Assembly (NCBI GenBank): GCA_044226015.1
Contig: JBGAHS010000002.1
Location: forward strand, 883,435 to 947,434
Direction of reading: 5' to 3'
Length of the DNA: 64,000 bases
From: Candidatus Obscuribacteraceae bacterium
GTDB taxonomy: Bacteria; Cyanobacteriota; Vampirovibrionia; Obscuribacterales; Obscuribacteraceae
The notes under the pieces are model-generated. The model was given only the letters and a program-made list of their open reading frames with translations. It ran no database searches and was not told where the DNA came from. A program made the translations under genes and the position numbers. Of this stretch, positions 1-64,000 are shown piece by piece (position 1 is the stretch's first letter; each line of letters starts with the position of its first letter).

Positions 1-1
1 C

Positions 2-340
2 TCATCTGTTGATCTTTCCGCAATAAACACTGCTCAAAATATCGCAAATAACGTGGCGAAGAGTTTTTCGGGTGTGACCGTAAAAACTGTGAATACAAGG
101 ATTGTTCGCAGCGACACTCAAACCAACGCAATTCAAGTATATACAAGCAAGCTGCCAACACCAGCTGATACCAGCAGATATGTATATGTAATGGAGACCA
201 CAGTGGCAGGCTCAATTCTGCCAATTATCCAAGGTCACAGCGCAGGATTATTCGGTACAATACCAGGGCTGACAGCTCCGATGGAAGTGCAAGCCACATC
301 GAGAAAAGTGGCTGAGAATCCGCAGGGACTCAATCTCTAA
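2..340 (+). CDS. TadE-like pseudopilin, C-terminal part (5' truncated by window edge)
   Basis: Frame is open from position 2 to TAA at 338-340 and lies 16 nt upstream of a TadG/vWA gene; product inferred from context. Confidence 0.55.
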   Translation, partial: SSVDLSAINTAQNIANNVAKSFSGVTVKTVNTRIVRSDTQTNAIQVYTSKLPTPADTSRYVYVMETTVAGSILPIIQGHSAGLFGTIPGLTAPMEVQATSRKVAENPQGLNL

Positions 341-356
341 TACACCGAGGAATTTT

Positions 357-2120
357 ATGGTACGGGTTCGAAAACAGCGTGGGCAAAGCCTGATCATCAT
401 GATCTTCGTAATGGCTTTCCTGATACTCGGCGTGGCAGGTATGTTTACTTTCGAGATCACGCGAGCGAACCTGGCACGCGAGCAGCTTCGTTCTGCTTGC
501 CAGGCAGCAGCTCTTGCTGGCGCAGCAACATTAGCCAGTTCAGATTTGAGTGACCCAAAACAAGCGCAGCTAGATGCCATAAGTGCTGCAATGGTTGTAT
601 TCAAGAAAAACCTCGTCATAGGACAACCATTAACCTCCGCTACGCAAAGTGGCTCAATTAACCCACTCTTTGCTAACAAGACCCCAAACGCCAGCATGGT
701 GTTTTTTGAGTTTTTAGATCCCAACCAGGACAACAAAGTAGTCACCCTGGGCGACGCAGATGGAAAAGTCTTGCGGGTAACATCCTCCTTTGGCTTGAAA
801 CCAAGCTTCGCATCTTACCTCGGACTCAGCACGCTGCCAATCGAAGGAATCGCTTCTGCTGGTGTTCCACAACTCGACATTGTTCTTTGCTTTGATGTCT
901 CCGGTTCTATCGACGACCAGACCAAGGTAACCTTTGTGAAACGCACCTGGAATGGTGCCACAGGAAAAAATAACTACACAATAACGAACGCCAAACCAGG
1001 TGCTCCGGCAGGCAACCTCGCCGAAGGCACCATCTTTGATATTTTAAAACCACCAGCAACAGGTACTGGATTTAACGCGGACTATCCACAAGGTCTTTCT
1101 GCGGCCCAATCTGGTGGAAGCTACCCACTGAGCTTTTCGGAAGCTGGAGCAGCACCAGGTTTACGCGGCAAAACTAATGCAGGCTCTCCACCAGGAAATT
1201 ACCCGGGACAGGGCGCGGGAACGGGGAATCAATATACATTCACTGACCTTGTAGTAAATATTGATGGCAATACGCATTTCAATGGTTTCAACTCAAACGG
1301 CTATAGCTTCCCAGACCTCGGAACACTAGTTGAAGCTGCCCGTGGAAACCTGGAAGACCAAAATGTTTTCACCGCCAGCAAAGCCGACACAGCACTTACA
1401 GTTCTGCCAAAATCAGGTTATCAGGCTGAGTATTTTAAGAACGCATACAAAAACACACATCCAATTTATGATGCACAACAAGCAGCTGAGCTTTTTTACA
1501 CAATTTTGAATCACGACACTGATGCACATTTTGGATTGGTCTGCTTTAACGGAACCGCTGGAACATCAGCTACCGACTCAACCTCAGACGATAATGTAGA
1601 TTCAAACTACAAGGTTGCTGGCAGCGATAAATTTCCAAAGCCGAACATTTCTGTTGTGCAAACTAAGGGTGTAAGTAATTTCAATTCTGTGATTTCTGCG
1701 CTACCTAACCTGAGAGCTGGTGGCAACACGAACATTGGTGATGCGGTCAAGAAAGCAATAGATCAACTAAAAACCAACAGCAGAATTGGTGCGCGCAAAG
1801 CAATAATCGTATTTACAGATGGTCAGCCAACAGCTGGAAGTCCGTTGGATTCCGACCCGTGGACGAATGCCAGAAAAGCAGCGAAGCTTGCAAAAGACGA
1901 AGGTATTCCAATTTACACAATTGGATTAGCACAAACTCCCGCCATCATCGATGGCGAAAAGAAGATCCTCAACGACTGGGACAACAACCAGAGCACAGGT
2001 GGAATAGCAGCAATTGCTGGAAACGGCGGACGATTTTTTCTTGTAACCAACCAACAAAACTTGCGTTTGGTTTTTGAAAACCTGGCTAGACAACTCGTTC
2101 TTCTGGTGAGAGGACAATGA
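357..2120 (+). CDS. TadG-like pilus protein with von Willebrand A domain
   Basis: Prepilin-like N-terminus KQRG|QSLII with TM, Tad motif LRSACQAAALAGA, MIDAS residues DVSGS, GGNTN and FTDG; RBS GAGG upstream. Confidence 0.85.
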   Translation: MVRVRKQRGQSLIIMIFVMAFLILGVAGMFTFEITRANLAREQLRSACQAAALAGAATLASSDLSDPKQAQLDAISAAMVVFKKNLVIGQPLTSATQSGSINPLFANKTPNASMVFFEFLDPNQDNKVVTLGDADGKVLRVTSSFGLKPSFASYLGLSTLPIEGIASAGVPQLDIVLCFDVSGSIDDQTKVTFVKRTWNGATGKNNYTITNAKPGAPAGNLAEGTIFDILKPPATGTGFNADYPQGLSAAQSGGSYPLSFSEAGAAPGLRGKTNAGSPPGNYPGQGAGTGNQYTFTDLVVNIDGNTHFNGFNSNGYSFPDLGTLVEAARGNLEDQNVFTASKADTALTVLPKSGYQAEYFKNAYKNTHPIYDAQQAAELFYTILNHDTDAHFGLVCFNGTAGTSATDSTSDDNVDSNYKVAGSDKFPKPNISVVQTKGVSNFNSVISALPNLRAGGNTNIGDAVKKAIDQLKTNSRIGARKAIIVFTDGQPTAGSPLDSDPWTNARKAAKLAKDEGIPIYTIGLAQTPAIIDGEKKILNDWDNNQSTGGIAAIAGNGGRFFLVTNQQNLRLVFENLARQLVLLVRGQ

Positions 2121-2599
2121 GATCACGAACTCAAAAGCGCAGCAAAAAAGGTGTGCAACTCATTGAAGTGGCCGCAAGCGCTGTTGCTTTAACTGTGATG
2201 ACTATCCTTTGTATCGATGCCTGCGTAGTGGTGCTTGGGTTTATGTTTAACGATGCGGCATGTCGTGACGCAGCTAGAGCAGCAAGCCAGGCAAACACAC
2301 TTACCAACGCTATTTCTATAGCCAAAACGACAGTAGCCGCCCACAAGGGAGATGGCATGTTCTGGAGCACCCCGGTAGTAACAAACAGCGACGTAGAGTT
2401 TCAAGACTTTGGTGGAAAAATTACCGCGACTGATGTTCCATACGTAACAGTAACAACAAATTGTTCAATTAAGATGCCGGCGCCGCTGTTCTTTTTGGGC
2501 GCAAATCTAAAACCAGATGGTTCGTTTAACTCAACTTGTCACTATACTTTTCCATTGACGAACATCACTCTAACTATTCCAGGCGAAAGCCAAAATTAG
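2117..2599 (+). CDS. TadE-like pseudopilin
   Basis: KKG|VQLIE prepilin motif (G-1, E+5), TM helix, ACRDAARAAS; ATGA overlap with upstream gene. Confidence 0.85.
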   Translation: MRSRTQKRSKKGVQLIEVAASAVALTVMTILCIDACVVVLGFMFNDAACRDAARAASQANTLTNAISIAKTTVAAHKGDGMFWSTPVVTNSDVEFQDFGGKITATDVPYVTVTTNCSIKMPAPLFFLGANLKPDGSFNSTCHYTFPLTNITLTIPGESQN

Positions 2600-2639
2600 C
2601 GCATCTAAGCGTGCGATGGATACTGAAAAATTTGCTAGC

Positions 2640-2675
2640 AAACAAAAACCCGGTTTCAGAAAAGGAAACCAGGTT
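2640..2675 (-). terminator. Intrinsic terminator for the minus-strand gene ending at 2749
   Basis: 11-bp stem (2647-2657/2665-2675, fully paired with one G-U on the minus strand) followed by TTTGTTT on the minus strand. Confidence 0.6.
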
Positions 2676-2748
2676 ATTCAAATTGATTTGAGAGTTTGTG
2701 AGGCAAGTAATGTGTAGCGGAAATTATTCCACCTGGAGCCGGCCCAGG

Positions 2749-3078
2749 TTAAGCCGCCCAGAAAATTGTGACCTTAGCAGGTGCTACTACGTTGGAATTC
2801 ATACCATGAAACTCAACTGCATTCGGGTCAAATTGAATAGTCTCTAGTAGTTCTTGAAGCTGAGTCAAACCATCTTTTTTAGCGACGATAACCGATGTCC
2901 AGAGTGCATCTAGTTCACTTTGCTGTACTTGTTCATTGTCTAAATGTGGGCTCCAGAAACCATTTTCGCTTAAAGAGATTGTGTGCACCCACACATGACC
3001 GATTGCTAGAAGTTTGTAGTAGAGAGAGCCGTGCTCAACAGTACCGTCAGCTGTCAGACCACAAGATTCTTTAGCCAT
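2749..3078 (-). CDS. Hypothetical protein, about 109 aa (MAKESCGLTADG...)
   Basis: Internal ATG at 3078 has GGGAG upstream; the longer GTG extension to 3198 looks non-coding. Confidence 0.6.
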   Translation of the reverse strand: MAKESCGLTADGTVEHGSLYYKLLAIGHVWVHTISLSENGFWSPHLDNEQVQQSELDALWTSVIVAKKDGLTQLQELLETIQFDPNAVEFHGMNSNVVAPAKVTIFWAA

Positions 3079-3488
3079 TACAGGAGTCTCCCATTGCTTC
3101 ACCCAAATGAAGAATACAAAACCATTAGTGCAATAAACGTGCAAGACTTGCACTCTCGGCTCTTTTTTCTTAGACCGAAAACCAGAGCAGTCGCTCACCT
3201 ACCGAGTTGTAAGTAATCAAGCTTAACGCTTGTTTTTGGCATTCGCATCGGAGCAACAAACTCGGTTGCCGCCTGCTCGCGTCGTGCGGATGTATTGAGG
3301 AAAGTCGTAAAAGTCGCTGACTGTGCTCAAACACAGGGAACGAAAGCGTTTCTCAACAGTGAACTGACTCCGTCAATGGGACTTACCGCCCCCAAATTCA
3401 TCAACAGGAAGACCGAAAACCCCAAAAGGCTTGTCTTGCCATAGTTCGTAAACTCGTTGCGCAAGCCCGCAAACATCGCCAAAAATTA

Positions 3489-3516
3489 TTGAAACATTTT
3501 TAAGCCTGCCTATAAT
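3489..3516 (+). promoter_or_regulatory. Sigma70-type promoter for the Cys-repeat gene
   Basis: TTGAAA-N16-TATAAT about 95 nt upstream of ATG 3610. Confidence 0.55.
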
Positions 3517-3609
3517 TCTGATCGTTACTAACTCAACTTCTGCAAAGCCACGCCTGAGAAGGCGTGCGTTCCTTTGCGTTTTCCGGGTGCCAATGGGAGG
3601 GAACTTACT

Positions 3610-4647
3610 ATGTCAGCAGAAAAAAGCTCAATTGTCGAAAGCAGAGAAAACAACTCGAAAGATCTTGATTCAAGATTAGTCAGTGACGCACTAGACCTTC
3701 TTTCGAGATTCGATTCAAAGCAACACGCTGCTCAGAAAGAGCTACCGCCTCAGTTCGACAATAAGTGCATCAGCAATCTCAATGACAAAGACATCAATGC
3801 TTGCGTCGCGCGCCATGAAAAGCCATTGTTCCCACAAGCACCTGATGGTGACAAGGACATCAACGCTTGCGTGGCTCGCCATGAGAAGCCATCGTTCCCA
3901 CAAAGTCCTGGTGGTGATAAGGACATCAACGCTTGCGTGGCTCGCCATGAGAAACCATCGTTTCCACAAAGTCCTGGTGGTGACAAAGACATCAACGCTT
4001 GCGTCGCGCGCCATGAGAAACCCTTGTTCCCAAACAAGCCCGAAACTCCCAAAGATGGTGGCACAGGAAAGCCTCACCCGGGCAACGACGGGCTTTATGC
4101 CTGTTCCAATAAAATAGAGATCCCCAAAGATGGTGGCACAGGAAAGCCTCACCCGGGCAACGACGGGCTTTATGCCTGCTCCAACAAAATTGAGATCCCC
4201 AAAGACGGCAAGGGTCAAGGACACCCGGGTAACGATGGCGTTTACGCATGCTCCAACAAAATTGAGATCCCCAAAGATGGTGGCAAGGGTCAAGGACACC
4301 CCGGAAACGATGGCGTTTACGCCTGCTCCAACAAAATTGAGATCCCCAAAGACGGCAAGGGTCAAGGACACCCTGGAAACGATGGCGTTTACGCCTGCTC
4401 CAACAAAATTGAGATCCCCAAAGACGGCAAGGGTCAGGCACACCCGGGCAACGATGGGCTTCATGCTTGCTCCAACAAAATCGAGATCCCCAAGCAAGAG
4501 AATCACGCACCTTCACACCCACAGATAGACAAAACTCCTAGACCCGAATCTCCCCAAACGCCGGCACCAAAGGAATTACCCTCGAAACCTGAACAAAAGA
4601 ATCACCTGCTAGACCTTCTCAAGCAAGAATTGAAAACCAACAGATAG
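3610..4647 (+). CDS. Cys-repeat protein, 345 aa, candidate multi-core peptide precursor or metal-binding protein
   Basis: GGGAGG RBS before ATG 3610; 4 DKDINACVARHEKP repeats and 6 HPGNDGxxACSNKIEIPK repeats; much of the variation between copies is synonymous in this frame. Confidence 0.8.
   Translation: MSAEKSSIVESRENNSKDLDSRLVSDALDLLSRFDSKQHAAQKELPPQFDNKCISNLNDKDINACVARHEKPLFPQAPDGDKDINACVARHEKPSFPQSPGGDKDINACVARHEKPSFPQSPGGDKDINACVARHEKPLFPNKPETPKDGGTGKPHPGNDGLYACSNKIEIPKDGGTGKPHPGNDGLYACSNKIEIPKDGKGQGHPGNDGVYACSNKIEIPKDGGKGQGHPGNDGVYACSNKIEIPKDGKGQGHPGNDGVYACSNKIEIPKDGKGQAHPGNDGLHACSNKIEIPKQENHAPSHPQIDKTPRPESPQTPAPKELPSKPEQKNHLLDLLKQELKTNR
3784..4035 (+). repeat. Coding tandem repeat family A, 66 nt x 4
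   Basis: Units start at 3784, 3850, 3916 and 3982 (last one partial). Confidence 0.95.
4048..4494 (+). repeat. Coding tandem repeat family B, 72-75 nt x 6
   Basis: His codons of HPGNDG at 4075, 4150, 4222, 4297, 4369 and 4441. Confidence 0.95.
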
Positions 4648-4718
4648 CATTTAGGCAACAATGCTATATACAACTGGAAATTGCGGTGATACCATAGGTA
4701 GGGTCGCCAGGAGAATTT

Positions 4719-4844
4719 ATGCGTTCACTGCCAGGATTTTTGTACCTTGTGTTTGCATCACCAATCGCCTGCTTAGCGCTATTGGCTCGCATTAACCAAC
4801 TTCTGAATTTGGTTGACCCTGCGTACAAGAAAAAGCATCGCTGA
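4719..4844 (+). CDS. Small 41-aa membrane protein, not in ORF track
   Basis: AGGAG RBS 5 nt before ATG; MRSLPGFLYLVFASPIACLALLARINQLLNLVDPAYKKKHR has one hydrophobic helix and a basic tail. Confidence 0.55.
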   Translation: MRSLPGFLYLVFASPIACLALLARINQLLNLVDPAYKKKHR

Positions 4845-4857
4845 ACTCAACTTGAAG

Positions 4858-6033
4858 CTAGACGCTCACATTCATAAGCTCATTTTGGGCTTGCATAGTC
4901 TTTTGAAAAGCTGTCTGCAGATGATTCATAAACTCACCCACAGGCACATCATCAGAAATAAACGACTGGCTTGCACTTCCAAGTGCCGCGTCAGCTGCAT
5001 TGAGAATTGAACGAACACTCTTCACTTTGTCAGCCATGCCTTCATTGGATTTCATGGCTTTCAACTGTGTCTCGATCGCAGCGCGCATTTCAGCCATTCC
5101 TACAATAAGACCCACGGCTGAGGCTTTCTCAAAAGCCTCTTCAAAGCGCGATTGCGTAACCAATCTCTCAGCCGTTTCTATGCTGAATTGAGCCAGGGAC
5201 AAATCAACTTTCACACCGTCAGGCTGTTTATAGTTCTCTAGAATTTGCTTGGAACTATGGAGAACGACCTTAGCCCGCTCTTCCGCTGGATCTACTTCAA
5301 GCTTTTCCGCTTCTTCCTTCTTCTCGGTTTCAACTGCCTCTGCAATAGTAGCAGCAGCTAATGCAAGCTCATTAACCGACTCAGCTTGTGAAGGCGAAAA
5401 GTCCTGCTCGAGCACTTTTTCTGTGGCAGCCTCGCTGAGTTCAGTCGCAACAGAGCTGGCATTCGGCGAAGAAGCAGTAGCCGCACTCGGCTCGTCATTT
5501 GCAGCTCTCTCAATTGCCGCCTCACTCAACTCGGTGCTAACTGTACTTGTATCTGAATGCGGCACCGCTGGAAATGAACCAGAAGTACCGCTACGTCGCC
5601 GTGCTTCGACAGCTCTTTGCGCCGCCGCAGCGGCTTCCTTTGCCTTAGCGACCTTTTCGTTTTTAGCCTGACGTGCAGTAGCTAGCGCCTCTTCTCGCTT
5701 GCGTCGTGCAAGTTCGATCTCAGAAACCGGCTCAGCCGATGGTGTTGCAGCAGGTTGCGCAAGCGGTTTCTCCGAAGCGCTGGAGCTGCCATGGGTTCCA
5801 GAGACAGGCTCGGACGAACCACTATTTGCGCCGCTTGCAGCCGAATGCTTCGCACGAGCAACAGATTCACCGCCGTCACTTCTCGACGACTCACCCTCAG
5901 TCACTTTTGGTCGCAAATCCTCACGAAAGCGATTTTGCTCCTCCGCCTTACGTTGGAGATATCGCCTAGTCAAGAGAGCGGCAATGGTGCAAGAACCTGC
6001 AATAGTTAAAACGCGAAATATAATTGGAAACAT
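4858..6033 (-). CDS. Membrane-anchored Ala/Glu-rich helical hypothetical protein
   Basis: N-terminal TM (IIFRVLTIAGSCTIAALL) followed by RRYLQRK, a low-complexity linker and a helical C-terminal domain; start uncertain. Confidence 0.7.
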   Translation of the reverse strand: MFPIIFRVLTIAGSCTIAALLTRRYLQRKAEEQNRFREDLRPKVTEGESSRSDGGESVARAKHSAASGANSGSSEPVSGTHGSSSASEKPLAQPAATPSAEPVSEIELARRKREEALATARQAKNEKVAKAKEAAAAAQRAVEARRRSGTSGSFPAVPHSDTSTVSTELSEAAIERAANDEPSAATASSPNASSVATELSEAATEKVLEQDFSPSQAESVNELALAAATIAEAVETEKKEEAEKLEVDPAEERAKVVLHSSKQILENYKQPDGVKVDLSLAQFSIETAERLVTQSRFEEAFEKASAVGLIVGMAEMRAAIETQLKAMKSNEGMADKVKSVRSILNAADAALGSASQSFISDDVPVGEFMNHLQTAFQKTMQAQNELMNVSV

Positions 6034-6204
6034 AGCTGACCATCGTTCCAAAAGGGCTGAGCGCATATACACACTTTATTCAATTGTATCAGTCCCTGTG
6101 CCGAATAAAATCAAACCTTGCTTACGCAAGGCGCTAAGCAGCAAGTATTTAAGGCAAAACAAGCCACGGGCTGCGAAAATACAATCTATCATTTGGCGCA
6201 GATT

Positions 6205-7638
6205 ATGAACTCCAGCTGTTCACAATTTTTGCTCGACGCCGTACTCGAAGACAAATTTGGTCTCGAGTCGTTTCGCATCAAGCAGAAAGAAGTAATCGAC
6301 GCGCTCATGGAAGGCAAACACACGCTAGCACTGTTGCCGACAGGTTACGGAAAATCACTGTGTTATCAGGTTCCTAGCCAGATTTTGCAAGGAACGACTA
6401 TTGTTGTCTCCCCATTGATTGCTTTGATGCAAGATCAATTAAGTGGACTTTCACGACGCGGAATATACAACGCTACAAGCCTGAACAGCAGCATAAGCAC
6501 TTACGAGCTTGAGGAACGTTTCGACGGTATCAAAAGTGGAGACATAAAGCTCGTTTATGTAGCGCCTGAGCGATTTGAATCTCCGCGTTTTCGTAAGCTG
6601 CTAGAGCAAATAAAAGTATCACTGGTGGTAATCGACGAAGCGCACTGCATCAGCGAATGGGGACATGATTTCAGGTTGCAATACAGAAATTTGAGCACCT
6701 ACCTGGCTCGATTTAAGGGCGCCACAATTTTGGCATTAACAGCAACAGCAACACCTCAAACGCAGCGAGATATCGTGAAAACACTCGGACTGCCACGCAT
6801 GCAAATAATTAGCGCAAATTTCGATCGCCCAAACCTTCGCTATGACGTAAAGGCACTCGGTTCTCCAGCGGAGAAAGATAAGCACCTCGTCTCGCTGCTA
6901 GATAAGCATCGCGGCTCTGCGATCGTCTACACTTCTAGCAGGAAAGAGGTTGAAAGAGTTGCCGGACTTCTGCAATCTAACGGCTTTGCAGCGTGTCATT
7001 ATCACGCAGGGCTGGATAGTACTCAAAGACAGAGAACGCAACGAGATTTTGAAACCGAGAAGAAGTCGATCATAGTTTCAACTGTCGCATTCGGCATGGG
7101 AATTGATAAAGCTAATATTCGGCAGGTCATTCATTTCAACATGCCACCGTCTCTGGAAAACTATTACCAGGAAGCTGGTCGCGCCGGGCGTGATGGCGAA
7201 AGTGCTCTTTGTTCGCTTCTATACCAGGCTAAAGACATAAGTACGCTGAAATGGCTCGTAAGCAGAAACTACCCTAGCGAAGATGAGCTGAACATGATTT
7301 TTAACGAGATACACAAACAGGGCATGAACCCGATTCGCGTTTTTGAATTGAGTCAGCGCTTGTCGGTCGGCGAAGGCGCGCTTCTAGCAGGTCTGTCGTT
7401 ATTGCGAAACCTCCAGCTAATTGACGCCACTGCAGATGGTGCATATTTTGACAGACATTGTGGAGCGGCTCCGAAAATTGATATGACGACATTACATCAA
7501 CGAAAGCAGCACGAACTCGATCGCTTGCAACACATGATTAATTACAGCAGCGCTGGGCGATGCCGAAGGGAAAGCATTTTGGATTATTTTGGGCAAGCGC
7601 TTCAATATCCCTGCTCGGGATGTGATGTTTGCTATTAG
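6205..7638 (+). CDS. recQ: RecQ-family ATP-dependent DNA helicase, short form without HRDC
   Basis: LPTGYGKSLCYQ, DEAHCISEWGHDFR, LTATA, YQEAGRAGRDG and Zn-binding CRR...CSGCDVC. Confidence 0.92.
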   Translation: MNSSCSQFLLDAVLEDKFGLESFRIKQKEVIDALMEGKHTLALLPTGYGKSLCYQVPSQILQGTTIVVSPLIALMQDQLSGLSRRGIYNATSLNSSISTYELEERFDGIKSGDIKLVYVAPERFESPRFRKLLEQIKVSLVVIDEAHCISEWGHDFRLQYRNLSTYLARFKGATILALTATATPQTQRDIVKTLGLPRMQIISANFDRPNLRYDVKALGSPAEKDKHLVSLLDKHRGSAIVYTSSRKEVERVAGLLQSNGFAACHYHAGLDSTQRQRTQRDFETEKKSIIVSTVAFGMGIDKANIRQVIHFNMPPSLENYYQEAGRAGRDGESALCSLLYQAKDISTLKWLVSRNYPSEDELNMIFNEIHKQGMNPIRVFELSQRLSVGEGALLAGLSLLRNLQLIDATADGAYFDRHCGAAPKIDMTTLHQRKQHELDRLQHMINYSSAGRCRRESILDYFGQALQYPCSGCDVCY

Positions 7639-7799
7639 AGGATCCCTGCTTCTCACGAATGCTGTGCCAGCGAGTACTTTAACGAATACTTCCCCTATAA
7701 CTTGCAACCCGTTTATTAGCCTAGCCAAAACAGTGCTTAGGACTGGTGGACTGGACACATGCGTCATAATTCGGATCGTTCGGCGACGTGCGTGAGTGC

Positions 7800-9368
7800 T
7801 CATTCAGCGATTGTTATGGAACCGCCAGATTCCTCTAATACGCGATTTGCGTTAGTTCGCGTTTTAGCACCGTGCTCAGCGAGCATTGAGGCAATATCAG
7901 TGTGCCCGTTTCGAAGGGCAACATCCAGGGGGGTATATCCCCAGCCATCTTCCGAATTCAGATTTACACCCAATTCGAGAAGGTACTGCACCACATTCAA
8001 ACGACCTTCGTTTGAGGCAAGATGGAGGGCAGTGCATCCATTGTAGTCTTGAATATCAGGATCTAAACCGCCAGCAATGAGGCGGCGCATTTCATTCAAA
8101 TCACCTTCCATTGCAGCAGAACAAAACGCAATGACTCCAGCATATTTGGCTTCATGCCGATTGCGCCGAGGGTCGATGCGATCGTCCTTCAAACCGATGG
8201 TGCTATCGAATGCGTGAAACTTGAATCGAGCAGAGAGTCGCTTGCAAAAATCAATGCCACGAACTGAATTTCCCAGCTCATCCAAACGAGGTGACCAGAG
8301 AGCTATTCCCATCAGATTTGGAATGACAAGCAAAATAGCACCGGAAACACCACTCTTACCAGGAATTCCCACACGAAAAGCAAATTCACCAGAGAAATCA
8401 TACATACCGCAAGAAGACATAAGTGAAAGGCAATCTTTGACGTGATTTGATCTGAACACCTTGTTGCCAGTCAGAGGGCAGGTTCCGCCATTAGCCAAGG
8501 TAGCTGCAATCACCGACATTGCGCGGGTGGTGACTTCAATAGAACAACATTGAAAGTAGAAATCCAGAACATCCAAGATATCTACACCTTCAGGAAAAGC
8601 GCCCTTTTCTCGCATGAAATATGCAAGTGCAAAATTGCGATCTCCGGTTTGTCGTTCTGAAAGATATACAGCATTGTCAAAACCGACTTTCATATTGCCG
8701 GACAGGTCTTTCCACTTACTCATCACGAAGTCAAAACGATCTGACGCAGTAGAACCACGCCTAATCAAGGCACCACTCATGATGGCACCAGCATTGATCA
8801 TCGGGTTGTGAGGACGCCCCTTCGCGTTGAGAGTCAATTCGTTGAAGGTTTTGCCGCTCGGTTCTGTGCCAACATAATTGTGAACCTCATCCTCACCATT
8901 CTCATCCAGCGCCAGGCAATACGTGATGGGTTTAGAGCAAGACTGAACACAAAAGAAATCGTCTGCATCACCGATTGCAAATTGTTGACCATCGATAGAG
9001 CAAACCGCCATTGAGAATTTGTCTGGGTCGACGCGCGACAGCTGAGGAATGTAGTCCGCAAGGTCGCCTCCCTCGTTGGCGCGCACAATTTCGAAGATGT
9101 GCGCAAGTTCAGAGGAGAAGTTGGCAAAATGCGGAATCGACATTTGCCCACTCAGCACTTTGTCAAACAGGGCAGGAGAGCAAGCCTGGAGTTCACGGAA
9201 TTGTTCAGGTCCCAAATCAGTTTCGACAGCCTTCAATTTTCGAAAGAAGGCAGAGGCGCGGGGATCATTTTCCAGAATGCCAGCTTCCGAAAAGATTTCA
9301 TGGAGGGTTTGTCGAGAAACCTTTGCCCCTGAAGCATACGCTTTGAATAAATCGGTATTATCGGACAT
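7800..9368 (-). CDS. glsA: Glutaminase with N-terminal helical extension and C-terminal ankyrin repeats
   Basis: ADYIPQL, catalytic QSCSKP, NPMINAGA, GMYDFSG and KSGVSG; ankyrin motifs GCTALHLAS and GYTPLDVAL. Confidence 0.93.
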   Translation of the reverse strand: MSDNTDLFKAYASGAKVSRQTLHEIFSEAGILENDPRASAFFRKLKAVETDLGPEQFRELQACSPALFDKVLSGQMSIPHFANFSSELAHIFEIVRANEGGDLADYIPQLSRVDPDKFSMAVCSIDGQQFAIGDADDFFCVQSCSKPITYCLALDENGEDEVHNYVGTEPSGKTFNELTLNAKGRPHNPMINAGAIMSGALIRRGSTASDRFDFVMSKWKDLSGNMKVGFDNAVYLSERQTGDRNFALAYFMREKGAFPEGVDILDVLDFYFQCCSIEVTTRAMSVIAATLANGGTCPLTGNKVFRSNHVKDCLSLMSSCGMYDFSGEFAFRVGIPGKSGVSGAILLVIPNLMGIALWSPRLDELGNSVRGIDFCKRLSARFKFHAFDSTIGLKDDRIDPRRNRHEAKYAGVIAFCSAAMEGDLNEMRRLIAGGLDPDIQDYNGCTALHLASNEGRLNVVQYLLELGVNLNSEDGWGYTPLDVALRNGHTDIASMLAEHGAKTRTNANRVLEESGGSITIAE

Positions 9369-9466
9369 CTAACGCTCCAAAACGCCTGTCACAGCATTAT
9401 TCCCCGAATACTACAAGCTATTCTCCATTCATTTTCGGGTGAACTCTGAACCAGATTAACCGCCTC

Positions 9467-9564
9467 ATCTACCTGCCTGCACCCCCATTTGTCCTTTTAA
9501 GTGGGAGAACTACGTGCACTAAATCGCCATTCTTTGGCGCTCGATGTCCAGCCGGGCGGTAGAT
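9467..9564. ncRNA. Candidate structured RNA (multi-stem junction)
   Basis: Closing stem 9467-9477/9555-9564 encloses stems 9478-9482/9514-9518, 9484-9490/9499-9505 and 9525-9529/9535-9539; no family recognised. Confidence 0.3.
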
Positions 9565-9619
9565 TTGGATATTAGCGTTTAATGAGGAATAGCCATGCTA
9601 TCTCCCAACTAAGATGCAC

Positions 9620-9655
9620 AAGGAGGTCGTCCGCAGCCGACCTCCTTTCCTTTTT
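9620..9655 (+). terminator. Intrinsic terminator-like hairpin with no plus-strand CDS upstream
   Basis: Perfect 10-bp stem AAGGAGGTCG/CGACCTCCTT followed by TCCTTTTT. Confidence 0.6.
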
Positions 9656-9859
9656 GCCTGCTAAAAATTCCAATTTCTCTGTTGGAAATGATGACGTTAG
9701 TATTGCGATACGGAGAAACGAAAACTTTGGCCGGTAGGAGCGGCGCTTGCCGCTCGAAAAAAAGCACGGGCGGCAATCGCGCGCTCCTACCGTTCAGGCT
9801 TGCCTTTGCAAAGCTGCCATCAATTACCACGACACTATTTTTCACGAAGGGGAAGGCTC

Positions 9860-10453
9860 ATGAAGACAAGCCTTACAACGATTTTTTCACTGTCTATAGC
9901 GGCTATTCTGATTATCGCTATACCGCCAGCTCCCTCGCTTGCCGATGACAGTGAAGATGAGCAAGCAACGGAGAGCGCTGATGAAAGAGACGAAAACGCG
10001 GCTCCGATCGCCGCTGCCGCCGGACAAAAGCCGCAGGTGAACAAGACAGCGACACATTCTCCGGAAGAAATCGCAAAAGCGCTTCAATCTTGTGAGCAGG
10101 CAATCAATAAGTTCAAGGAAATGGGTGTGGGAGTTGCCCCGTTTGAATCGGTCACTGCACAAGCACACGGCCTTCTTGAGGCAAATCAAATCGGCGAGGC
10201 AGAAGAACTTACTTTCGCGCTGAAGCACTCACTTGAAGATCAGCAGCGGCGCTTCTATGCTAACAAAATTCAAGTCTGGCACAATCAGGTTAAACTTCAA
10301 CAGGAAGAAATGAAGAAAAAGAAAGGACATAACTTAGTAAGCGCAAGCTCACCGAGCACCAAATCTGGTGGCAACCTGGCAAAAGGAGCACATGGTGTTC
10401 TTTCTCGGGCTGACGCTAAGTACACACCGCTGATTTATCCTATAGCCCGGTAG
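9860..10453 (+). CDS. Secreted hypothetical protein
   Basis: Purine-rich RBS; Sec-type signal peptide MKTSLTTIFSLSIAAILIIAIPPAPSLA. Confidence 0.75.
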   Translation: MKTSLTTIFSLSIAAILIIAIPPAPSLADDSEDEQATESADERDENAAPIAAAAGQKPQVNKTATHSPEEIAKALQSCEQAINKFKEMGVGVAPFESVTAQAHGLLEANQIGEAEELTFALKHSLEDQQRRFYANKIQVWHNQVKLQQEEMKKKKGHNLVSASSPSTKSGGNLAKGAHGVLSRADAKYTPLIYPIAR

Positions 10454-10460
10454 GCGAAGC

Positions 10461-11453
10461 TTACTGATTTGCCTGATGCTGAGCCAAAATCTCGTGCACT
10501 GCTTTATGCATATGCGCGCGCACTTCTTCATCTTGCCATTTGACCATGTCATCCAGACTGGCATTCTTTGCTATTTCAGTCACGAGTAAATAGCCCAATC
10601 CATAGCCGAAATGCAGAGGCACGCACTTTTCTTTTTGCTCTTGCTCAAAAAAGCGCGCTTGAATCTTGCCAGCGCGGTCGTCCTCATCAAGATGTTTTGT
10701 GAGTTCACTAGCCATCGCCGGTAGTGCAAGTCGAGTTTGCGCAAGTAACTTGTCGTCAAAGAACAAATCTTTTTCCGATGCATGTGGCGAAAGATGCTTA
10801 GCAGCGTAAATAGCCAGCCCCTCGACCCACAAACGGCTGTGTAGTTTCTCAAAGCGGCAATAGTGCTGTGCATGATACACGCGAAATAATTGCTCATCTA
10901 CGAATGGTTCAAGATTATCAACATGTCTTTGTTTGGCCAAAACATCCACTGCAAAACAAACTAAAACTCTGCTATTCACAAGAGGTGCAAACTCGGGAGA
11001 GTAGCCCAGACAGTGAGCTATATAAAAATTGAGGTCTTCCGTATGAAAATCAGAAAAGCGATGCTCAAATTTCTGTATGTATGCCCCTAAATGACTTCGC
11101 AACTCCTTGTGCAGACTCTCAAATCGCGACCGTATACCGGGAAATTGCGCACAATTGTCATCTAGCAACTTTTGCTTTTCCACATGCAAAGCATGCTTAA
11201 AATGATGAAAAATCACTTCGCTGTAAAGTTCTGGAGCCCTATTCACCACCTGTTGGTAGAAATCAACGCTCCTGTCATGCTCAGCCACCGAAGCACTTTT
11301 CTGGTAAAAAACCAAAAAGTCCTCTGCAAGATCTTTTATTTTTACGGCTGTTGTTTTCACCCCAGCCAGGTGATGAGTAGACATAAGGGCTGAGGTGCTG
11401 CTCGAATTACTGTCTGCAATTTTTGGACCTGCAGCTTTAACACCACTTGTCAT
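10461..11453 (-). CDS. DUF2268-like zincin-fold protein with degenerate active site
   Basis: LWVEGLAIYA and GYGLGYLLV motifs retained; expected HExxH reads DEQLFRVYH; start uncertain. Confidence 0.55.
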   Translation of the reverse strand: MTSGVKAAGPKIADSNSSSTSALMSTHHLAGVKTTAVKIKDLAEDFLVFYQKSASVAEHDRSVDFYQQVVNRAPELYSEVIFHHFKHALHVEKQKLLDDNCAQFPGIRSRFESLHKELRSHLGAYIQKFEHRFSDFHTEDLNFYIAHCLGYSPEFAPLVNSRVLVCFAVDVLAKQRHVDNLEPFVDEQLFRVYHAQHYCRFEKLHSRLWVEGLAIYAAKHLSPHASEKDLFFDDKLLAQTRLALPAMASELTKHLDEDDRAGKIQARFFEQEQKEKCVPLHFGYGLGYLLVTEIAKNASLDDMVKWQDEEVRAHMHKAVHEILAQHQANQ

Positions 11454-11659
11454 GAAAAAAGGAAAACGCAAGCAAAGCGGATACTAGTTTTGAATGCAAA
11501 CGTTTACCTCAAAATGAAAAATCCATAACACCAAATACATTATATATATTGGAGGTGGATTAATATGCGACAATTCCATAGATTTTGAAACGAGAATTGA
11601 AAAACAAAGCCGCTTGACGGCTTTGCTGTTTGAGCACGACTACACAAAAGGTTGATTCC

Positions 11660-13099
11660 ATGAATACAACGGTTCAATCGTCTCCTAGAAATCTGGAAGC
11701 TTTGAAAGCGCTAGAGGAGAGCATAATACGTGACCTCGAGCTTGAAGACTACCCAAAACGAGACTGGGTATTCGAGCGCGTCAGCTCAAGCGGACAGAAA
11801 ATTCTAGATGTTCTAATCATAGGAGCCGGTCAAGGCGGGCTTGCAGCAGCTTTCGCTCTCATGCGCGAAAAAGTCAAAAACATTTTGCTGGTTGACGAAA
11901 ATCCAGAGGGCAGGGAAGGTCCCTGGCTTAATTTCGCACGAATGCACACGTTGCGCACTCCAAAATATATAACAGGACCTGACCTCGGCTTTCCAAATTT
12001 AACTCCTCGTCACTGGTATGAGACGGTTTTTGGCAAAGACACTTGGGACCAACTCACATTGATTCCCAAAGAACACTGGGCTGAATACCTACAGTGGTAT
12101 CGCAAAGTACTGAACATTCCAGTTCGAAACTTGACACAAGCTGGCTCGATAGAGTGGAACAGCAAAGAAAACTGCTTCAACATACCACTCACGGATAAAG
12201 TCAGCGGCAAAGAAGAAATAGCCTTGGCAAGAAAGGTGGTTCTTGCAACGGGCATCGATGGCTCTGGACGCTGGGACGTGCCTCAAATGATCAGCGACAA
12301 TATTGCAAGAACTCATTACGCTCATACTCGTGATGAAATAGATTTTGATCATTTGAAAGGAAAAAGTATCGCAGTACTCGGTGCCGGAGCATCTGCGTTC
12401 GATAATGCCTCTGTTGCTATGGAGACAGGCGCAAAAGAGATTCACCTGTTTTACAGGAGAGAAGACTTACCAAATATCAACCCTTACAGATGGGCGGAAT
12501 TCGTCGGCTTCCTCAAGCACCATGGCGACCTTCCAGACCACATGAAGTGGAAGTTCATTCTGGAAATTCTGAGAATGGGACAGCTTCCTCCAACAGACAC
12601 GTTCCTTCGCGCGACGAAAAATCCTAACTTCTTGATGCACGGCGGTTATGTTTGGAATTCGCTAAAACAAAACAATGGAACAGTGGAAATTACGACGAAC
12701 AAAGAAACCTTCAACGTTGACTATGTAATTGTCGGAACGGGTTGCGTCACAGACCTGACCTTCCGCCCAGAACTGAATAAAGTCTATGACAAAATCGCCC
12801 TGTGGAAAGATCGATATACACCACCCAAAGAGGACTATAACGGCGACCTTTTGAGACACCCATACCTCGGCGCTTCATGCGAATTCACTGAAAAAGTTGC
12901 TGGTGAAGCACCTTACCTGAACTCGCTATTTAACTTCACTTTTGGTGGCTTACTCAGCCTGGGCTTTGCAGGTTCAAGTATTTCAGGCATGAAATACAGT
13001 GTACAGAGATTGGTTTCAGGCATCACAAAACAACTTTATTTCGAAGACGCAGAAAAGTATTACGAGCAACTCAAATCGTTCGATGTGAGGGAATTTTAG
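11660..13099 (+). CDS. hpyO: FAD-dependent urate hydroxylase, HpyO-like flavoprotein monooxygenase
   Basis: GAGQGG and GAGASA Rossmann motifs, ARMHTLRTPK and LATG; first gene of the allantoin operon. Confidence 0.75.
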   Translation: MNTTVQSSPRNLEALKALEESIIRDLELEDYPKRDWVFERVSSSGQKILDVLIIGAGQGGLAAAFALMREKVKNILLVDENPEGREGPWLNFARMHTLRTPKYITGPDLGFPNLTPRHWYETVFGKDTWDQLTLIPKEHWAEYLQWYRKVLNIPVRNLTQAGSIEWNSKENCFNIPLTDKVSGKEEIALARKVVLATGIDGSGRWDVPQMISDNIARTHYAHTRDEIDFDHLKGKSIAVLGAGASAFDNASVAMETGAKEIHLFYRREDLPNINPYRWAEFVGFLKHHGDLPDHMKWKFILEILRMGQLPPTDTFLRATKNPNFLMHGGYVWNSLKQNNGTVEITTNKETFNVDYVIVGTGCVTDLTFRPELNKVYDKIALWKDRYTPPKEDYNGDLLRHPYLGASCEFTEKVAGEAPYLNSLFNFTFGGLLSLGFAGSSISGMKYSVQRLVSGITKQLYFEDAEKYYEQLKSFDVREF

Positions 13100-13101
13100 T
13101 T

Positions 13102-14538
13102 ATGAGCGAGAAAACTTCATTTGGTCTCTATAGCAAGAATGTCTACACTCCAGAAGGAGTAAGAGAAGCTGTTGTCGTAATAAATGAGGGAAAGATTTCG
13201 GACATCATTGCGCCAGAGCTTGCTCATCCTGATTGTCAAATCGAAGATTTGAGCGAACTGTGTTTGATGCCTGGTCTCATCGACAGCCACGTACACGTAA
13301 ACGAACCTGGCAGAACTGAATGGGAAGGGTTTCGCACAGCGACTCGCGCTGCCGCCGCAGGTGGTATCACAACAATCGCAGACATGCCTCTCAATTGCGA
13401 CCCAGTAACCACGACTGCAAAAGCTTTCCAAACCAAACTCGACGCCTTAAAAGGCTCAAGCAAAAGCAAATCGAAGAAGGCAAAAGCTAGCGAAACAGCC
13501 AGCGACGCGGATGAAGAAGATAAGCTCTGGGTGGACTGTGCCTTCTATGGCGGCGTCGTCCCCGGCAACAGTGGCGAACTCGAAAAAATGATAGAAATGG
13601 GAGTTAAGGGCTTCAAGTGCTTCTTAATTCATTCTGGAATTGATGAATTCCCAAATGTCACAGAAAAAGATTTGCGCGAAGCTATGCCAATCTTAGCTAA
13701 GCATAAAATCCCCTTGCTGGTACATGCGGAACTCGATTGTGGACAGTGCCATGAAGAAGAGTGGGCAGACCCTCGCTCATACAAATCATTCTTAGCCTCC
13801 CGTCCACGCAAGTGGGAAAATGACGCTATTGAAATGATGATCAATCTCTGCCGCGAATTTGGTGGACCAGTGCACATTGTGCATCTTTCATCATCTGACG
13901 CACTGACACAGATTTCACAGCTAAAACGTGATGGGCTGCCATTTACAGTAGAAACTTGCCCACATTATCTGAGCTTCGAAGCAGAGAATATTCCCGATGG
14001 AGACCCGCGATTTAAGTGTGCACCTCCTATTCGAGAAGCTGAAAATAGAGAGAAGCTCTGGCGTGGTCTTACCGCAGGGCTCATCGACTTTGTCGTTAGC
14101 GACCATTCCCCATGCGTTCCAGACAAGAAATTCCTTCCAGAAGGAGACTTGAAGAGAGCCTGGGGAGGAATTTCCTCACTGCAATTCGGACTTCCAGTCA
14201 TTTGGACTGAAGCGCAAAAGAGAAAGTTGGACCTGACAGATCTCGTAGAGTGGATGTGTGCTCGACCAGCTAAATTTCTGGGCTTGCAAGATCGAAAAGG
14301 CGCAATCAAAGTGGGCTACGATGCAGACCTGATCGCATTTGACCCGAAGGCTGATTTCAAAATCAACAAAGAAATCATTCAGCACAAACACAAAGTAACT
14401 CCCTATGAGGGCAAAGAATTAAAAGGCCTAGTCCGCAAGACTTATGTCAGAGGGCGCCTGGTGTACGAAAACGGGAAATTAACCACACATGCCAGTGGTG
14501 ACCAATTACTGCAAAAACGAGTGGAGATAAATGCATAA
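13102..14538 (+). CDS. allB: Allantoinase
   Basis: DSHVHVNEPGRTEWEGF, GFKCFL, ETCPHYL, FKCAPPIR, SDHSP and AWGGISSLQ. Confidence 0.95.
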   Translation: MSEKTSFGLYSKNVYTPEGVREAVVVINEGKISDIIAPELAHPDCQIEDLSELCLMPGLIDSHVHVNEPGRTEWEGFRTATRAAAAGGITTIADMPLNCDPVTTTAKAFQTKLDALKGSSKSKSKKAKASETASDADEEDKLWVDCAFYGGVVPGNSGELEKMIEMGVKGFKCFLIHSGIDEFPNVTEKDLREAMPILAKHKIPLLVHAELDCGQCHEEEWADPRSYKSFLASRPRKWENDAIEMMINLCREFGGPVHIVHLSSSDALTQISQLKRDGLPFTVETCPHYLSFEAENIPDGDPRFKCAPPIREAENREKLWRGLTAGLIDFVVSDHSPCVPDKKFLPEGDLKRAWGGISSLQFGLPVIWTEAQKRKLDLTDLVEWMCARPAKFLGLQDRKGAIKVGYDADLIAFDPKADFKINKEIIQHKHKVTPYEGKELKGLVRKTYVRGRLVYENGKLTTHASGDQLLQKRVEINA

Positions 14539-15611
14539 TGGACAAAAATGCGATTCTAGATGCTGCTGCATTTACAGGCACTATCGACCTCGCTTCAGAA
14601 CGGGTTGGCGGCAAAGTTCTCTATGCCAATGACGAATTCTTTGCAGAGAAAGAGAATTTGATAAAGCCAGGTCGCGGTGTTTTCATTGCTGACAAATACA
14701 CTGAGCGTGGCAAATGGATGGATGGCTGGGAAACCAGGCGCAAACGCACTCCTGGGCACGACTGGTGCATATTGAGACTTGGTATTGCTGGACAGATTCA
14801 CGGGGTCGACATCGACACAAATCACTTTCTTGGTAATAACCCAGCTTATGCCTCGATTGAAGCAGCAGAATTACACACGGATGTGCTGGTCTCAGAGCTG
14901 ATTTCAGATTCATTCGAATGGGTTGAAATACTTCCACGCATTCCGCTGAAACCTGGTGCTCAAAATATTTTTGCCGTGACCAGCAAAGAACGATGGACCC
15001 ACCTGCGTTTGAACATATATCCAGATGGAGGTGTAGCACGCTTCCGTGTCCACGGAGAGCCGGTTCCAGACTGGAGTCGCATTGGCGAAAACCAGGAAAT
15101 CGATCTTATCGCGGTAGAGAATGGTGGCAAAGTTCTGTGCGCCAGTGATATGTTTTTTGGAAACAAAGACAACATGATTATGCCTGGCCGAGCCGAAAAC
15201 ATGGGCGATGGATGGGAAACAAAACGTCGCCGTGGACCAGGTTTTGATTGGTCAATAATCAAGCTGGGACATGAAGGCGTGCTCAAGAAAGTTGAAATTG
15301 ACACAAATCACTTTAAAGGTAATTACCCTGACAGTTTCTGGCTGGAAGGTACATATGCGCCTGATGCGGACATATCGCTTCTTAATTGGAACCAATTCGA
15401 ATGGAAACCAATTCACGAACAGACGAAGCTGCAAGCGCACCATCAACACTTTTATGATGTGAAACAAGAACACCAGGGTCCGTGGACACATTTGCGACTG
15501 AGTATCGCGCCAGATGGTGGCGTGAGCCGCTTCCGTGCATTCGGCATGCCACATAGTACACACCACACACAGAAGGAAGAGGCAAAAAGTGGGGCTAAGT
15601 CCGTTAAATAA
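14538..15611 (+). CDS. alc: Allantoicase
   Basis: Duplicated DGWETRR/DGWETKRR, IDTNHF and PDGGV[AS]RFR motifs. Confidence 0.95.
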   Translation: MDKNAILDAAAFTGTIDLASERVGGKVLYANDEFFAEKENLIKPGRGVFIADKYTERGKWMDGWETRRKRTPGHDWCILRLGIAGQIHGVDIDTNHFLGNNPAYASIEAAELHTDVLVSELISDSFEWVEILPRIPLKPGAQNIFAVTSKERWTHLRLNIYPDGGVARFRVHGEPVPDWSRIGENQEIDLIAVENGGKVLCASDMFFGNKDNMIMPGRAENMGDGWETKRRRGPGFDWSIIKLGHEGVLKKVEIDTNHFKGNYPDSFWLEGTYAPDADISLLNWNQFEWKPIHEQTKLQAHHQHFYDVKQEHQGPWTHLRLSIAPDGGVSRFRAFGMPHSTHHTQKEEAKSGAKSVK

Positions 15612-16092
15612 CGCAAGCAATGCAGAAGCATATCGAAGCCTGGTTCGCTGCTGTGGAGCCGAGAAGTGGGTTGAAGCGATGCTGAACGCACGCCCGTACA
15701 CGTCGATGGACGACCTCTATGACAAAGCAGAGCGTTTTCTGGATGCTCTGGGCGAAGAAGATTGGAGAGAAGCTTTTTCACACCATCCAAAAATCGGCGA
15801 TTTGCATGTATTGCGACAGAAGTTCAACACCACAGCAACATGGGAAGCAGGAGAGCAGTGTTCAGTTGCAACAGCAACTGAGGACCTACTCCGTGAGCTG
15901 CACGAATACAATGTCAGATACGAAGACAAGTTCGGCTACATCTTCATCATTTGCGCCACCGGGCGTAGCGCAGAGTCCATGTTGGACAATTTGAAACTGC
16001 GATTGCCTAACGACAAAGACAAAGAGCTGCAAATTGCAGCGAACGAACAGAAGAAAATTACACTTTTGAGATTGGAGAAACTATGCCAGTAA
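15589..16092 (+). CDS. uraD: OHCU decarboxylase
   Basis: EAFSHHPKIG, YEDKFGYIFIICATG and EQKKITLLRL; likely GTG start at 15589 overlapping the end of alc. Confidence 0.9.
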   Translation: MGLSPLNNASNAEAYRSLVRCCGAEKWVEAMLNARPYTSMDDLYDKAERFLDALGEEDWREAFSHHPKIGDLHVLRQKFNTTATWEAGEQCSVATATEDLLRELHEYNVRYEDKFGYIFIICATGRSAESMLDNLKLRLPNDKDKELQIAANEQKKITLLRLEKLCQ

Positions 16093-16430
16093 GCCCGATT
16101 ACAACGCATATTCTTGACACAGCAAAAGGTTGCCCGGCTGCCGGAGTTCCAATAAGAATTGAAATAGAAAGAAGCGGCAGATTTGAATTGATTGGCGAAG
16201 GCGTGACCAATGCAGATGGTCGAGTAATTGATCTTCTTCCTTACGATAGACCGCTCGAAACAGGGCGCTATCGCATGCGCTTCGACACGAATAGATACTT
16301 CAGCGATAACAAGATCGAAGGCTTCTACCCTTATGTTGAGGTCGTCTTCGACATCCTACAAGCAGAGCAGCATTATCATGTTCCTCTTCTTCTGAGCCCT
16401 TTCGGCTTCTCGACATATAGAGGCAGCTAG
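16083..16430 (+). CDS. uraH: 5-hydroxyisourate hydrolase, transthyretin-like
   Basis: ITTHILDT, TNADGR, HYHVPLLLSP and C-terminal YRGS. Confidence 0.97.
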   Translation: MPVSPITTHILDTAKGCPAAGVPIRIEIERSGRFELIGEGVTNADGRVIDLLPYDRPLETGRYRMRFDTNRYFSDNKIEGFYPYVEVVFDILQAEQHYHVPLLLSPFGFSTYRGS

Positions 16431-16582
16431 AGCTCAAACGCAGTTAATGAGCTAATTTCCAAGCTAGCGCTTTTCGTAACAATTTTAGAATCCAAGTAGC
16501 GAAAAGCTGCGTAATTTAGCGCAGTTCCAGCGAAATTCGGCTATGATTTCGGATCCAAAAATAAGCTCGGGGGTTGGAAATC

Positions 16583-17587
16583 ATGGCGACGACAGTGCAA
16601 ACAGATGCTGGACAGATGACTGCTGTCAAGAACTTTATCAAGCATCATTTCAGACACTTCAACGCTGCGGTAGTCATCGATGCTGCCGAAGCGTACAACG
16701 CGCACCTGAACAAAGGCGGCAAGATGTTCATGACTCTTGCTGGTGCGATGAGTACAGCTGAGCTTGGGCTGTCTCTTGCAGAGATGATTCGCCAGGACAA
16801 AGTACATGCAATTTGCTGCACTGGCGCAAATCTTGAAGAAGACATCTTCAATTTAGTGGCCCACGATAGCTATGTAAGAGTTCCCCACTATCGTCAACTG
16901 ACCCCACAGGAAGAGGTCGCCCTTCGCGAAAAGGGAATGAACCGCGTTACCGACACATGCATTCCAGAAGACACAGCCATTCGCGCAATTGAGCATCAGG
17001 TTCTCGACCTCTGGAAAGCCGCAGACAAAGAAGGAAAGCGCTATTTCCCTTATGAGTTCATGTATCAACTGATTCGCAACGGCAGCATTGAAAAGTCATA
17101 TCAAATCGACCCGAAAAACTCCTGGATGATCGCAGCCTGCGAAAAGAACATTCCAATCTTCACACCAGGCTGGGAAGATTCAACATTGGGCAACATCTTC
17201 GTTTCGCACGTATATTCTGGCGACCTGTCCAGCTACCAGATTTACAAATCTGGGCTGGAAGCAATGGCACAACTAATTGATTGGTACAAAGCTAACTCCA
17301 AAGACGAAAGCATAGGCTTCTATCAAATTGGTGGTGGCATCGCCGGTGACTTCCCGATTTGCGTTGTTCCCCTTATTCACCAGGATTTGCAAGAGAAGAG
17401 CTGCCGCTATTGGGGTTATTTCTGCCAGATTTCAGACAGCACCACTTCATACGGTAGCTACAGCGGTGCTGTTCCAAACGAAAAAATCACATGGGGCAAA
17501 CTGGAAATCGACACCCCGCGATTTGTAATTGAATCTGACGCATCGATAGTGGCACCACTCATGTTCGCTTACATACTTGGACAATAA
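16583..17587 (+). CDS. Deoxyhypusine synthase-like protein, probable polyamine/homospermidine synthesis
   Basis: TGANLEED, NRVTDTCIPE, IGGGIAGDF, GSYSGAVPNEKITWGK and SDASIVAPL. Confidence 0.88.
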   Translation: MATTVQTDAGQMTAVKNFIKHHFRHFNAAVVIDAAEAYNAHLNKGGKMFMTLAGAMSTAELGLSLAEMIRQDKVHAICCTGANLEEDIFNLVAHDSYVRVPHYRQLTPQEEVALREKGMNRVTDTCIPEDTAIRAIEHQVLDLWKAADKEGKRYFPYEFMYQLIRNGSIEKSYQIDPKNSWMIAACEKNIPIFTPGWEDSTLGNIFVSHVYSGDLSSYQIYKSGLEAMAQLIDWYKANSKDESIGFYQIGGGIAGDFPICVVPLIHQDLQEKSCRYWGYFCQISDSTTSYGSYSGAVPNEKITWGKLEIDTPRFVIESDASIVAPLMFAYILGQ

Positions 17588-17607
17588 TTCAAGCGGGGGA
17601 ACATAAA

Positions 17608-18111
17608 GTGACAGCGGAAGAATTGATTCAACTTCTAGGTTTAGAGCCCCTGCCCAGAGAGGGAGGCTATTTCCGACGCTCTTATTGTTGCAACGAAGAA
17701 ATTCCACAACCATCGATGCCTCATCGCTATCTGGTGGACCATCCTTTCGGAACTTGCATCTACTATCTTCTTACAAGAGATAGCTTCTCCCATTTTCACA
17801 GCTTACTATCTGATGAGATTTACCACTTCTACCTGGGCGACCCTGTTGAGTTGGTTGAACTGCACCCAAACGGCGAATGCAGCATCACAGTGCTGGGACA
17901 AGACATCCTGAATGGACAAAAGGTTCAACACGCAGTAATGCGCAACACGTGGCAAGCATCATATCTGCGACCGGGTGGAGACTGGGCGTTGCTTGGTTGC
18001 ACCGTAGCACCAGGCTACGACGATAACGACTTCCAGATGGGCAACTGGGAAAACTTACTGCGCACGCATCCGAAACACCATCAGATCATAATGAAGCTTT
18101 CCAGAAAGTAG
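17608..18111 (+). CDS. Cupin_5 (DUF985/YML079W-like) protein
   Basis: LEPLPREGGYFR, IYYLL, SHFH..SDEIYHFYLG and GCTVAPGY. Confidence 0.88.
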   Translation: MTAEELIQLLGLEPLPREGGYFRRSYCCNEEIPQPSMPHRYLVDHPFGTCIYYLLTRDSFSHFHSLLSDEIYHFYLGDPVELVELHPNGECSITVLGQDILNGQKVQHAVMRNTWQASYLRPGGDWALLGCTVAPGYDDNDFQMGNWENLLRTHPKHHQIIMKLSRK

Positions 18112-18257
18112 AATTCTGAGTAAGCGTTAAAGACGGAAAACACGAATGATCACGAGTGCAATGGATAACCAATGCGCTACTATTGTGCCGGGTTGAATTT
18201 GGAACGCAAGAGAAAGCGCTTCGCCGGGCTGGCATTGCAGTCATGTGGGGCGTCATC

Positions 18258-19235
18258 GTGGGCGATAGCTTTCTGCCGGATCCTTTAACCAGGGACACTA
18301 CCAACTTCCATTTACCAGATTCTCTGACCGGGGACTTCCATCTGCCAGATCCCCTGAGCAGGGACACTAACAACCTTCTACATCCGGATTTGCCGGAGTC
18401 TCTGTCTCGGGAGTTTTGTCGCTCTGCATTTCATTCAGGGGCACAAGCTCCTATAAATGGTGTGGTTCAGCTAACCGACAAAATGCTGGGCACAAAAATA
18501 CTTCCGCATGTGCAATTCGTTGACGGATGCCAGCACGCTGAGTTTATGACTCGACGCTGGCATGCGCAGCAGTTTGGCGTCTTGTTTGGAACAGCGGTCA
18601 ATCTGCTAGTACTGCAAAAGTGCGTCGGCACAGCAGGGGACAAACTTTTTGGACACATAGAAAACCTGCCCGCCAATCAAATGAAAATGGCACTGAGAAG
18701 CGTGGAAGAAGCGGCTGTTACAGGCTTCATCCACAACACTCTCTTTCGCCCTGTATACAGACACGAGGGCGATTACTGGCAGGCAAAATTAAATGCAGGA
18801 CTTGTTGGCGCCGGCACCTGGGCGTCACTGCAGGCTTCAGCGCTGGGAATCAAACGCCTCGGCAGAGGACAAGACAATTTGATGGGAGCCTTCTTGCGCA
18901 GCGAGATGGGCTCAACTTTGCTTTCCGGCGTTCCCGGAGGAATAGTGCAGGCTGAAATGAAAACGGCTTTGAGCGGCAAAGGCTGGGCTGATGGCAAAGA
19001 ACTCGCCGAATGCATTTACACTCAATCAATCTTGGGCGGACTCTGGGCAGGCGGCAAAGAAGCCATCGGCGGCGTGAGCAGCTCTGATACCAATTTGAAC
19101 ATACATATGAAGATTGCATCCCTAACTGCAAGAGGAAAGGAAATACCGCACGGTCTTCTTCAGTCTTCGCTTCCCTTGCCGAAAGACTATAGCCATCTGG
19201 CGAACCCTCCCATAATTCCCAAATTTGGAAAGTAA
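18258..19235 (+). CDS. Hypothetical Gly/Ala-rich helical protein with short N-terminal LPD repeats
   Basis: Long ORF; possible GTG start at 18258 (uncertain); several weakly hydrophobic Gly-rich helices. Confidence 0.6.
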   Translation: MGDSFLPDPLTRDTTNFHLPDSLTGDFHLPDPLSRDTNNLLHPDLPESLSREFCRSAFHSGAQAPINGVVQLTDKMLGTKILPHVQFVDGCQHAEFMTRRWHAQQFGVLFGTAVNLLVLQKCVGTAGDKLFGHIENLPANQMKMALRSVEEAAVTGFIHNTLFRPVYRHEGDYWQAKLNAGLVGAGTWASLQASALGIKRLGRGQDNLMGAFLRSEMGSTLLSGVPGGIVQAEMKTALSGKGWADGKELAECIYTQSILGGLWAGGKEAIGGVSSSDTNLNIHMKIASLTARGKEIPHGLLQSSLPLPKDYSHLANPPIIPKFGK

Positions 19236-19276
19236 AATTCGAGCTGTGTTAGGATGGAAATATCGAGGAGATCGCG

Positions 19277-19831
19277 ATGGATCCAGACAGCGGCAGAGCC
19301 TACATCTTCTTGTCCATCATCGCCATGGTGCTATGGGCAAAATTTGTGCAAGATGACGATCTTGCAGGCCGAGAAGCCATTCTGAATCGCATGTTTCTAA
19401 CAGCCAGCGCTGCTGATAATTTTGCCAGACAACACGGGAAGAGAGAGCCGCAAACGGAGGATGAGTTCCAATCTTATCTAATTCGCGCTTCGCTTCACAT
19501 TCAGGATTCAGACAAAAAATTTTGGGATTGGCTTAGCTGCAGAGCTGTGAAAAGCAAGGCAGAAGCGCTAAAGCTCAGCAAAACGGTTCCTCCACTACAC
19601 GTCTTGTATTGTGTCGAAGAAGGCTCTTCATCCACTCATTACTATGTGATTGGAAAAGACGCACGTGGCGGGCTTGCTCGCTTTTCGGCAGACGACCAAC
19701 TAGCCATCCTCGAGCCAAATGTATATTGCAAGAGTTGGAGCGAAGACGATACAAGCAATGAAGAGAATCGACAAAGCAGGATAGACCTGTTATCCTCAAA
19801 CAAATCAAGTAAGGATAAGGCATTCAAGTGA
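19277..19831 (+). CDS. Membrane-anchored hypothetical protein
   Basis: GAGGAG RBS and N-terminal TM YIFLSIIAMVLWA. Confidence 0.7.
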   Translation: MDPDSGRAYIFLSIIAMVLWAKFVQDDDLAGREAILNRMFLTASAADNFARQHGKREPQTEDEFQSYLIRASLHIQDSDKKFWDWLSCRAVKSKAEALKLSKTVPPLHVLYCVEEGSSSTHYYVIGKDARGGLARFSADDQLAILEPNVYCKSWSEDDTSNEENRQSRIDLLSSNKSSKDKAFK

Positions 19832-20334
19832 GCGAGCTTCCAAAGGTTTTGACACTCGGCAATCCAAAATTGCGGGAAATCTCCAAACCAGTAGCAGATT
19901 TTTCAGCACCACCCCTGGTGACAGACGCAGGTGCTTTGCATAACGTTCTCTTGAAGTTTCGAGAGGAACACGGGTTCGGACGAGGCATCGCAGCTCCACA
20001 GCTGGGAATCATGCGGCGAATGATTGCGCTCAATCTGAATGGCAGACAAACAACTATGCTCAACCCAGAAATCACATGGAACAGCCCGGAAGAGTTTTCT
20101 CTCTGGGACGACTGCATGTGCTTCCCCGACTTGTTGGTTCGCTTGAGGAGAAACAGCTCTATTTCGGTAGAGTTTCAAGATGAGTCCGGAAACCTTTGTA
20201 CCTGGGAAAAGCTTGACCCAGCGACATCAGAATTACTTCAGCATGAAATCGACCATTTGAATGGTGTACTCGCGATAGATAGAGCCCTGGACAAAGAATC
20301 AATTAGCTATAAATCAAACGTGAACGATAGATAA
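19828..20334 (+). CDS. def: Peptide deformylase family protein with divergent motif II
   Basis: GRGIAAPQLG, NPEI, DDCMC in place of EGCLS, and QHEIDHLNG. Confidence 0.85.
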   Translation: MSELPKVLTLGNPKLREISKPVADFSAPPLVTDAGALHNVLLKFREEHGFGRGIAAPQLGIMRRMIALNLNGRQTTMLNPEITWNSPEEFSLWDDCMCFPDLLVRLRRNSSISVEFQDESGNLCTWEKLDPATSELLQHEIDHLNGVLAIDRALDKESISYKSNVNDR

Positions 20335-20464
20335 ATACAGATAGATAGACTGAGCTGCGCATTCTTGCAAAAAAGCTAATTAAACTGAGACCAGCATATA
20401 CTCAAGCCAAGCAATTACAATATAAGGTGTTCAAAAGGCAACACTTCTTGGCTTCGAGGCAATT

Positions 20465-23400
20465 ATGACCCAAATCGGTTATTACCAACATCCTACCGTT
20501 CACGGTGAACGAATTGTCTTTTGCTGTGATGACAGCCTGTGGACAGTCAGCACGAATGGTGGTGTAGCCCGTCGCCTCACGAATGCTAGCGCGGAATGTT
20601 CATCTCCCAGATTTTCACCGGACGGTAAGTGGATAGCCTTTGTCAGCCAGGAAGAAGGGCATCCGGAAGTTTTTGTTATGTCCTCAGACGGTGGTACGCC
20701 AAAACGACTGACCTACCTCGGTAGCCAGGTTTGTTACGTGTCCAGCTGGAGTCCCGATAGCAAGAAAATTTTGATTTGTTCAGATGCTCGCTCGCCTTTT
20801 TTCCGACACAATGAAATATTTGAACTCGCTCTAGACGGAACGCTTACAAATCTCCAACTGGGACATGCGACCTCCTTTGTGCGCGATGAAGACAATCGCT
20901 CTGCGATGGCGCGTAACAATCATGACCCTGCTCTCTGGAAGCGATACCGAGGTGGGCGAGCCGGCGAAATCTGGATTGATGCCGAGGGAAAAGGCAGCTT
21001 CAAACAGCTTACGAAACTTGACGGAAACATGGTATCGCCCATGTTCATCAGTGGCAGAGTTTATTTTCTCAGCGACCACGATGGCATCGGAAATATTTAC
21101 TCATGCAAACGCGATGGGAGAGATCTGCAGCAACACACGTTCAACAAAGAATATTATGTTCGATTTCCATCTACCGATGGTAAACGCATAGTCTTTACCA
21201 GTGCAGGAAATGTATTTTTACTCGATTGCAAATCTGCTGAAGTGAAAGAGCTAAAAATAGAAGCACCATCACAAGAAGCTCGCACCGCGCGAAGATTCGT
21301 AGACCCTACTCATTATCTTGAGAGCTTTTCGCCTCATCCAGATTCTCACACAATTGGATTCATCAGCCGAGGACAGGCATTTTCGATGCCATTCTTCGAA
21401 GGTCCTTGCGTGAATTACAGCGTTGGAAGCGCCGTGCGCAACAGATTTTTCGAATGGCTGCCTGACGGAAAGCACTTCATTACAGTAGATGACAGCGCGA
21501 ACAAAGAACGTATTTGTCGCATAAAAACAGGCGAGAATCCAGAAACAGAATATCTCACAAACGAAGATATTGGACGAGTTATTTCGCTGCGCGTTTCTCC
21601 TAACGGAAAGCTACTTGCTATTTCAAATCAGCGCTACGAGCTACTCTTGCTTGACCTGGAGAAGAAAAAACTGCACCATCTCGACCGGAGCAGTGCAGAA
21701 AGCATGCGAGGTTTAACCTGGTCACCAGACAGCAAATGGATTGCATATACTTTCCGCACACAAATGAACCTCAGTGTTATCAAAATTGCAGACACTTCAA
21801 CCAGAAAAAGCCACCAGATAACACGAGAGATAAAGGCTGACTTTAGCCCCGCTTGGGACCCCGCCGGAAAGTATTTGTACTTCCTTTCAGATCGAGATTT
21901 TCGACCAATTTACGACTCACAGCATTTCGATTTGAGCTTTGTGGAATCTACACGACCATATTTGATAACCTTGCGCAAAGATGTAAGTTCTCCGTTTGCA
22001 CCTGATTTGAAGCCATTCATCAAACAGGAAAAGAAAAGTGACTCTTCCAACAATGATGATGAATCTAACCACAAAAAGACTTCGCAAAAGAAGAGCGCAT
22101 CAGAATCAGACAACACTATTCAAATCGATTTTGACGGAATTGAAGAACGCATACTCGCATTTCCAATCAATGAAGGAACGTATGGTCAGCTGATTGCAGC
22201 CAAAAACAGAATTTTGTTTCTTAGCTACACAAGGCGCGGACTGGGACGTGATCACTCCTGGAACAGTGACTCCGATGGTGCAGCAAAGCTCATGGCATAC
22301 GACTTCGGCGAGCAAAAGTCAGCTGTGCTTCAAACAGGCATTAGTGGTTTAACACTCGGTTTCGATAATCAAACGCTGCTTTACTCCACAAAAGACAAAG
22401 TGAGAGTAATGGATGCTCTGCAGGGCATAAACAAGGGACCAGATGCCAATTCAACTCAAGCCGGACGCTCAACTGGTTTCATCGACTTCAGCAGATGCAA
22501 TCTTCTAGTTGAACCAAGAAAAGAATGGGCGCAGATGTACCGCGAAGCCTGGCGCTTACAAAGAGAAAATTTCTGGGACGAAGCGATGTCCGATGTAGAT
22601 TGGGACCTAGTCTTAGAAAGGTATGAATGCCTGATTCCCAAGATAAGAACAAGAACCGAACTCTCAGATCTAATTTGGGAAATGCAGGGAGAACTTGGAA
22701 CCTCACACGCCTACGAAATGGGAGGTGACCGACCTCGCCCGGCGCCGTATCACAAGGGCTTTCTTGCCTGCGACCTCAGCTACGATAGCAAAAATGACGC
22801 ATATAAAATCAGCAATATTCTGAGAGGTGACTCCTGGGAAAAAGAGGCGGACTCACCTCTTGCAGAACCAGGAGTAGACATTGCCAACGGAGACCTTATT
22901 CTCGCCGTTAATGGACGCAGAGTCAGTAAAACTCTAAGCGTTGACGAGCTGCTTTTGAAAGCTGGCGGAAAACACATTCAACTCACAACCAAGCGCGGCA
23001 ATAAAATCAAGAACGCTACCATTCAACCACTGCACTCAGAACGCTATCTGCGATATCGCCACTGGGTTGAAACCAATCGCAAAATCGTGGAGAAACTAAG
23101 CAAAGGAAAACTTGGCTACATCCATATTCCAGACATGGGTCCGTTCGGCTTCTCCGAGTTCCATCGCAGCTATCTCTCGGAGTTTCACCATGATGGGCTG
23201 GTTGTCGACGCTCGCTATAACCGAGGTGGACATGTTTCATCCCTACTTCTAGAAAAGCTAATGCGCAAACGCGTCGGATACGATGTATCACGCTGGGGTA
23301 CACCGCAACCATACCCGATGGAGTCTCCAGCAGGTCCTATGGTGGCTGTGACAAACCAGTTCGCTGGTTCCGATGGCGACATCTTCAGCCATTGCTTCAA

Positions 23401-23818
23401 GCTCTACGAACTTGGACCCTTAGTAGGAAAACGCACCTGGGGTGGTGTCATCGGTATAGAATCGCGACACCAGCTTGTGGACAAAACGCTAACAACTCAG
23501 CCCGAATTTTCATTCTGGTTCAAAGATGTTGGCTGGTCGGTTGAAAATTATGGAACTGACCCCGACTACGAAGTTGATTTTCGTCCACAGGACTATCATG
23601 CAGGCTCAGACCCGCAACTGGAAAAAGCGATTACGTTGGCCTTAGATTCACTCCGCAAAAACCCATTCCAATTGCCGGAATTCCCAGAACGGCCAAAACT
23701 TACACTTCCGGCAGTGCAGAAGAAAAATGCCTCAACCGGAAAGCGACAAATATCACAAAGTAAGGACTCTGGCAAAGTAGCCGCATCCAGTCGGAAGAGT
23801 TCAAGCCGAAAGAGGTAA
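20465..23818 (+). CDS. Tricorn protease homologue (S41B)
   Basis: Beta-propeller repeats (FSPDG, WSPDS), WKRYRGGRAG, GELGTSHAY, PDZ-like region, GSDGD and GKRTWGG. Confidence 0.93.
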   Translation: MTQIGYYQHPTVHGERIVFCCDDSLWTVSTNGGVARRLTNASAECSSPRFSPDGKWIAFVSQEEGHPEVFVMSSDGGTPKRLTYLGSQVCYVSSWSPDSKKILICSDARSPFFRHNEIFELALDGTLTNLQLGHATSFVRDEDNRSAMARNNHDPALWKRYRGGRAGEIWIDAEGKGSFKQLTKLDGNMVSPMFISGRVYFLSDHDGIGNIYSCKRDGRDLQQHTFNKEYYVRFPSTDGKRIVFTSAGNVFLLDCKSAEVKELKIEAPSQEARTARRFVDPTHYLESFSPHPDSHTIGFISRGQAFSMPFFEGPCVNYSVGSAVRNRFFEWLPDGKHFITVDDSANKERICRIKTGENPETEYLTNEDIGRVISLRVSPNGKLLAISNQRYELLLLDLEKKKLHHLDRSSAESMRGLTWSPDSKWIAYTFRTQMNLSVIKIADTSTRKSHQITREIKADFSPAWDPAGKYLYFLSDRDFRPIYDSQHFDLSFVESTRPYLITLRKDVSSPFAPDLKPFIKQEKKSDSSNNDDESNHKKTSQKKSASESDNTIQIDFDGIEERILAFPINEGTYGQLIAAKNRILFLSYTRRGLGRDHSWNSDSDGAAKLMAYDFGEQKSAVLQTGISGLTLGFDNQTLLYSTKDKVRVMDALQGINKGPDANSTQAGRSTGFIDFSRCNLLVEPRKEWAQMYREAWRLQRENFWDEAMSDVDWDLVLERYECLIPKIRTRTELSDLIWEMQGELGTSHAYEMGGDRPRPAPYHKGFLACDLSYDSKNDAYKISNILRGDSWEKEADSPLAEPGVDIANGDLILAVNGRRVSKTLSVDELLLKAGGKHIQLTTKRGNKIKNATIQPLHSERYLRYRHWVETNRKIVEKLSKGKLGYIHIPDMGPFGFSEFHRSYLSEFHHDGLVVDARYNRGGHVSSLLLEKLMRKRVGYDVSRWGTPQPYPMESPAGPMVAVTNQFAGSDGDIFSHCFKLYELGPLVGKRTWGGVIGIESRHQLVDKTLTTQPEFSFWFKDVGWSVENYGTDPDYEVDFRPQDYHAGSDPQLEKAITLALDSLRKNPFQLPEFPERPKLTLPAVQKKNASTGKRQISQSKDSGKVAASSRKSSSRKR

Positions 23819-23904
23819 TTTCGCTTCAGAACTTCACCTAACCTTGAATAGATCGGGCTTCAGGCGATAAACTATGCGCTGAATATATTAACGCAGAGGT
23901 TATC

Positions 23905-25005
23905 ATGGCCACCGAACTGCATCTGAAGTCAGACTTAATCGACGACGATATCACACGGGCAGAAACACTTCCGGCTCGCTTTTATCGAGATCAGGAATAT
24001 TTCGAAAAGGCCAGAGAGAGTATTTTTGCGAGAACCTGGCAATTCATTACTGACTCAGACAGATTAACCGTTCCAGGGCAGGTATTGCCGTTATCTATTC
24101 TTCCCGGTTATGTTGATGAACCCATCGTCTTAAGTCGCGACCTCGATGACAAACTCCAGTGTTTATCGAATGTTTGCACACACAGGGGTAACCTTTTAGT
24201 AGAAGGTGAATGCCATGTGCAGAGCTTGCGATGCAGGTATCACGGACGCAGATTTGGTTTAGACGGCAAGTTTACATCTTCGCCGGGCTTCGAGCGTGCA
24301 GCCTGTTTTCCCGGTGAGAAAGACAACCTCGCAAAGGTTCCTTTTGAGCAATTTGAAAAATTCCTCTTCGCTGGCATCAACCCAGCATTTAGTTTTGAAG
24401 AACTCATAGGTCCAATGCGTGAGCGACTTTCATGGATGCCCTGGGACAAGTTTACTTACGACCCGACTCGCTCCCAAGACTACCTTGCTAAAGCCAATTG
24501 GGCGCTGTATTGCGAAAATTACCTGGAAGGTTTCCACATTCCGTATGTACACCCCGCGCTAGCCGCAGCCGTCGACTGCAAGGACTATCACACTGAAGTA
24601 CTTAAATATGGTGTGCTGCAAATTGGTATGGCTCTGAACCCGGCAGATGCATTCAAACTGCCTGAGTCATCACCAGATTATGGCAAGAATGTAGCAGCCT
24701 ACTATTATTGGTTTTTCCCAAACATGATGTTTAACTTCTATCCCTGGGGGCTCTCATTGAATGTTGTGGTACCTCTTGCGAAGGATCGCACACGCATCAC
24801 CTACATCACGTATGTGATGGATGAAACTAAACTTGCCACCGGCGCTGGTGCCAATGTCGACAAAACAGAAAGAGAAGACCAGAACATTATTGAACAGGTT
24901 CAAAAAGGCATACAATCACGCTTTTACGATCGAGGAAGATATGCCCCCGACTGGGAAGCCGGCACACACCATTTCCATCGCCTACTAACCCAATTTTTAT
25001 CGTAA
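23905..25005 (+). CDS. Rieske non-heme iron oxygenase alpha subunit, choline monooxygenase-like
   Basis: CTH...CRYH Rieske ligands; ENYLEGFHIPYVHP mononuclear iron site; distal ED. Confidence 0.88.
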   Translation: MATELHLKSDLIDDDITRAETLPARFYRDQEYFEKARESIFARTWQFITDSDRLTVPGQVLPLSILPGYVDEPIVLSRDLDDKLQCLSNVCTHRGNLLVEGECHVQSLRCRYHGRRFGLDGKFTSSPGFERAACFPGEKDNLAKVPFEQFEKFLFAGINPAFSFEELIGPMRERLSWMPWDKFTYDPTRSQDYLAKANWALYCENYLEGFHIPYVHPALAAAVDCKDYHTEVLKYGVLQIGMALNPADAFKLPESSPDYGKNVAAYYYWFFPNMMFNFYPWGLSLNVVVPLAKDRTRITYITYVMDETKLATGAGANVDKTEREDQNIIEQVQKGIQSRFYDRGRYAPDWEAGTHHFHRLLTQFLS

Positions 25006-25017
25006 TCGGAGTATCGA

Positions 25018-25962
25018 ATGAGCAAAATTGCAGTTGTTGGAAGCTTGAGCTATGACCTGGTGATGCAAGTTCCTCGCAGACCACAAGTTGGCGAAACGAT
25101 TATTGGCACCGCATTTAATACCTTTGTTGGCGGAAAAGGAAACAACCAGGCGTTAGCAGCAGCACGCAGTGGAGCCGATGTTGTCTTCGTAGGCAAGGTC
25201 GGAAAAGACAACTTCGGAGATCAAATCGCCAACAAGCTGACAGAAACTGGTGTCAACATAGAATTCCTTTTCCGAGACAACGAAGTAAGCACTGGCATTG
25301 CTGACATATTAGTAGATGCGAATGGCGACAACAGCATCTCCATAGCTCCACAAGCAAATGCAAGACTCTCGACAGCAGATATCGACACCGCAAAATCAGC
25401 TATAGCGAACTGCAAACTCATGCTGATGCAACTCGAAATTCCAATTGCCACCGTTCAACACGCGGCAAAACTGGGCAAAGAACTAGGCTTGATGGTGGTG
25501 CTCAACCCGGCTCCTGCACCGTCGGAAGGGTTGCCAGACGAGCTGTTGAAGTTGGTTGACCTCATAATTCCGAACCAAACTGAGGCAGAACTGCTAACTG
25601 GTATCAAAGTTGTAGACATTCTATCTGCTATTGATGCGGCAAAAGCGCTACAGAATAAAGGAATAAACAAGGTCATCATCACAATGGGCGAAATGGGTGC
25701 GCTTCTTGTGTGCGGCGACAACACGGCACATGTATGCCCTGCCTTCGAGGTCGAGGTGAAAGACACTACCGCAGCCGGCGACGCTTTTTGCGGAGCATTG
25801 CTTGCAGCCCTGGCCAAAGGACATGAGCTAGAAATGGCGATGAACTATGCCTGTGCAGCGGGTGCACTGGCGACCACAAAGCTGGGAGCAGAACCATCGC
25901 TGCCAGCGGCATCAGAAGTAAACAAAATGGTAGACGAACGGCTCACTTGCGCCAACGTTTGA
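25018..25962 (+). CDS. rbsK: Ribokinase
   Basis: GGKGNNQA, QLEIP, NPAPA and DTTAAGDAF. Confidence 0.92.
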   Translation: MSKIAVVGSLSYDLVMQVPRRPQVGETIIGTAFNTFVGGKGNNQALAAARSGADVVFVGKVGKDNFGDQIANKLTETGVNIEFLFRDNEVSTGIADILVDANGDNSISIAPQANARLSTADIDTAKSAIANCKLMLMQLEIPIATVQHAAKLGKELGLMVVLNPAPAPSEGLPDELLKLVDLIIPNQTEAELLTGIKVVDILSAIDAAKALQNKGINKVIITMGEMGALLVCGDNTAHVCPAFEVEVKDTTAAGDAFCGALLAALAKGHELEMAMNYACAAGALATTKLGAEPSLPAASEVNKMVDERLTCANV

Positions 25963-26283
25963 TGGCTGCAGCGCAACTCGTTTCATGGCATCTTATCAAT
26001 CTACGAATCGCCGTCCGGCAAGCAGTTTGAGCATACGCGCTTAGGAGCACTTGCCGAACTTCCAATAAAAATGAAACCCATTAGTGGAGTGGGGACTCTA
26101 CTAATGGGTTTCACACCGTGCGACTTCAAAAACATATTAGTTCGCGCTTGTGAAATTCCCGTACCTGGCTGGGTGCCCATACCCAAACTTCCAGAAAATA
26201 ATCAGTGTCTTTTTGAAAATATCGGGGAACCAAAAGGGATGTCACTATGTCTTAGCTGATCGGATGAGTTAGGGGACTAAAAA

Positions 26284-26526
26284 ATGAACACTCAAGAAAT
26301 TCCTGCGGAGCCAATCGAGCCAGATTTCGAAACTATACTTTCAGAGAACGAACCAATCACTAAGCACAGCGCCCGAATTCTGCGCAAGCAAATCCTGCAA
26401 GATGGACACGTAAGCAAAAGAGAACGCGCCTTCTTGAAGGACGTTTTGGACCATGGCAATTTAATGGATGACGAATCCTACTACATTTTATTGGAAGTGT
26501 TATTGAACGGAAGACGCCTCAGCTAG
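26284..26526 (+). CDS. Small helical hypothetical protein, 80 aa
   Basis: AGGGG RBS; protein-like composition. Confidence 0.6.
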   Translation: MNTQEIPAEPIEPDFETILSENEPITKHSARILRKQILQDGHVSKRERAFLKDVLDHGNLMDDESYYILLEVLLNGRRLS

Positions 26527-26771
26527 GCTGCTTAAGCGTAAACGTAAACGAAAGTCCTCTTATTGGATTTCCAAAACGCACTCACCCAATCCAAATTGTA
26601 ATTCATCGAGTCCATCAGGTAATTAAGCTGATGGACTCGGCGTTTAGCTAGAGGCAGAACCCCTTGCCTCCAAGGCTGAATCAGATCACTAACGCCTGGT
26701 CTAGAAGAATAAATTCTAGGTACCATTTTTACACAATCGATCAGTAACCTGAATATTGAAGTCGCACGGTG

Positions 26772-26817
26772 TGAGTCCCACGAGAAAGCCCCCAGCTGTC
26801 TCGTGGGACTCATTTTT
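26772..26817 (+). terminator. Hairpin terminator between convergent genes
   Basis: 14-bp perfect stem TGAGTCCCACGAGA/TCTCGTGGGACTCA followed by TTTTT. Confidence 0.7.
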
Positions 26818-26828
26818 CTCTAGGCATA

Positions 26829-28358
26829 TCAGCGCAGTTCAGCCTGATCTTCGCTTACCTTAAGCGCCACAGACGCATCAGGCTTCGACTCCGCCCTTCT
26901 AATCCTAAACCAGAAGGTGCTGCCCTCTCCCAATGCCGAACTTACTCCAATTTTGCCACCATGTTCCTCAATGATAGCTTTGGCTATCGCGAGTCCCAAA
27001 CCGGTTCCACCCTTTGCTTTCTCATCAGACTTTTCGACCTGCTGAAAGCGGTCAAAAACCTTCCCGACGAATTCAACCGGAATACCACGACCTTTGTCGA
27101 TAACACTAACTTCAACCAGATTCTCCGCTGTCAACTCATTGACGCAAACGCGAACATCAGACTTTGGCTCGGAATACTTGATTGCGTTTGAGAGAAAATT
27201 GATCAAGACCTGAACAATTCTATCGTTGTCGGCATGCACTAAAAGCTCAGTTTCATCAAAGGAAATAGTGACCTCTTGCTTCGATGCGAACTCCGAAACA
27301 GCATCGAGCGATACCTTGATGATCTCCGAAAGGCTGCAATCCTTAAGCTCTAACTCAAACTTACCAGCTTCCATTTTCTCAATATCAAGCAAGTCATTAA
27401 TCAATCTGATCAAACGATTCGTATTCGACTCAAGCAGCGCAACCTTCCTCTTAGCCTTTTCGGGCAGCTCACCAGTGGCACCATGAGACATCAGAGCAAG
27501 ATTTACTTGCATTGAACTAAGCGGCGTTTTCAATTCGTGAGACACAATTCCGATCAGTTGCTTTTTGAAATCTTCCAATTCTTCCAAACGTGAAGCAGCT
27601 TTGTGGAACGCAGAATCCAGCTCAGCAATTTCGTCTGTTCCACCCACCGCTGGAACTAATTTCTGCCTTGAGGCCAGGCGCTCAGTATTTTCCCGAACCA
27701 CCAGCAATCTCTTTGTGACACTGCGACTGAAATAGTAGGCAAGCACAATAGCCATAACAACATTGAAAATTACGCCACCGAACAAAACCATTCGAATGCG
27801 ATAGCGCATGCGAGCCTTCTGCTTGGGACTCTCCATCTCAAGTTTGACTTCTTCTGCTATTACAGATTTAGTGACAACACCCAACTGATTGACCAGGCGA
27901 TTAATTGATTGAAATTGCCTTCCACGACCAATGAAGCCAGCAAGCCCGGTAACCTCATCTGACGAATCTTTGGACTGAAGATTGTTCACTACTCGCAAGA
28001 GATCAGAAGTGAGTTTCTCAATCTCTTTTATGTCTTTCATCCGATTAGGCTTACTGCGCAACAACTGCTTTAGTTTTGCCGTATTCCTTCGGGTCATTTC
28101 CATGGCCAATTCTGAACGCGCGCTGAAAAGCGGATTCATAGTTATTCGATAGGCACCAGCTGCGGTGGTAGCATCAACCGTTGTTCTTGTCAGCTCATTG
28201 GCACAGGCGATAATTTCCTTTGAGCGAGCCTCAACGTCAGCCTCATGCTCAGCTTGAGTCAGCAAAGAGGTCAATATGACAACAAAAACGATTTCAAATA
28301 CCGATGGAACCGCCACCAGCAACAAACCCTTTTGAGAAATTTTGAGCCCCAGAGCCAT
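26829..28358 (-). CDS. Sensor histidine kinase (2 TM, HAMP, HisKA, HATPase)
   Basis: SHELKTPL, NFLSNAIKYS, DKGRGI and GGTGLGLAI. Confidence 0.95.
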   Translation of the reverse strand: MALGLKISQKGLLLVAVPSVFEIVFVVILTSLLTQAEHEADVEARSKEIIACANELTRTTVDATTAAGAYRITMNPLFSARSELAMEMTRRNTAKLKQLLRSKPNRMKDIKEIEKLTSDLLRVVNNLQSKDSSDEVTGLAGFIGRGRQFQSINRLVNQLGVVTKSVIAEEVKLEMESPKQKARMRYRIRMVLFGGVIFNVVMAIVLAYYFSRSVTKRLLVVRENTERLASRQKLVPAVGGTDEIAELDSAFHKAASRLEELEDFKKQLIGIVSHELKTPLSSMQVNLALMSHGATGELPEKAKRKVALLESNTNRLIRLINDLLDIEKMEAGKFELELKDCSLSEIIKVSLDAVSEFASKQEVTISFDETELLVHADNDRIVQVLINFLSNAIKYSEPKSDVRVCVNELTAENLVEVSVIDKGRGIPVEFVGKVFDRFQQVEKSDEKAKGGTGLGLAIAKAIIEEHGGKIGVSSALGEGSTFWFRIRRAESKPDASVALKVSEDQAELR

Positions 28359-28442
28359 TAGTTTTAAAGCTTCCTCCAAAATGGCATTATAAAGGTCGAA
28401 TAGCAGTTAAACTATTGATTCTCAGGACTGGTTGGATTTCTC

Positions 28443-29126
28443 ATGGCAAAGATTCTAATTGTTGAAGACGACGTTTCATTCGGACAGGGACTTGTAGACT
28501 GGCTCGAATTTGAAAAAAACGAGGTAACCTGGCGCACCGACGGCATCGCCGGGCTAGAGGAACTGCAAAGCGGCAGCGATTTCGACATCATAATCCTAGA
28601 TATAGAAATGCCCAAGATGAACGGCCTTGAGGTTTGCAAGAGATATAGAGATGGCGGAGGAACTACTCCGATTCTCATGTTGACAGGAAAAAACGCTGTC
28701 ACTGACAAAGTTAATGGGCTAGATTGTGGAGCTGACGACTACTTGACAAAACCGTTTCACCCGCGCGAGTTGTCAGCAAGATTAAAAGCTGTCGCCCGCC
28801 GACCAGCAGGGTTGCTTCCCAATATCTTGTCTGCTGGAAACATTAGCTTGAACACGCAATCTTGCCAAGTGTTGAAGGATGGACAAGAAGTCAAGCTGCA
28901 GCGAATGGAATATGCGGTTCTGGAATTCCTCATGAAAAATGCCGGAAAAGTTTACAGCCCAAACGATTTGCTTAACGCGGTCTGGACAGCAGAATCAGAC
29001 CGCTCACCCGAAACAATACGCACATGCATCAAAAAGATTCGCGACAAGATAGATATACCGGGAAAAGATTCAGTAATTCAGAACGTCCACGGCGTTGGCT
29101 ACAAAGTCGTATTGGCCGATAACTAA
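28443..29126 (+). CDS. OmpR-family response regulator, divergent from the kinase
   Basis: VEDD, ILDIEMP, GADDYLTKPF and winged helix ending NVHGVGY. Confidence 0.95.
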   Translation: MAKILIVEDDVSFGQGLVDWLEFEKNEVTWRTDGIAGLEELQSGSDFDIIILDIEMPKMNGLEVCKRYRDGGGTTPILMLTGKNAVTDKVNGLDCGADDYLTKPFHPRELSARLKAVARRPAGLLPNILSAGNISLNTQSCQVLKDGQEVKLQRMEYAVLEFLMKNAGKVYSPNDLLNAVWTAESDRSPETIRTCIKKIRDKIDIPGKDSVIQNVHGVGYKVVLADN

Positions 29127-29176
29127 TCTATATTATCTGACGGTACTGAAGGCGATACCACGCACTTGTGGGCAAA

Positions 29177-29207
29177 ATGTGGTGGCAAAAATTTTCCGCC
29201 ACCACAT
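29177..29207. terminator. Inverted repeat after the response regulator (terminator or operator)
   Basis: 10-bp stem ATGTGGTGGC/GCCACCACAT; no U-tract. Confidence 0.35.
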
Positions 29208-29269
29208 GTAGAGGCTCGACATTTTCAATAAAAAATTAGATAATTCTCGTACAACTGCGGGGGTTTGGT

Positions 29270-30964
29270 ATGGCTGCAGAGTCTAATGCTCGTTCGCTCG
29301 ATGATGGCGATTTTGTTATTGACAGAATGGATCTTGCTGGGTTAGAGGAGTTCTTTCTCGAACACGAAGAACTTTTCACCAGGGGGCTGAGCATTAAGCA
29401 AGCGGTCTTCTATTACGGCGAAACCAGGAAATCTTTGAAGGCAAAGGTTGAGGATGGCAGCATTCCAGCGATTCGTTTGCCGGAAGAACAAGGCGGGAAA
29501 TGGAGAGTTTTCCCCGATGGTGTTCCTGAGCAGCTGCAGAATTTGATACCAAAGAAGGTGCGCCGCAAACAAGAGCAACCGGAGTCTGAGCCAGTTCAAT
29601 CTGAGACTGCGATTCAAACTGAAAATCATATTGCAGAGTTGCACGTCATCGGACCAGCAAAACCAAAAAGCAAGAATAAAGCAAAGTCCAAAGCTCACGA
29701 GCCTAAAGCACACGAACATGAGTCCAAAGCCCTTGAGTCAAAAAAAGAGGATTACTCTGCCGAGCTAAACGACTGGCAGTGGAACGAAACTTTAGAAAAT
29801 CCGTTTGTAGAATCAAGCACGGTATTCGTAGCCGAGATACCCATCGAGCCTAAAATGCCAGACTTTCCGGTTCTCAATTTCGGCACCGGTGACCTTGAAC
29901 ACAACAAAATTGTTGAACTGCCAAAAGTGGAAGACAACAAGTCCCTCAGCTCGCCAGTTTTAGAACCGGGACAAATTGATGTTCTACAAGAAACAACAGC
30001 AGTAACATCAATGCCCGAGCCACTTATCGATGAAGTAGCAGACCAAATTGCCGATGCATCAGCCCCCTCTGTTTCCGAGCTGTCAGTGGACGCGGAAATA
30101 GAAATGGAGCATGCCCAAATAGCTAACACGGCTCCCCTACTTTTCGACCCTATTTTGATAGACGCCACCACCTCTGACTACTCAATCGAGACAAGCCCGG
30201 AAATTCCTTCGCTTACACAAGATGAAGAAGAGACAGCAGCAGCAATCATAGAAGTTCCAACGAATGAACTTGCTGTTCAAACTGAAACCGTTTCGTATCT
30301 TGCAGACCTTTTCTCGTCAGAAGAAATCAGCGAGCCCACTCACTCAGTTGAAGCAGCGACTTACAATTACGAAGAAACTTGTTATAAACAAAGTGCTGAG
30401 CTGCCTATTACACCTGAAACCAACACTGTTGTGCATGAAGAAATTCCAGTGCCGCCTGCCATAGACTTCGAAAACTCGGCGAGAATCACAAATGATTTCG
30501 CTGCAATGGCAGCACTAGAAATTCCCTGCACTGACTTCTTTCCATCCCCTTCAGGAATTTTGCCCGAATTAAGCCTGACTGATGAAAGAGTCCTTGGCGC
30601 TGAAAACTTTGTCACAGCAATCGCATACGAAAGCTCCAAAACTGACATGTCAATTACGGAAGGCAAGTCATTCATGGCCTTCTCAAAAATGCCTGTGCCT
30701 TCGGTCGATACTACTACCGGTGGCATGATCGAAATTGATAGCCTACTCGACAGGCTCTCGGATCTTGAGAAACAGCTAGACGCAGTTTCAGACCGAAACA
30801 ATTATCTAGAAACAAGAGTGCTTGGGCTGGAAGATCAAATCAAGTTCTTGACGCACAGCCACTACCAGAACAAAGGATTCAACAAATTGATTCTCTTGCT
30901 TCCCGGCTTGGCAATGCTCGCAATCATCTATTTGATTCGCTTTGCTCCGATGGGTACACCCTAA
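29270..30964 (+). CDS. HTH-like N-terminus, acidic disordered linker, coiled coil and C-terminal TM
   Basis: LSIKQAVFYYGETRKSLKAKVEDGSIPAIR...WRVF resembles excisionase/MerR HTH; heptads LLDRLSDLEKQL; TM LILLLPGLAMLAIIYLI. Confidence 0.7.
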   Translation: MAAESNARSLDDGDFVIDRMDLAGLEEFFLEHEELFTRGLSIKQAVFYYGETRKSLKAKVEDGSIPAIRLPEEQGGKWRVFPDGVPEQLQNLIPKKVRRKQEQPESEPVQSETAIQTENHIAELHVIGPAKPKSKNKAKSKAHEPKAHEHESKALESKKEDYSAELNDWQWNETLENPFVESSTVFVAEIPIEPKMPDFPVLNFGTGDLEHNKIVELPKVEDNKSLSSPVLEPGQIDVLQETTAVTSMPEPLIDEVADQIADASAPSVSELSVDAEIEMEHAQIANTAPLLFDPILIDATTSDYSIETSPEIPSLTQDEEETAAAIIEVPTNELAVQTETVSYLADLFSSEEISEPTHSVEAATYNYEETCYKQSAELPITPETNTVVHEEIPVPPAIDFENSARITNDFAAMAALEIPCTDFFPSPSGILPELSLTDERVLGAENFVTAIAYESSKTDMSITEGKSFMAFSKMPVPSVDTTTGGMIEIDSLLDRLSDLEKQLDAVSDRNNYLETRVLGLEDQIKFLTHSHYQNKGFNKLILLLPGLAMLAIIYLIRFAPMGTP

Positions 30965-31419
30965 AACCGCTGCAAAAATTTAGCGATGATAGTAAGGGAG
31001 ATGCCTGGTTTTTGCGCTCCCGTCACTCGAACTGAAAATATGAAGGGCTGAGGCTCTCCAGACAAGAGCTGCTGGATATCATACTGCTGTGCCCGCACGT
31101 CGCAAGAGCAAGCAAAAGCGATATACCGCAAACGCAACCTCTGCCTATTGTTCCAGCGCACAGCAGAAACAGAAGCCAGCCATTTTCGGCACAAAAGCAG
31201 CTGTTTCAGAACACATAGCAGAGAATTTTTCGTCAAACCCTTGTCAAATAGCCAACTGTGCTACATAATGAAAGTACTTGACATTTACAACTGCGCTTCC
31301 TGTCAGGATTTGCGAAAGCCTAAGAGAATTCAGACCAATTCTCCGGCTTTGCAGATCAACTTTTGCCGTTAAACCAAAAACGTGTCGAATCCTGTCACAG
31401 CGCAAGTGAGGGCTCGACA

Positions 31420-32565
31420 ATGCAAAGACATCCACCTGCAATTGCTAAGGCAATTTTGATTTGCAAAAGTCGAGCCTTCTTTTTCTACTCGTCCTGGCAA
31501 AACACTGAGCAGCAGAGGCGAAAGAACACACTAACCAGAACATACACAAGAAATCTATTACTTGCTCTTTTACTATGCTCACTTTCAGCGCCCGCAATTG
31601 CCACGGACGAGAATTTGTACGAGCAGTCATTCCACAAAGCATGGAAACTCGTGGAAGATAACACTGCATATACCGAACGCCTTGAACGCTGGAAAGAATG
31701 GGAACACAAGTTCGATGGAAAACTAAAAAACAAGCAAGACCTTGAGCTTGCCCTGACAAAGGCACTCAATAATTTCGGCGATAAGTATACTTATTTCAGA
31801 AACGAGGATCAAACAAGCTCAAGTCGCAAGGCCGACCAGGACCCGGAAGCCGTGAGCTTCGACATGCCAGGTCCACAACTCGCGCACATATCGATTCACA
31901 ATTTCAGTTCAGTACACACAGCAGATGAACTCGAAACTGCTTTACTAAAATGCAAAAACTGCACAGGTTATATTCTCGACTTACGCAACAACCATGGTGG
32001 CTACGTAGAACAGGCTTTAGCCTGCTTTGAATTGCTAGTTGAGCATGGCAAATTTGTCCAAATGAAAGGGCGAGAAGATGGCGCACCATACGAAGAAATC
32101 ATCTCGCTAGAGAGTGATTGCATCAAGCGCGAGGTTAACGGCTCAATGTTTTCAGAGAGCCGACGAAAAAATGAGACAGCAAACAAACCAATGATAGTCC
32201 TTATTGACGAGAATACGCGCTCTGCTGCAGAGATGCTCGCTGGCGCTCTTCGTGACGTCGACCGAGCCGTGCTTGTCGGCAGACGAACTTTTGGCAAGGG
32301 CGTCGTACAGTGCAGTTGGACGATTGAGCCGGCATGCTCAATCAAGGTGACTATGGCGAAGTACTTTCTGCCGTCGGGAGAGGATATAAACGGTGCCGGA
32401 ATAAACCCAGACACAACACCAGATTTATACAAACAATTCTTTCAAAAAACTGGCATTGAAAAACAGAAGCAAAACAACAACGAGTCTCTGACTCAACTGT
32501 TTAGAACTTTAACCCAGACTTCCGCACCTCATCGAATATCTGCTTCAACGGAAAAGTCACGGTAA
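31420..32565 (+). CDS. S41A C-terminal processing peptidase lacking PDZ
   Basis: ILDLRNNHGG, catalytic TRSAAEM and TFGKG, GINPD; signal peptide-like LLLALLLCSLSAPAIA; start uncertain. Confidence 0.85.
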   Translation: MQRHPPAIAKAILICKSRAFFFYSSWQNTEQQRRKNTLTRTYTRNLLLALLLCSLSAPAIATDENLYEQSFHKAWKLVEDNTAYTERLERWKEWEHKFDGKLKNKQDLELALTKALNNFGDKYTYFRNEDQTSSSRKADQDPEAVSFDMPGPQLAHISIHNFSSVHTADELETALLKCKNCTGYILDLRNNHGGYVEQALACFELLVEHGKFVQMKGREDGAPYEEIISLESDCIKREVNGSMFSESRRKNETANKPMIVLIDENTRSAAEMLAGALRDVDRAVLVGRRTFGKGVVQCSWTIEPACSIKVTMAKYFLPSGEDINGAGINPDTTPDLYKQFFQKTGIEKQKQNNNESLTQLFRTLTQTSAPHRISASTEKSR

Positions 32566-33124
32566 CAGGCATCTCTGTTCCAGGAATATTTGCTGTTGCC
32601 TCGACAAGCAATTGTCCTTTGTCATCTCGAATAATCTTAGCTTTGCCTTTCAACGGCACAATTTGCTTGACACCAAAGAAAACGATACTTACTACAAGCG
32701 CCAGACCCTCGACGATTTGCAAACTCAACTCTTTGTTGTTTTCGCTAAGCTCAGCTTGCAAATGAACCAACTTATACATGCGCAAAGCTTCGATCTTGCC
32801 CAATCCAACAATATCTCTGTTCAAAGGCACATCTGCTTCTTTAACTATGTGCATCTTCATGTCGAGAACGCGCATGGTCTTGAAACGAACATCAACGCCT
32901 TTAAGATTAGTCGCTTCCTGAAAAACTTCCATCATTGCTTTTGCGGTAATGGAAATTTGACCACCCAATTTCTGGGCGTTATCTGAAATCGTCTTTAGTG
33001 TCTGCTCGGCCGACCCAAACTTTGACGAATCGATTGGCGGAACAACACTGAGAAATTGCTGGAAATACTTTTCCCACTCAGGTGTTTTTTGGCGCTCTTC
33101 TTTTTTACTTTCTTCGTTCATCAC
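32501..33124 (-). CDS. Hypothetical protein
   Basis: 207-aa ORF downstream of pit on the same strand; overlaps the S41 gene 3' end by 65 nt. Confidence 0.7.
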   Translation of the reverse strand: MMNEESKKEERQKTPEWEKYFQQFLSVVPPIDSSKFGSAEQTLKTISDNAQKLGGQISITAKAMMEVFQEATNLKGVDVRFKTMRVLDMKMHIVKEADVPLNRDIVGLGKIEALRMYKLVHLQAELSENNKELSLQIVEGLALVVSIVFFGVKQIVPLKGKAKIIRDDKGQLLVEATANIPGTEMPVTVTFPLKQIFDEVRKSGLKF

Positions 33125-33181
33125 ATTTACTCAACTTAGAAGCTATTATGCAACATGACAACAAGTCTTGCATGAGTGCCG

Positions 33182-34219
33182 TTACAGCAGCTGATCTAAC
33201 CAGCGAAAGGCAAGGAAATAGAGGACTGCAGCGCATAGCCCGGCACAAGGAATAGTCAGGAACCAGGAAACCAGAATATCGCGAGCGACCAGCCAGCGGA
33301 CGTCCTTAAAGCGCTCTCCCGTTCCAATTCCCATGACCGTTGATGAAATTACTTGAGAGGTGGACACAGGACAGCCCGTGATAGAACTCAATAAAATAAT
33401 GGAGCCGCTTGCTGTCTCGGTGATGAAGCCATGAAGCAGGCGCAAGCGAAAAATACCAGACCCCACACGCTTCACAATTCCCGGAGCCAGAGATAAGACA
33501 CCAATGGCTATCGCAAGCCCGGAAACTATTCGCACCCAAAGCGGAATGTCGTCGCCCATATGAAGCCCAGATGAGTGCAGAGCTATCAAGATTATTCCCA
33601 TCACCTTTTGAGGGTCGTTGGCTCCATGACCGAAAGCCAGCATTGATACTGTGAGTACTTGCCCCCACTTCAGATACCTATTTATTGCAGTAGTGGCTTT
33701 TACCAGAAGCAGCATCGCAAGCTGCAGCAACAAGTAGCCAACGACAAAACCCACTACTGGCGAAGCAAACAAACTAACTATGATGCGAGAGAATCCGGTT
33801 GGATGGAAAAGATTCATTTCGCCAACAACGATATTATCGAAACCACCAGGGCTCGCGACGAATGCCCCCAAGAGCCCGCCAAAGAGAGCATGCGTTGAAC
33901 TCGATGGCATCTTCAAAGTCTTGGTCAGAAAATTCCACATTATGGCCGCTGTTAAGCCCGCCGATAAAACAGGCAGCATATGCGGATTCTCCGGAATGTT
34001 GGTCACAGATCGAACTGCATTTGCTACCGCCGAGCCACCAAATGTGGCACCAGCCAGCTCACAGGCTGCCACCAGCAAAACAGCTCTAACAGGCGTTAGT
34101 ACACGGCAGACTATGAGCCCAGCTGTCACACTGCTGCCATCTTGCAAGCCATTTGTGTATGTGAATACCAGACTCAATACAACAACGACAATGAATAGGT
34201 AGACTTCTGGTTCGAGCAC
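33182..34219 (-). CDS. pit: PiT-family inorganic phosphate transporter
   Basis: NGLQD, PSSSTHA, HGANDPQK and PVSTSQ; multiple TM helices. Confidence 0.93.
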   Translation of the reverse strand: MLEPEVYLFIVVVVLSLVFTYTNGLQDGSSVTAGLIVCRVLTPVRAVLLVAACELAGATFGGSAVANAVRSVTNIPENPHMLPVLSAGLTAAIMWNFLTKTLKMPSSSTHALFGGLLGAFVASPGGFDNIVVGEMNLFHPTGFSRIIVSLFASPVVGFVVGYLLLQLAMLLLVKATTAINRYLKWGQVLTVSMLAFGHGANDPQKVMGIILIALHSSGLHMGDDIPLWVRIVSGLAIAIGVLSLAPGIVKRVGSGIFRLRLLHGFITETASGSIILLSSITGCPVSTSQVISSTVMGIGTGERFKDVRWLVARDILVSWFLTIPCAGLCAAVLYFLAFRWLDQLL

Positions 34220-34223
34220 AGCC

Positions 34224-34865
34224 TCAGCTCATCTTCACGATTGCATGTAAAAGAGTTTCACCTACTCTGTCGATTCTATCTGCACTAACAACCATCGCCC
34301 TGTAGACTTCTTTTACTCTGAAGATCGTCTTAAAGTCGTCGAGGTCAAACAACTCGTTCACCGCTGGTCGATAAATTTTTCCAAAACGACTGTCGACCTT
34401 CCTCAGCTGCAAAGACTGTTCTGCTGCCTCACGAAGGTCAGTCTTCAGCGAATGAATTGCCGTCTTCATCAGAAGGGTTCCTTCCACAAGCATGTCTGCC
34501 ATCTCCAGAACCCTTGTGCCAGAAGGAGAAACATTCATCGCTTCCATTTCACGTACGACCCCCTTGGCCGAGTTTATGACTTCGTCCATGGTCCAGGAAA
34601 GCTCGTAAATGTCCTCACGGTCGAAGGGAGTGACAAAGGACACCACCAGCTTCCGCTCAAGGTCCATCTTCATCTCGTCAGCCTGCCGCTCGAGGTCCCT
34701 CACAGTCTGACAGCGAGCATCACCGTCCTCACGCAGCCAGGTCGCCAACGCGACCATACCCTCATGGGTCTTGTCAGCCTGCGTGGTCAGCAGGGCATAA
34801 AAATCGACGGTTGGTTCAAAAATTCCACTGAACCAGTGAAGGTGTTTTTTCTTCTGACCGACCAT
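34224..34865 (-). CDS. DUF47 (PhoU-like) phosphate transport regulator
   Basis: LERQADEMK and FVTPFDREDIYEL; directly upstream of pit. Confidence 0.92.
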   Translation of the reverse strand: MVGQKKKHLHWFSGIFEPTVDFYALLTTQADKTHEGMVALATWLREDGDARCQTVRDLERQADEMKMDLERKLVVSFVTPFDREDIYELSWTMDEVINSAKGVVREMEAMNVSPSGTRVLEMADMLVEGTLLMKTAIHSLKTDLREAAEQSLQLRKVDSRFGKIYRPAVNELFDLDDFKTIFRVKEVYRAMVVSADRIDRVGETLLHAIVKMS

Positions 34866-35078
34866 ATTTAACCTCAGCCTAGCTTACACAGCATAACAAA
34901 TTATCAGCAAGAAAAACCCGAAACTCTTATGTTGTCTGCGATTTCAAGAAATGCTGGCGATACGGCACAATGGCAGTGCCATCCATATCGCTGTTATATA
35001 TATTTTATGAGCAACCCTGTTATAGCAGACAGTCGCTTGGGTAAGTGAGAAATAGAAAGATGGAGGTCGTTAGCAAGG

Positions 35079-35177
35079 ATGCGTGAGCTTGGCAACTGGA
35101 TCGCTGAACTAATCAGAAAATTGTTTCCTGCAGCACCGGTGCCAGTGCGTGTTCCCGTCAAGTCAAAAAATCGCTAA
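35079..35177 (+). CDS. Small 32-aa protein with PVPVRVPV tail, not in ORF track
   Basis: MRELGNWIAELIRKLFPAAPVPVRVPVKSKNR; GGAGG 12 nt upstream; strong hairpin downstream. Confidence 0.55.
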   Translation: MRELGNWIAELIRKLFPAAPVPVRVPVKSKNR

Positions 35178-35207
35178 CGACGACTTTCAAATCTGGGCTA
35201 AAGTGGT

Positions 35208-35307
35208 TACGAAGGAGGGATTGAACAAGATCCCTCCTTCGTATTTGTGCGCCAAATAGACAAAAAGATACGAAGGAGAAACTGGCAGGGATGTTTCTCC
35301 TTCGTAT
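35208..35307. repeat. Two tandem related hairpins (REP-like or double terminator)
   Basis: 14-bp stem 35208-35221/35230-35243 and 15-bp stem 35268-35282/35293-35307, both with TACGAAGGAG/CTCCTTCGTA. Confidence 0.8.
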
Positions 35308-35475
35308 TTGGCGAACCGAGGCATCTTGCAGGGAGCAGTACCTTAGTTCGGGGTTCCATATGTGTTTTTATCCGCCTTCAAAATATTTTGGACATATCCA
35401 TTGAAATATTTTTCTGTTTAATTTATGCCAGCAATGGGCAGGGAAAATTAGGCGGGAAATGGGGATATACGGGCG

Positions 35476-36942
35476 ATGGCGGGCTCTACAACTACTTGTC
35501 AGCGATGCGGAAAAGGCTATATGGGCGCCTCTTGCCCATTTTGCACAGTAACAGGGGTAGACCTGGAAGCTTTATTAAACGCCGAGGAGATGAAACTCCT
35601 TCGCTCGGAAGTCGACGCATCTCCGGTGTCACTGGTAGACATGGTATCTGGGAAGTCTTACCCTGTGGTTACTCCGCTCTGCAAAGTGGGTCGCGACCTC
35701 GGAAACGACATCGCACTGTCTGGCGACCGTTCAATGTCCAGGTTCCATTGCCAGATAACCCATAACGGTATCGACTATTTAATCGAAGACTGTGGAAGCA
35801 GAAACGGCACCTTCTTAAACGGCAGCCCCATCGCTACGTCCAGAAAATTGCAGAACGGCGACATTATGAGCGCTGGTGTCAGCAGATACCGATTCACTGT
35901 AAAGAGCATCGATGAGCTTTCGGCCATAGACCTCATGCCAAATACGCCTGTCGAAGAGCCGAGCCTAGAGTCGGGCGCAACAACAGAATTTGTCTCAGAC
36001 GGAGTTCCAACATCAGCCGTCACACCTGAGCAAATAAATGAGGCAAGAGAGGCCCTGCAGAAATTGCGGGGAACTGTCGAGGAGCCAGAGAATGACGGAT
36101 GGCAGGAAGCCACTCCGCCAGCGGCTCCAGCTCAGCAATCGAAACCAGTACCAGAAAAAGACAAACCAAGTTCTGCACCCAGCTTGCCGCCGCCACCAAA
36201 GCCGAGAAGCGCACCAGCAACGGCAGCATTGCCTCCGCGACCCACACCGAGGTCAGCAATGGCAGCTGCTATGTTTGGCGACGGAGTTTTGCCAGCATGG
36301 ATGGAAGAGTTTTCCATGCCAGAACTGCAAAAACTCATGCATGAGAAAGAGCGGCTTAATGGTCTGCTCGAGGAAATTCGCCAGGACATCCATCAGATTG
36401 ACAGGCGCATCGCAGCTATGCAAGGCGTTTCACAGGCGCTGCTATCAGCAGGGGGACCAGAACTGGGTCATGCCTGCAAACAAGTTTTTGAAGCAGTCGA
36501 GTGGCACACCGACATTTCGCCGAATAACCCATTCGAACTCAGCTTGAAACGTGAAGGCAAAATTGAAGCTGTGATCCGCGTCATAGTCTGCAACGGCGAC
36601 CCTAACCAGAAAGATTTTGAGGCTCTCGTAAATCAGCAAGCAGTTGTCTGGTGCCAACACAACCACGAACCGAAAGGAATTATGGTGGTTCAAGTCAGCC
36701 CCAATCTTGCGCCAAAAGACCGACCATATTTGACGCAAGAATTCCTGGAAAACATGCGGCGCAAGAAGATTTGCGTGGTGCAACCAACGCAGCTGCTAGC
36801 GATGTTCAGGCTCGCTTCTCAAACAGGTGCTGACAAAAACTATTTCAAACAAATGCTAATCACCACCAGTGGTGCCTTACCTGGTTTCGTAATGAAACCC
36901 CAAGAAGCACAAGCGCAAAATCAGCCGACACCGACGGTTTAG
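35476..36942 (+). CDS. FHA-domain protein with N-terminal Zn ribbon
   Basis: CQRC...CPFC; FHA motifs VGR, MSRFHC and SRNGTFLNG; Pro-rich linker, coiled coil and alpha/beta C-terminal domain. Confidence 0.88.
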   Translation: MAGSTTTCQRCGKGYMGASCPFCTVTGVDLEALLNAEEMKLLRSEVDASPVSLVDMVSGKSYPVVTPLCKVGRDLGNDIALSGDRSMSRFHCQITHNGIDYLIEDCGSRNGTFLNGSPIATSRKLQNGDIMSAGVSRYRFTVKSIDELSAIDLMPNTPVEEPSLESGATTEFVSDGVPTSAVTPEQINEAREALQKLRGTVEEPENDGWQEATPPAAPAQQSKPVPEKDKPSSAPSLPPPPKPRSAPATAALPPRPTPRSAMAAAMFGDGVLPAWMEEFSMPELQKLMHEKERLNGLLEEIRQDIHQIDRRIAAMQGVSQALLSAGGPELGHACKQVFEAVEWHTDISPNNPFELSLKREGKIEAVIRVIVCNGDPNQKDFEALVNQQAVVWCQHNHEPKGIMVVQVSPNLAPKDRPYLTQEFLENMRRKKICVVQPTQLLAMFRLASQTGADKNYFKQMLITTSGALPGFVMKPQEAQAQNQPTPTV

Positions 36943-37004
36943 CTGCTGCAAGAAATGCTGCAAGAAACAACACTTACGCCAATCACAAACAATTGAAGGC
37001 GAGC

Positions 37005-37940
37005 CTAACCCCACTTGTTCATACGTTCTTTAATCAAATCAATTGTCTTATCCGAATACAAGCGGAACACTTTGACTGGCACCTTGCCAGAAACTTTTTT
37101 CACGGCTTCTTCGCTGGGCAAATCGCAAAATACTAAATTCGCGTGTTTCATCACGTATTGAATCTCAGTTGTTTCATCTTTGCCGATGCAGCGCACTGCA
37201 ACTTCCTCGCCACGCACAGCTGCTGCCATGTTGTTCGCCATCTTCAGCAATGTTTTGCTGGCCGAAATGATTGCCAGCAAGCTGCCCGCACGAAGCTCAG
37301 TAAGCGCATTCATTTCATCGACGCCCGGCTCTACTGTGCAGACAACAAATCGAGTTGGGTCAAGGTCAAGGCTTTGTACGGGGTAAAGGTGATAGAAGCT
37401 GGTGAGTAGTAGTGAATCTGCCAGCAACCCGGAATTTTTTGCGAGTTTCTCCACGGTAATTGGTTGCACCGGAATCTCAAACTTAGGCGAAAGCTCTGCC
37501 ATCAAGATAGGGTGAAAGTCCTCATTTCTATCGACAACAAGAATTCTCTGAATAGGCTTTGACTTCAGCATGCGTTCGGCAAACTGACTGACTTGCTCGC
37601 GGGATAGCCCAGACTCAGCGGCACGCGCGAGACACTGCTTAAAAAGCGCCTCTAAACTTATTTCTCGCTGGCTGTCGCCGGACAGACTTCTGCTTGCTAC
37701 ACGAACACCGCTACCCTGGCGAATTTCGAGAAGTCCAGCTTCCTCGAGCTGGTTGTATGCCGATGTGACTGTGCTGTGATGAATGGCCAGCTTTTGCGCC
37801 AACTGACGTATACTTGGCAGCTTGTCTCTGGGTTTCAATGTGCCTGAGGCAATCTGCAACCCAATCTGTTCGATTAGTTGGTCTTTAACTGGCACCGGAC
37901 CATCTTTTGAAATACTCAACTTAATCGTGCTTGACAGCAT
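37005..37940 (-). CDS. GntR-family regulator, PlmA-like
   Basis: wHTH LPSIRQLA...YNQLEEAGLLEIRQGSG; C-terminal IPVQPI, LTSFYH, AIISAS, VRGEEV and VFCD resemble cyanobacterial PlmA as recalled. Confidence 0.8.
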   Translation of the reverse strand: MLSSTIKLSISKDGPVPVKDQLIEQIGLQIASGTLKPRDKLPSIRQLAQKLAIHHSTVTSAYNQLEEAGLLEIRQGSGVRVASRSLSGDSQREISLEALFKQCLARAAESGLSREQVSQFAERMLKSKPIQRILVVDRNEDFHPILMAELSPKFEIPVQPITVEKLAKNSGLLADSLLLTSFYHLYPVQSLDLDPTRFVVCTVEPGVDEMNALTELRAGSLLAIISASKTLLKMANNMAAAVRGEEVAVRCIGKDETTEIQYVMKHANLVFCDLPSEEAVKKVSGKVPVKVFRLYSDKTIDLIKERMNKWG

Positions 37941-38178
37941 ATCGCCTCGCTAAACATAGTGCAGCTACTCATTATAGCCCAAGCGAGAAAGCGCGAGGTG
38001 AGTACTTCAGACCAATAATAAGAGAACGCGCACAGCCAAAAACATGCCACCACATTTGGTAGCAAATAACAAGCAAAAGCGAGTTAAGAGAATGTCTCTA
38101 AATGCCTCGCAGATTAACATCCGCACATTTGTCAACAGCCTCAATACGCTAGGATCTTGGCAATGTTCCAGGTGCGAG

Positions 38179-39342
38179 ATGAATCAGACGCTTGATCCTT
38201 ACGCTCAAGCCCTCGAAGAACGCGTTGCACAAAGTACTTTCAGACTTTTGCGCTCTTCAAGGCCGCTTCCTCAGGGTATGCTTGAAATTTCAGGCAAGAC
38301 CCTGCTTAACCTTGCATCTAACGACTATTTGGGACTCTCTCAGGACTCGCGGCTGATTGAACGCGCTCAGGAATACGCCAGAAAATATGGCGTCGGAAGC
38401 GGCGCTTCGCGACTTATAAGTGGCAATCTCAGAATTTACGATGATATTGAGGCAAAATTGGCGAGCCTCAAAGGCAGTGAGACAGCGTTAATACTGCCAG
38501 GCGGCTATCAGACCAACAGCTCACTCATACCAACTCTTCTCAACAAAAGCAGCACAGCAGCAGCAGACAAGCTGGTACATCGAAGCATGCTAGAAGGCTT
38601 GCGCCTGAGTGAATCCAAATGGTTCAGATACAAACATGGCGATTTACAAAATATGCAGGCAAAACTCGCAAGTTTTGCAGACTCAAAAACGCGTTGGCTT
38701 TTCACCGAAACAGTGTTCAGCATGGATGGTGATTGCAGCGACTTCGATGAACTCATCTCTGTAAGTCAAAACAATGACATGCGGCTTTATGTTGACGAAG
38801 CACACGCCACAGGCGTTCTTGGGAAGAACGGCATGGGGCTGAGTGCTGGAAAGAATTTTTCGGGCATCAGCATGGGAACTTTTGGAAAGGGACTCGGAAG
38901 CTTCGGCTCGTACATCTGCTGCTCTTCCTTGATGCGAGAATTCTTGATTAACTTTTGCCCCGGACTCATTTATTCAACTGCTTTACCTCCACCCGTTCTG
39001 GGCGCCATTGACGCAGCACTCGACCTGGTTCCGGAAATGGAAGAAGATCGCGCACGCCTTCTAGACAATGCTAGTTACTTGCGCACAGCGCTGAATCAAT
39101 CAGGATTTGAAACAGGTACATCAAGCACTCAGATTATTCCTATTATTGTCGGTTCAACAGTTTCCGCACTAAATCTTTCGGCATACCTGGAAGGTGCAGG
39201 CTTCTTCATTCCTGCTATTCGACCTCCAACAGTGCCTGATGGAAGCGCACGCTTGAGAGTTTCACTGAGTTCAGTTCATACAAAAGAGCAAATAGACAGG
39301 CTAATTGGTTCGATCAGGAGATGGCATGAAAAAGAAGATTGA
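38179..39342 (+). CDS. bioF: 8-amino-7-oxononanoate synthase
   Basis: SNDYLGL, GSGASRLISG, VFSMDGD, DEAHATG, TFGKGLG and AIRPPTVP. Confidence 0.95.
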   Translation: MNQTLDPYAQALEERVAQSTFRLLRSSRPLPQGMLEISGKTLLNLASNDYLGLSQDSRLIERAQEYARKYGVGSGASRLISGNLRIYDDIEAKLASLKGSETALILPGGYQTNSSLIPTLLNKSSTAAADKLVHRSMLEGLRLSESKWFRYKHGDLQNMQAKLASFADSKTRWLFTETVFSMDGDCSDFDELISVSQNNDMRLYVDEAHATGVLGKNGMGLSAGKNFSGISMGTFGKGLGSFGSYICCSSLMREFLINFCPGLIYSTALPPPVLGAIDAALDLVPEMEEDRARLLDNASYLRTALNQSGFETGTSSTQIIPIIVGSTVSALNLSAYLEGAGFFIPAIRPPTVPDGSARLRVSLSSVHTKEQIDRLIGSIRRWHEKED

Positions 39343-40048
39343 AATAATTCTGCAACACGGCTGGGGTTTCGACAGCTCGTGTTGGCGCGGTTGGATGCCC
39401 CACCTCAAAGAGAATCAGGACTGTGAAATTTCAGTACAAACACCTGATCGCGGCTATTTTGACACTCCTAAAGAAGTGAGCCCATTCCAGAATAACGATT
39501 CATTGAAAGTAATCATCGTACATTCCCTAGGACTTCACCTTTTGCCCGAGAGAATCATTCAATCTGCTGATCTCCTGGTCATCGCTTCGAGTTTCACTGA
39601 CTTCCACAGCGGCAGCCCGCTCGATAGCAAACGTAGTAAACGCAAAGTCGCTTCAATGCTTCGCCGTATTGATGAGTCACCGGTAGATCTCATAAACGAC
39701 TTTTACAGGACCTGCTACAGCCCTCTTTTGACCAAGCAACTTTTGCTAATGCCAACACCACGCTCAATGAATGTTGAACAGCTGCGCACAGACCTTCACT
39801 TGCTGGACACTCACGTTTTCGACCTCCAGAATCTGAAAAAAGCTGCCAAAGTTCTTTTTGTTCACGGCAGCGAAGACGATGTTGTTTCGTCTTCTCATTC
39901 AATAAGAATGAACGAAGAACTGCACAATAGCGACATAATTTTGTTTGAAGGCGCAGGTCACTCGCTGCCTTTGACACATGTTGCACCCGTATGGATTTCC
40001 CTGCGCAGCAAATTGCGTCACTTACTGGCGGTGAGCCTGAAATCATGA
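39326..40048 (+). CDS. bioH: Pimeloyl-ACP methyl ester esterase, BioH-like alpha/beta hydrolase
   Basis: HGWG oxyanion motif, HSLG nucleophile, EDDVV and GAGH; between bioF and bioC. Confidence 0.8.
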   Translation: MKKKIEIILQHGWGFDSSCWRGWMPHLKENQDCEISVQTPDRGYFDTPKEVSPFQNNDSLKVIIVHSLGLHLLPERIIQSADLLVIASSFTDFHSGSPLDSKRSKRKVASMLRRIDESPVDLINDFYRTCYSPLLTKQLLLMPTPRSMNVEQLRTDLHLLDTHVFDLQNLKKAAKVLFVHGSEDDVVSSSHSIRMNEELHNSDIILFEGAGHSLPLTHVAPVWISLRSKLRHLLAVSLKS

Positions 40049-40848
40049 TTAGCCAGTTGAGTGCAGACAGATTCAAAATTAGAGTAAGAGATGCGTTCTC
40101 CAGATATGCGGGCAGTTACGATAACCACGCCCGTTTGCAGGACCATGCAGCAGAACAAACTGCACGACTACTCCACCAATTGAAAGAAAAAACTGTCATT
40201 CCCGAGGGCGCAGTACTGGAAATCGGCTGTGGAACGGGATTATTCACGAATAGATTTGCGAACATCTTGCCCGAACGCACAATAGTTTGCTCGGACATTT
40301 CAAGCAAAATGGTCGAAATATGCCAGAAGCGAATGGCAGCACACAACAATTTAGAGTACTGCACTCTTGACGCAGAAGACCTGCCACCACAACCTCAGTA
40401 TGCTCTCATAGCATCAAGCTTTGCACTGCAGTGGTTCTACAACCCTGTTGAAGGAATCACAAAACTGGTCAACGCTCTCAAGCCAGGAGGACTTCTGCTA
40501 TTTTCTGTTCCGGGTGACGAAAGCTGCCAGGAATGGCGAACAGCCAGCCACAAATTGGACATTCCTTTTACAAGAAATCCACTACCGAAACTATCAGAGT
40601 TGAAAGACATTGCGCTGGAAAAGCGCATGGAATTCCGCTTGCAAGACCTCACAGTGGAAGAGACCTACTCGGATGCTGCAGCCATGTTACGCTCATTCAA
40701 AGAACTCGGGGCAGGTACCCAACGCAACAATCTCGAAATGACAGCAGGGCAGTTAAGGCAACTTCTACGTGAACTTGATTTGAATTCCAAACCGCTCAAG
40801 ACGAAGCATCAGGTGATAGTCGGCTATTACCGTAGACTTCCAAGTTAA
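40045..40848 (+). CDS. bioC: Malonyl-ACP O-methyltransferase
   Basis: FSRYAGSYDNHARLQ, LEIGCGTG and ALQW; ATGA overlap with bioH. Confidence 0.9.
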   Translation: MISQLSADRFKIRVRDAFSRYAGSYDNHARLQDHAAEQTARLLHQLKEKTVIPEGAVLEIGCGTGLFTNRFANILPERTIVCSDISSKMVEICQKRMAAHNNLEYCTLDAEDLPPQPQYALIASSFALQWFYNPVEGITKLVNALKPGGLLLFSVPGDESCQEWRTASHKLDIPFTRNPLPKLSELKDIALEKRMEFRLQDLTVEETYSDAAAMLRSFKELGAGTQRNNLEMTAGQLRQLLRELDLNSKPLKTKHQVIVGYYRRLPS

Positions 40849-41507
40849 TGATTAATATGACAACGACAACAGAATTTCCGAAAGTATTTTTTGTTAGCGG
40901 CACAGATACCGATGTAGGCAAAACTGTGGTGTCCACTGTGTTAGCCCTTGGTCTCAATGCATATTACTGGAAGCCCGTGCAGTCGGGACCTGAGACTGAC
41001 AGCGCTACCCTTGAAAAAATGGGAGTCGACCCCGCTCGAATTCTTCCTGAAACATTTACTCTAAGTCAGCCTTTATCACCCCACTTAGCAGCGCGACTGG
41101 ACAACAAATACATAAGCCTTGACGACCTCACTTTGCCGATCATTCGTCCGGACCAATATCTCATCGTAGAGGGCGCAGGCGGGCTGCTGGTGCCTCTCAA
41201 TGAAGACAAATTGGTCATTGATCTAATACAAAAGCTAGAACTACCAGTGGTGCTTGTAAGTCGCACGACCCTTGGAACAATAAACCACACTTTGCTGAGT
41301 ATTGAAGCACTGAAAGCGAGAAAGATTCCCATTGTCGGTGTGATTATGTCTGGCGAACCAAACGAAGAAAACAAGAAAGCTATTGAGCAACACGGCAAAA
41401 TAAAAGTGATTGGGGTCGTTCCCAAAATGGAATCGCTAAACAAAACATCTTTGCTGGAAACCTTTGAAAGTGTTTTTGGACAAAGAGAAGCAATAAATGA
41501 AAAATAG
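40848..41507 (+). CDS. bioD: Dethiobiotin synthetase
   Basis: GTDTDVGKT, KPVQSG, SPHLAA, VEGAGG and LGTINHTLL. Confidence 0.96.
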   Translation: MINMTTTTEFPKVFFVSGTDTDVGKTVVSTVLALGLNAYYWKPVQSGPETDSATLEKMGVDPARILPETFTLSQPLSPHLAARLDNKYISLDDLTLPIIRPDQYLIVEGAGGLLVPLNEDKLVIDLIQKLELPVVLVSRTTLGTINHTLLSIEALKARKIPIVGVIMSGEPNEENKKAIEQHGKIKVIGVVPKMESLNKTSLLETFESVFGQREAINEK

Positions 41508-42798
41508 AATCTGGCATCCCTTCACACAAATGCAAACCGCTGACCCGCCGCTCAAGGTCACTAGCGGCAAGGGCAGCACACTTACGCTAGAAGATGGGCG
41601 AACTATAGTCGATTGTATTTCTAGCTGGTGGGTAAATTTGCATGGGCACTCGCATCCAGAGATTGCCCATGCCATTTTCGAACAGGCGAAGACGCTTGAA
41701 CAAGTTATATTTGCAGGCTTCACTCACCAACCAGCAGAAGACGTTGCCGAGTTAATTGTCGAAGCACTGCCGTCACCTCTTTCACACGTCTTCTTTTCAG
41801 ACAATGGCAGCACCTCGGTTGAAGTGTCGCTAAAAATGTCATTTCAGTACTGGCTAAACAGCGGTGAAAAGCGAACAAGATTCGTTGGTTTTGAAGGTGG
41901 CTATCATGGCGACACAGTCGGTGCTATGTCCATCGGTAGCGGCTCTCCATTCTGGAATAAGTTTTCGCCACTCTTATTTTCGATAGACCTTATTCCGTTC
42001 CCTCACACTTATGATGGTGACAACGAAGTTGATGCAAAAGAAGATGCTTCAATAAAAGCTCTTGAATCACTTTTCGAGAATGCTAGCCCCGAAAATCGAC
42101 ACGCAGCCCTCTGTATCGAGCCGCTAGTACAAGGCGCAGCAGGAATGCGAATGTGCCGTCCTGAGTTCCTGCAAAAACTAAAAGCTGTTTGTTCGAAGCA
42201 CAAAGTGCTGCTGATATTCGATGAAGTCATGACAGGTTTTGGCAGAACAGGCGATTTCTTTGCCTGCACAAAATCAAAAGTAACCCCCGATATCATATGC
42301 CTTTCCAAAGGCATAACTGGCGGCTTTCTGCCTCTTTCCGTGACCATTTGCAGCGAAGATATCTTCAACTCATTTTTGGACCACGGCAATGAAAAAACAT
42401 TTTTTCACGGGCATTCCTACACGGCGAACCCGCTTGCTTGCGCCGCAGCAGTTGCATCATGGCGCATTCTCCAGGGAAATCAAATACGTTTTCAAAGCAT
42501 GGAAAACCTTCACCGAAAGTTTGTTTCTGCAGAACTGAGTGGAAACTCTCTAATCGAACATGCTCGATTTTGTGGCACAATATTTGCCGCAGAATTGCGC
42601 ACGGGAGAGGAAGACAGCTACTTTTATAGTCTGACTCCTCAGCTAAAGAAACGCTTCATTGACCTAGGCTTCTTAATTCGCCCATTGGGAAATACTATTT
42701 ACTTGATGCCGCCCTATTGCATTTCGGACGAGGAGTTGGAATCTGCTTACAAGGCTATCAACAAAGTTTTAGAAGAGCTGAAAGCAGTTAAGAAGTAG
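41497..42798 (+). CDS. bioA: Adenosylmethionine-8-amino-7-oxononanoate aminotransferase
   Basis: WHPFTQM, SSWWVNLHGH, YHGDT, DEVMTGFGRTG, SKGITGG and HGHSYTANP. Confidence 0.96.
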   Translation: MKNRIWHPFTQMQTADPPLKVTSGKGSTLTLEDGRTIVDCISSWWVNLHGHSHPEIAHAIFEQAKTLEQVIFAGFTHQPAEDVAELIVEALPSPLSHVFFSDNGSTSVEVSLKMSFQYWLNSGEKRTRFVGFEGGYHGDTVGAMSIGSGSPFWNKFSPLLFSIDLIPFPHTYDGDNEVDAKEDASIKALESLFENASPENRHAALCIEPLVQGAAGMRMCRPEFLQKLKAVCSKHKVLLIFDEVMTGFGRTGDFFACTKSKVTPDIICLSKGITGGFLPLSVTICSEDIFNSFLDHGNEKTFFHGHSYTANPLACAAAVASWRILQGNQIRFQSMENLHRKFVSAELSGNSLIEHARFCGTIFAAELRTGEEDSYFYSLTPQLKKRFIDLGFLIRPLGNTIYLMPPYCISDEELESAYKAINKVLEELKAVKK

Positions 42799-42902
42799 CG
42801 ACTCAGTTACTCTCATGAGCAGCCACCGCTTCGGCATACGAGCGTTTCCTTCAACCCCAGCCGCGCAAAGATGCGGTATGATTGCAATAGGAATATGAAA
42901 TC

Positions 42903-43253
42903 ATGCGAACATTTGAAGAAGCTCTGAAACTCTACCGCACGAAACACCAAACAAGAGGGTGCATAGTTACTCATATGTTTGGCGTACCAATGCTGATTCT
43001 TACCCCTTTGCTCTATCTTGCCGGGAGAAAAGGAGAATCCAAATGTTTTCTTCTGGGTGGACTTTTCTTGCAATGGTTGGGCCATGCAGTTTATGAAAGG
43101 AATACCCCGACAATTATCGAAACTAAAGACCCCATGATAATTCCGGCTGCACTTGCATTTGTTGGCGAAAAATGGGCAGACGTTGCCACGGGAAAGCCAT
43201 TCATCGAGAGTTCGGATACCGAAATCAGAGCGATTAGCGAAGATCCCCTATAA
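42903..43253 (+). CDS. DUF962/Mpo1-like membrane protein
   Basis: YRTKHQ...THMFGVP and LQWLGHAVYERNTP. Confidence 0.8.
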   Translation: MRTFEEALKLYRTKHQTRGCIVTHMFGVPMLILTPLLYLAGRKGESKCFLLGGLFLQWLGHAVYERNTPTIIETKDPMIIPAALAFVGEKWADVATGKPFIESSDTEIRAISEDPL

Positions 43254-43359
43254 AGTCAAAGCGATTAGCGAAGATCCTCCTTAAAGTCAAAGCACTTAGC
43301 TGAAGATCCTCCTTAAAGTCAAAGCACTTAATTGAAGATCCTCCATAAAGTCAAAGCAC
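43229..43359 (+). repeat. Direct tandem repeat, 31-32 nt x 4, spanning the gene 3' end
   Basis: GAAGATCC...TAAAGTCAAAGC units start at 43239, 43270, 43302 and 43334; no spacers. Confidence 0.9.
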
Positions 43360-43586
43360 CACGTGGTGCGTGGTGCTCTGCTGAACTCGGGTTAAGGCTT
43401 GGGTTCGTTTACAACTGTACCTCCAGCAAGCTTTTCTCTATATGTGCGTTTATGCATTTTTGCGTGCGCCCTTTGCCAGATCCGCAGTGGGAGATCGTTT
43501 TGCAACATGTGCCACTCTGCTATAGAACTCTTTTTCAAAGCCCGATAGAATTAGGGGATCTAGTTCGAAGGGAAAGAGGAGCGCTC

Positions 43587-44132
43587 ATGAAAACTCCAGT
43601 GGCTATTTTGCTGTCTTGCTGTGCTTTGTTTCAGTTAAGCACTGCCTGGTCAAGCGCGGCAGAAGAAAAATCAGCCAGTGCACCACCTGAGGTATCACAA
43701 CGAAACGACTCCTCTGAATTGGAAAAGCTTCCGCTCAAGCGCTCTATTAGCCTGAAAGACCTCTCTTCTGAGAAGTCCATAAACATCTCCGCAGTGTGGA
43801 AAGGCAAAGTTCAAAAATATACTGGAGTGCCACTGCGAACGTTCTTCAAAGAGATGATTTCAATTCCAATCGAGAATATGGCAGATTGGAAACAGCTCTC
43901 TCGCTATGAATTAGTAGTTGAAGTGGTCGGAAAGGACGGTTATCCGGCGCTGGTCAGCGCAAGCGAAATGGCTATGAATGAAAAGGGAAACAAGTTCGTC
44001 TTATGCAAGAACACAGAGGGTAAAGAAGAAAGCATTCTGCTTGTATGCAAAGACGACGATTACCGCGTTAGATGCGTGCGTGATGTTGCTTATTTGCGAA
44101 TTGTTCCAATATCAAAAGCAAAATCCGAATAG
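43587..44132 (+). CDS. Secreted protein, molybdopterin-binding oxidoreductase-like fold
   Basis: GAGGAG RBS, signal peptide, YTGVPL, GKDGYPALVS and RCVRDV. Confidence 0.6.
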   Translation: MKTPVAILLSCCALFQLSTAWSSAAEEKSASAPPEVSQRNDSSELEKLPLKRSISLKDLSSEKSINISAVWKGKVQKYTGVPLRTFFKEMISIPIENMADWKQLSRYELVVEVVGKDGYPALVSASEMAMNEKGNKFVLCKNTEGKEESILLVCKDDDYRVRCVRDVAYLRIVPISKAKSE

Positions 44133-44229
44133 AAATAGTTCCTTGCAAATTAGACAGCGGCAACGTGATTTTTGCTGGCATGATCAGCTACAGTCAGGTC
44201 CCGTAAGCAAATGCGCTGGTACTACTTCC

Positions 44230-44829
44230 CTAGCTGCAACGGCGGCGACGCCAGGTCATGTTTTCCACAAGAAGTCGCTTATCGAGCGAACCGTTCCAAC
44301 TCACATCGAGTCCATTGCGGCGCAAAATCTCAGATATCTTCTGCGCTGTTTTGATAGCCATATCATCTGAATTGTCCACAGCGCCATACGCCAGATAAAG
44401 CGCACCATCTTCCACGGCTCGCTCGGTGTCCTGCATGTGGTAAAAAACATAACCTGAGGGCTTTGTCTCTCGTTCTTCCTGTTTTGCCTGCTCGATTTCT
44501 TCCCAAATTTCCGCATGACCACAGGTCTGGCAGCACGTAAAATTCTGCCTCGCGACAATACCGCTTTCTTCCAATTCAGAAAACGCGCGGTCGAGCCGGT
44601 CGCAATCTGTGTCGCCCTGCCAACTCTGCTCGCTTTCCTGGTGTGCCTCCATGAGTTCGCAGGCAAGTTCTTCGACTAAGTTATTGAGTTCATCGCTTTC
44701 ACCAAGCTCTTCACTGAAGCACTCAATTGCTTCCTCAACAATTTCCTCTTCAGTGTCGAAACCCTCAGCGACGCGCCGGGCTATGAAAGCACGAATTTCA
44801 TCTTTCTCTGACAGTTGAGTTGCGCTCAT
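44230..44829 (-). CDS. DUF6891-like acidic protein
   Basis: TDCDRLDRAFSELEESGIVARQNFTCCQTCG, GYVFYHMQD, LYLAYG and WNGS. Confidence 0.75.
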   Translation of the reverse strand: MSATQLSEKDEIRAFIARRVAEGFDTEEEIVEEAIECFSEELGESDELNNLVEELACELMEAHQESEQSWQGDTDCDRLDRAFSELEESGIVARQNFTCCQTCGHAEIWEEIEQAKQEERETKPSGYVFYHMQDTERAVEDGALYLAYGAVDNSDDMAIKTAQKISEILRRNGLDVSWNGSLDKRLLVENMTWRRRRCS

Positions 44830-45260
44830 AAACCTCACTCGCAAGAACTCCGAATTCATTTTTCCACGTGCAGAAGTCCATAAACCCTATTATCAGGCGA
44901 AACAGAGAAATTCTTGGGCTTTTTCGGTGTCGAATAAACCTGCATTCTGCGAGAGTCAAAGGGCACGATTTAATGAAGTTTCGGACTCGAAATATCGCCA
45001 TTTGGGCACATAAGAAATACACATTAGTATCCAGCGAGCATTGTCAAGAGGCAATTCGCGGGGTATTCCGTGTTGAAGCGAAACGAATTCCTGTCCTGTT
45101 TTCCCGGTGGTTCAATTTCTCTTGTCGAACAAGAGTAGATAAAATCCCAAGCTCAAACGAAAAAGAGTAAAGACATTTTGTCCAGAATGTCGAGTGAGGG
45201 TGTAGATACCACTGGCGGGTGCAGAGTAGGGTTCGCGGAAATTGGTCCGGGAGAGCTCTG

Positions 45261-48200
45261 ATGCCATTCGACGATAACGACAAAGCAACAAAACCTAAAA
45301 AGACTGAAGCAGACGAATACTTGGGTCTGATTCAGCGCCAGCAAGAGGAAGCAACGCGTGCTAGCGACAATTTGTCGCAAGACGCCTGGACGCCGCCTAA
45401 CCTGGAAGCAGGCAAGAGTTCCACTGACAAATCGAAGCCGGGCGACCGCGTTACTACAAAAATTGAGTTGTCGCAAGTTTATCCCATAGGCGAGCTGGAC
45501 AAGCGCGCCCAGGCGTGGAGAGACTACGGTGGTCTACTCAGCCCGTTCGATCCCAACTCACTGAGAAGCCGAAATGGAAGCACTGACCAGCAGCAGGGCG
45601 GTCAACCGGGCGCAGGTGGCGAAAAGCAACCAGGCGACAAGAAACCAGGCGACCAGACACAGGGCCCCATTCCGAACCCATATGAATATGAACCGCCATA
45701 CAAGCCAGGGCAGGACTACCAGCCACCAGCACAGCCAGAAGGCAAACCCGCAGGCAGTGACGCCGGACAATGGATCGCTGGACTGACGGCACTGGCGGCA
45801 GGCGCTTACGCACTCAGCCGGACGGTCAAATGGCTCACCAGAGAGAAGGACAATGTAGGTCCTATCGTAGACAAGGCAAGCGTAGACCGAAAAGCAGAAT
45901 ATAAGGATGCAAAAGTTGTAGCTCAAACCAAAGACAGCAAAGAAGAGCTGAACTGGAAAAAGTTTGACGGCAAAGAGTTTGAAACCAAAGACGGCAAAAA
46001 GGTCGGCATAAAAGACGTCGATTTCAAACTGCAGCTGCCTGAAGGGGCCGACAAGAACGCCGAGCGGGCTCTTAAAGCTGAATTGGAACTGCGCTTACGT
46101 GGGAAAGGCGACCTTGCCGAACAGGCAAGAAAGCTGACTGTTGAAAGCGACCCAAGCTTAAAAGGCAAGGAAGAAAAACTTGTCTACCGCGAAGGAGCCA
46201 GTGGCAAAGACTTCGAAATATTGGGAACGCGTGACGGCAAACTTGAGATTAAAGACGGCCCTACCGACTCGCGCCTGGTTGAACCAAAAGCAGAAGATAA
46301 AATCGTCTATAAAACCTCTCCCGAGAACGAGCAAGCAGCAAAGGACAAAGGCAAGCCGTTTGAACTGCTCACGCGCACGCTCAACAATGACACCAAACCT
46401 GGTGCGAGCGAACTAGGACAACTCGAGAAAGAACTCAAAGCCAAAGAGCAGGCGTTGAAAGAAGAAGAGGCGAGAATAAAGCTTGAGAAAGACCGCCTTG
46501 CAAAAGAATCAACAGCTCTTGGCGACAAAGAGAAAGCGCTAGGCGAGAAAGAGGGTTCCTTAGCTAGTGAGGAGCAAAAGCTCAAAGAAGCTGAGCAAAA
46601 AGCAACAGAAACAGCCGATAAACTCGCTCAGAAAGAAACAACACTCTCAGAACAAACACGCGCTCTCGATGAAAGACGTCAAAAACTAGAGTCCGATCAA
46701 AAAGCACTGGATGCAGAAAAGCAGAAAGCTGATGCTGACAAAACGAAGATCGAAGCAGAAGAAACTCGCCAGAAGCAAGAAAGAGAATCGATAGACCAGA
46801 AGAATCGTGAACTAGCAGACCAGGCACGACAACTCACGGACGAGAAAGCAACATTAGCAGCTGATCGCGAAGCGTTGACTGGCGAAAAAGCGAAGGTAAA
46901 TGCAGATCGAATTGCACTAAATACTGAAAAGGAACAAGTTGCAGAACAGCGCGAAGCTCTGACCAAGGCGCGAGAAGCCCTGACGAGCCAACAAGCAGAA
47001 CTACAACAAAAACAAGACACGCTGGTCAAAGACCAGGAGCAACTCGCGCAAGATCAAAGAGAGTTTCAGAAAAAGCTCGACGGTTTTGCAAAAGAGCAAG
47101 AAGCACTCCGCAAATTGCAACAGCAAAGTGAGGCGCTTCAAAGAGATCTCGATGCTCGCAAAGGCGAGCTAGACAAATCTACGCAGAAATTAGAATCTGA
47201 CCGTTCTGCTCTGGATAAGAGCAAAACAGAGGTCGCACAGGAAAAACAAGCTCTCGAACAACAACGCGATCAGCAAAATGCCGATCAAGCAAAAATTGAG
47301 GAGCGCCTCAGAAAATTAGCAGATCAAGAAGTTGCGAATAAGACTAAGGAAGAGCAGCTTAGTTCTGAGAATCAGCGTCTTGCCGGAGAACGCGAGAAGC
47401 TGGCAGACCAACAGAAATCACTCGACGGACAGAAGGCGCAAATTGCCGAAGATAGAGAAGTGATTGAGGAAGCTCGACGCGGTCTGGATGACAGAGCCAA
47501 AGCAATTGGACAAGAAGAAAGCAGACTGGTCGAAGAGAAAGCACGCCTGGCGCAAGAATCGAAAACTTTAGCCGACGAGCGCAAAGTCATCGAAGCCGAA
47601 AAACGTAGCAATGCCGATACAAAAACTCAGCTCGGTGAAGAAAGAACAGCCTTAGAAAAACAGCGTGGCGAAATCGAAGCAGCACGCGAAGCAATAGTGA
47701 GAGACAGACAAGCTCTCGATGCTGAACGGCTGGCGTTTCGCACGGAAGCAGCTCGAACTTCAGCACAACTCGCTGACGAACAACAACGACTGTCTACTGA
47801 ACGGCAAAAACTGGATGGTGAGAAAACAGAACTCGCTAAACAGAAAGAAGAATCAGCTGCAACGAAGAGAGCCCTCGAAGGCGAACAGGCTAAACTCGAC
47901 GAACGCAGCCGCAACCTCGACGCTGAGCAAGGAAGACTTGCAAAGCTCGACAGCACGCTTGCAGAGAAAGAGGGTAAGCTCAATGAACAAGGTTCTGCCT
48001 TGCAAAAAGAGGCACTAGCACTACAAACAGAAAGAGAAGTCCTCGGTCAGCAAAAACGCGAACTAGACGAACAGTCCAAGCAGCAAAAGCTTTCGCAGGC
48101 TGAAATAGAGAAAAGAAATACAGAAATTGCAGACAAAGACCGCGAGTTGAAAACGCGCGAAGAGAAACTTGCAAAAGACAATACAGCCCTGACTGAAGAG

Positions 48201-51200
48201 CGTAGCAAACTTTTAACGGAGAAAGAAGCCATTCTGGCAGATCGCCAAAAACTCACAGAAGAGCGGCAGACTTTCACCACCGAGAAGGCAAACTTGCAAG
48301 CTGAACAAGGCAAGCTAGCAGATGCGCAGATCAGACTAAATGAAAAAGAGCAAGCTCTTGCAAAATCGGAAGAAGCAATTCTGCAGCGGAAAGGCGAACT
48401 CGACAAAGCGGTCGCACAACTTACGGCCGACCAGGCTAAGCTTGCCGATGCTCAGAAGGAACTGAAGGACTCACAAGAAAAAGTAGACGCACGCAGCAAG
48501 ACTCTTGATACTCGTGCTGCTGCCATCGAGAAGAGCAGCAGCGAACTTGCCGCAGCACAAGAGACTCTAAAAACCGAACAAACAGCGCTAGAGAGAAATA
48601 GAGAAGCGCTAGAAACAGACAGAAAGCAACTGGAAGCCGACAAGAGAACACAAGGCGCTGATGCAGCCAAGCTGGCTGAACGCGAACGAGAAATCACAGA
48701 AAGAAAAGCGGCTCTCGACGCTTCAGCAGAAGCGCAGAGCAAAGAAGCTGTGCGACTAGCGGCTCTATCAGAACAAGTAAGCAGAGAACAAGCAGAACTC
48801 AGAATATCTAAAACAACACTGGCAGCAGACCAGGAAAAACTCTCAGCCGCACAAAAGGTTCTTAGCACCGATCAAGAAAAGCTTGCAAGTGAAAGAGCGC
48901 AACTGACTCAAGATCAAGAAAAGAATGCAAGCGAAAAAGCAACCTTGCTAGCCGAGAAAGAAGCACTAGGCAAAGAAAAAGAGACACTTGCTAGCTCAAA
49001 AGCTCAGCTTGAAAGCGAACGAAGCAAACTCGTCGAAGAGAAAGGTCGCGTCGCAAGCAACAAAGCAGACCTGGAGAAAGAGCGCGCACGACTCACAACA
49101 GAACAGCAAGCTCTTGATAGTGCTAAAGCAGCATTTGAGACTGAAACTGCTCAAAAATCAGCAGAACTAGCAGGAGAGAAACAAGCACTTGCTACTGAGC
49201 GACTCACCCTGGAAAGTGACCGCAGAAAAATAGAAGCTCAAAAGACAGAGCTTGATGCACAAAAGCGCGCCCAAGACACCAAAGAAACACAGCTAAGCGA
49301 AAAACAGTCTGGACTGGCGACCGAGGCAGAGCGCATAGGTAAACTGTCTACAGAAATTGAAGGTCGCGACAAGGAATCCAAAGATCGTAAAGCTGCACTC
49401 GATGCTACTGCAGCAGAGATTCAAGCCGCTCGCGAAAAACTCAGCGCAGATCAAACAAAACTGACAGAAGATCAAGCAGCAGCGAAGAAAACTGCTGGCG
49501 AACTCAGCGCCGAACAGACTCGCCTTTCTCAACTAGATGAATCATTAAAAGCTAAAGAAGCAAAACTTCTAGGTGATCGCAAAGCATACGAAGAATCTAA
49601 CACCAAACTTCTCGAAGACAAAGCAGCGCTGCTAGCAGACCAAAAGAAGCTTGCCGGCGACCAGGAAAAGCTCGCAGCTGAGCGCACACAACTGCAAACC
49701 GAAAAACAACAATTAAACGAAGAACGCGCAGCTCTTAATGCTAATGAACAAAAACTAGCTACTGCGCAAGAAGAACTGAACGCTAAACAAACCAAGTTAG
49801 CTCAAGACCTCGAACAACTAAAAGCAGATCAAACAAAACTTGCCGAAGCTCAAAAGGGACTCGGAGAAGCTCAAAATCAAATAGGTCGACGAGAACGACA
49901 ATTAGATCAACGCAGCTCAGATCTCGATCGCACTGCAGCTGATCTAAAAGCAGGACAAGACGCACTTTCAAAATCGCAAGGCGATTTACAAACAAAGACA
50001 GAACAGTTGGCTGCAGACAAGCGCCAACTCGAGGAAGACCGCAAAGCTGCAGATGCAGACACAAGCAAGCTAGCCGAGCGTGAAAAGACCATCAGCACGA
50101 GAGAAGCGGAGCTGCTCGCTAAAACCACAGCGAATGCTAAAGAAGCAGAACGCTTGCAAGCGATGAATGAAAAGCTCAACGCACAAAGAGGACAAATACA
50201 GCTAGACAAACAAGCTCTAGAACAGGAAAAGACCAAGGTAAGCGAAGCCAAGCAAGCCTTAGATACAGACAGGCAAAAGCTTGACGCTGAGAAAGCGGCG
50301 CTGAGCACAGAGAAAGCCGGTCTTGAAGCTACGAAGCAATCATTGCAAGACCAAGCAAAAGAAATAGAAACAGCGCGGGCGGAAATAAAGAAAACTCAGG
50401 GCGAACTCGCAACAGAGAAAGACGCCCTCAGCAAACGCGCTGCCGAATTGCAACAAGCTCAAACACAGCTCGATAAAGATAGAGAAGCGTTCGAGAAGGA
50501 AAAGGCAACAAACGCTGCTGACCTTGAAACCAAAACAAAAGAGCTCGCTGACCGAGAAAAAGCGCTCCAGGGCGAGCAAACAAAACTAGCTGAGGACAAC
50601 CGCAAACTTGAAACGGAGAAGACTTCTCTCAAAGATCAGCAAACAAAACTAGATTCCGACAGAGCTGCTTTAACCGGACAACAGCAAGAGCTTGCAAAAC
50701 AACAAACACAATTGGGTGAAAAAGACTCTGCACTCAAGGCACAGTCCACTGCTTTGGAAACTAAAGCCAAGGAAATAGAAGGTAACCTCACAAAACTTGG
50801 TACTGAGCGTCAAGCAATCGAAGACGAGAAAGCCCAGCTTGAAAAAGACCGTGTTGCGGTCGACGCCGACCAGAAGAAGATTGCTGAACGTGACCATCAA
50901 CTCGCTGAACGACAGACTCGTTTAACTGAAAAAGAGTCACAACTAACCAGACAAGGACAAGAAGTTCAATCACAAAGACAAACGCTTCTTGCAGATCAAG
51001 AAAAACTGAAGTCTGACCAAGCAGCAGTAGCAGAGCAATCGGCGAAGGTAGCAACAGATCGCGTTGCACTCAACGAACAAGCACAAAAACTTGCAGCTCA
51101 ACAAAGCGATTTGCTGACCCGAGAAACAACCTTGAAGACGGGACAGGAAAAACTCCTTGCCGACCAACTAACTCTCAACTCGGACAAACAAATATTGCAA

Positions 51201-53075
51201 GCAGGTCAGAAAGATCTGGAAAAAGCACAAGGAGAATTGCAGGCTGAAAGAACCGCTCTTGAAGCAGCGAAATCGGCGTTGACTACCGAGAAAGAATCAG
51301 TCAGCAAACAAGCCGGAGAGATTCAACAAAGAAAAGAAACACTCGATGCAGAAAAAACTGCGCTCGACAAAGATAAAGCTAGCTTTGAAAAACAAAAAGG
51401 AGAAATAGACACTCAAAAAGGTGAAATCGCGAAACAAAGGGAGTCTCTGCAGGCAGAAGCAGAACGCCTTGCCAGCGAAAGAGAAAGACTTGATCGCGAC
51501 CATGAGACATTGAAGAAAGAACGCAGCCAATTCATGGATGCTCGATTTGGACAAGAGTCGAAAGATGTTGATCAAAGTGGGCTCGGTAAGGGCAGATGGG
51601 GTCAGCGTATCCAAGTCACAGAAGATGGACCGGGTTGGAGAGTAGTCGGAGACAAGGGCGATGCCTTCGTCATGCTCAACGAAGACACATTCTTGAAAGA
51701 TCGCCGCGCACAAACGCCTATCGCTAAGGAGGAGTTCGCGAAGAATTACGAACCAGTAAATGTCAAATTACCAGGCGAAGAGCCCGGTACAAAGTATGTT
51801 GTTGAAAAAGATGGTTCCAAAGTCTACTCAGTTGAGAATACAACTGATGGAAAAGTAAAGCTCACCAAGATTGGCGACACATCAATTGCAAATCCGAAGG
51901 GAGAAGGTTCTAGAACCTACTCTAAACTCATGGAGCAGGAAGCAAGACAAGCAGAAGGCAAAACAGAGCCAGCGCCCACTAAACCTGCACAAGTTGAAGA
52001 GAAGCCGGTAGAGAAAACCACTAGCGTTGCCGACATTCAGAAAACACTTGAGGGAAATGCAACGTTCCGCAAACTCACAGACGAACAAAGAATGACCGAT
52101 GCTCTAAAGCAGTTAACCGACCGCGCTCTTCAAAGATTGCCGCAAACAGCAGCCGAACAATCTGAGTTCCTCACCAAGCAGCTCAAATCAGCTATGCGCA
52201 AACAGCTAGGTGCATCAACCGATGCTGATTTACCTGAAGGACTACGCAGCGTACAAATCAAAGTTGTAGAAGCAGATGGCGCAGCACCGCGTGTGGTGCA
52301 GGGCGATCCATCCAATCCAGCAGTCATTGAAATTCCATCCAAGCTTCTCGCCGAGAATCCAAAGGGAGTGCTTGTGGACGCTTACACTCAAGCATCAGGA
52401 TTGAGCGTGGTCAACCTGCTGCATGAGAAAGGAAATCGTGCCGTCACAGTACGTTCAATTTCGCCTATGCTCAACCAGATTGCCACTCAAGCAGAGAAGA
52501 TTGTCGGTGCACGTTCACTCGCACTTCAATCTCAGGAAGCAGCACCTATCAATGCTGAAGCCGCCGCTTCTGATCGCAAGATTGCATTCGATCCTAAGAA
52601 ACCGCTTGTCACCGCCTGGGATGGTGAGAACCTCGCATTCGGTGGCGAACAATTCCATGTTCGCAGCGAAATCGACAAGCTAGAAAAAGAACGCGATTCT
52701 CGCGTGAAAGATCTTGAAGAGCAAACCAGAAAAGCTCGCGAACTTGCTGATACCTCCAAGAAAGAAGCTGACATTGCTGCTGCAAAAGCTCTTGAAACAC
52801 AGCTCGCCACCGAGAAACAGAACCTTCGCGTAGTGTCAGAACTCAAACTGGCAATGGAAGGCACTCGTGGAACACAGGCACAAGAACGCGCTCGCACGCT
52901 TGTAAGAGAAGCTGCAGATCGAGCCATCGCAGAACGCTTCAAATCTGGAGAAGGAGGAGGCGCAGGACTCTCTCGCGGAGCAGCCATCGCGATGGTTATC
53001 ACAACACTTGCCTTCATGTATGTTGGCACCAACGGACCAGCACAGGCTGACGAGTACAATACCAAGTTCCGCTAA
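45261..53075 (+). CDS. Giant coiled-coil protein, 2604 aa, with hydrophobic segments near both ends
   Basis: GGGAG RBS before ATG 45261; continuous heptads about 46410-51530; TM-like WIAGLTALAAGAYAL and GAAIAMVITTLAFMYVG. Confidence 0.85.
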   Translation: MPFDDNDKATKPKKTEADEYLGLIQRQQEEATRASDNLSQDAWTPPNLEAGKSSTDKSKPGDRVTTKIELSQVYPIGELDKRAQAWRDYGGLLSPFDPNSLRSRNGSTDQQQGGQPGAGGEKQPGDKKPGDQTQGPIPNPYEYEPPYKPGQDYQPPAQPEGKPAGSDAGQWIAGLTALAAGAYALSRTVKWLTREKDNVGPIVDKASVDRKAEYKDAKVVAQTKDSKEELNWKKFDGKEFETKDGKKVGIKDVDFKLQLPEGADKNAERALKAELELRLRGKGDLAEQARKLTVESDPSLKGKEEKLVYREGASGKDFEILGTRDGKLEIKDGPTDSRLVEPKAEDKIVYKTSPENEQAAKDKGKPFELLTRTLNNDTKPGASELGQLEKELKAKEQALKEEEARIKLEKDRLAKESTALGDKEKALGEKEGSLASEEQKLKEAEQKATETADKLAQKETTLSEQTRALDERRQKLESDQKALDAEKQKADADKTKIEAEETRQKQERESIDQKNRELADQARQLTDEKATLAADREALTGEKAKVNADRIALNTEKEQVAEQREALTKAREALTSQQAELQQKQDTLVKDQEQLAQDQREFQKKLDGFAKEQEALRKLQQQSEALQRDLDARKGELDKSTQKLESDRSALDKSKTEVAQEKQALEQQRDQQNADQAKIEERLRKLADQEVANKTKEEQLSSENQRLAGEREKLADQQKSLDGQKAQIAEDREVIEEARRGLDDRAKAIGQEESRLVEEKARLAQESKTLADERKVIEAEKRSNADTKTQLGEERTALEKQRGEIEAAREAIVRDRQALDAERLAFRTEAARTSAQLADEQQRLSTERQKLDGEKTELAKQKEESAATKRALEGEQAKLDERSRNLDAEQGRLAKLDSTLAEKEGKLNEQGSALQKEALALQTEREVLGQQKRELDEQSKQQKLSQAEIEKRNTEIADKDRELKTREEKLAKDNTALTEERSKLLTEKEAILADRQKLTEERQTFTTEKANLQAEQGKLADAQIRLNEKEQALAKSEEAILQRKGELDKAVAQLTADQAKLADAQKELKDSQEKVDARSKTLDTRAAAIEKSSSELAAAQETLKTEQTALERNREALETDRKQLEADKRTQGADAAKLAEREREITERKAALDASAEAQSKEAVRLAALSEQVSREQAELRISKTTLAADQEKLSAAQKVLSTDQEKLASERAQLTQDQEKNASEKATLLAEKEALGKEKETLASSKAQLESERSKLVEEKGRVASNKADLEKERARLTTEQQALDSAKAAFETETAQKSAELAGEKQALATERLTLESDRRKIEAQKTELDAQKRAQDTKETQLSEKQSGLATEAERIGKLSTEIEGRDKESKDRKAALDATAAEIQAAREKLSADQTKLTEDQAAAKKTAGELSAEQTRLSQLDESLKAKEAKLLGDRKAYEESNTKLLEDKAALLADQKKLAGDQEKLAAERTQLQTEKQQLNEERAALNANEQKLATAQEELNAKQTKLAQDLEQLKADQTKLAEAQKGLGEAQNQIGRRERQLDQRSSDLDRTAADLKAGQDALSKSQGDLQTKTEQLAADKRQLEEDRKAADADTSKLAEREKTISTREAELLAKTTANAKEAERLQAMNEKLNAQRGQIQLDKQALEQEKTKVSEAKQALDTDRQKLDAEKAALSTEKAGLEATKQSLQDQAKEIETARAEIKKTQGELATEKDALSKRAAELQQAQTQLDKDREAFEKEKATNAADLETKTKELADREKALQGEQTKLAEDNRKLETEKTSLKDQQTKLDSDRAALTGQQQELAKQQTQLGEKDSALKAQSTALETKAKEIEGNLTKLGTERQAIEDEKAQLEKDRVAVDADQKKIAERDHQLAERQTRLTEKESQLTRQGQEVQSQRQTLLADQEKLKSDQAAVAEQSAKVATDRVALNEQAQKLAAQQSDLLTRETTLKTGQEKLLADQLTLNSDKQILQAGQKDLEKAQGELQAERTALEAAKSALTTEKESVSKQAGEIQQRKETLDAEKTALDKDKASFEKQKGEIDTQKGEIAKQRESLQAEAERLASERERLDRDHETLKKERSQFMDARFGQESKDVDQSGLGKGRWGQRIQVTEDGPGWRVVGDKGDAFVMLNEDTFLKDRRAQTPIAKEEFAKNYEPVNVKLPGEEPGTKYVVEKDGSKVYSVENTTDGKVKLTKIGDTSIANPKGEGSRTYSKLMEQEARQAEGKTEPAPTKPAQVEEKPVEKTTSVADIQKTLEGNATFRKLTDEQRMTDALKQLTDRALQRLPQTAAEQSEFLTKQLKSAMRKQLGASTDADLPEGLRSVQIKVVEADGAAPRVVQGDPSNPAVIEIPSKLLAENPKGVLVDAYTQASGLSVVNLLHEKGNRAVTVRSISPMLNQIATQAEKIVGARSLALQSQEAAPINAEAAASDRKIAFDPKKPLVTAWDGENLAFGGEQFHVRSEIDKLEKERDSRVKDLEEQTRKARELADTSKKEADIAAAKALETQLATEKQNLRVVSELKLAMEGTRGTQAQERARTLVREAADRAIAERFKSGEGGGAGLSRGAAIAMVITTLAFMYVGTNGPAQADEYNTKFR

Positions 53076-53091
53076 TTTGCTATTGCGCAAA

Positions 53092-53646
53092 TCAAGTCCA
53101 GAGCTGTTTCGTCAACTCAACCATTTCTGATTCGCGTAGAGTTATCGCATAACCTTCACTCTCGAAAAGCCTGATGAGCTTGGCATTCGATTCAGCTGTG
53201 TTGTACACAATTTTTCTCACAGCAAATGTACGAAACCAGGTTTCCAATGCGTTCATGAGAGCGGTTGCTACTCCACTTCGCCTTGAATTGGAATCTACAA
53301 AAATAGTAGAAAAGAAACCATAAAAATCCCCGTTCTCATCGCGTTCTAACCTGCCTATCGCATGTCCACAAATTTCGTGTTTTGAGTCTTCGCAGACAAG
53401 AACTTTTCCGGTGGTCTGGGCTGACAAATGAAACAAGACTCTTTGCACCAGCCATTCCATGGAATACATCGACTTGCCCTTCTCGTCACCTAGCACTTCA
53501 ATCAACGTAAGTTGCATGCGTTTGGCAACGAGTTCCACTTCCTCGGTTGAGGACTGATCTAGATCGCGAATTATTCCGCCAGCAAGATCAAAGCGATGCA
53601 ATCTTTCGCTTCGACTTTTGTTTCGCTCTTCAATCATCTGATTCAC
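53092..53646 (-). CDS. GNAT-family acetyltransferase
   Basis: Acetyl-CoA motif FVDSNSRRSGVATALM and NAKLIRLFESEGY. Confidence 0.88.
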   Translation of the reverse strand: MNQMIEERNKSRSERLHRFDLAGGIIRDLDQSSTEEVELVAKRMQLTLIEVLGDEKGKSMYSMEWLVQRVLFHLSAQTTGKVLVCEDSKHEICGHAIGRLERDENGDFYGFFSTIFVDSNSRRSGVATALMNALETWFRTFAVRKIVYNTAESNAKLIRLFESEGYAITLRESEMVELTKQLWT

Positions 53647-54183
53647 TCATGGTTATGGCAGTTCGAGCTGTGCAATGGAGTTACATCATATCCAAAATGA
53701 GTGAATCCAGTTGAATTCTGGACGATATGTATCTTGGCAGTTTCATATACAAACAGCCAGATTGCGCGACTCAATAGTCCGACCATCTATTTACTCTATC
53801 GCGTTCAACCATTCAATAAATAGGTATTGAATCGAGAATACAAATAAAACACCAATGCACCAGATATCCGAAGTTACGCTCGGACAAAAGTAGAATGACC
53901 ATTAAATCTTTCGATCAGTGTTTCTTGCTGAAATCAGAAGTAGATCAATCCACCCAACAAGAAATACAGGTACGGCAACTGATCTCAGTTGAAGCCGAAG
54001 GAGTTACAGTCTTCACACTAAATCTGATTCTGGGTTCAAAAATAGAGCAAGTGACATTTCATCCCTATTTTAGTGGGGAGAAACCCCACTTCTACCTCCC
54101 CAATGTTCATGTATAATCTGCAAAAAAAGTTAGGACAAACGCGCCTACCTTATTTACATGCAAATTAGACTAGGAGAAACCTT

Positions 54184-57100
54184 ATGAAGCTCCGGAATCG
54201 TTTACTTCATGTGCCGGCCCTAGTTATGGGACCAGCACTTGCCTGGTCAAGTTTGCCGTGTTTTGCTGAGCTAAATCTGGATTTAGCTAGTAAAAACAGG
54301 ACTGTGGTTGTTGGTGCCGACCAGCTTTCAACGCCAACCACTATTCAGGCAGGTGGCAAAGCGCATGTAATCACGCCAGGGGCGATGCTCACTCCTGCTG
54401 AGTTCGTCGCATTAACACAAGTCATCAACACTGGAAAACAGGACCTCAAATTAGACGCGGCTGGAAGGGCATCTGGTGGCAGTTTCATTTTGAACAGCGT
54501 GCCAAATGTGGCTGACCTGAGTGGGCTTACGATACCATCACGAGTAACTGCTTTACATGATTTTGCGAGCACAGCTGGAACACTAAATCTGAGTGGCAAT
54601 CTCGTAAACAGTGGTAATTTCTTTGCTTTGTCCACTAACGCAGCCACGAACTCCGCTAACATTTCAGCAGCCAATATTTTCAACAATCCACACGCATTAC
54701 TTAGCACCGTGCTACCAGCCGGTGGACTCCCCTCATTTCTCAATGCTATTTCAAATTTGAATCTGAACTTGAATGCGGCTTCTAATATCATGAATGCCGG
54801 TACTATAACGAGCGCCGGAAGCCTGACCGCCACCGCCGGTGGTTCTATCATAAACGCACTCCCTACGGGCATCATAGGACTAGCTCCTGTAATGCAGGCG
54901 ACACAGAACTTAAATCTCAACACTTCGCACTTGGTCAATTCGGGCGTAATAACGTCGGCAAATGCAAACATCAATATTGTGAATCAGTCAATTTCCAATT
55001 TGTTAGTGAACAATCTGGGTGGCACCATGAAGGCTCTCTCAGGAAGCATTAATGTGGGCGACCTATTAACCACAACGAATGCCTCGTTGAGTGGAGGTAA
55101 CTGGCTCAGCAATTCGCTAAATATAAATGTAGGGAGTGAAGCAAATCTGAATATTGGACAGGTGAGCGGAATAATAAATGCTGCGGCAAACGACCTACAT
55201 ATCACCGCCAGCACTGACGCACTTCGCTTAGGAAACATATGCCTGAAGGGCGACCCAACCTTCTACAATCTAGCTGGAGATGTCCTGCTGAATGATGGTT
55301 TTGATTTGACCACAAACGGAGAAGATCTCGCAATTGTTGCCAAAGGCGATATCAAAGTTGATGATTTGGCCCTTAACCCGGTGCAAATCGACACTGACGG
55401 GGGAGACGTCTTGATGGTAGCCGGGGCAAATTTCACAGTGCCCTCTGGTGATGACATTACAATTTTCGGTACAAGTCCTGAAGGTGGAGAAATAGACCTT
55501 TCTACAGGACCAGGTTGTGACCTCTTCAACACAACACCCACGGCATCAAACTCCAATGGCGGCAATATTACGTTAGTGGCATTTGGTGGTGAATCTGGCA
55601 CATCGTCTGTTTTAGCAGGCAAAATCACTTTGCCTTTGCTTGGACTGAATGTAACTAGCGGCGGCACCGGGTCTGGTGCAAACGGCAACTTCACCGCAAT
55701 TGCTGGTGAACTATCAGCTGACTCCACTTCGATTATCATTGGTGGAGTAGATACAAGCGGTGGCACGGGTTCAGGTGGCCAAATAGGGCTGTACACCTCT
55801 ATTCCTGTATTGACAGTCGGAGGAAATCCAAGTTCTTCAATAGACATAGTGAACCACTCGCTGCTTGCAGGTCACGCAATCACAACTGATACTACAAAGA
55901 ATCTCCAGAACAACCACATAACTGCGTTCAGCCTCACGTCTACTGGTCGCCAAGGAACATCAGTTATTGCAGGTGGAAACATATTTTTTACAAACGCAAG
56001 CTATGTTCCCAACGGAAATGATGGACCACTGACTAATGTAGACGGACCACATATAGACCTCATCGGTGGAGCTAGCGGAATAGTTCATCAGTTGGGTGCA
56101 ACTCTAGCGCCTAATGCCCAGTTGAATATTCAGGCGGGCTCACAAGGGTTTATAAGTGATGGAGATATTTCTGCTGGTGATATCAAAGTAGAAAGCCAGG
56201 GAATCATTACGGTCAAAAATGTGACCAGCACCGCTGGGGCTTACACAATAAATGCAAAAGGCGAGCCGATTGAAGTTAAGTCTGCTTCGCTTCGATCCAT
56301 TGGTGCCAGTAGTGGAGACATAACAGTTCTGGGAACCATTTGTTGCAATCAAGTATTTTTGCAATCAACCTTCGGAAATGTTGGAAGTATCTCAAACAGG
56401 GTAAACATAGCCGCAAACGTGGCAGTGGATGTGGGGGTCAATAGCGGCAGCGCGTTTCTGACTGGACTTGGCGATCTGACTCTTTTCCCAACTAGTTTCG
56501 TAGGAAAGTTGAGTAGCAATACACTCGATGTTGAAACAAAAAACAATGGTGATATCGTCCTGGGTGGACTCGACTCATTTGGCGTATTTCTAACTGGCGC
56601 TGTTCCGAATATCAATTTCTTGGGTGGACAGAATTCGCTAAAACTCACTGCCGATGGAACAGGGGAAATCAGACAATCTGACTTTGTCCAAATCCACGCG
56701 GGGCAAGCAACTCTTACTTCGGGAACCGGTGACATTGGTTTTCACAACTTAGATGTTAATGGAAAAGAGACCGGACTCTGGATCTTCGCTTCTAGCATCG
56801 AAGCAAAAACGGGAGGCAACGTTTTCCTGACGCAAGCAACTGTTCCAGACGGCAAGCCTCGTGCATCAGTTCTCATCAATAACGTACCAATAGCCGATGG
56901 AAAATCATTCTTATACAGAACAGATTATTCAGCTACTCAGGTAGAACTAAGCAAGGTAAATGCCGGCAATAACTCAAGTATCACGGTAAATTCAGCTGGA
57001 AAAATTGTTGTTCTAGACAAAGTGAGTGTCGGCACCGGTTCGTCCATTGACATAGGTACGCAAAGTGACCTTGTTCTGTCAGCACCAACAGGTGTTGTAG

Positions 57101-60100
57101 AGGGCGACGTTGGCTCGAACATTACCTTAAATGCTGGAAAAAGCTTGCTTCAAGGAACGAGCGTGCTTGTTTCCGCAGGTGGTTCAATTTCGGTTACAAC
57201 AGGACAAGATATCCAGCCGACGTCAGCCACAGTTAAGCTTGGAGCGGGTTCCGTTTTTCTTGACGCCCCAGGTGATATCGGCAGTCCAAGTTCACCAATC
57301 AATACATTTACTGAAAAACTCACTGTCAATTCTTCGACAAATGCCTATATAAATTCTGAGGCATCTTTTCCAATGGAATTAGGCATTGTCAATTCAAACA
57401 ATTTCAATTTCACTACCGAAGGTGATCTCACTCTGACAAATTCAATGTCAGGTGCTGCCGCTTCCATAAGCAGTAATAGTGGTTCCATAACCGTCAACTC
57501 AAACATGAGTTTCGGTGCTCAAATTTCATTGATAGCTAACAAAGGCTCCATTACAAACAATGCAAATGGTCCAGTTATACAGATTGGTAAAACAGGCAGT
57601 CATGTATTCATCTCCACACCTCAGTTAAAAAACAATGGCATCATAGTTGGTGAAACCATCAATGTTAGCAGCCCCACAGGCATTGACTTGCATATTTCGG
57701 GTACAGGGAAATTCACGTCCAATGACACACGCCTTGCCGCGCCAGGTGATCTTGATGATACCAACACCATTACATTTGACAATCTTTCGAACCAGCACTT
57801 TTTCGGGCCAACAACCTTCATTGCCAATGGCGATTTACAGCCAAACATTTTGATTGACAATGCGGTCGTGGTAGTAGATTCTCCTCTCTCACTATTGGCA
57901 CACGGTTATACAAAGAATTTTGGAAGCTTAAGTGCCGATCCTATCAGGCTAATTACACCAAACGGGGCTGGGATAATTTCCGTAGGGCAAGGCGATGTTG
58001 TTCTTCAAAGCAATCTCATTTTTGAGGGAAAAAATCTCACAATCATATCTCCCGGAAATATTTTCGCTACCGCTGCAGTAACAAAAATAGAACTAAAGAG
58101 CAAAGACGGAACCGCAGGAAACCTTACCTTGATTGCTGGTTTTGATTTTACGAAGAGCCCAGCGGGAAGCCCCTTTGATCAAAGACTCACATTGAATTCG
58201 ATCAACACAGTGACTGGACCCTCTAGCCACGGGGGCTCCATTGTATTGCCCAAGGTAGCGATCGATACGTCAACCCAAGGTACCGGGTTTATCTCCGCAA
58301 TAGGTGGAAATGTAGTTGCAGTTGCACACAAAGGAAGTGAAAACATAGGCGCCATTTTACTCAAGTCTGTTACAGCAACAGGTGGCGCGCAAGGCAGGGG
58401 CGGAAACGTAACGTTGATTGGCCAAGGCGGAGTTAAAGCCACTGGACTCATTGATACCAGCGGTAGTACTGGTGGAAACGTCACAGTTGCTGGCGCAGAA
58501 CCCATCATTGTAGGTGGACCAATTGTCTTTCAAAATGGTTACTTACGCTCAGCTGGAGTGTTTGTCGCATTGCCAGTTGACGAAAAAAATGGTGCCAGCG
58601 TTATTATTGGAAGCACTAAAACAAGTGGGTCATTCAAGTTCGGCGGTGATGTTAACATCAGATCCGATTCGCAAGTCAGCGTCGGAAACATAACGGCAAC
58701 AGGAGCGGGCAAAGCCTTAGACGGAATCTCTGGTGGGTCCGTAACAATTTCTTCGCTGGCAAACCAGGTTAACGCAGCAAACATCGACGTTAGTGGCATG
58801 CCTTATGCTACATTTCCCACAGCTCCTGTTGTCTCTACTCATGCAGGGAGCATTGTAATAACGGCCTATTCTGGAATAAGCGTCGGAAACTTGATCGCTC
58901 ATGGAGGAGCCCGCCCAGGTAAGGGAAGCGGCGGAAATGGCGGCCAAGTATTTGCCTCAACCGCAAGCGATAACATCAAAGGTTATTTTACAGGATCGAT
59001 ATTAGTTGATGGATATATTGACACCAGAGGTGGTGACGGCAATCTGAAAGTAGATGACGGTTCATCAGGCGGAGCTGGTGGTTCTGTCTTCTTAAATGGT
59101 GGCACGGTTCAGGTGCTCAAGGCTCTTTCAAATGTCAGCATTAACGTGGCCGGCGGAACAGCCAAGAATTCAGCTAATGGAGGCAGCGGCGGCACAGTTC
59201 AAATCAACACATACGGCGTTCAGCCATTTCCCCGGAACTTTGATTTAATAAGCAGTATAGCTTCTGAAGCAGTTTTGCCGGGTGGACTATTCACAGTTGG
59301 CGCTCCAAAGGTCGGCACAGCTCTGGTAAATGCAGGCAAGCCTCCAATAAATGGTACCGTCGGATGGATAAACTCTGGGTCAATCACGCAGGCTTTGAAA
59401 GTTTCTAGCTTGACTGATACAAACCCAGCTGGTGACGAGTACAACCAGCTGGGAGTTAGTATCAACATCACAGGCGGCAGCGAAACCTATAAAGTGATTG
59501 TGAATGAATCTACGACCCCCGCTCTTCAATTCCGTTCCGGGACGGCAACGGTTTCGGGCTTGCGCCAATTCGTCACCCCTGCAGCTGCGGTAGCCCTCTA
59601 TCAAGTATCAAGAGGTCTAGATCAGCAGATAGGAGTCCTCGGAAGCAATGGAGTTGGTGTAGGGCGAAATCCACAATTCTCCACCACGACTCCTGGATTC
59701 TCACCGGCAATCATTCAAGTAGATGAAAGGGATATTCGAGGTCGATTTACGAACTTCAATCTCAGCGTTCTCAATACAACAAATTCAGCGTTAGCTGGAG
59801 ACGCTGAACTAAATGTCAGCGGTCTTTTACCGGTGATTGATCTCTCGCTGACAAAACAGAAATCGATAAACGGACGCGTCATGTTTGAGACACCAGATGC
59901 GGTGTCTATGATCTTCGGCGCCAAGTCGCTCGGTTCCCCATTGGGTAGCATTACGACAGCTCCCACTGGAACACTGGTGATTGGAACCACTGAGGCAAAG
60001 ATACTGAATCTAGGAAAGATCGGGGCAGGTAAAATTGCTTTTCTTGGTACTGGAAGCTCATTGATGATCGACAACGGACTCTACAGCCCTTCGCCGGCTA

Positions 60101-62079
60101 CAACCTATTCACCGTCAATTTCCGGAGTATTGCATGCCACAGATCCACGCGTCATTATTCCTACCACAGGAACTCTGCCAGCTTACAATTTCAAGACAAG
60201 CCGGGCATCTTTCCTTACGCCTATTTCGTTTGAAACCTTCCAGCTGCCTACATCGTTCGGGGCAGTTGGCACACGAACTTTACCCACAGCCGATGTTCGC
60301 AATGTAAGAATCAGCGCGCTCAACACTTCGCTAGGAATTGGAAACACCTACGTACCAGGCAACGTGACAATTCGAGGAGAAGTTCTTGGAGGGGACATCT
60401 CCATTAATACAATCACGGACATTGGACCAACTAAAGCTGCGACTAACTTGATTTTCGACACAGGGGCATATGTTTACTCCATCGGCGGCACGAGTATTGT
60501 CTCTGCCGGCACACTGCAGTTGAATGACTCAACTGTAAATGGGGGCAACAAAACAAAGCCACTGACCATCACTGCAGCTGGCGATATCACCACAAACAAC
60601 TCGTCCATTTTCAGTAACTACAAGGGCAGCATTACGAGTCAGCACGGAAGCTTCACCGACCTGGGCACTGGCAGTCATGGTTCTTACGACGACAGCCTCT
60701 CTATAACCGCAGAAAGTAACATCACTTTCAATTCAGCTAGTTCTTTAGGTACGGTCAAAGGGCTTACCATTCAGTCAAAGAATGCAGGAATTACACTGTC
60801 CGGCAATTTATTCAATGCAAGTGGAGTTCTTAGGGTTGTTGCAGCTAAAGGAATCTCTGTCGGGGCAACACTTTCCTCAGGAGAATTAACCCCAACAGCA
60901 CCAAGCACAGGAAACCTTAGCAAGAATGATATTGCCAAAATGTTTGATGGTGTCACCGCAAAAGCTGGAAGCATTAGCATAATTTCCGGAAGCAAGACAA
61001 TGCCTCATAGTATCGCCGTGTTAGCCAACGCCAAACTTACATCCAACGGAGGCAATGTAAGCTTAGCCAGCTTCAATGACATCAGCCTTAGTACTCCAGC
61101 AACAATTTCTGCTAATGGCGGAAATGTGTTCTTGCTCGCAATGGGAAGCGTTGAAGACAGTAACAACGTCTTTAGTTCAAATGTTGTAAAAGTCAGTGCT
61201 CGTGCAATAGGCACAGCAGCCAGCTCTACGGGTGGCGTAATTGAGATTGGCTCGGGGCTGACTGCACCGACGATCGCAAGTCCCCCAGCCCAAACATCTA
61301 CCGTTAGCCAATCCGCACTGACACGCGGACCAGGATCTGTGACAATAAATGGAACTGGTGCTCTCAAGGTAAACGTAAGTTCCCAGGGTAAGGTAGAGCT
61401 AAACAATTACAGCAATAGCGCTGTCATTAACATGAGCGGTGGAGCAATCGTAATAGATGCGAAAAGTACCACACCAGGAAAGGGCGTAATCTTCGACGGA
61501 ATACAACTTGACGTAAGCGCGTTTAAGCCGATTGCCTTCGTTCAAGAACCGGAGATCAGAACTGCATTAATCGTGTCCGAGCGCGACGCGGTCATTGATA
61601 CTGCATACGGTGCAATTCAAGTAAAGCGCGGCGCCGTCCTCACATTGGAAACCTCCAATGGAATCATAAGGGTTCAGTCTTGCAGCGGACCTCACGATGT
61701 CTCTATCAAAGTTGAGAATGGAACCATTCCTGTTGCGCCTGGACAGGAAGTTTTGTTGACTGGTGCAGAACCAAGGGAGTTCGAGCGACATCCATACGAC
61801 GGCATCGGACGACGAGGTACGGTCAGCTACAAAATGGGCAAGACTCACCTGACAATTTCAGATTTCTCGATTATCTCACTCTTGCAAAATGCTGATTATC
61901 TTTCAGAACTAAAGGCAAGCAAAAACAACAGCGAAAGACGAATTCTAAGCAAGGTACTCAAGACAGCCGCTGCAGTTCAAACACTCACCGCCGGCAAACG
62001 TGGCGCTTACAATGCCAAACCGAAGGTACCAGGGTCCATGAAACACCAGCGCAGGAAAGATACGCTGGCTCAACTTTGA
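54184..62079 (+). CDS. Giant secreted hemagglutinin-like beta-helix adhesin or surface protein, 2631 aa
   Basis: AGGAG RBS; Sec signal peptide; G/N/S/T-rich repeats such as GGNITL, GGNVTL and GGSVTI. Confidence 0.82.
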   Translation: MKLRNRLLHVPALVMGPALAWSSLPCFAELNLDLASKNRTVVVGADQLSTPTTIQAGGKAHVITPGAMLTPAEFVALTQVINTGKQDLKLDAAGRASGGSFILNSVPNVADLSGLTIPSRVTALHDFASTAGTLNLSGNLVNSGNFFALSTNAATNSANISAANIFNNPHALLSTVLPAGGLPSFLNAISNLNLNLNAASNIMNAGTITSAGSLTATAGGSIINALPTGIIGLAPVMQATQNLNLNTSHLVNSGVITSANANINIVNQSISNLLVNNLGGTMKALSGSINVGDLLTTTNASLSGGNWLSNSLNINVGSEANLNIGQVSGIINAAANDLHITASTDALRLGNICLKGDPTFYNLAGDVLLNDGFDLTTNGEDLAIVAKGDIKVDDLALNPVQIDTDGGDVLMVAGANFTVPSGDDITIFGTSPEGGEIDLSTGPGCDLFNTTPTASNSNGGNITLVAFGGESGTSSVLAGKITLPLLGLNVTSGGTGSGANGNFTAIAGELSADSTSIIIGGVDTSGGTGSGGQIGLYTSIPVLTVGGNPSSSIDIVNHSLLAGHAITTDTTKNLQNNHITAFSLTSTGRQGTSVIAGGNIFFTNASYVPNGNDGPLTNVDGPHIDLIGGASGIVHQLGATLAPNAQLNIQAGSQGFISDGDISAGDIKVESQGIITVKNVTSTAGAYTINAKGEPIEVKSASLRSIGASSGDITVLGTICCNQVFLQSTFGNVGSISNRVNIAANVAVDVGVNSGSAFLTGLGDLTLFPTSFVGKLSSNTLDVETKNNGDIVLGGLDSFGVFLTGAVPNINFLGGQNSLKLTADGTGEIRQSDFVQIHAGQATLTSGTGDIGFHNLDVNGKETGLWIFASSIEAKTGGNVFLTQATVPDGKPRASVLINNVPIADGKSFLYRTDYSATQVELSKVNAGNNSSITVNSAGKIVVLDKVSVGTGSSIDIGTQSDLVLSAPTGVVEGDVGSNITLNAGKSLLQGTSVLVSAGGSISVTTGQDIQPTSATVKLGAGSVFLDAPGDIGSPSSPINTFTEKLTVNSSTNAYINSEASFPMELGIVNSNNFNFTTEGDLTLTNSMSGAAASISSNSGSITVNSNMSFGAQISLIANKGSITNNANGPVIQIGKTGSHVFISTPQLKNNGIIVGETINVSSPTGIDLHISGTGKFTSNDTRLAAPGDLDDTNTITFDNLSNQHFFGPTTFIANGDLQPNILIDNAVVVVDSPLSLLAHGYTKNFGSLSADPIRLITPNGAGIISVGQGDVVLQSNLIFEGKNLTIISPGNIFATAAVTKIELKSKDGTAGNLTLIAGFDFTKSPAGSPFDQRLTLNSINTVTGPSSHGGSIVLPKVAIDTSTQGTGFISAIGGNVVAVAHKGSENIGAILLKSVTATGGAQGRGGNVTLIGQGGVKATGLIDTSGSTGGNVTVAGAEPIIVGGPIVFQNGYLRSAGVFVALPVDEKNGASVIIGSTKTSGSFKFGGDVNIRSDSQVSVGNITATGAGKALDGISGGSVTISSLANQVNAANIDVSGMPYATFPTAPVVSTHAGSIVITAYSGISVGNLIAHGGARPGKGSGGNGGQVFASTASDNIKGYFTGSILVDGYIDTRGGDGNLKVDDGSSGGAGGSVFLNGGTVQVLKALSNVSINVAGGTAKNSANGGSGGTVQINTYGVQPFPRNFDLISSIASEAVLPGGLFTVGAPKVGTALVNAGKPPINGTVGWINSGSITQALKVSSLTDTNPAGDEYNQLGVSINITGGSETYKVIVNESTTPALQFRSGTATVSGLRQFVTPAAAVALYQVSRGLDQQIGVLGSNGVGVGRNPQFSTTTPGFSPAIIQVDERDIRGRFTNFNLSVLNTTNSALAGDAELNVSGLLPVIDLSLTKQKSINGRVMFETPDAVSMIFGAKSLGSPLGSITTAPTGTLVIGTTEAKILNLGKIGAGKIAFLGTGSSLMIDNGLYSPSPATTYSPSISGVLHATDPRVIIPTTGTLPAYNFKTSRASFLTPISFETFQLPTSFGAVGTRTLPTADVRNVRISALNTSLGIGNTYVPGNVTIRGEVLGGDISINTITDIGPTKAATNLIFDTGAYVYSIGGTSIVSAGTLQLNDSTVNGGNKTKPLTITAAGDITTNNSSIFSNYKGSITSQHGSFTDLGTGSHGSYDDSLSITAESNITFNSASSLGTVKGLTIQSKNAGITLSGNLFNASGVLRVVAAKGISVGATLSSGELTPTAPSTGNLSKNDIAKMFDGVTAKAGSISIISGSKTMPHSIAVLANAKLTSNGGNVSLASFNDISLSTPATISANGGNVFLLAMGSVEDSNNVFSSNVVKVSARAIGTAASSTGGVIEIGSGLTAPTIASPPAQTSTVSQSALTRGPGSVTINGTGALKVNVSSQGKVELNNYSNSAVINMSGGAIVIDAKSTTPGKGVIFDGIQLDVSAFKPIAFVQEPEIRTALIVSERDAVIDTAYGAIQVKRGAVLTLETSNGIIRVQSCSGPHDVSIKVENGTIPVAPGQEVLLTGAEPREFERHPYDGIGRRGTVSYKMGKTHLTISDFSIISLLQNADYLSELKASKNNSERRILSKVLKTAAAVQTLTAGKRGAYNAKPKVPGSMKHQRRKDTLAQL

Positions 62080-62415
62080 TTAGCGAAGTTTGGGCAGTCA
62101 CACTCAGCTTCCCAAGTTGACTAGACCCTTTCACAGCGCAAAAAAGGAAGCGAATACGCAGCGATAGGTTCGGGTTTGCCCGTCTAAGATCACGATGAGC
62201 TCACATTGTTTTTTTTTCAGATGCCCGGCATCCGGACACCTGACTCCTGCTACTTCAAAATCTGGATTATCTTTGGGCTGAGGCAGGATCAGTGTTCCCC
62301 ATGCGGGAATAAGAGAATTAATACAGCGTTTGCGGACTTGCGCCTTGTCGACCTTAACAAAATCTCAGACAATCGCAAGTGTCAGTGCCTGCAAGCTTTC
62401 TGCCGGGTGAGCTCA

Positions 62416-64000
62416 ATGAGTTCGGAAAAGTCAGCCATTAGCAATAGCGAGCAATCGGACCAAAAGTCCGTCGCCGCAGACCGTGCTGTTGACAAGCTAA
62501 GCCTGGAAGCGAACCCGAACCCAGACGCAAAAGCCAGAACAGAGCAGACCAATAGTGTCGCACTCCAATCACAGAATGAATTAAGCACAAAAGCAGGCTC
62601 TGTCCCAGAGCTCAAACGACTTCTCAGTGATGCTGGAAGTTTAACAAGCCCAGAAGCCGGTAAAATGGCTGCTGCAGACAAAACCAAAACAGCTCTAGTA
62701 CAGGAATCAACAAATTCCGCTGACCGCAGCTCGCAAACTGATAATGGCGCAAGTGACGCAGGCTCGGCGCTGGCGAGGCTAATTCGTGCCGCCAGCGATA
62801 ATGGTCTCAAGTGCGCAGACAAAGCTTGCAATTTTCTCGGTGAAAAAACAGCTCTCTATGGCTTCGACGAGCAGACAGGTGCAGGAATTGTTTCCAGAGT
62901 GCTAAATAAGTTCACTCAGCAGATTCAGCGGCATGAAGCAGACACCAGCAGTGGTACCATGCGAGACATCGGTGGTCGACCCTACACAGAGATAAAACTA
63001 AATGGCAATGCTCTCTATCAAGCTGCTGATGGAAGCATCTACAAGAAAGAGACTAGCGATAACAAAACATTCCTTGAAGAAATACCTGGGCTCAAAGCAG
63101 TTAGCGCGGACAAGCTGTCCATAGATGGCGTTACAAGAAATGGACTGAGAGAAAACACAACACGACAGAACTCGAATCTCGATTCATCTGCAAGTAGCAG
63201 CGAGTTGAAGACGCTGTTTACTTTAATGAAGCAACCTCACGGATTGCTCGAAAGATTGGGCAAGACAGAGACTCCAATCGTCAAACCATTTGTTGAACAG
63301 TTTGCATTCCTCGACAAACTCAAAGATTTCGCCTGGCAGTCACCATTGGAAAGCTTGAGTGGAAAACTCTCATTGCCAGGTGATACCACTTTAAGCTCTG
63401 CGCAGCTTTCTCTTAAACATCAGTTTTCCGCAGCAAGAACCGAAAGAACACTTCAAGAAGTTCAAGAGAAACAAGAAAACAGCCGTTCCACAGAACGTCT
63501 TTCCCCTAAAGCGCTCGCACAATCAAACGACTACGCCACACAGCATTTGCTAAGCGAACCCCTGCAAGATGGTTTTAAGACTGCCGGACAGTTCAGAACC
63601 TTCACCGCAGATGGTGCCTTCAACGGTAGCGATCGAGCCGCAACGGTCGTGGATCGCTCGAAGGACCAGAAGCTTAACGAGATCATCGCAGACGCCAAAG
63701 CAAAATTCGCTGAGTTGCCAGACCGCGAAAAAGCAAGAGCTCTTGCAGACTACGTGAACAAGATCATGGGACCCGCAGACGGCAATGAAAAGGCTCTGGA
63801 TGAGCGCTATCGCGCAATGATGACAGAGAATGCCGGCAAGTCGATGATGTTAAGCGAATTTCTGGGGAATGGCTCTTGCACACAACGAGCTTTGTTGCTC
63901 AAAGTTCTCGCTGATGAGATGGGGCTCAAAAGCGACGTGGTGAGAGGCAATGGTGGAGCGCATGTATGGAACACATTCAGCTTCAACGACGGAAAGAAAG
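62416..64000 (+). CDS. Protein with EDR1/CTR1/ARMC3-like transglutaminase/peptidase domain (3' truncated, not in ORF track)
   Basis: Frame read codon by codon is open from 62221 to the window end; DGF...VVDRSKDQKL...ALADYVNKIMG...GSCTQRALLLKVLADEMGL...RG...HVWN. Confidence 0.8.
   Translation, partial: MSSEKSAISNSEQSDQKSVAADRAVDKLSLEANPNPDAKARTEQTNSVALQSQNELSTKAGSVPELKRLLSDAGSLTSPEAGKMAAADKTKTALVQESTNSADRSSQTDNGASDAGSALARLIRAASDNGLKCADKACNFLGEKTALYGFDEQTGAGIVSRVLNKFTQQIQRHEADTSSGTMRDIGGRPYTEIKLNGNALYQAADGSIYKKETSDNKTFLEEIPGLKAVSADKLSIDGVTRNGLRENTTRQNSNLDSSASSSELKTLFTLMKQPHGLLERLGKTETPIVKPFVEQFAFLDKLKDFAWQSPLESLSGKLSLPGDTTLSSAQLSLKHQFSAARTERTLQEVQEKQENSRSTERLSPKALAQSNDYATQHLLSEPLQDGFKTAGQFRTFTADGAFNGSDRAATVVDRSKDQKLNEIIADAKAKFAELPDREKARALADYVNKIMGPADGNEKALDERYRAMMTENAGKSMMLSEFLGNGSCTQRALLLKVLADEMGLKSDVVRGNGGAHVWNTFSFNDGKK

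Follow-up and report, generated by a model that had tools for sequence, protein, structure and literature searches.

A putative leader-guided repeat protein with eleven cysteines in an Obscuribacteraceae bacterium, a candidate substrate of a remotely encoded MNIO-partner-methyltransferase enzyme

The window analyzed here is a 64-kb stretch from the genome of a Candidatus Obscuribacteraceae bacterium. It contains, on the forward strand of contig C1, the coding sequence of a repeat protein, P0001 (3610..4647, stop codon included), which is read from an ATG as 345 aa. The leader of the protein carries a helix motif, DLDxxL[IV]xxAL.. (residues 18-31; 3661..3702), and ends with a PPxxDNKCI element around Cys53 (3745..3780) that is conserved in relatives. 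It is followed by array A, consisting of four 22-aa units (residues 59-146; 3784..4047) with an identical 14-aa core and one cysteine each (Cys65, 87, 109 and 131), and then by a linker and array B (4048..4494). The latter comprises six 24/25-aa units with cores at residues 156-295, again with one cysteine per unit (Cys165, 190, 214, 239, 263 and 287). A Pro/Lys-rich C-terminal tail (4495..4644), for which AlphaFold2 predicts a terminal helix at residues 328-343, is not shared with relatives. Tandem Repeats Finder detected a 66-nt period (3.8 copies at 3783-4032, 89% matches) and a 72-nt period (5.7 copies at 4075-4493, 88% matches), and together with the units recognized at the protein level this bears out the layout of four plus six one-cysteine units proposed in an earlier sequence-only reading. 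The same reading counted ten cysteines; the actual number is eleven, as Cys53 has to be added. A DNKCI-type element occurs as a repeated unit in the relative P0025, and the element around Cys53 is likely to represent an eleventh core of P0001.

The candidate promoter and ribosome-binding site previously suggested for the gene were both located on the forward strand. A promoter-like TTGAAA-16 nt-TATAAT (3489..3516), some 94 nt before the start codon, agrees with the consensus at 11 of 12 positions; it is to be taken as a consensus match only, since positions 2500-5000 contain four such sites vs. 2.3 ± 1.5 in shuffled sequences. The predicted 5' untranslated region includes a 7-bp GC-rich stem-loop (3549..3566), called as terminator-like and followed by a poor T-run, while the ribosome-binding site GGGAGG (3595..3600), read from the sequence, is found 9 nt before the ATG. 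Codon adaptation of the gene is 0.817, compared to a genome mean of 0.821 ± 0.017. A trace of P0001 RNA, namely one 171-nt contig in one metatranscriptome, may be DNA carry-over and is too little to call expression.

P0001 is situated in a stretch of about 2.2 kb (2600..4857) between a TadE-like gene and a gene for a 404-aa membrane protein. The stretch also carries an ORF of 149 aa on the minus strand (2749-3198), which has weak relatives only, at other loci. In the congeners G005 and G003 the same interval measures only 0.3-0.5 kb, so they do not have the insertion, and no direct or inverted repeats were found flanking it. A tie of P0001 to the neighboring Tad pilus genes was rejected, as G003 and G005 retain the Tad genes without P0001. 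This genome, 92% complete, yielded no photosystem reaction-centre gene. Furthermore, nucleotides 4519-4582 in the 3' tail of P0001 recur with 91% identity on contig C9. The insertion, absent from G003 and G005, and these 64 nt shared with an unrelated intergenic site, which suggest a mosaic origin, would be consistent with P0001 being a displaced duplicate of an in-cluster precursor that is no longer processed, i.e., a relic, or a decoy or regulator occupying the partner domain of the enzyme described below through its leader. In line with such a displacement, the canonical position adjoining the enzyme gene is taken by a short paralogue, P0002, with conserved counterparts (P0021 and P0028) in other organisms.

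The pattern of substitutions within the arrays, however, argues against a relic. In the A core all eight variable nucleotide columns are third positions with synonymous changes (pS 0.56, pN 0), and in the B core third positions account for 12 of the 16 variable columns (pS 0.50, pN 0.044). Since the repeat copies differ almost wholly at synonymous sites, a pattern beyond chance, P0001 is under purifying selection. Moreover, because the core divergence is synonymous-only at a pS of about 0.5, selection acts on the Cys units themselves and not on the leader alone. The gene also has its own promoter-like site, ribosome-binding site and native codon usage, and it is kept in a second, diverged strain from an independent sludge run. 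In that strain 17 leader codons are altered (12 silently and five conservatively), and the six changes listed within residues 18-31 are all synonymous except R22K. Taken with these observations, an unprocessed duplicate appears improbable. With respect to the rest of the genome, the 11-residue motif shared by the two unit types occurs in two of 151,213 six-frame ORFs, ten times in P0001 and once, singly, elsewhere. The AlphaFold2 model of P0001 is disordered apart from two terminal helices (pLDDT 42.6), as would be expected for a peptide-like substrate. A match of P0001 to the Pfam family DUF6968 (20.6 bits vs. a cut-off of 27) was weak and was discarded as a repeat artefact.

The protein family of P0001 was uncovered step-wise, from the MNIO loci of this genome to P0002 and from there through searches with P0002. 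Searches with P0001 itself were unproductive: the whole protein gave no match among 8,000 scored candidates from a set of 5.8 billion sequences and nothing below E 0.07 in the genomes of 40 relatives, an Atlas search returned no usable match, and the exact sequence was absent from a collection of 15 billion. Likewise, none of the 116 and 83 matches of a pattern search in genome and metagenome contigs, respectively, was confirmed. Direct comparison by BLASTP aligned P0001 with P0003 of genome G043 (E 9e-12, collinear across leader and repeats), with the in-cluster precursor of the congener G002 (G002_C114; E 6e-10) and with its paralogue P0002 (E 3e-4). Genome-wide, no ORF other than P0001 itself matches the P0001 N-terminus better than P0002 does, and the relationship is reciprocal. 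A leader profile constructed from other genomes only ranked P0002 first (7.4e-6) and P0001 second (0.0044) among the 151,213 ORFs, the next match being at 0.075; with the rows of this genome included, P0001 scored 72 bits. At E<1e-6 the leader profile delineated a set of 16 ORFs, spread over 10 of the 104 genomes compared from this bacterial family. Sequence comparison thus showed that the leader and cores of P0001 have homologues among genes in precursor position from four genera. The leader of about 58 aa, which had been regarded as unique, is therefore present in relatives, and its DNKCI element is itself core-like.

The family-wide core motif can be written as hydrophobic-x-[A/L]-C-[V/S/A]-x-[R/K]-hydrophobic. 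In 121 distinct Cys windows from the other members, I/V is preferred at position -3, L/A at -1, V/S/A at +1, R/K/H at +3 and I/V/L at +4, and both unit types of P0001 fit the resulting logo. Near-identical wording is encountered in relatives, such as ACSAKIEP in G002 and CAEQIKLPKDG in G019 and G080. The motif originally proposed from P0001 alone, including its Cys and ExP spacing, was retained in part: the hydrophobic residue at -3, A/L at -1, the cysteine and R/K at +3 are kept across the family and Pro is common at +5 to +7 (for the proposed spacing, at +5 or +7), but Glu at +5 is not kept, being found in 7 of the 121 windows. His at -9 is specific to P0001, and +4 is mostly I/V/L in relatives.

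These preferences also bear on whether P0001 acts unmodified, as a disordered Cys/His/Asp-rich protein that binds metal or buffers redox through its eleven thiols independently of any MNIO. Such a role would agree with the His and acidic residues accompanying the single Cys of each P0001 unit, with the disordered predicted structure and with the lack of an enzyme gene near P0001. However, relatives do not conserve His at the equivalent positions, and what is conserved, the leader and the Cys-flanking residues, is a pattern that tracks the presence of the enzyme. The Cys/His metal-binding alternative raised at the outset is weakened by this, and we consider it unlikely, although metal binding by a modified product of P0001 is possible.

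Concerning the leader, its helix motif is kept in 12 aligned family members, and AlphaFold2 places a helix at residues 14-37 of P0001, so that this segment is predicted to be a docking element for the partner domain of the enzyme. The first 40 residues are hydrophilic and include no hydrophobic run, as judged by eye rather than by a predictor, which agrees with the earlier statement that a Sec signal is missing; the aligned family leaders are all hydrophilic as well. The same domain is found on proteins with zero to two cysteines (G002:C215 and in G114, G117 and G109), so its function may be that of a general module for interaction and not of a leader dedicated to RiPPs.

Unusual peptide chemistry is being traced to MNIO enzymes at a fast-growing rate. 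Within these enzymes, the products known for the well-studied HvfB/BufB branch are exported via Sec and bind copper. As previously noted, no modifying enzyme adjoins P0001: no RiPP enzyme was present among the 46 ORFs scanned in the window, and no MNIO gene was found on contig C1. A PatA/PatG protease, ATP-grasp or rSAM/SPASM gene was found neither in the window nor in the scanned loci of the family, and those loci also showed no linked macrocyclase gene. Four MNIO genes are present in the genome, on contigs C7, C10, C4 and C8. The one on C7, adjoined by P0002, encodes an uninterrupted fusion of 815 aa (C7:778522-780966), in which an HvfB/BufB-like MNIO domain is joined to a full-length partner domain of the HvfC/DUF2063 type and to a class I SAM methyltransferase; it is the only enzyme of this architecture in the genome. 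Against NCBIfam models the enzyme scored 254 bits for HvfB (equivalog cut-off 360) and 245 bits for BufB (cut-off 310), below both cut-offs, and its middle domain 43.5 bits for HvfC (cut-off 142). Its closest solved chain is 3bww (E 2e-52), vs. 1e-23 for TglH-type and 3e-10 for MbnB structures. The middle domain aligned with the stand-alone DUF2063 partner of the same genome over 264 columns (hhalign probability 99.3%, E 1e-20). The profile of this domain retrieved nothing meaningful from PDB sequences (best E 0.15), so the partner assignment rests on hhalign and NCBIfam. Homologues of the methyltransferase domain also exist as stand-alone proteins in other members of the phylum; the single such locus inspected was not beside an MNIO gene.

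The distribution of this enzyme follows that of the leader family. P0003 ends about 50 nt upstream of a gene for an 830-aa MNIO-DUF2063-methyltransferase protein with 58% identity to the C7 enzyme, and 13 of the 16 leader-bearing ORFs, P0002 included, are no more than about 2.5 kb away from an enzyme of this kind. The remaining three comprise one at a contig end and two that are remote; P0001 is among the remote ones and thus does not share the proximity seen in most of the family. As regards the suggested test of co-occurrence with DUF692 (MNIO) genes, methyltransferase-linked MNIO genes were detected in all ten leader-positive genomes and in one of the 94 others, although the ten represent only four genera and the counts are not independent. 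The single exception, G065, has the fusion enzyme but no detectable leader protein. Conversely, G114, G117 and G109 are without the enzyme, and their syntenic leader proteins are without Cys cores. In G019 and G080 an adjacent gene of its own encodes the methyltransferase, so that the three activities stay together.

With four MNIO genes in the genome, and with the MNIO domains of C10 and C7 being 46% identical, P0001 might instead be the substrate of the enzyme on C10, C4 or C8 or of an unrelated Cys-modifying system. Contig C10, however, carries a canonical captophorin-type operon, in which the enzyme has a Sec-signal precursor next to it and a stand-alone partner, and across genomes the leader family follows methyltransferase-linked enzymes only. 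We regard service by another enzyme as very unlikely.

On the basis of these comparisons, we propose that P0001 is a leader-guided multi-core substrate whose eleven cysteines the C7 enzyme oxidizes in trans, and assign this reading a probability of roughly 0.7. Action in trans is what we infer from an enzyme-free window and from the location of the C7 gene on another contig, and the trans-modified MNIO/DUF692 precursor envisaged in the sequence-only reading gains support from the enzyme neighbors of the homologues, from the C7 enzyme and from the fit of the cores to the family motif. The leader helix (residues 18-31) would dock on the partner domain, and the MNIO domain would then carry out a four-electron oxidation of each core Cys within the hydrophobic-x-[A/L]-C-[V/S/A]-x-[R/K]-hydrophobic context. 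A 5-thiooxazole would be the most likely product, as reported for the closest characterized enzymes. The methyltransferase may subsequently methylate this product, S-methylation of the ring thiol being a guess. As there is no signal peptide and no protease or exporter gene was conserved in the family loci inspected, the final product would stay in the cytoplasm as a modified polyprotein and not be released as peptides, with metal or redox buffering as a possible role. More tentatively, and on balance doubtfully, the three-domain enzyme of these non-photosynthetic cyanobacterial relatives may make an S-methylated thiooxazole at each Cys of leader-bearing cytoplasmic polyproteins and also serve substrates encoded far away, i.e., one enzyme would maintain a dispersed set of modified proteins instead of the peptide of a single gene cluster.

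Multi-core RiPP precursors such as cyanobactin PatE and the multi-core graspetides have one leader, several repeated cores and conserved flanking recognition residues. P0001 similarly has one leader followed by repeated cores, whereas its family conserves a single Cys per unit and its linked enzyme is an MNIO. The nearest biochemical parallel is offered by the captophorins, namely the bufferins (BufABC), oxazolin (HvfABC) and fontiphorin (FonABC), in which an MNIO and a DUF2063/RRE partner act on often repeated Cys motifs. As in these systems, the C7 enzyme is best matched to HvfB/BufB in its MNIO domain and to HvfC in its middle domain, and the substrate has many one-Cys repeats. HvfBC- and BufBC-type enzymes are described as converting the repeat Cys to 5-thiooxazole, each Cys becoming 4 Da lighter (PMC13097082; PMC13056109), and the product of long captophorin members, according to the accounts given, need not be cleaved (PMC12452194; PMC13097082). 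In contrast, the P0001 family has a leader helix in place of the Sec signal peptide, units of 15-25 residues with hydrophobic-x-[A/L]-C-[V/S]-x-[R/K]-hydrophobic rather than 5-mers such as EGKCG, an MNIO fused to its partner with the methyltransferase fused or adjacent, and, for P0001, a substrate encoded away from the enzyme. Given the sub-cut-off NCBIfam scores and relatives that act on Sec-signal precursors, the chemistry may differ from that of captophorins.

Leader-guided, signal-less precursors whose Cys is rebuilt by an MNIO are also known from methanobactin (MbnA/MbnBC) and chryseobasin (ChrA/ChrHI). Those precursors have single short cores (CPACGMG for ChrH), in contrast to the multi-core P0001, and the C7 enzyme is far closer to HvfB/BufB than to ChrH (58 bits) or MbnB (46 bits) in NCBIfam, with ApyH also far below. 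ChrH products are described as S-methylated (PMC13056109), the methyl transfer being attributed in one account to the MNIO system itself (PMC10214503), whereas the C7 enzyme has a distinct domain of the class I methyltransferase type. The putative adjamnio-I precursors, tabulated as signal-less proteins of 122-293 residues with 8-21 Cys, encoded ahead of an MNIO whose partner is DUF2063-like (Antoine et al., 2025; PMC12452194, Table 2), resemble the P0001 family in lacking a signal, in being rich in Cys and in their MNIO and DUF2063-like context; this comparison is by description only, and the two groups may overlap. Their partner is described as a separate 'PME-type 2' gene, unlike the fused one here, and the word methyltransferase does not occur in the main text of that 2025 survey of the MNIO landscape (PMC12452194).

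A full-text literature search found no description of the MNIO-partner-methyltransferase architecture or of the precursor family. To the HvfB/BufB branch the P0001 family would add long, signal-less, leader-guided multi-core substrates and an enzyme architecture with built-in partner and methyltransferase. If formed, an S-methylated thiooxazole would be a heterocycle so far undescribed among ribosomal products, and the family raises the questions of a possible new heterocycle modification and of how one docking helix might direct an enzyme to 11 sites. Should such enzymes act on substrates outside their cluster, cluster-based genome mining would miss those by design.

Finally, about 18 family clusters were identified across 1.84 billion representative proteins. 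P0019 (ankyrin repeats), P0023 and P0031, which also came up in this search, were judged false positives in which repeats inflated the match. The family is rare, and whatever ecological importance it has is probably confined to sludge-type habitats. The protein of one relative bears the source label 'Drouetiella sp.'.

The 345-aa protein P0001 is probably (at roughly 0.7) an undescribed precursor modified in trans by an MNIO-type enzyme (PF05114/DUF692 iron-oxidase), a proposal of the sequence-only reading that comparative genomics now supports. The elements bearing on this assignment are the homology of its leader and cores to genes in precursor position, enzyme co-occurrence, an intact enzyme on contig C7 of the same genome and purifying selection. 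The gene (3610-4647, plus strand) comprises 345 codons with an ATG start, and the promoter and RBS already proposed were located as TTGAAA-16-TATAAT at 3489-3516 and GGGAGG 9 nt before the ATG. Tandem Repeats Finder identified a 66-nt array at 3783-4032 (3.8 copies, 89% matches) and a 72-nt array at 4075-4493 (5.7 copies, 88%); the protein arrays consist of four A units of 22 aa, whose 14-aa core is identical, and six B units of 24/25 aa, each unit with one Cys. The ten Cys initially counted are those of the repeat units, while the total is 11, Cys53 being part of a DNKCI element within the leader. All eight variable nucleotide columns of the A core are synonymous and third-position (pS 0.56, pN 0), and third positions account for 12 of the 16 variable columns of the B core (pS 0.50, pN 0.044). 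Since core variation is mostly of this kind, the repeats are not a recent, unconstrained expansion; P0001 is under purifying selection. Its codon usage is native (0.817 vs. a genome mean of 0.821 ± 0.017), and single-sequence AlphaFold2 predicted a disordered protein (mean pLDDT 42.6) except for helices at residues 14-37 and 328-343. The 64 nt at 4519-4582, in the 3' tail of the gene, have a 91% identical copy at C9:236329-236392 of the same genome, intergenic and upstream of a Ser/Thr kinase gene, and the same copy occurs in two metagenome runs; a mosaic gene or a small mobile fragment is a possible source.

In the congeners G003 and G005 the gene order is TadG, TadE-like, a 0.3-0.5 kb spacer, a 400-aa membrane protein and RecQ. 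In the window the spacer is replaced by 2.2 kb containing a 149-aa ORF and P0001, and on the basis of this synteny the P0001 gene sits inside an insertion. The 149-aa ORF (2749-3198, minus strand; maybe 108 aa if an internal Met is the start) is without a Pfam match; its relatives are weak and lie at other loci in two congeners. A scan of 46 ORFs of the 64-kb window found no RiPP enzyme, and contig C1, to which the window belongs, has no PF05114 gene, in line with the earlier remark that no modifying enzyme is adjacent.

Because the sequence-only reading had named MNIO (DUF692), the source genome was searched for PF05114, revealing four genes, on contigs C10, C7, C4 and C8. That on C10 (12095-14262; locus L032, 4102-6262) belongs to a canonical bufferin/oxazolin-type operon encoding a precursor of 105 aa that has a Sec signal and six short Cys repeats, the MNIO, a stand-alone DUF2063 partner (30.6 bits) and YceI; 1.4 kb upstream, another small Cys protein with a signal peptide is encoded. 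In the 815-aa product of the C7 gene, MNIO, a DUF2063-like region and a methyltransferase are fused; 1.7 kb from this gene lies a small ORF, P0002, whose N-terminus resembles the P0001 leader (ALDLL helix followed by D[N/A]KCI) and whose ACxxxxxIPxDG is similar to the B unit. P0002 was the top non-self match of P0001 residues 1-80 in the genome (phmmer E 0.18, blastp 0.088); the match is reciprocal, with a pairwise BLASTP E of 3e-4.

Whole-protein searches with P0001 gave no match among 8,000 scored candidates of a 5.8-billion set, none with E <0.07 among 40 relatives and none in Atlas; no locus could be confirmed in contigs of genomes or metagenomes. The first impression of an orphan, and with it the "unique" leader described earlier, was overturned stepwise by relatives reached through P0002. 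With P0002 as query, a marginal match among the genomes of 61 relatives led to P0003 of G043, a 286-aa protein with a P0001-type leader, a PPELDN[R/K]CI element and 13 one-Cys repeats (E 9e-12 vs. P0001). About 50 nt separate its end from a downstream gene for an 830-aa MNIO, DUF2063 and methyltransferase protein, which is 58% identical to the C7 enzyme over the full length. The C7 locus shares its gene order with the congener G002 (adenylosuccinate synthetase, precursor, TPR protein, enzyme, Ser/Thr kinase), P0002 occupying the precursor slot; in the G002 precursor, which matches P0001 at E 6e-10, there are 12 Cys and the cores read INACSAKIEP.

MNIO genes occur in 98 of 104 family genomes, and only 11 have a methyltransferase-linked MNIO. 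The methyltransferase is fused in G000, G002, G043, G065, G073, G105, G111, G116 and G118, and in G019 and G080 it is a separate gene immediately 5' of one for an MNIO-DUF2063 fusion. Multi-Cys repeat ORFs adjoin these enzymes. A leader profile built from 12 sequences (A2) was run on the same 104 genomes at E<1e-6 and retrieved 16 ORFs in 10 of them. As regards the co-occurrence with DUF692 raised earlier, all 10 carry the methyltransferase-linked MNIO, counts that are not independent events since all these genomes belong to four genera. The enzyme is at most ~2.5 kb away for 13 of the 16 ORFs, one is at a contig end and two are remote, namely P0001 and a 340-aa G002 protein (locus L114, contig C215, 676-1698, minus strand). 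The latter has the family leader and a DNFCI element followed by a non-repeat C-terminal region with two Cys, and is encoded away from any MNIO; the leader module thus occurs on other protein types. G065 alone has the enzyme without a leader match (genome 66% complete, enzyme most divergent). Weaker matches in G114 (L107), G117 (L106) and G109 (L108), all of one genus, are syntenic Ala/Gly-rich leader proteins with 0-2 Cys and without C-terminal Cys cores; these genomes have no MNIO-partner-methyltransferase gene, and thus cores and enzyme are absent together. When the two source-genome rows were removed from the profile, P0002 (7.4e-6) and P0001 (0.0044) were the top two of 151,213 ORFs, the next match being at 0.075. 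The leader family is rare: the scored candidates from the 5.8-billion set yielded 15 matches, all unnamed or "hypothetical", and scanning all 1.84 billion representatives yielded 21, three of which were judged repeat artefacts. The latter 21 include P0021 and P0028, short P0002-like proteins of other organisms; the short form encoded next to the enzyme is thus conserved as well.

Of 151,213 six-frame ORFs in the genome, two contain the motif shared by the A and B units: P0001 has it ten times, the other once. In a logo of 121 distinct Cys-centered windows from family members other than P0001, position -3 is I/V (57/121), -2 F/Y/N/D, -1 L/A (67/121), +1 V/S/A (83/121), +3 R/K/H (66/121), +4 I/V/L (63/121), +5 Pro (45/121) and +7 Pro (21/121). 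Both unit A (I-N-A-C-V-A-R-H-E-K-P) and unit B ([L/V]-Y-A-C-S-N-K-I-E-I-P) agree with it, and therefore the hydrophobic residue, Ala, Cys, R/K and Pro of the proposed motif are genuine family features, while its Glu and the His residues of the units are not family-wide.

Concerning the C7 enzyme, its N-terminal domain scored 254 bits with HvfB, 245 with BufB, 123 with ApyH, 58 with ChrH and 46 with MbnB in NCBIfam, the first two scores falling short of the equivalog cut-offs. HvfC is the match of the middle region, and the C-terminal domain is class I, TehB-like or daptide-methyltransferase-like. The middle region aligns with the genome's own stand-alone DUF2063 partner over 264 columns (hhalign 99.3%, E 1e-20) and is thus a full-length partner domain; the closest solved chain to the enzyme is 3bww (E 2e-52). 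Among 400 other sampled genomes from the phylum, none had a partner-plus-methyltransferase fusion, and 24 had methyltransferase homologues, all stand-alone. Those at loci L119-L123 are ~200 aa and 36-42% identical to the C7 domain; the one locus examined has an adjoining cupin-like gene and no MNIO. On G002 contig C56 (L093, 4115-6990), the gene for a 656-aa MNIO-DUF2063 fusion is directly preceded by that of a 296-aa protein, which lacks the leader motif and has 25 Cys in KCK[I/V]E.P repeats of 9-10 residues; this protein may represent a further substrate class, also undescribed, of this genus.

The specific chemistry of the modification can be proposed only tentatively, by analogy. The leader helix would dock on the HvfC-like domain, each Cys would undergo a four-electron oxidation as for HvfBC, BufBC and FonBC, and the methyltransferase would act afterwards, possibly on the ring sulfur. 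The HvfBC/BufBC/FonBC oxidation has recently been assigned to 5-thiooxazole, -4 Da per Cys (PMC13097082; PMC13056109). Neighbors at the scanned family loci were a TPR protein and kinase, an RND pump and SLOG, a two-component system and HEAT, or TetR and RibD_C; no conserved protease or exporter was among them, and so the product would remain a modified protein. The "adjamnio-I" putative precursors of a 2025 MNIO substrate landscape are long and signal-less (122-293 aa, 8-21 Cys) and adjoin MNIO and a DUF2063-like partner (PMC12452194), and they may overlap with the P0001 family; the main text of that paper never mentions a methyltransferase. A ChrH-type system studied from a Melainabacteria genome has a CPACGMG motif and belongs to another branch (PMC13056109). 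Full-text searches of open-access and bioRxiv papers returned no description of the MNIO-partner-methyltransferase fusion or of the P0001 leader family.

The P0001 gene was also detected in bioreactor and activated-sludge metagenomes. X4, a run from another study, contains a diverged strain with 17 changed leader codons, 12 silent and five conservative (A3V, N15S, R22K, R33K and A40S). A single 171-nt contig of one metatranscriptome overlaps the B array, too little to call expression.

Finally, the window holds a glutaminase (7800-9368, minus strand) with C-terminal ankyrin repeats and an N-terminal EF-hand_14 match, a domain order reminiscent of animal kidney-type glutaminase. Two plus-strand ORFs of 2,618 and 2,631 aa (45219-53075 and 54184-62079) have nearly no family matches, one weak FBF1 aside, and are followed by an EDR1/CTR1/ARMC3 peptidase-like protein (62206-64000, plus strand). 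A purine-breakdown run (13102-18111, plus strand) comprises an amidohydrolase, allantoicase, OHCU decarboxylase, HIU hydrolase, a deoxyhypusine-synthase-like gene and a cupin.
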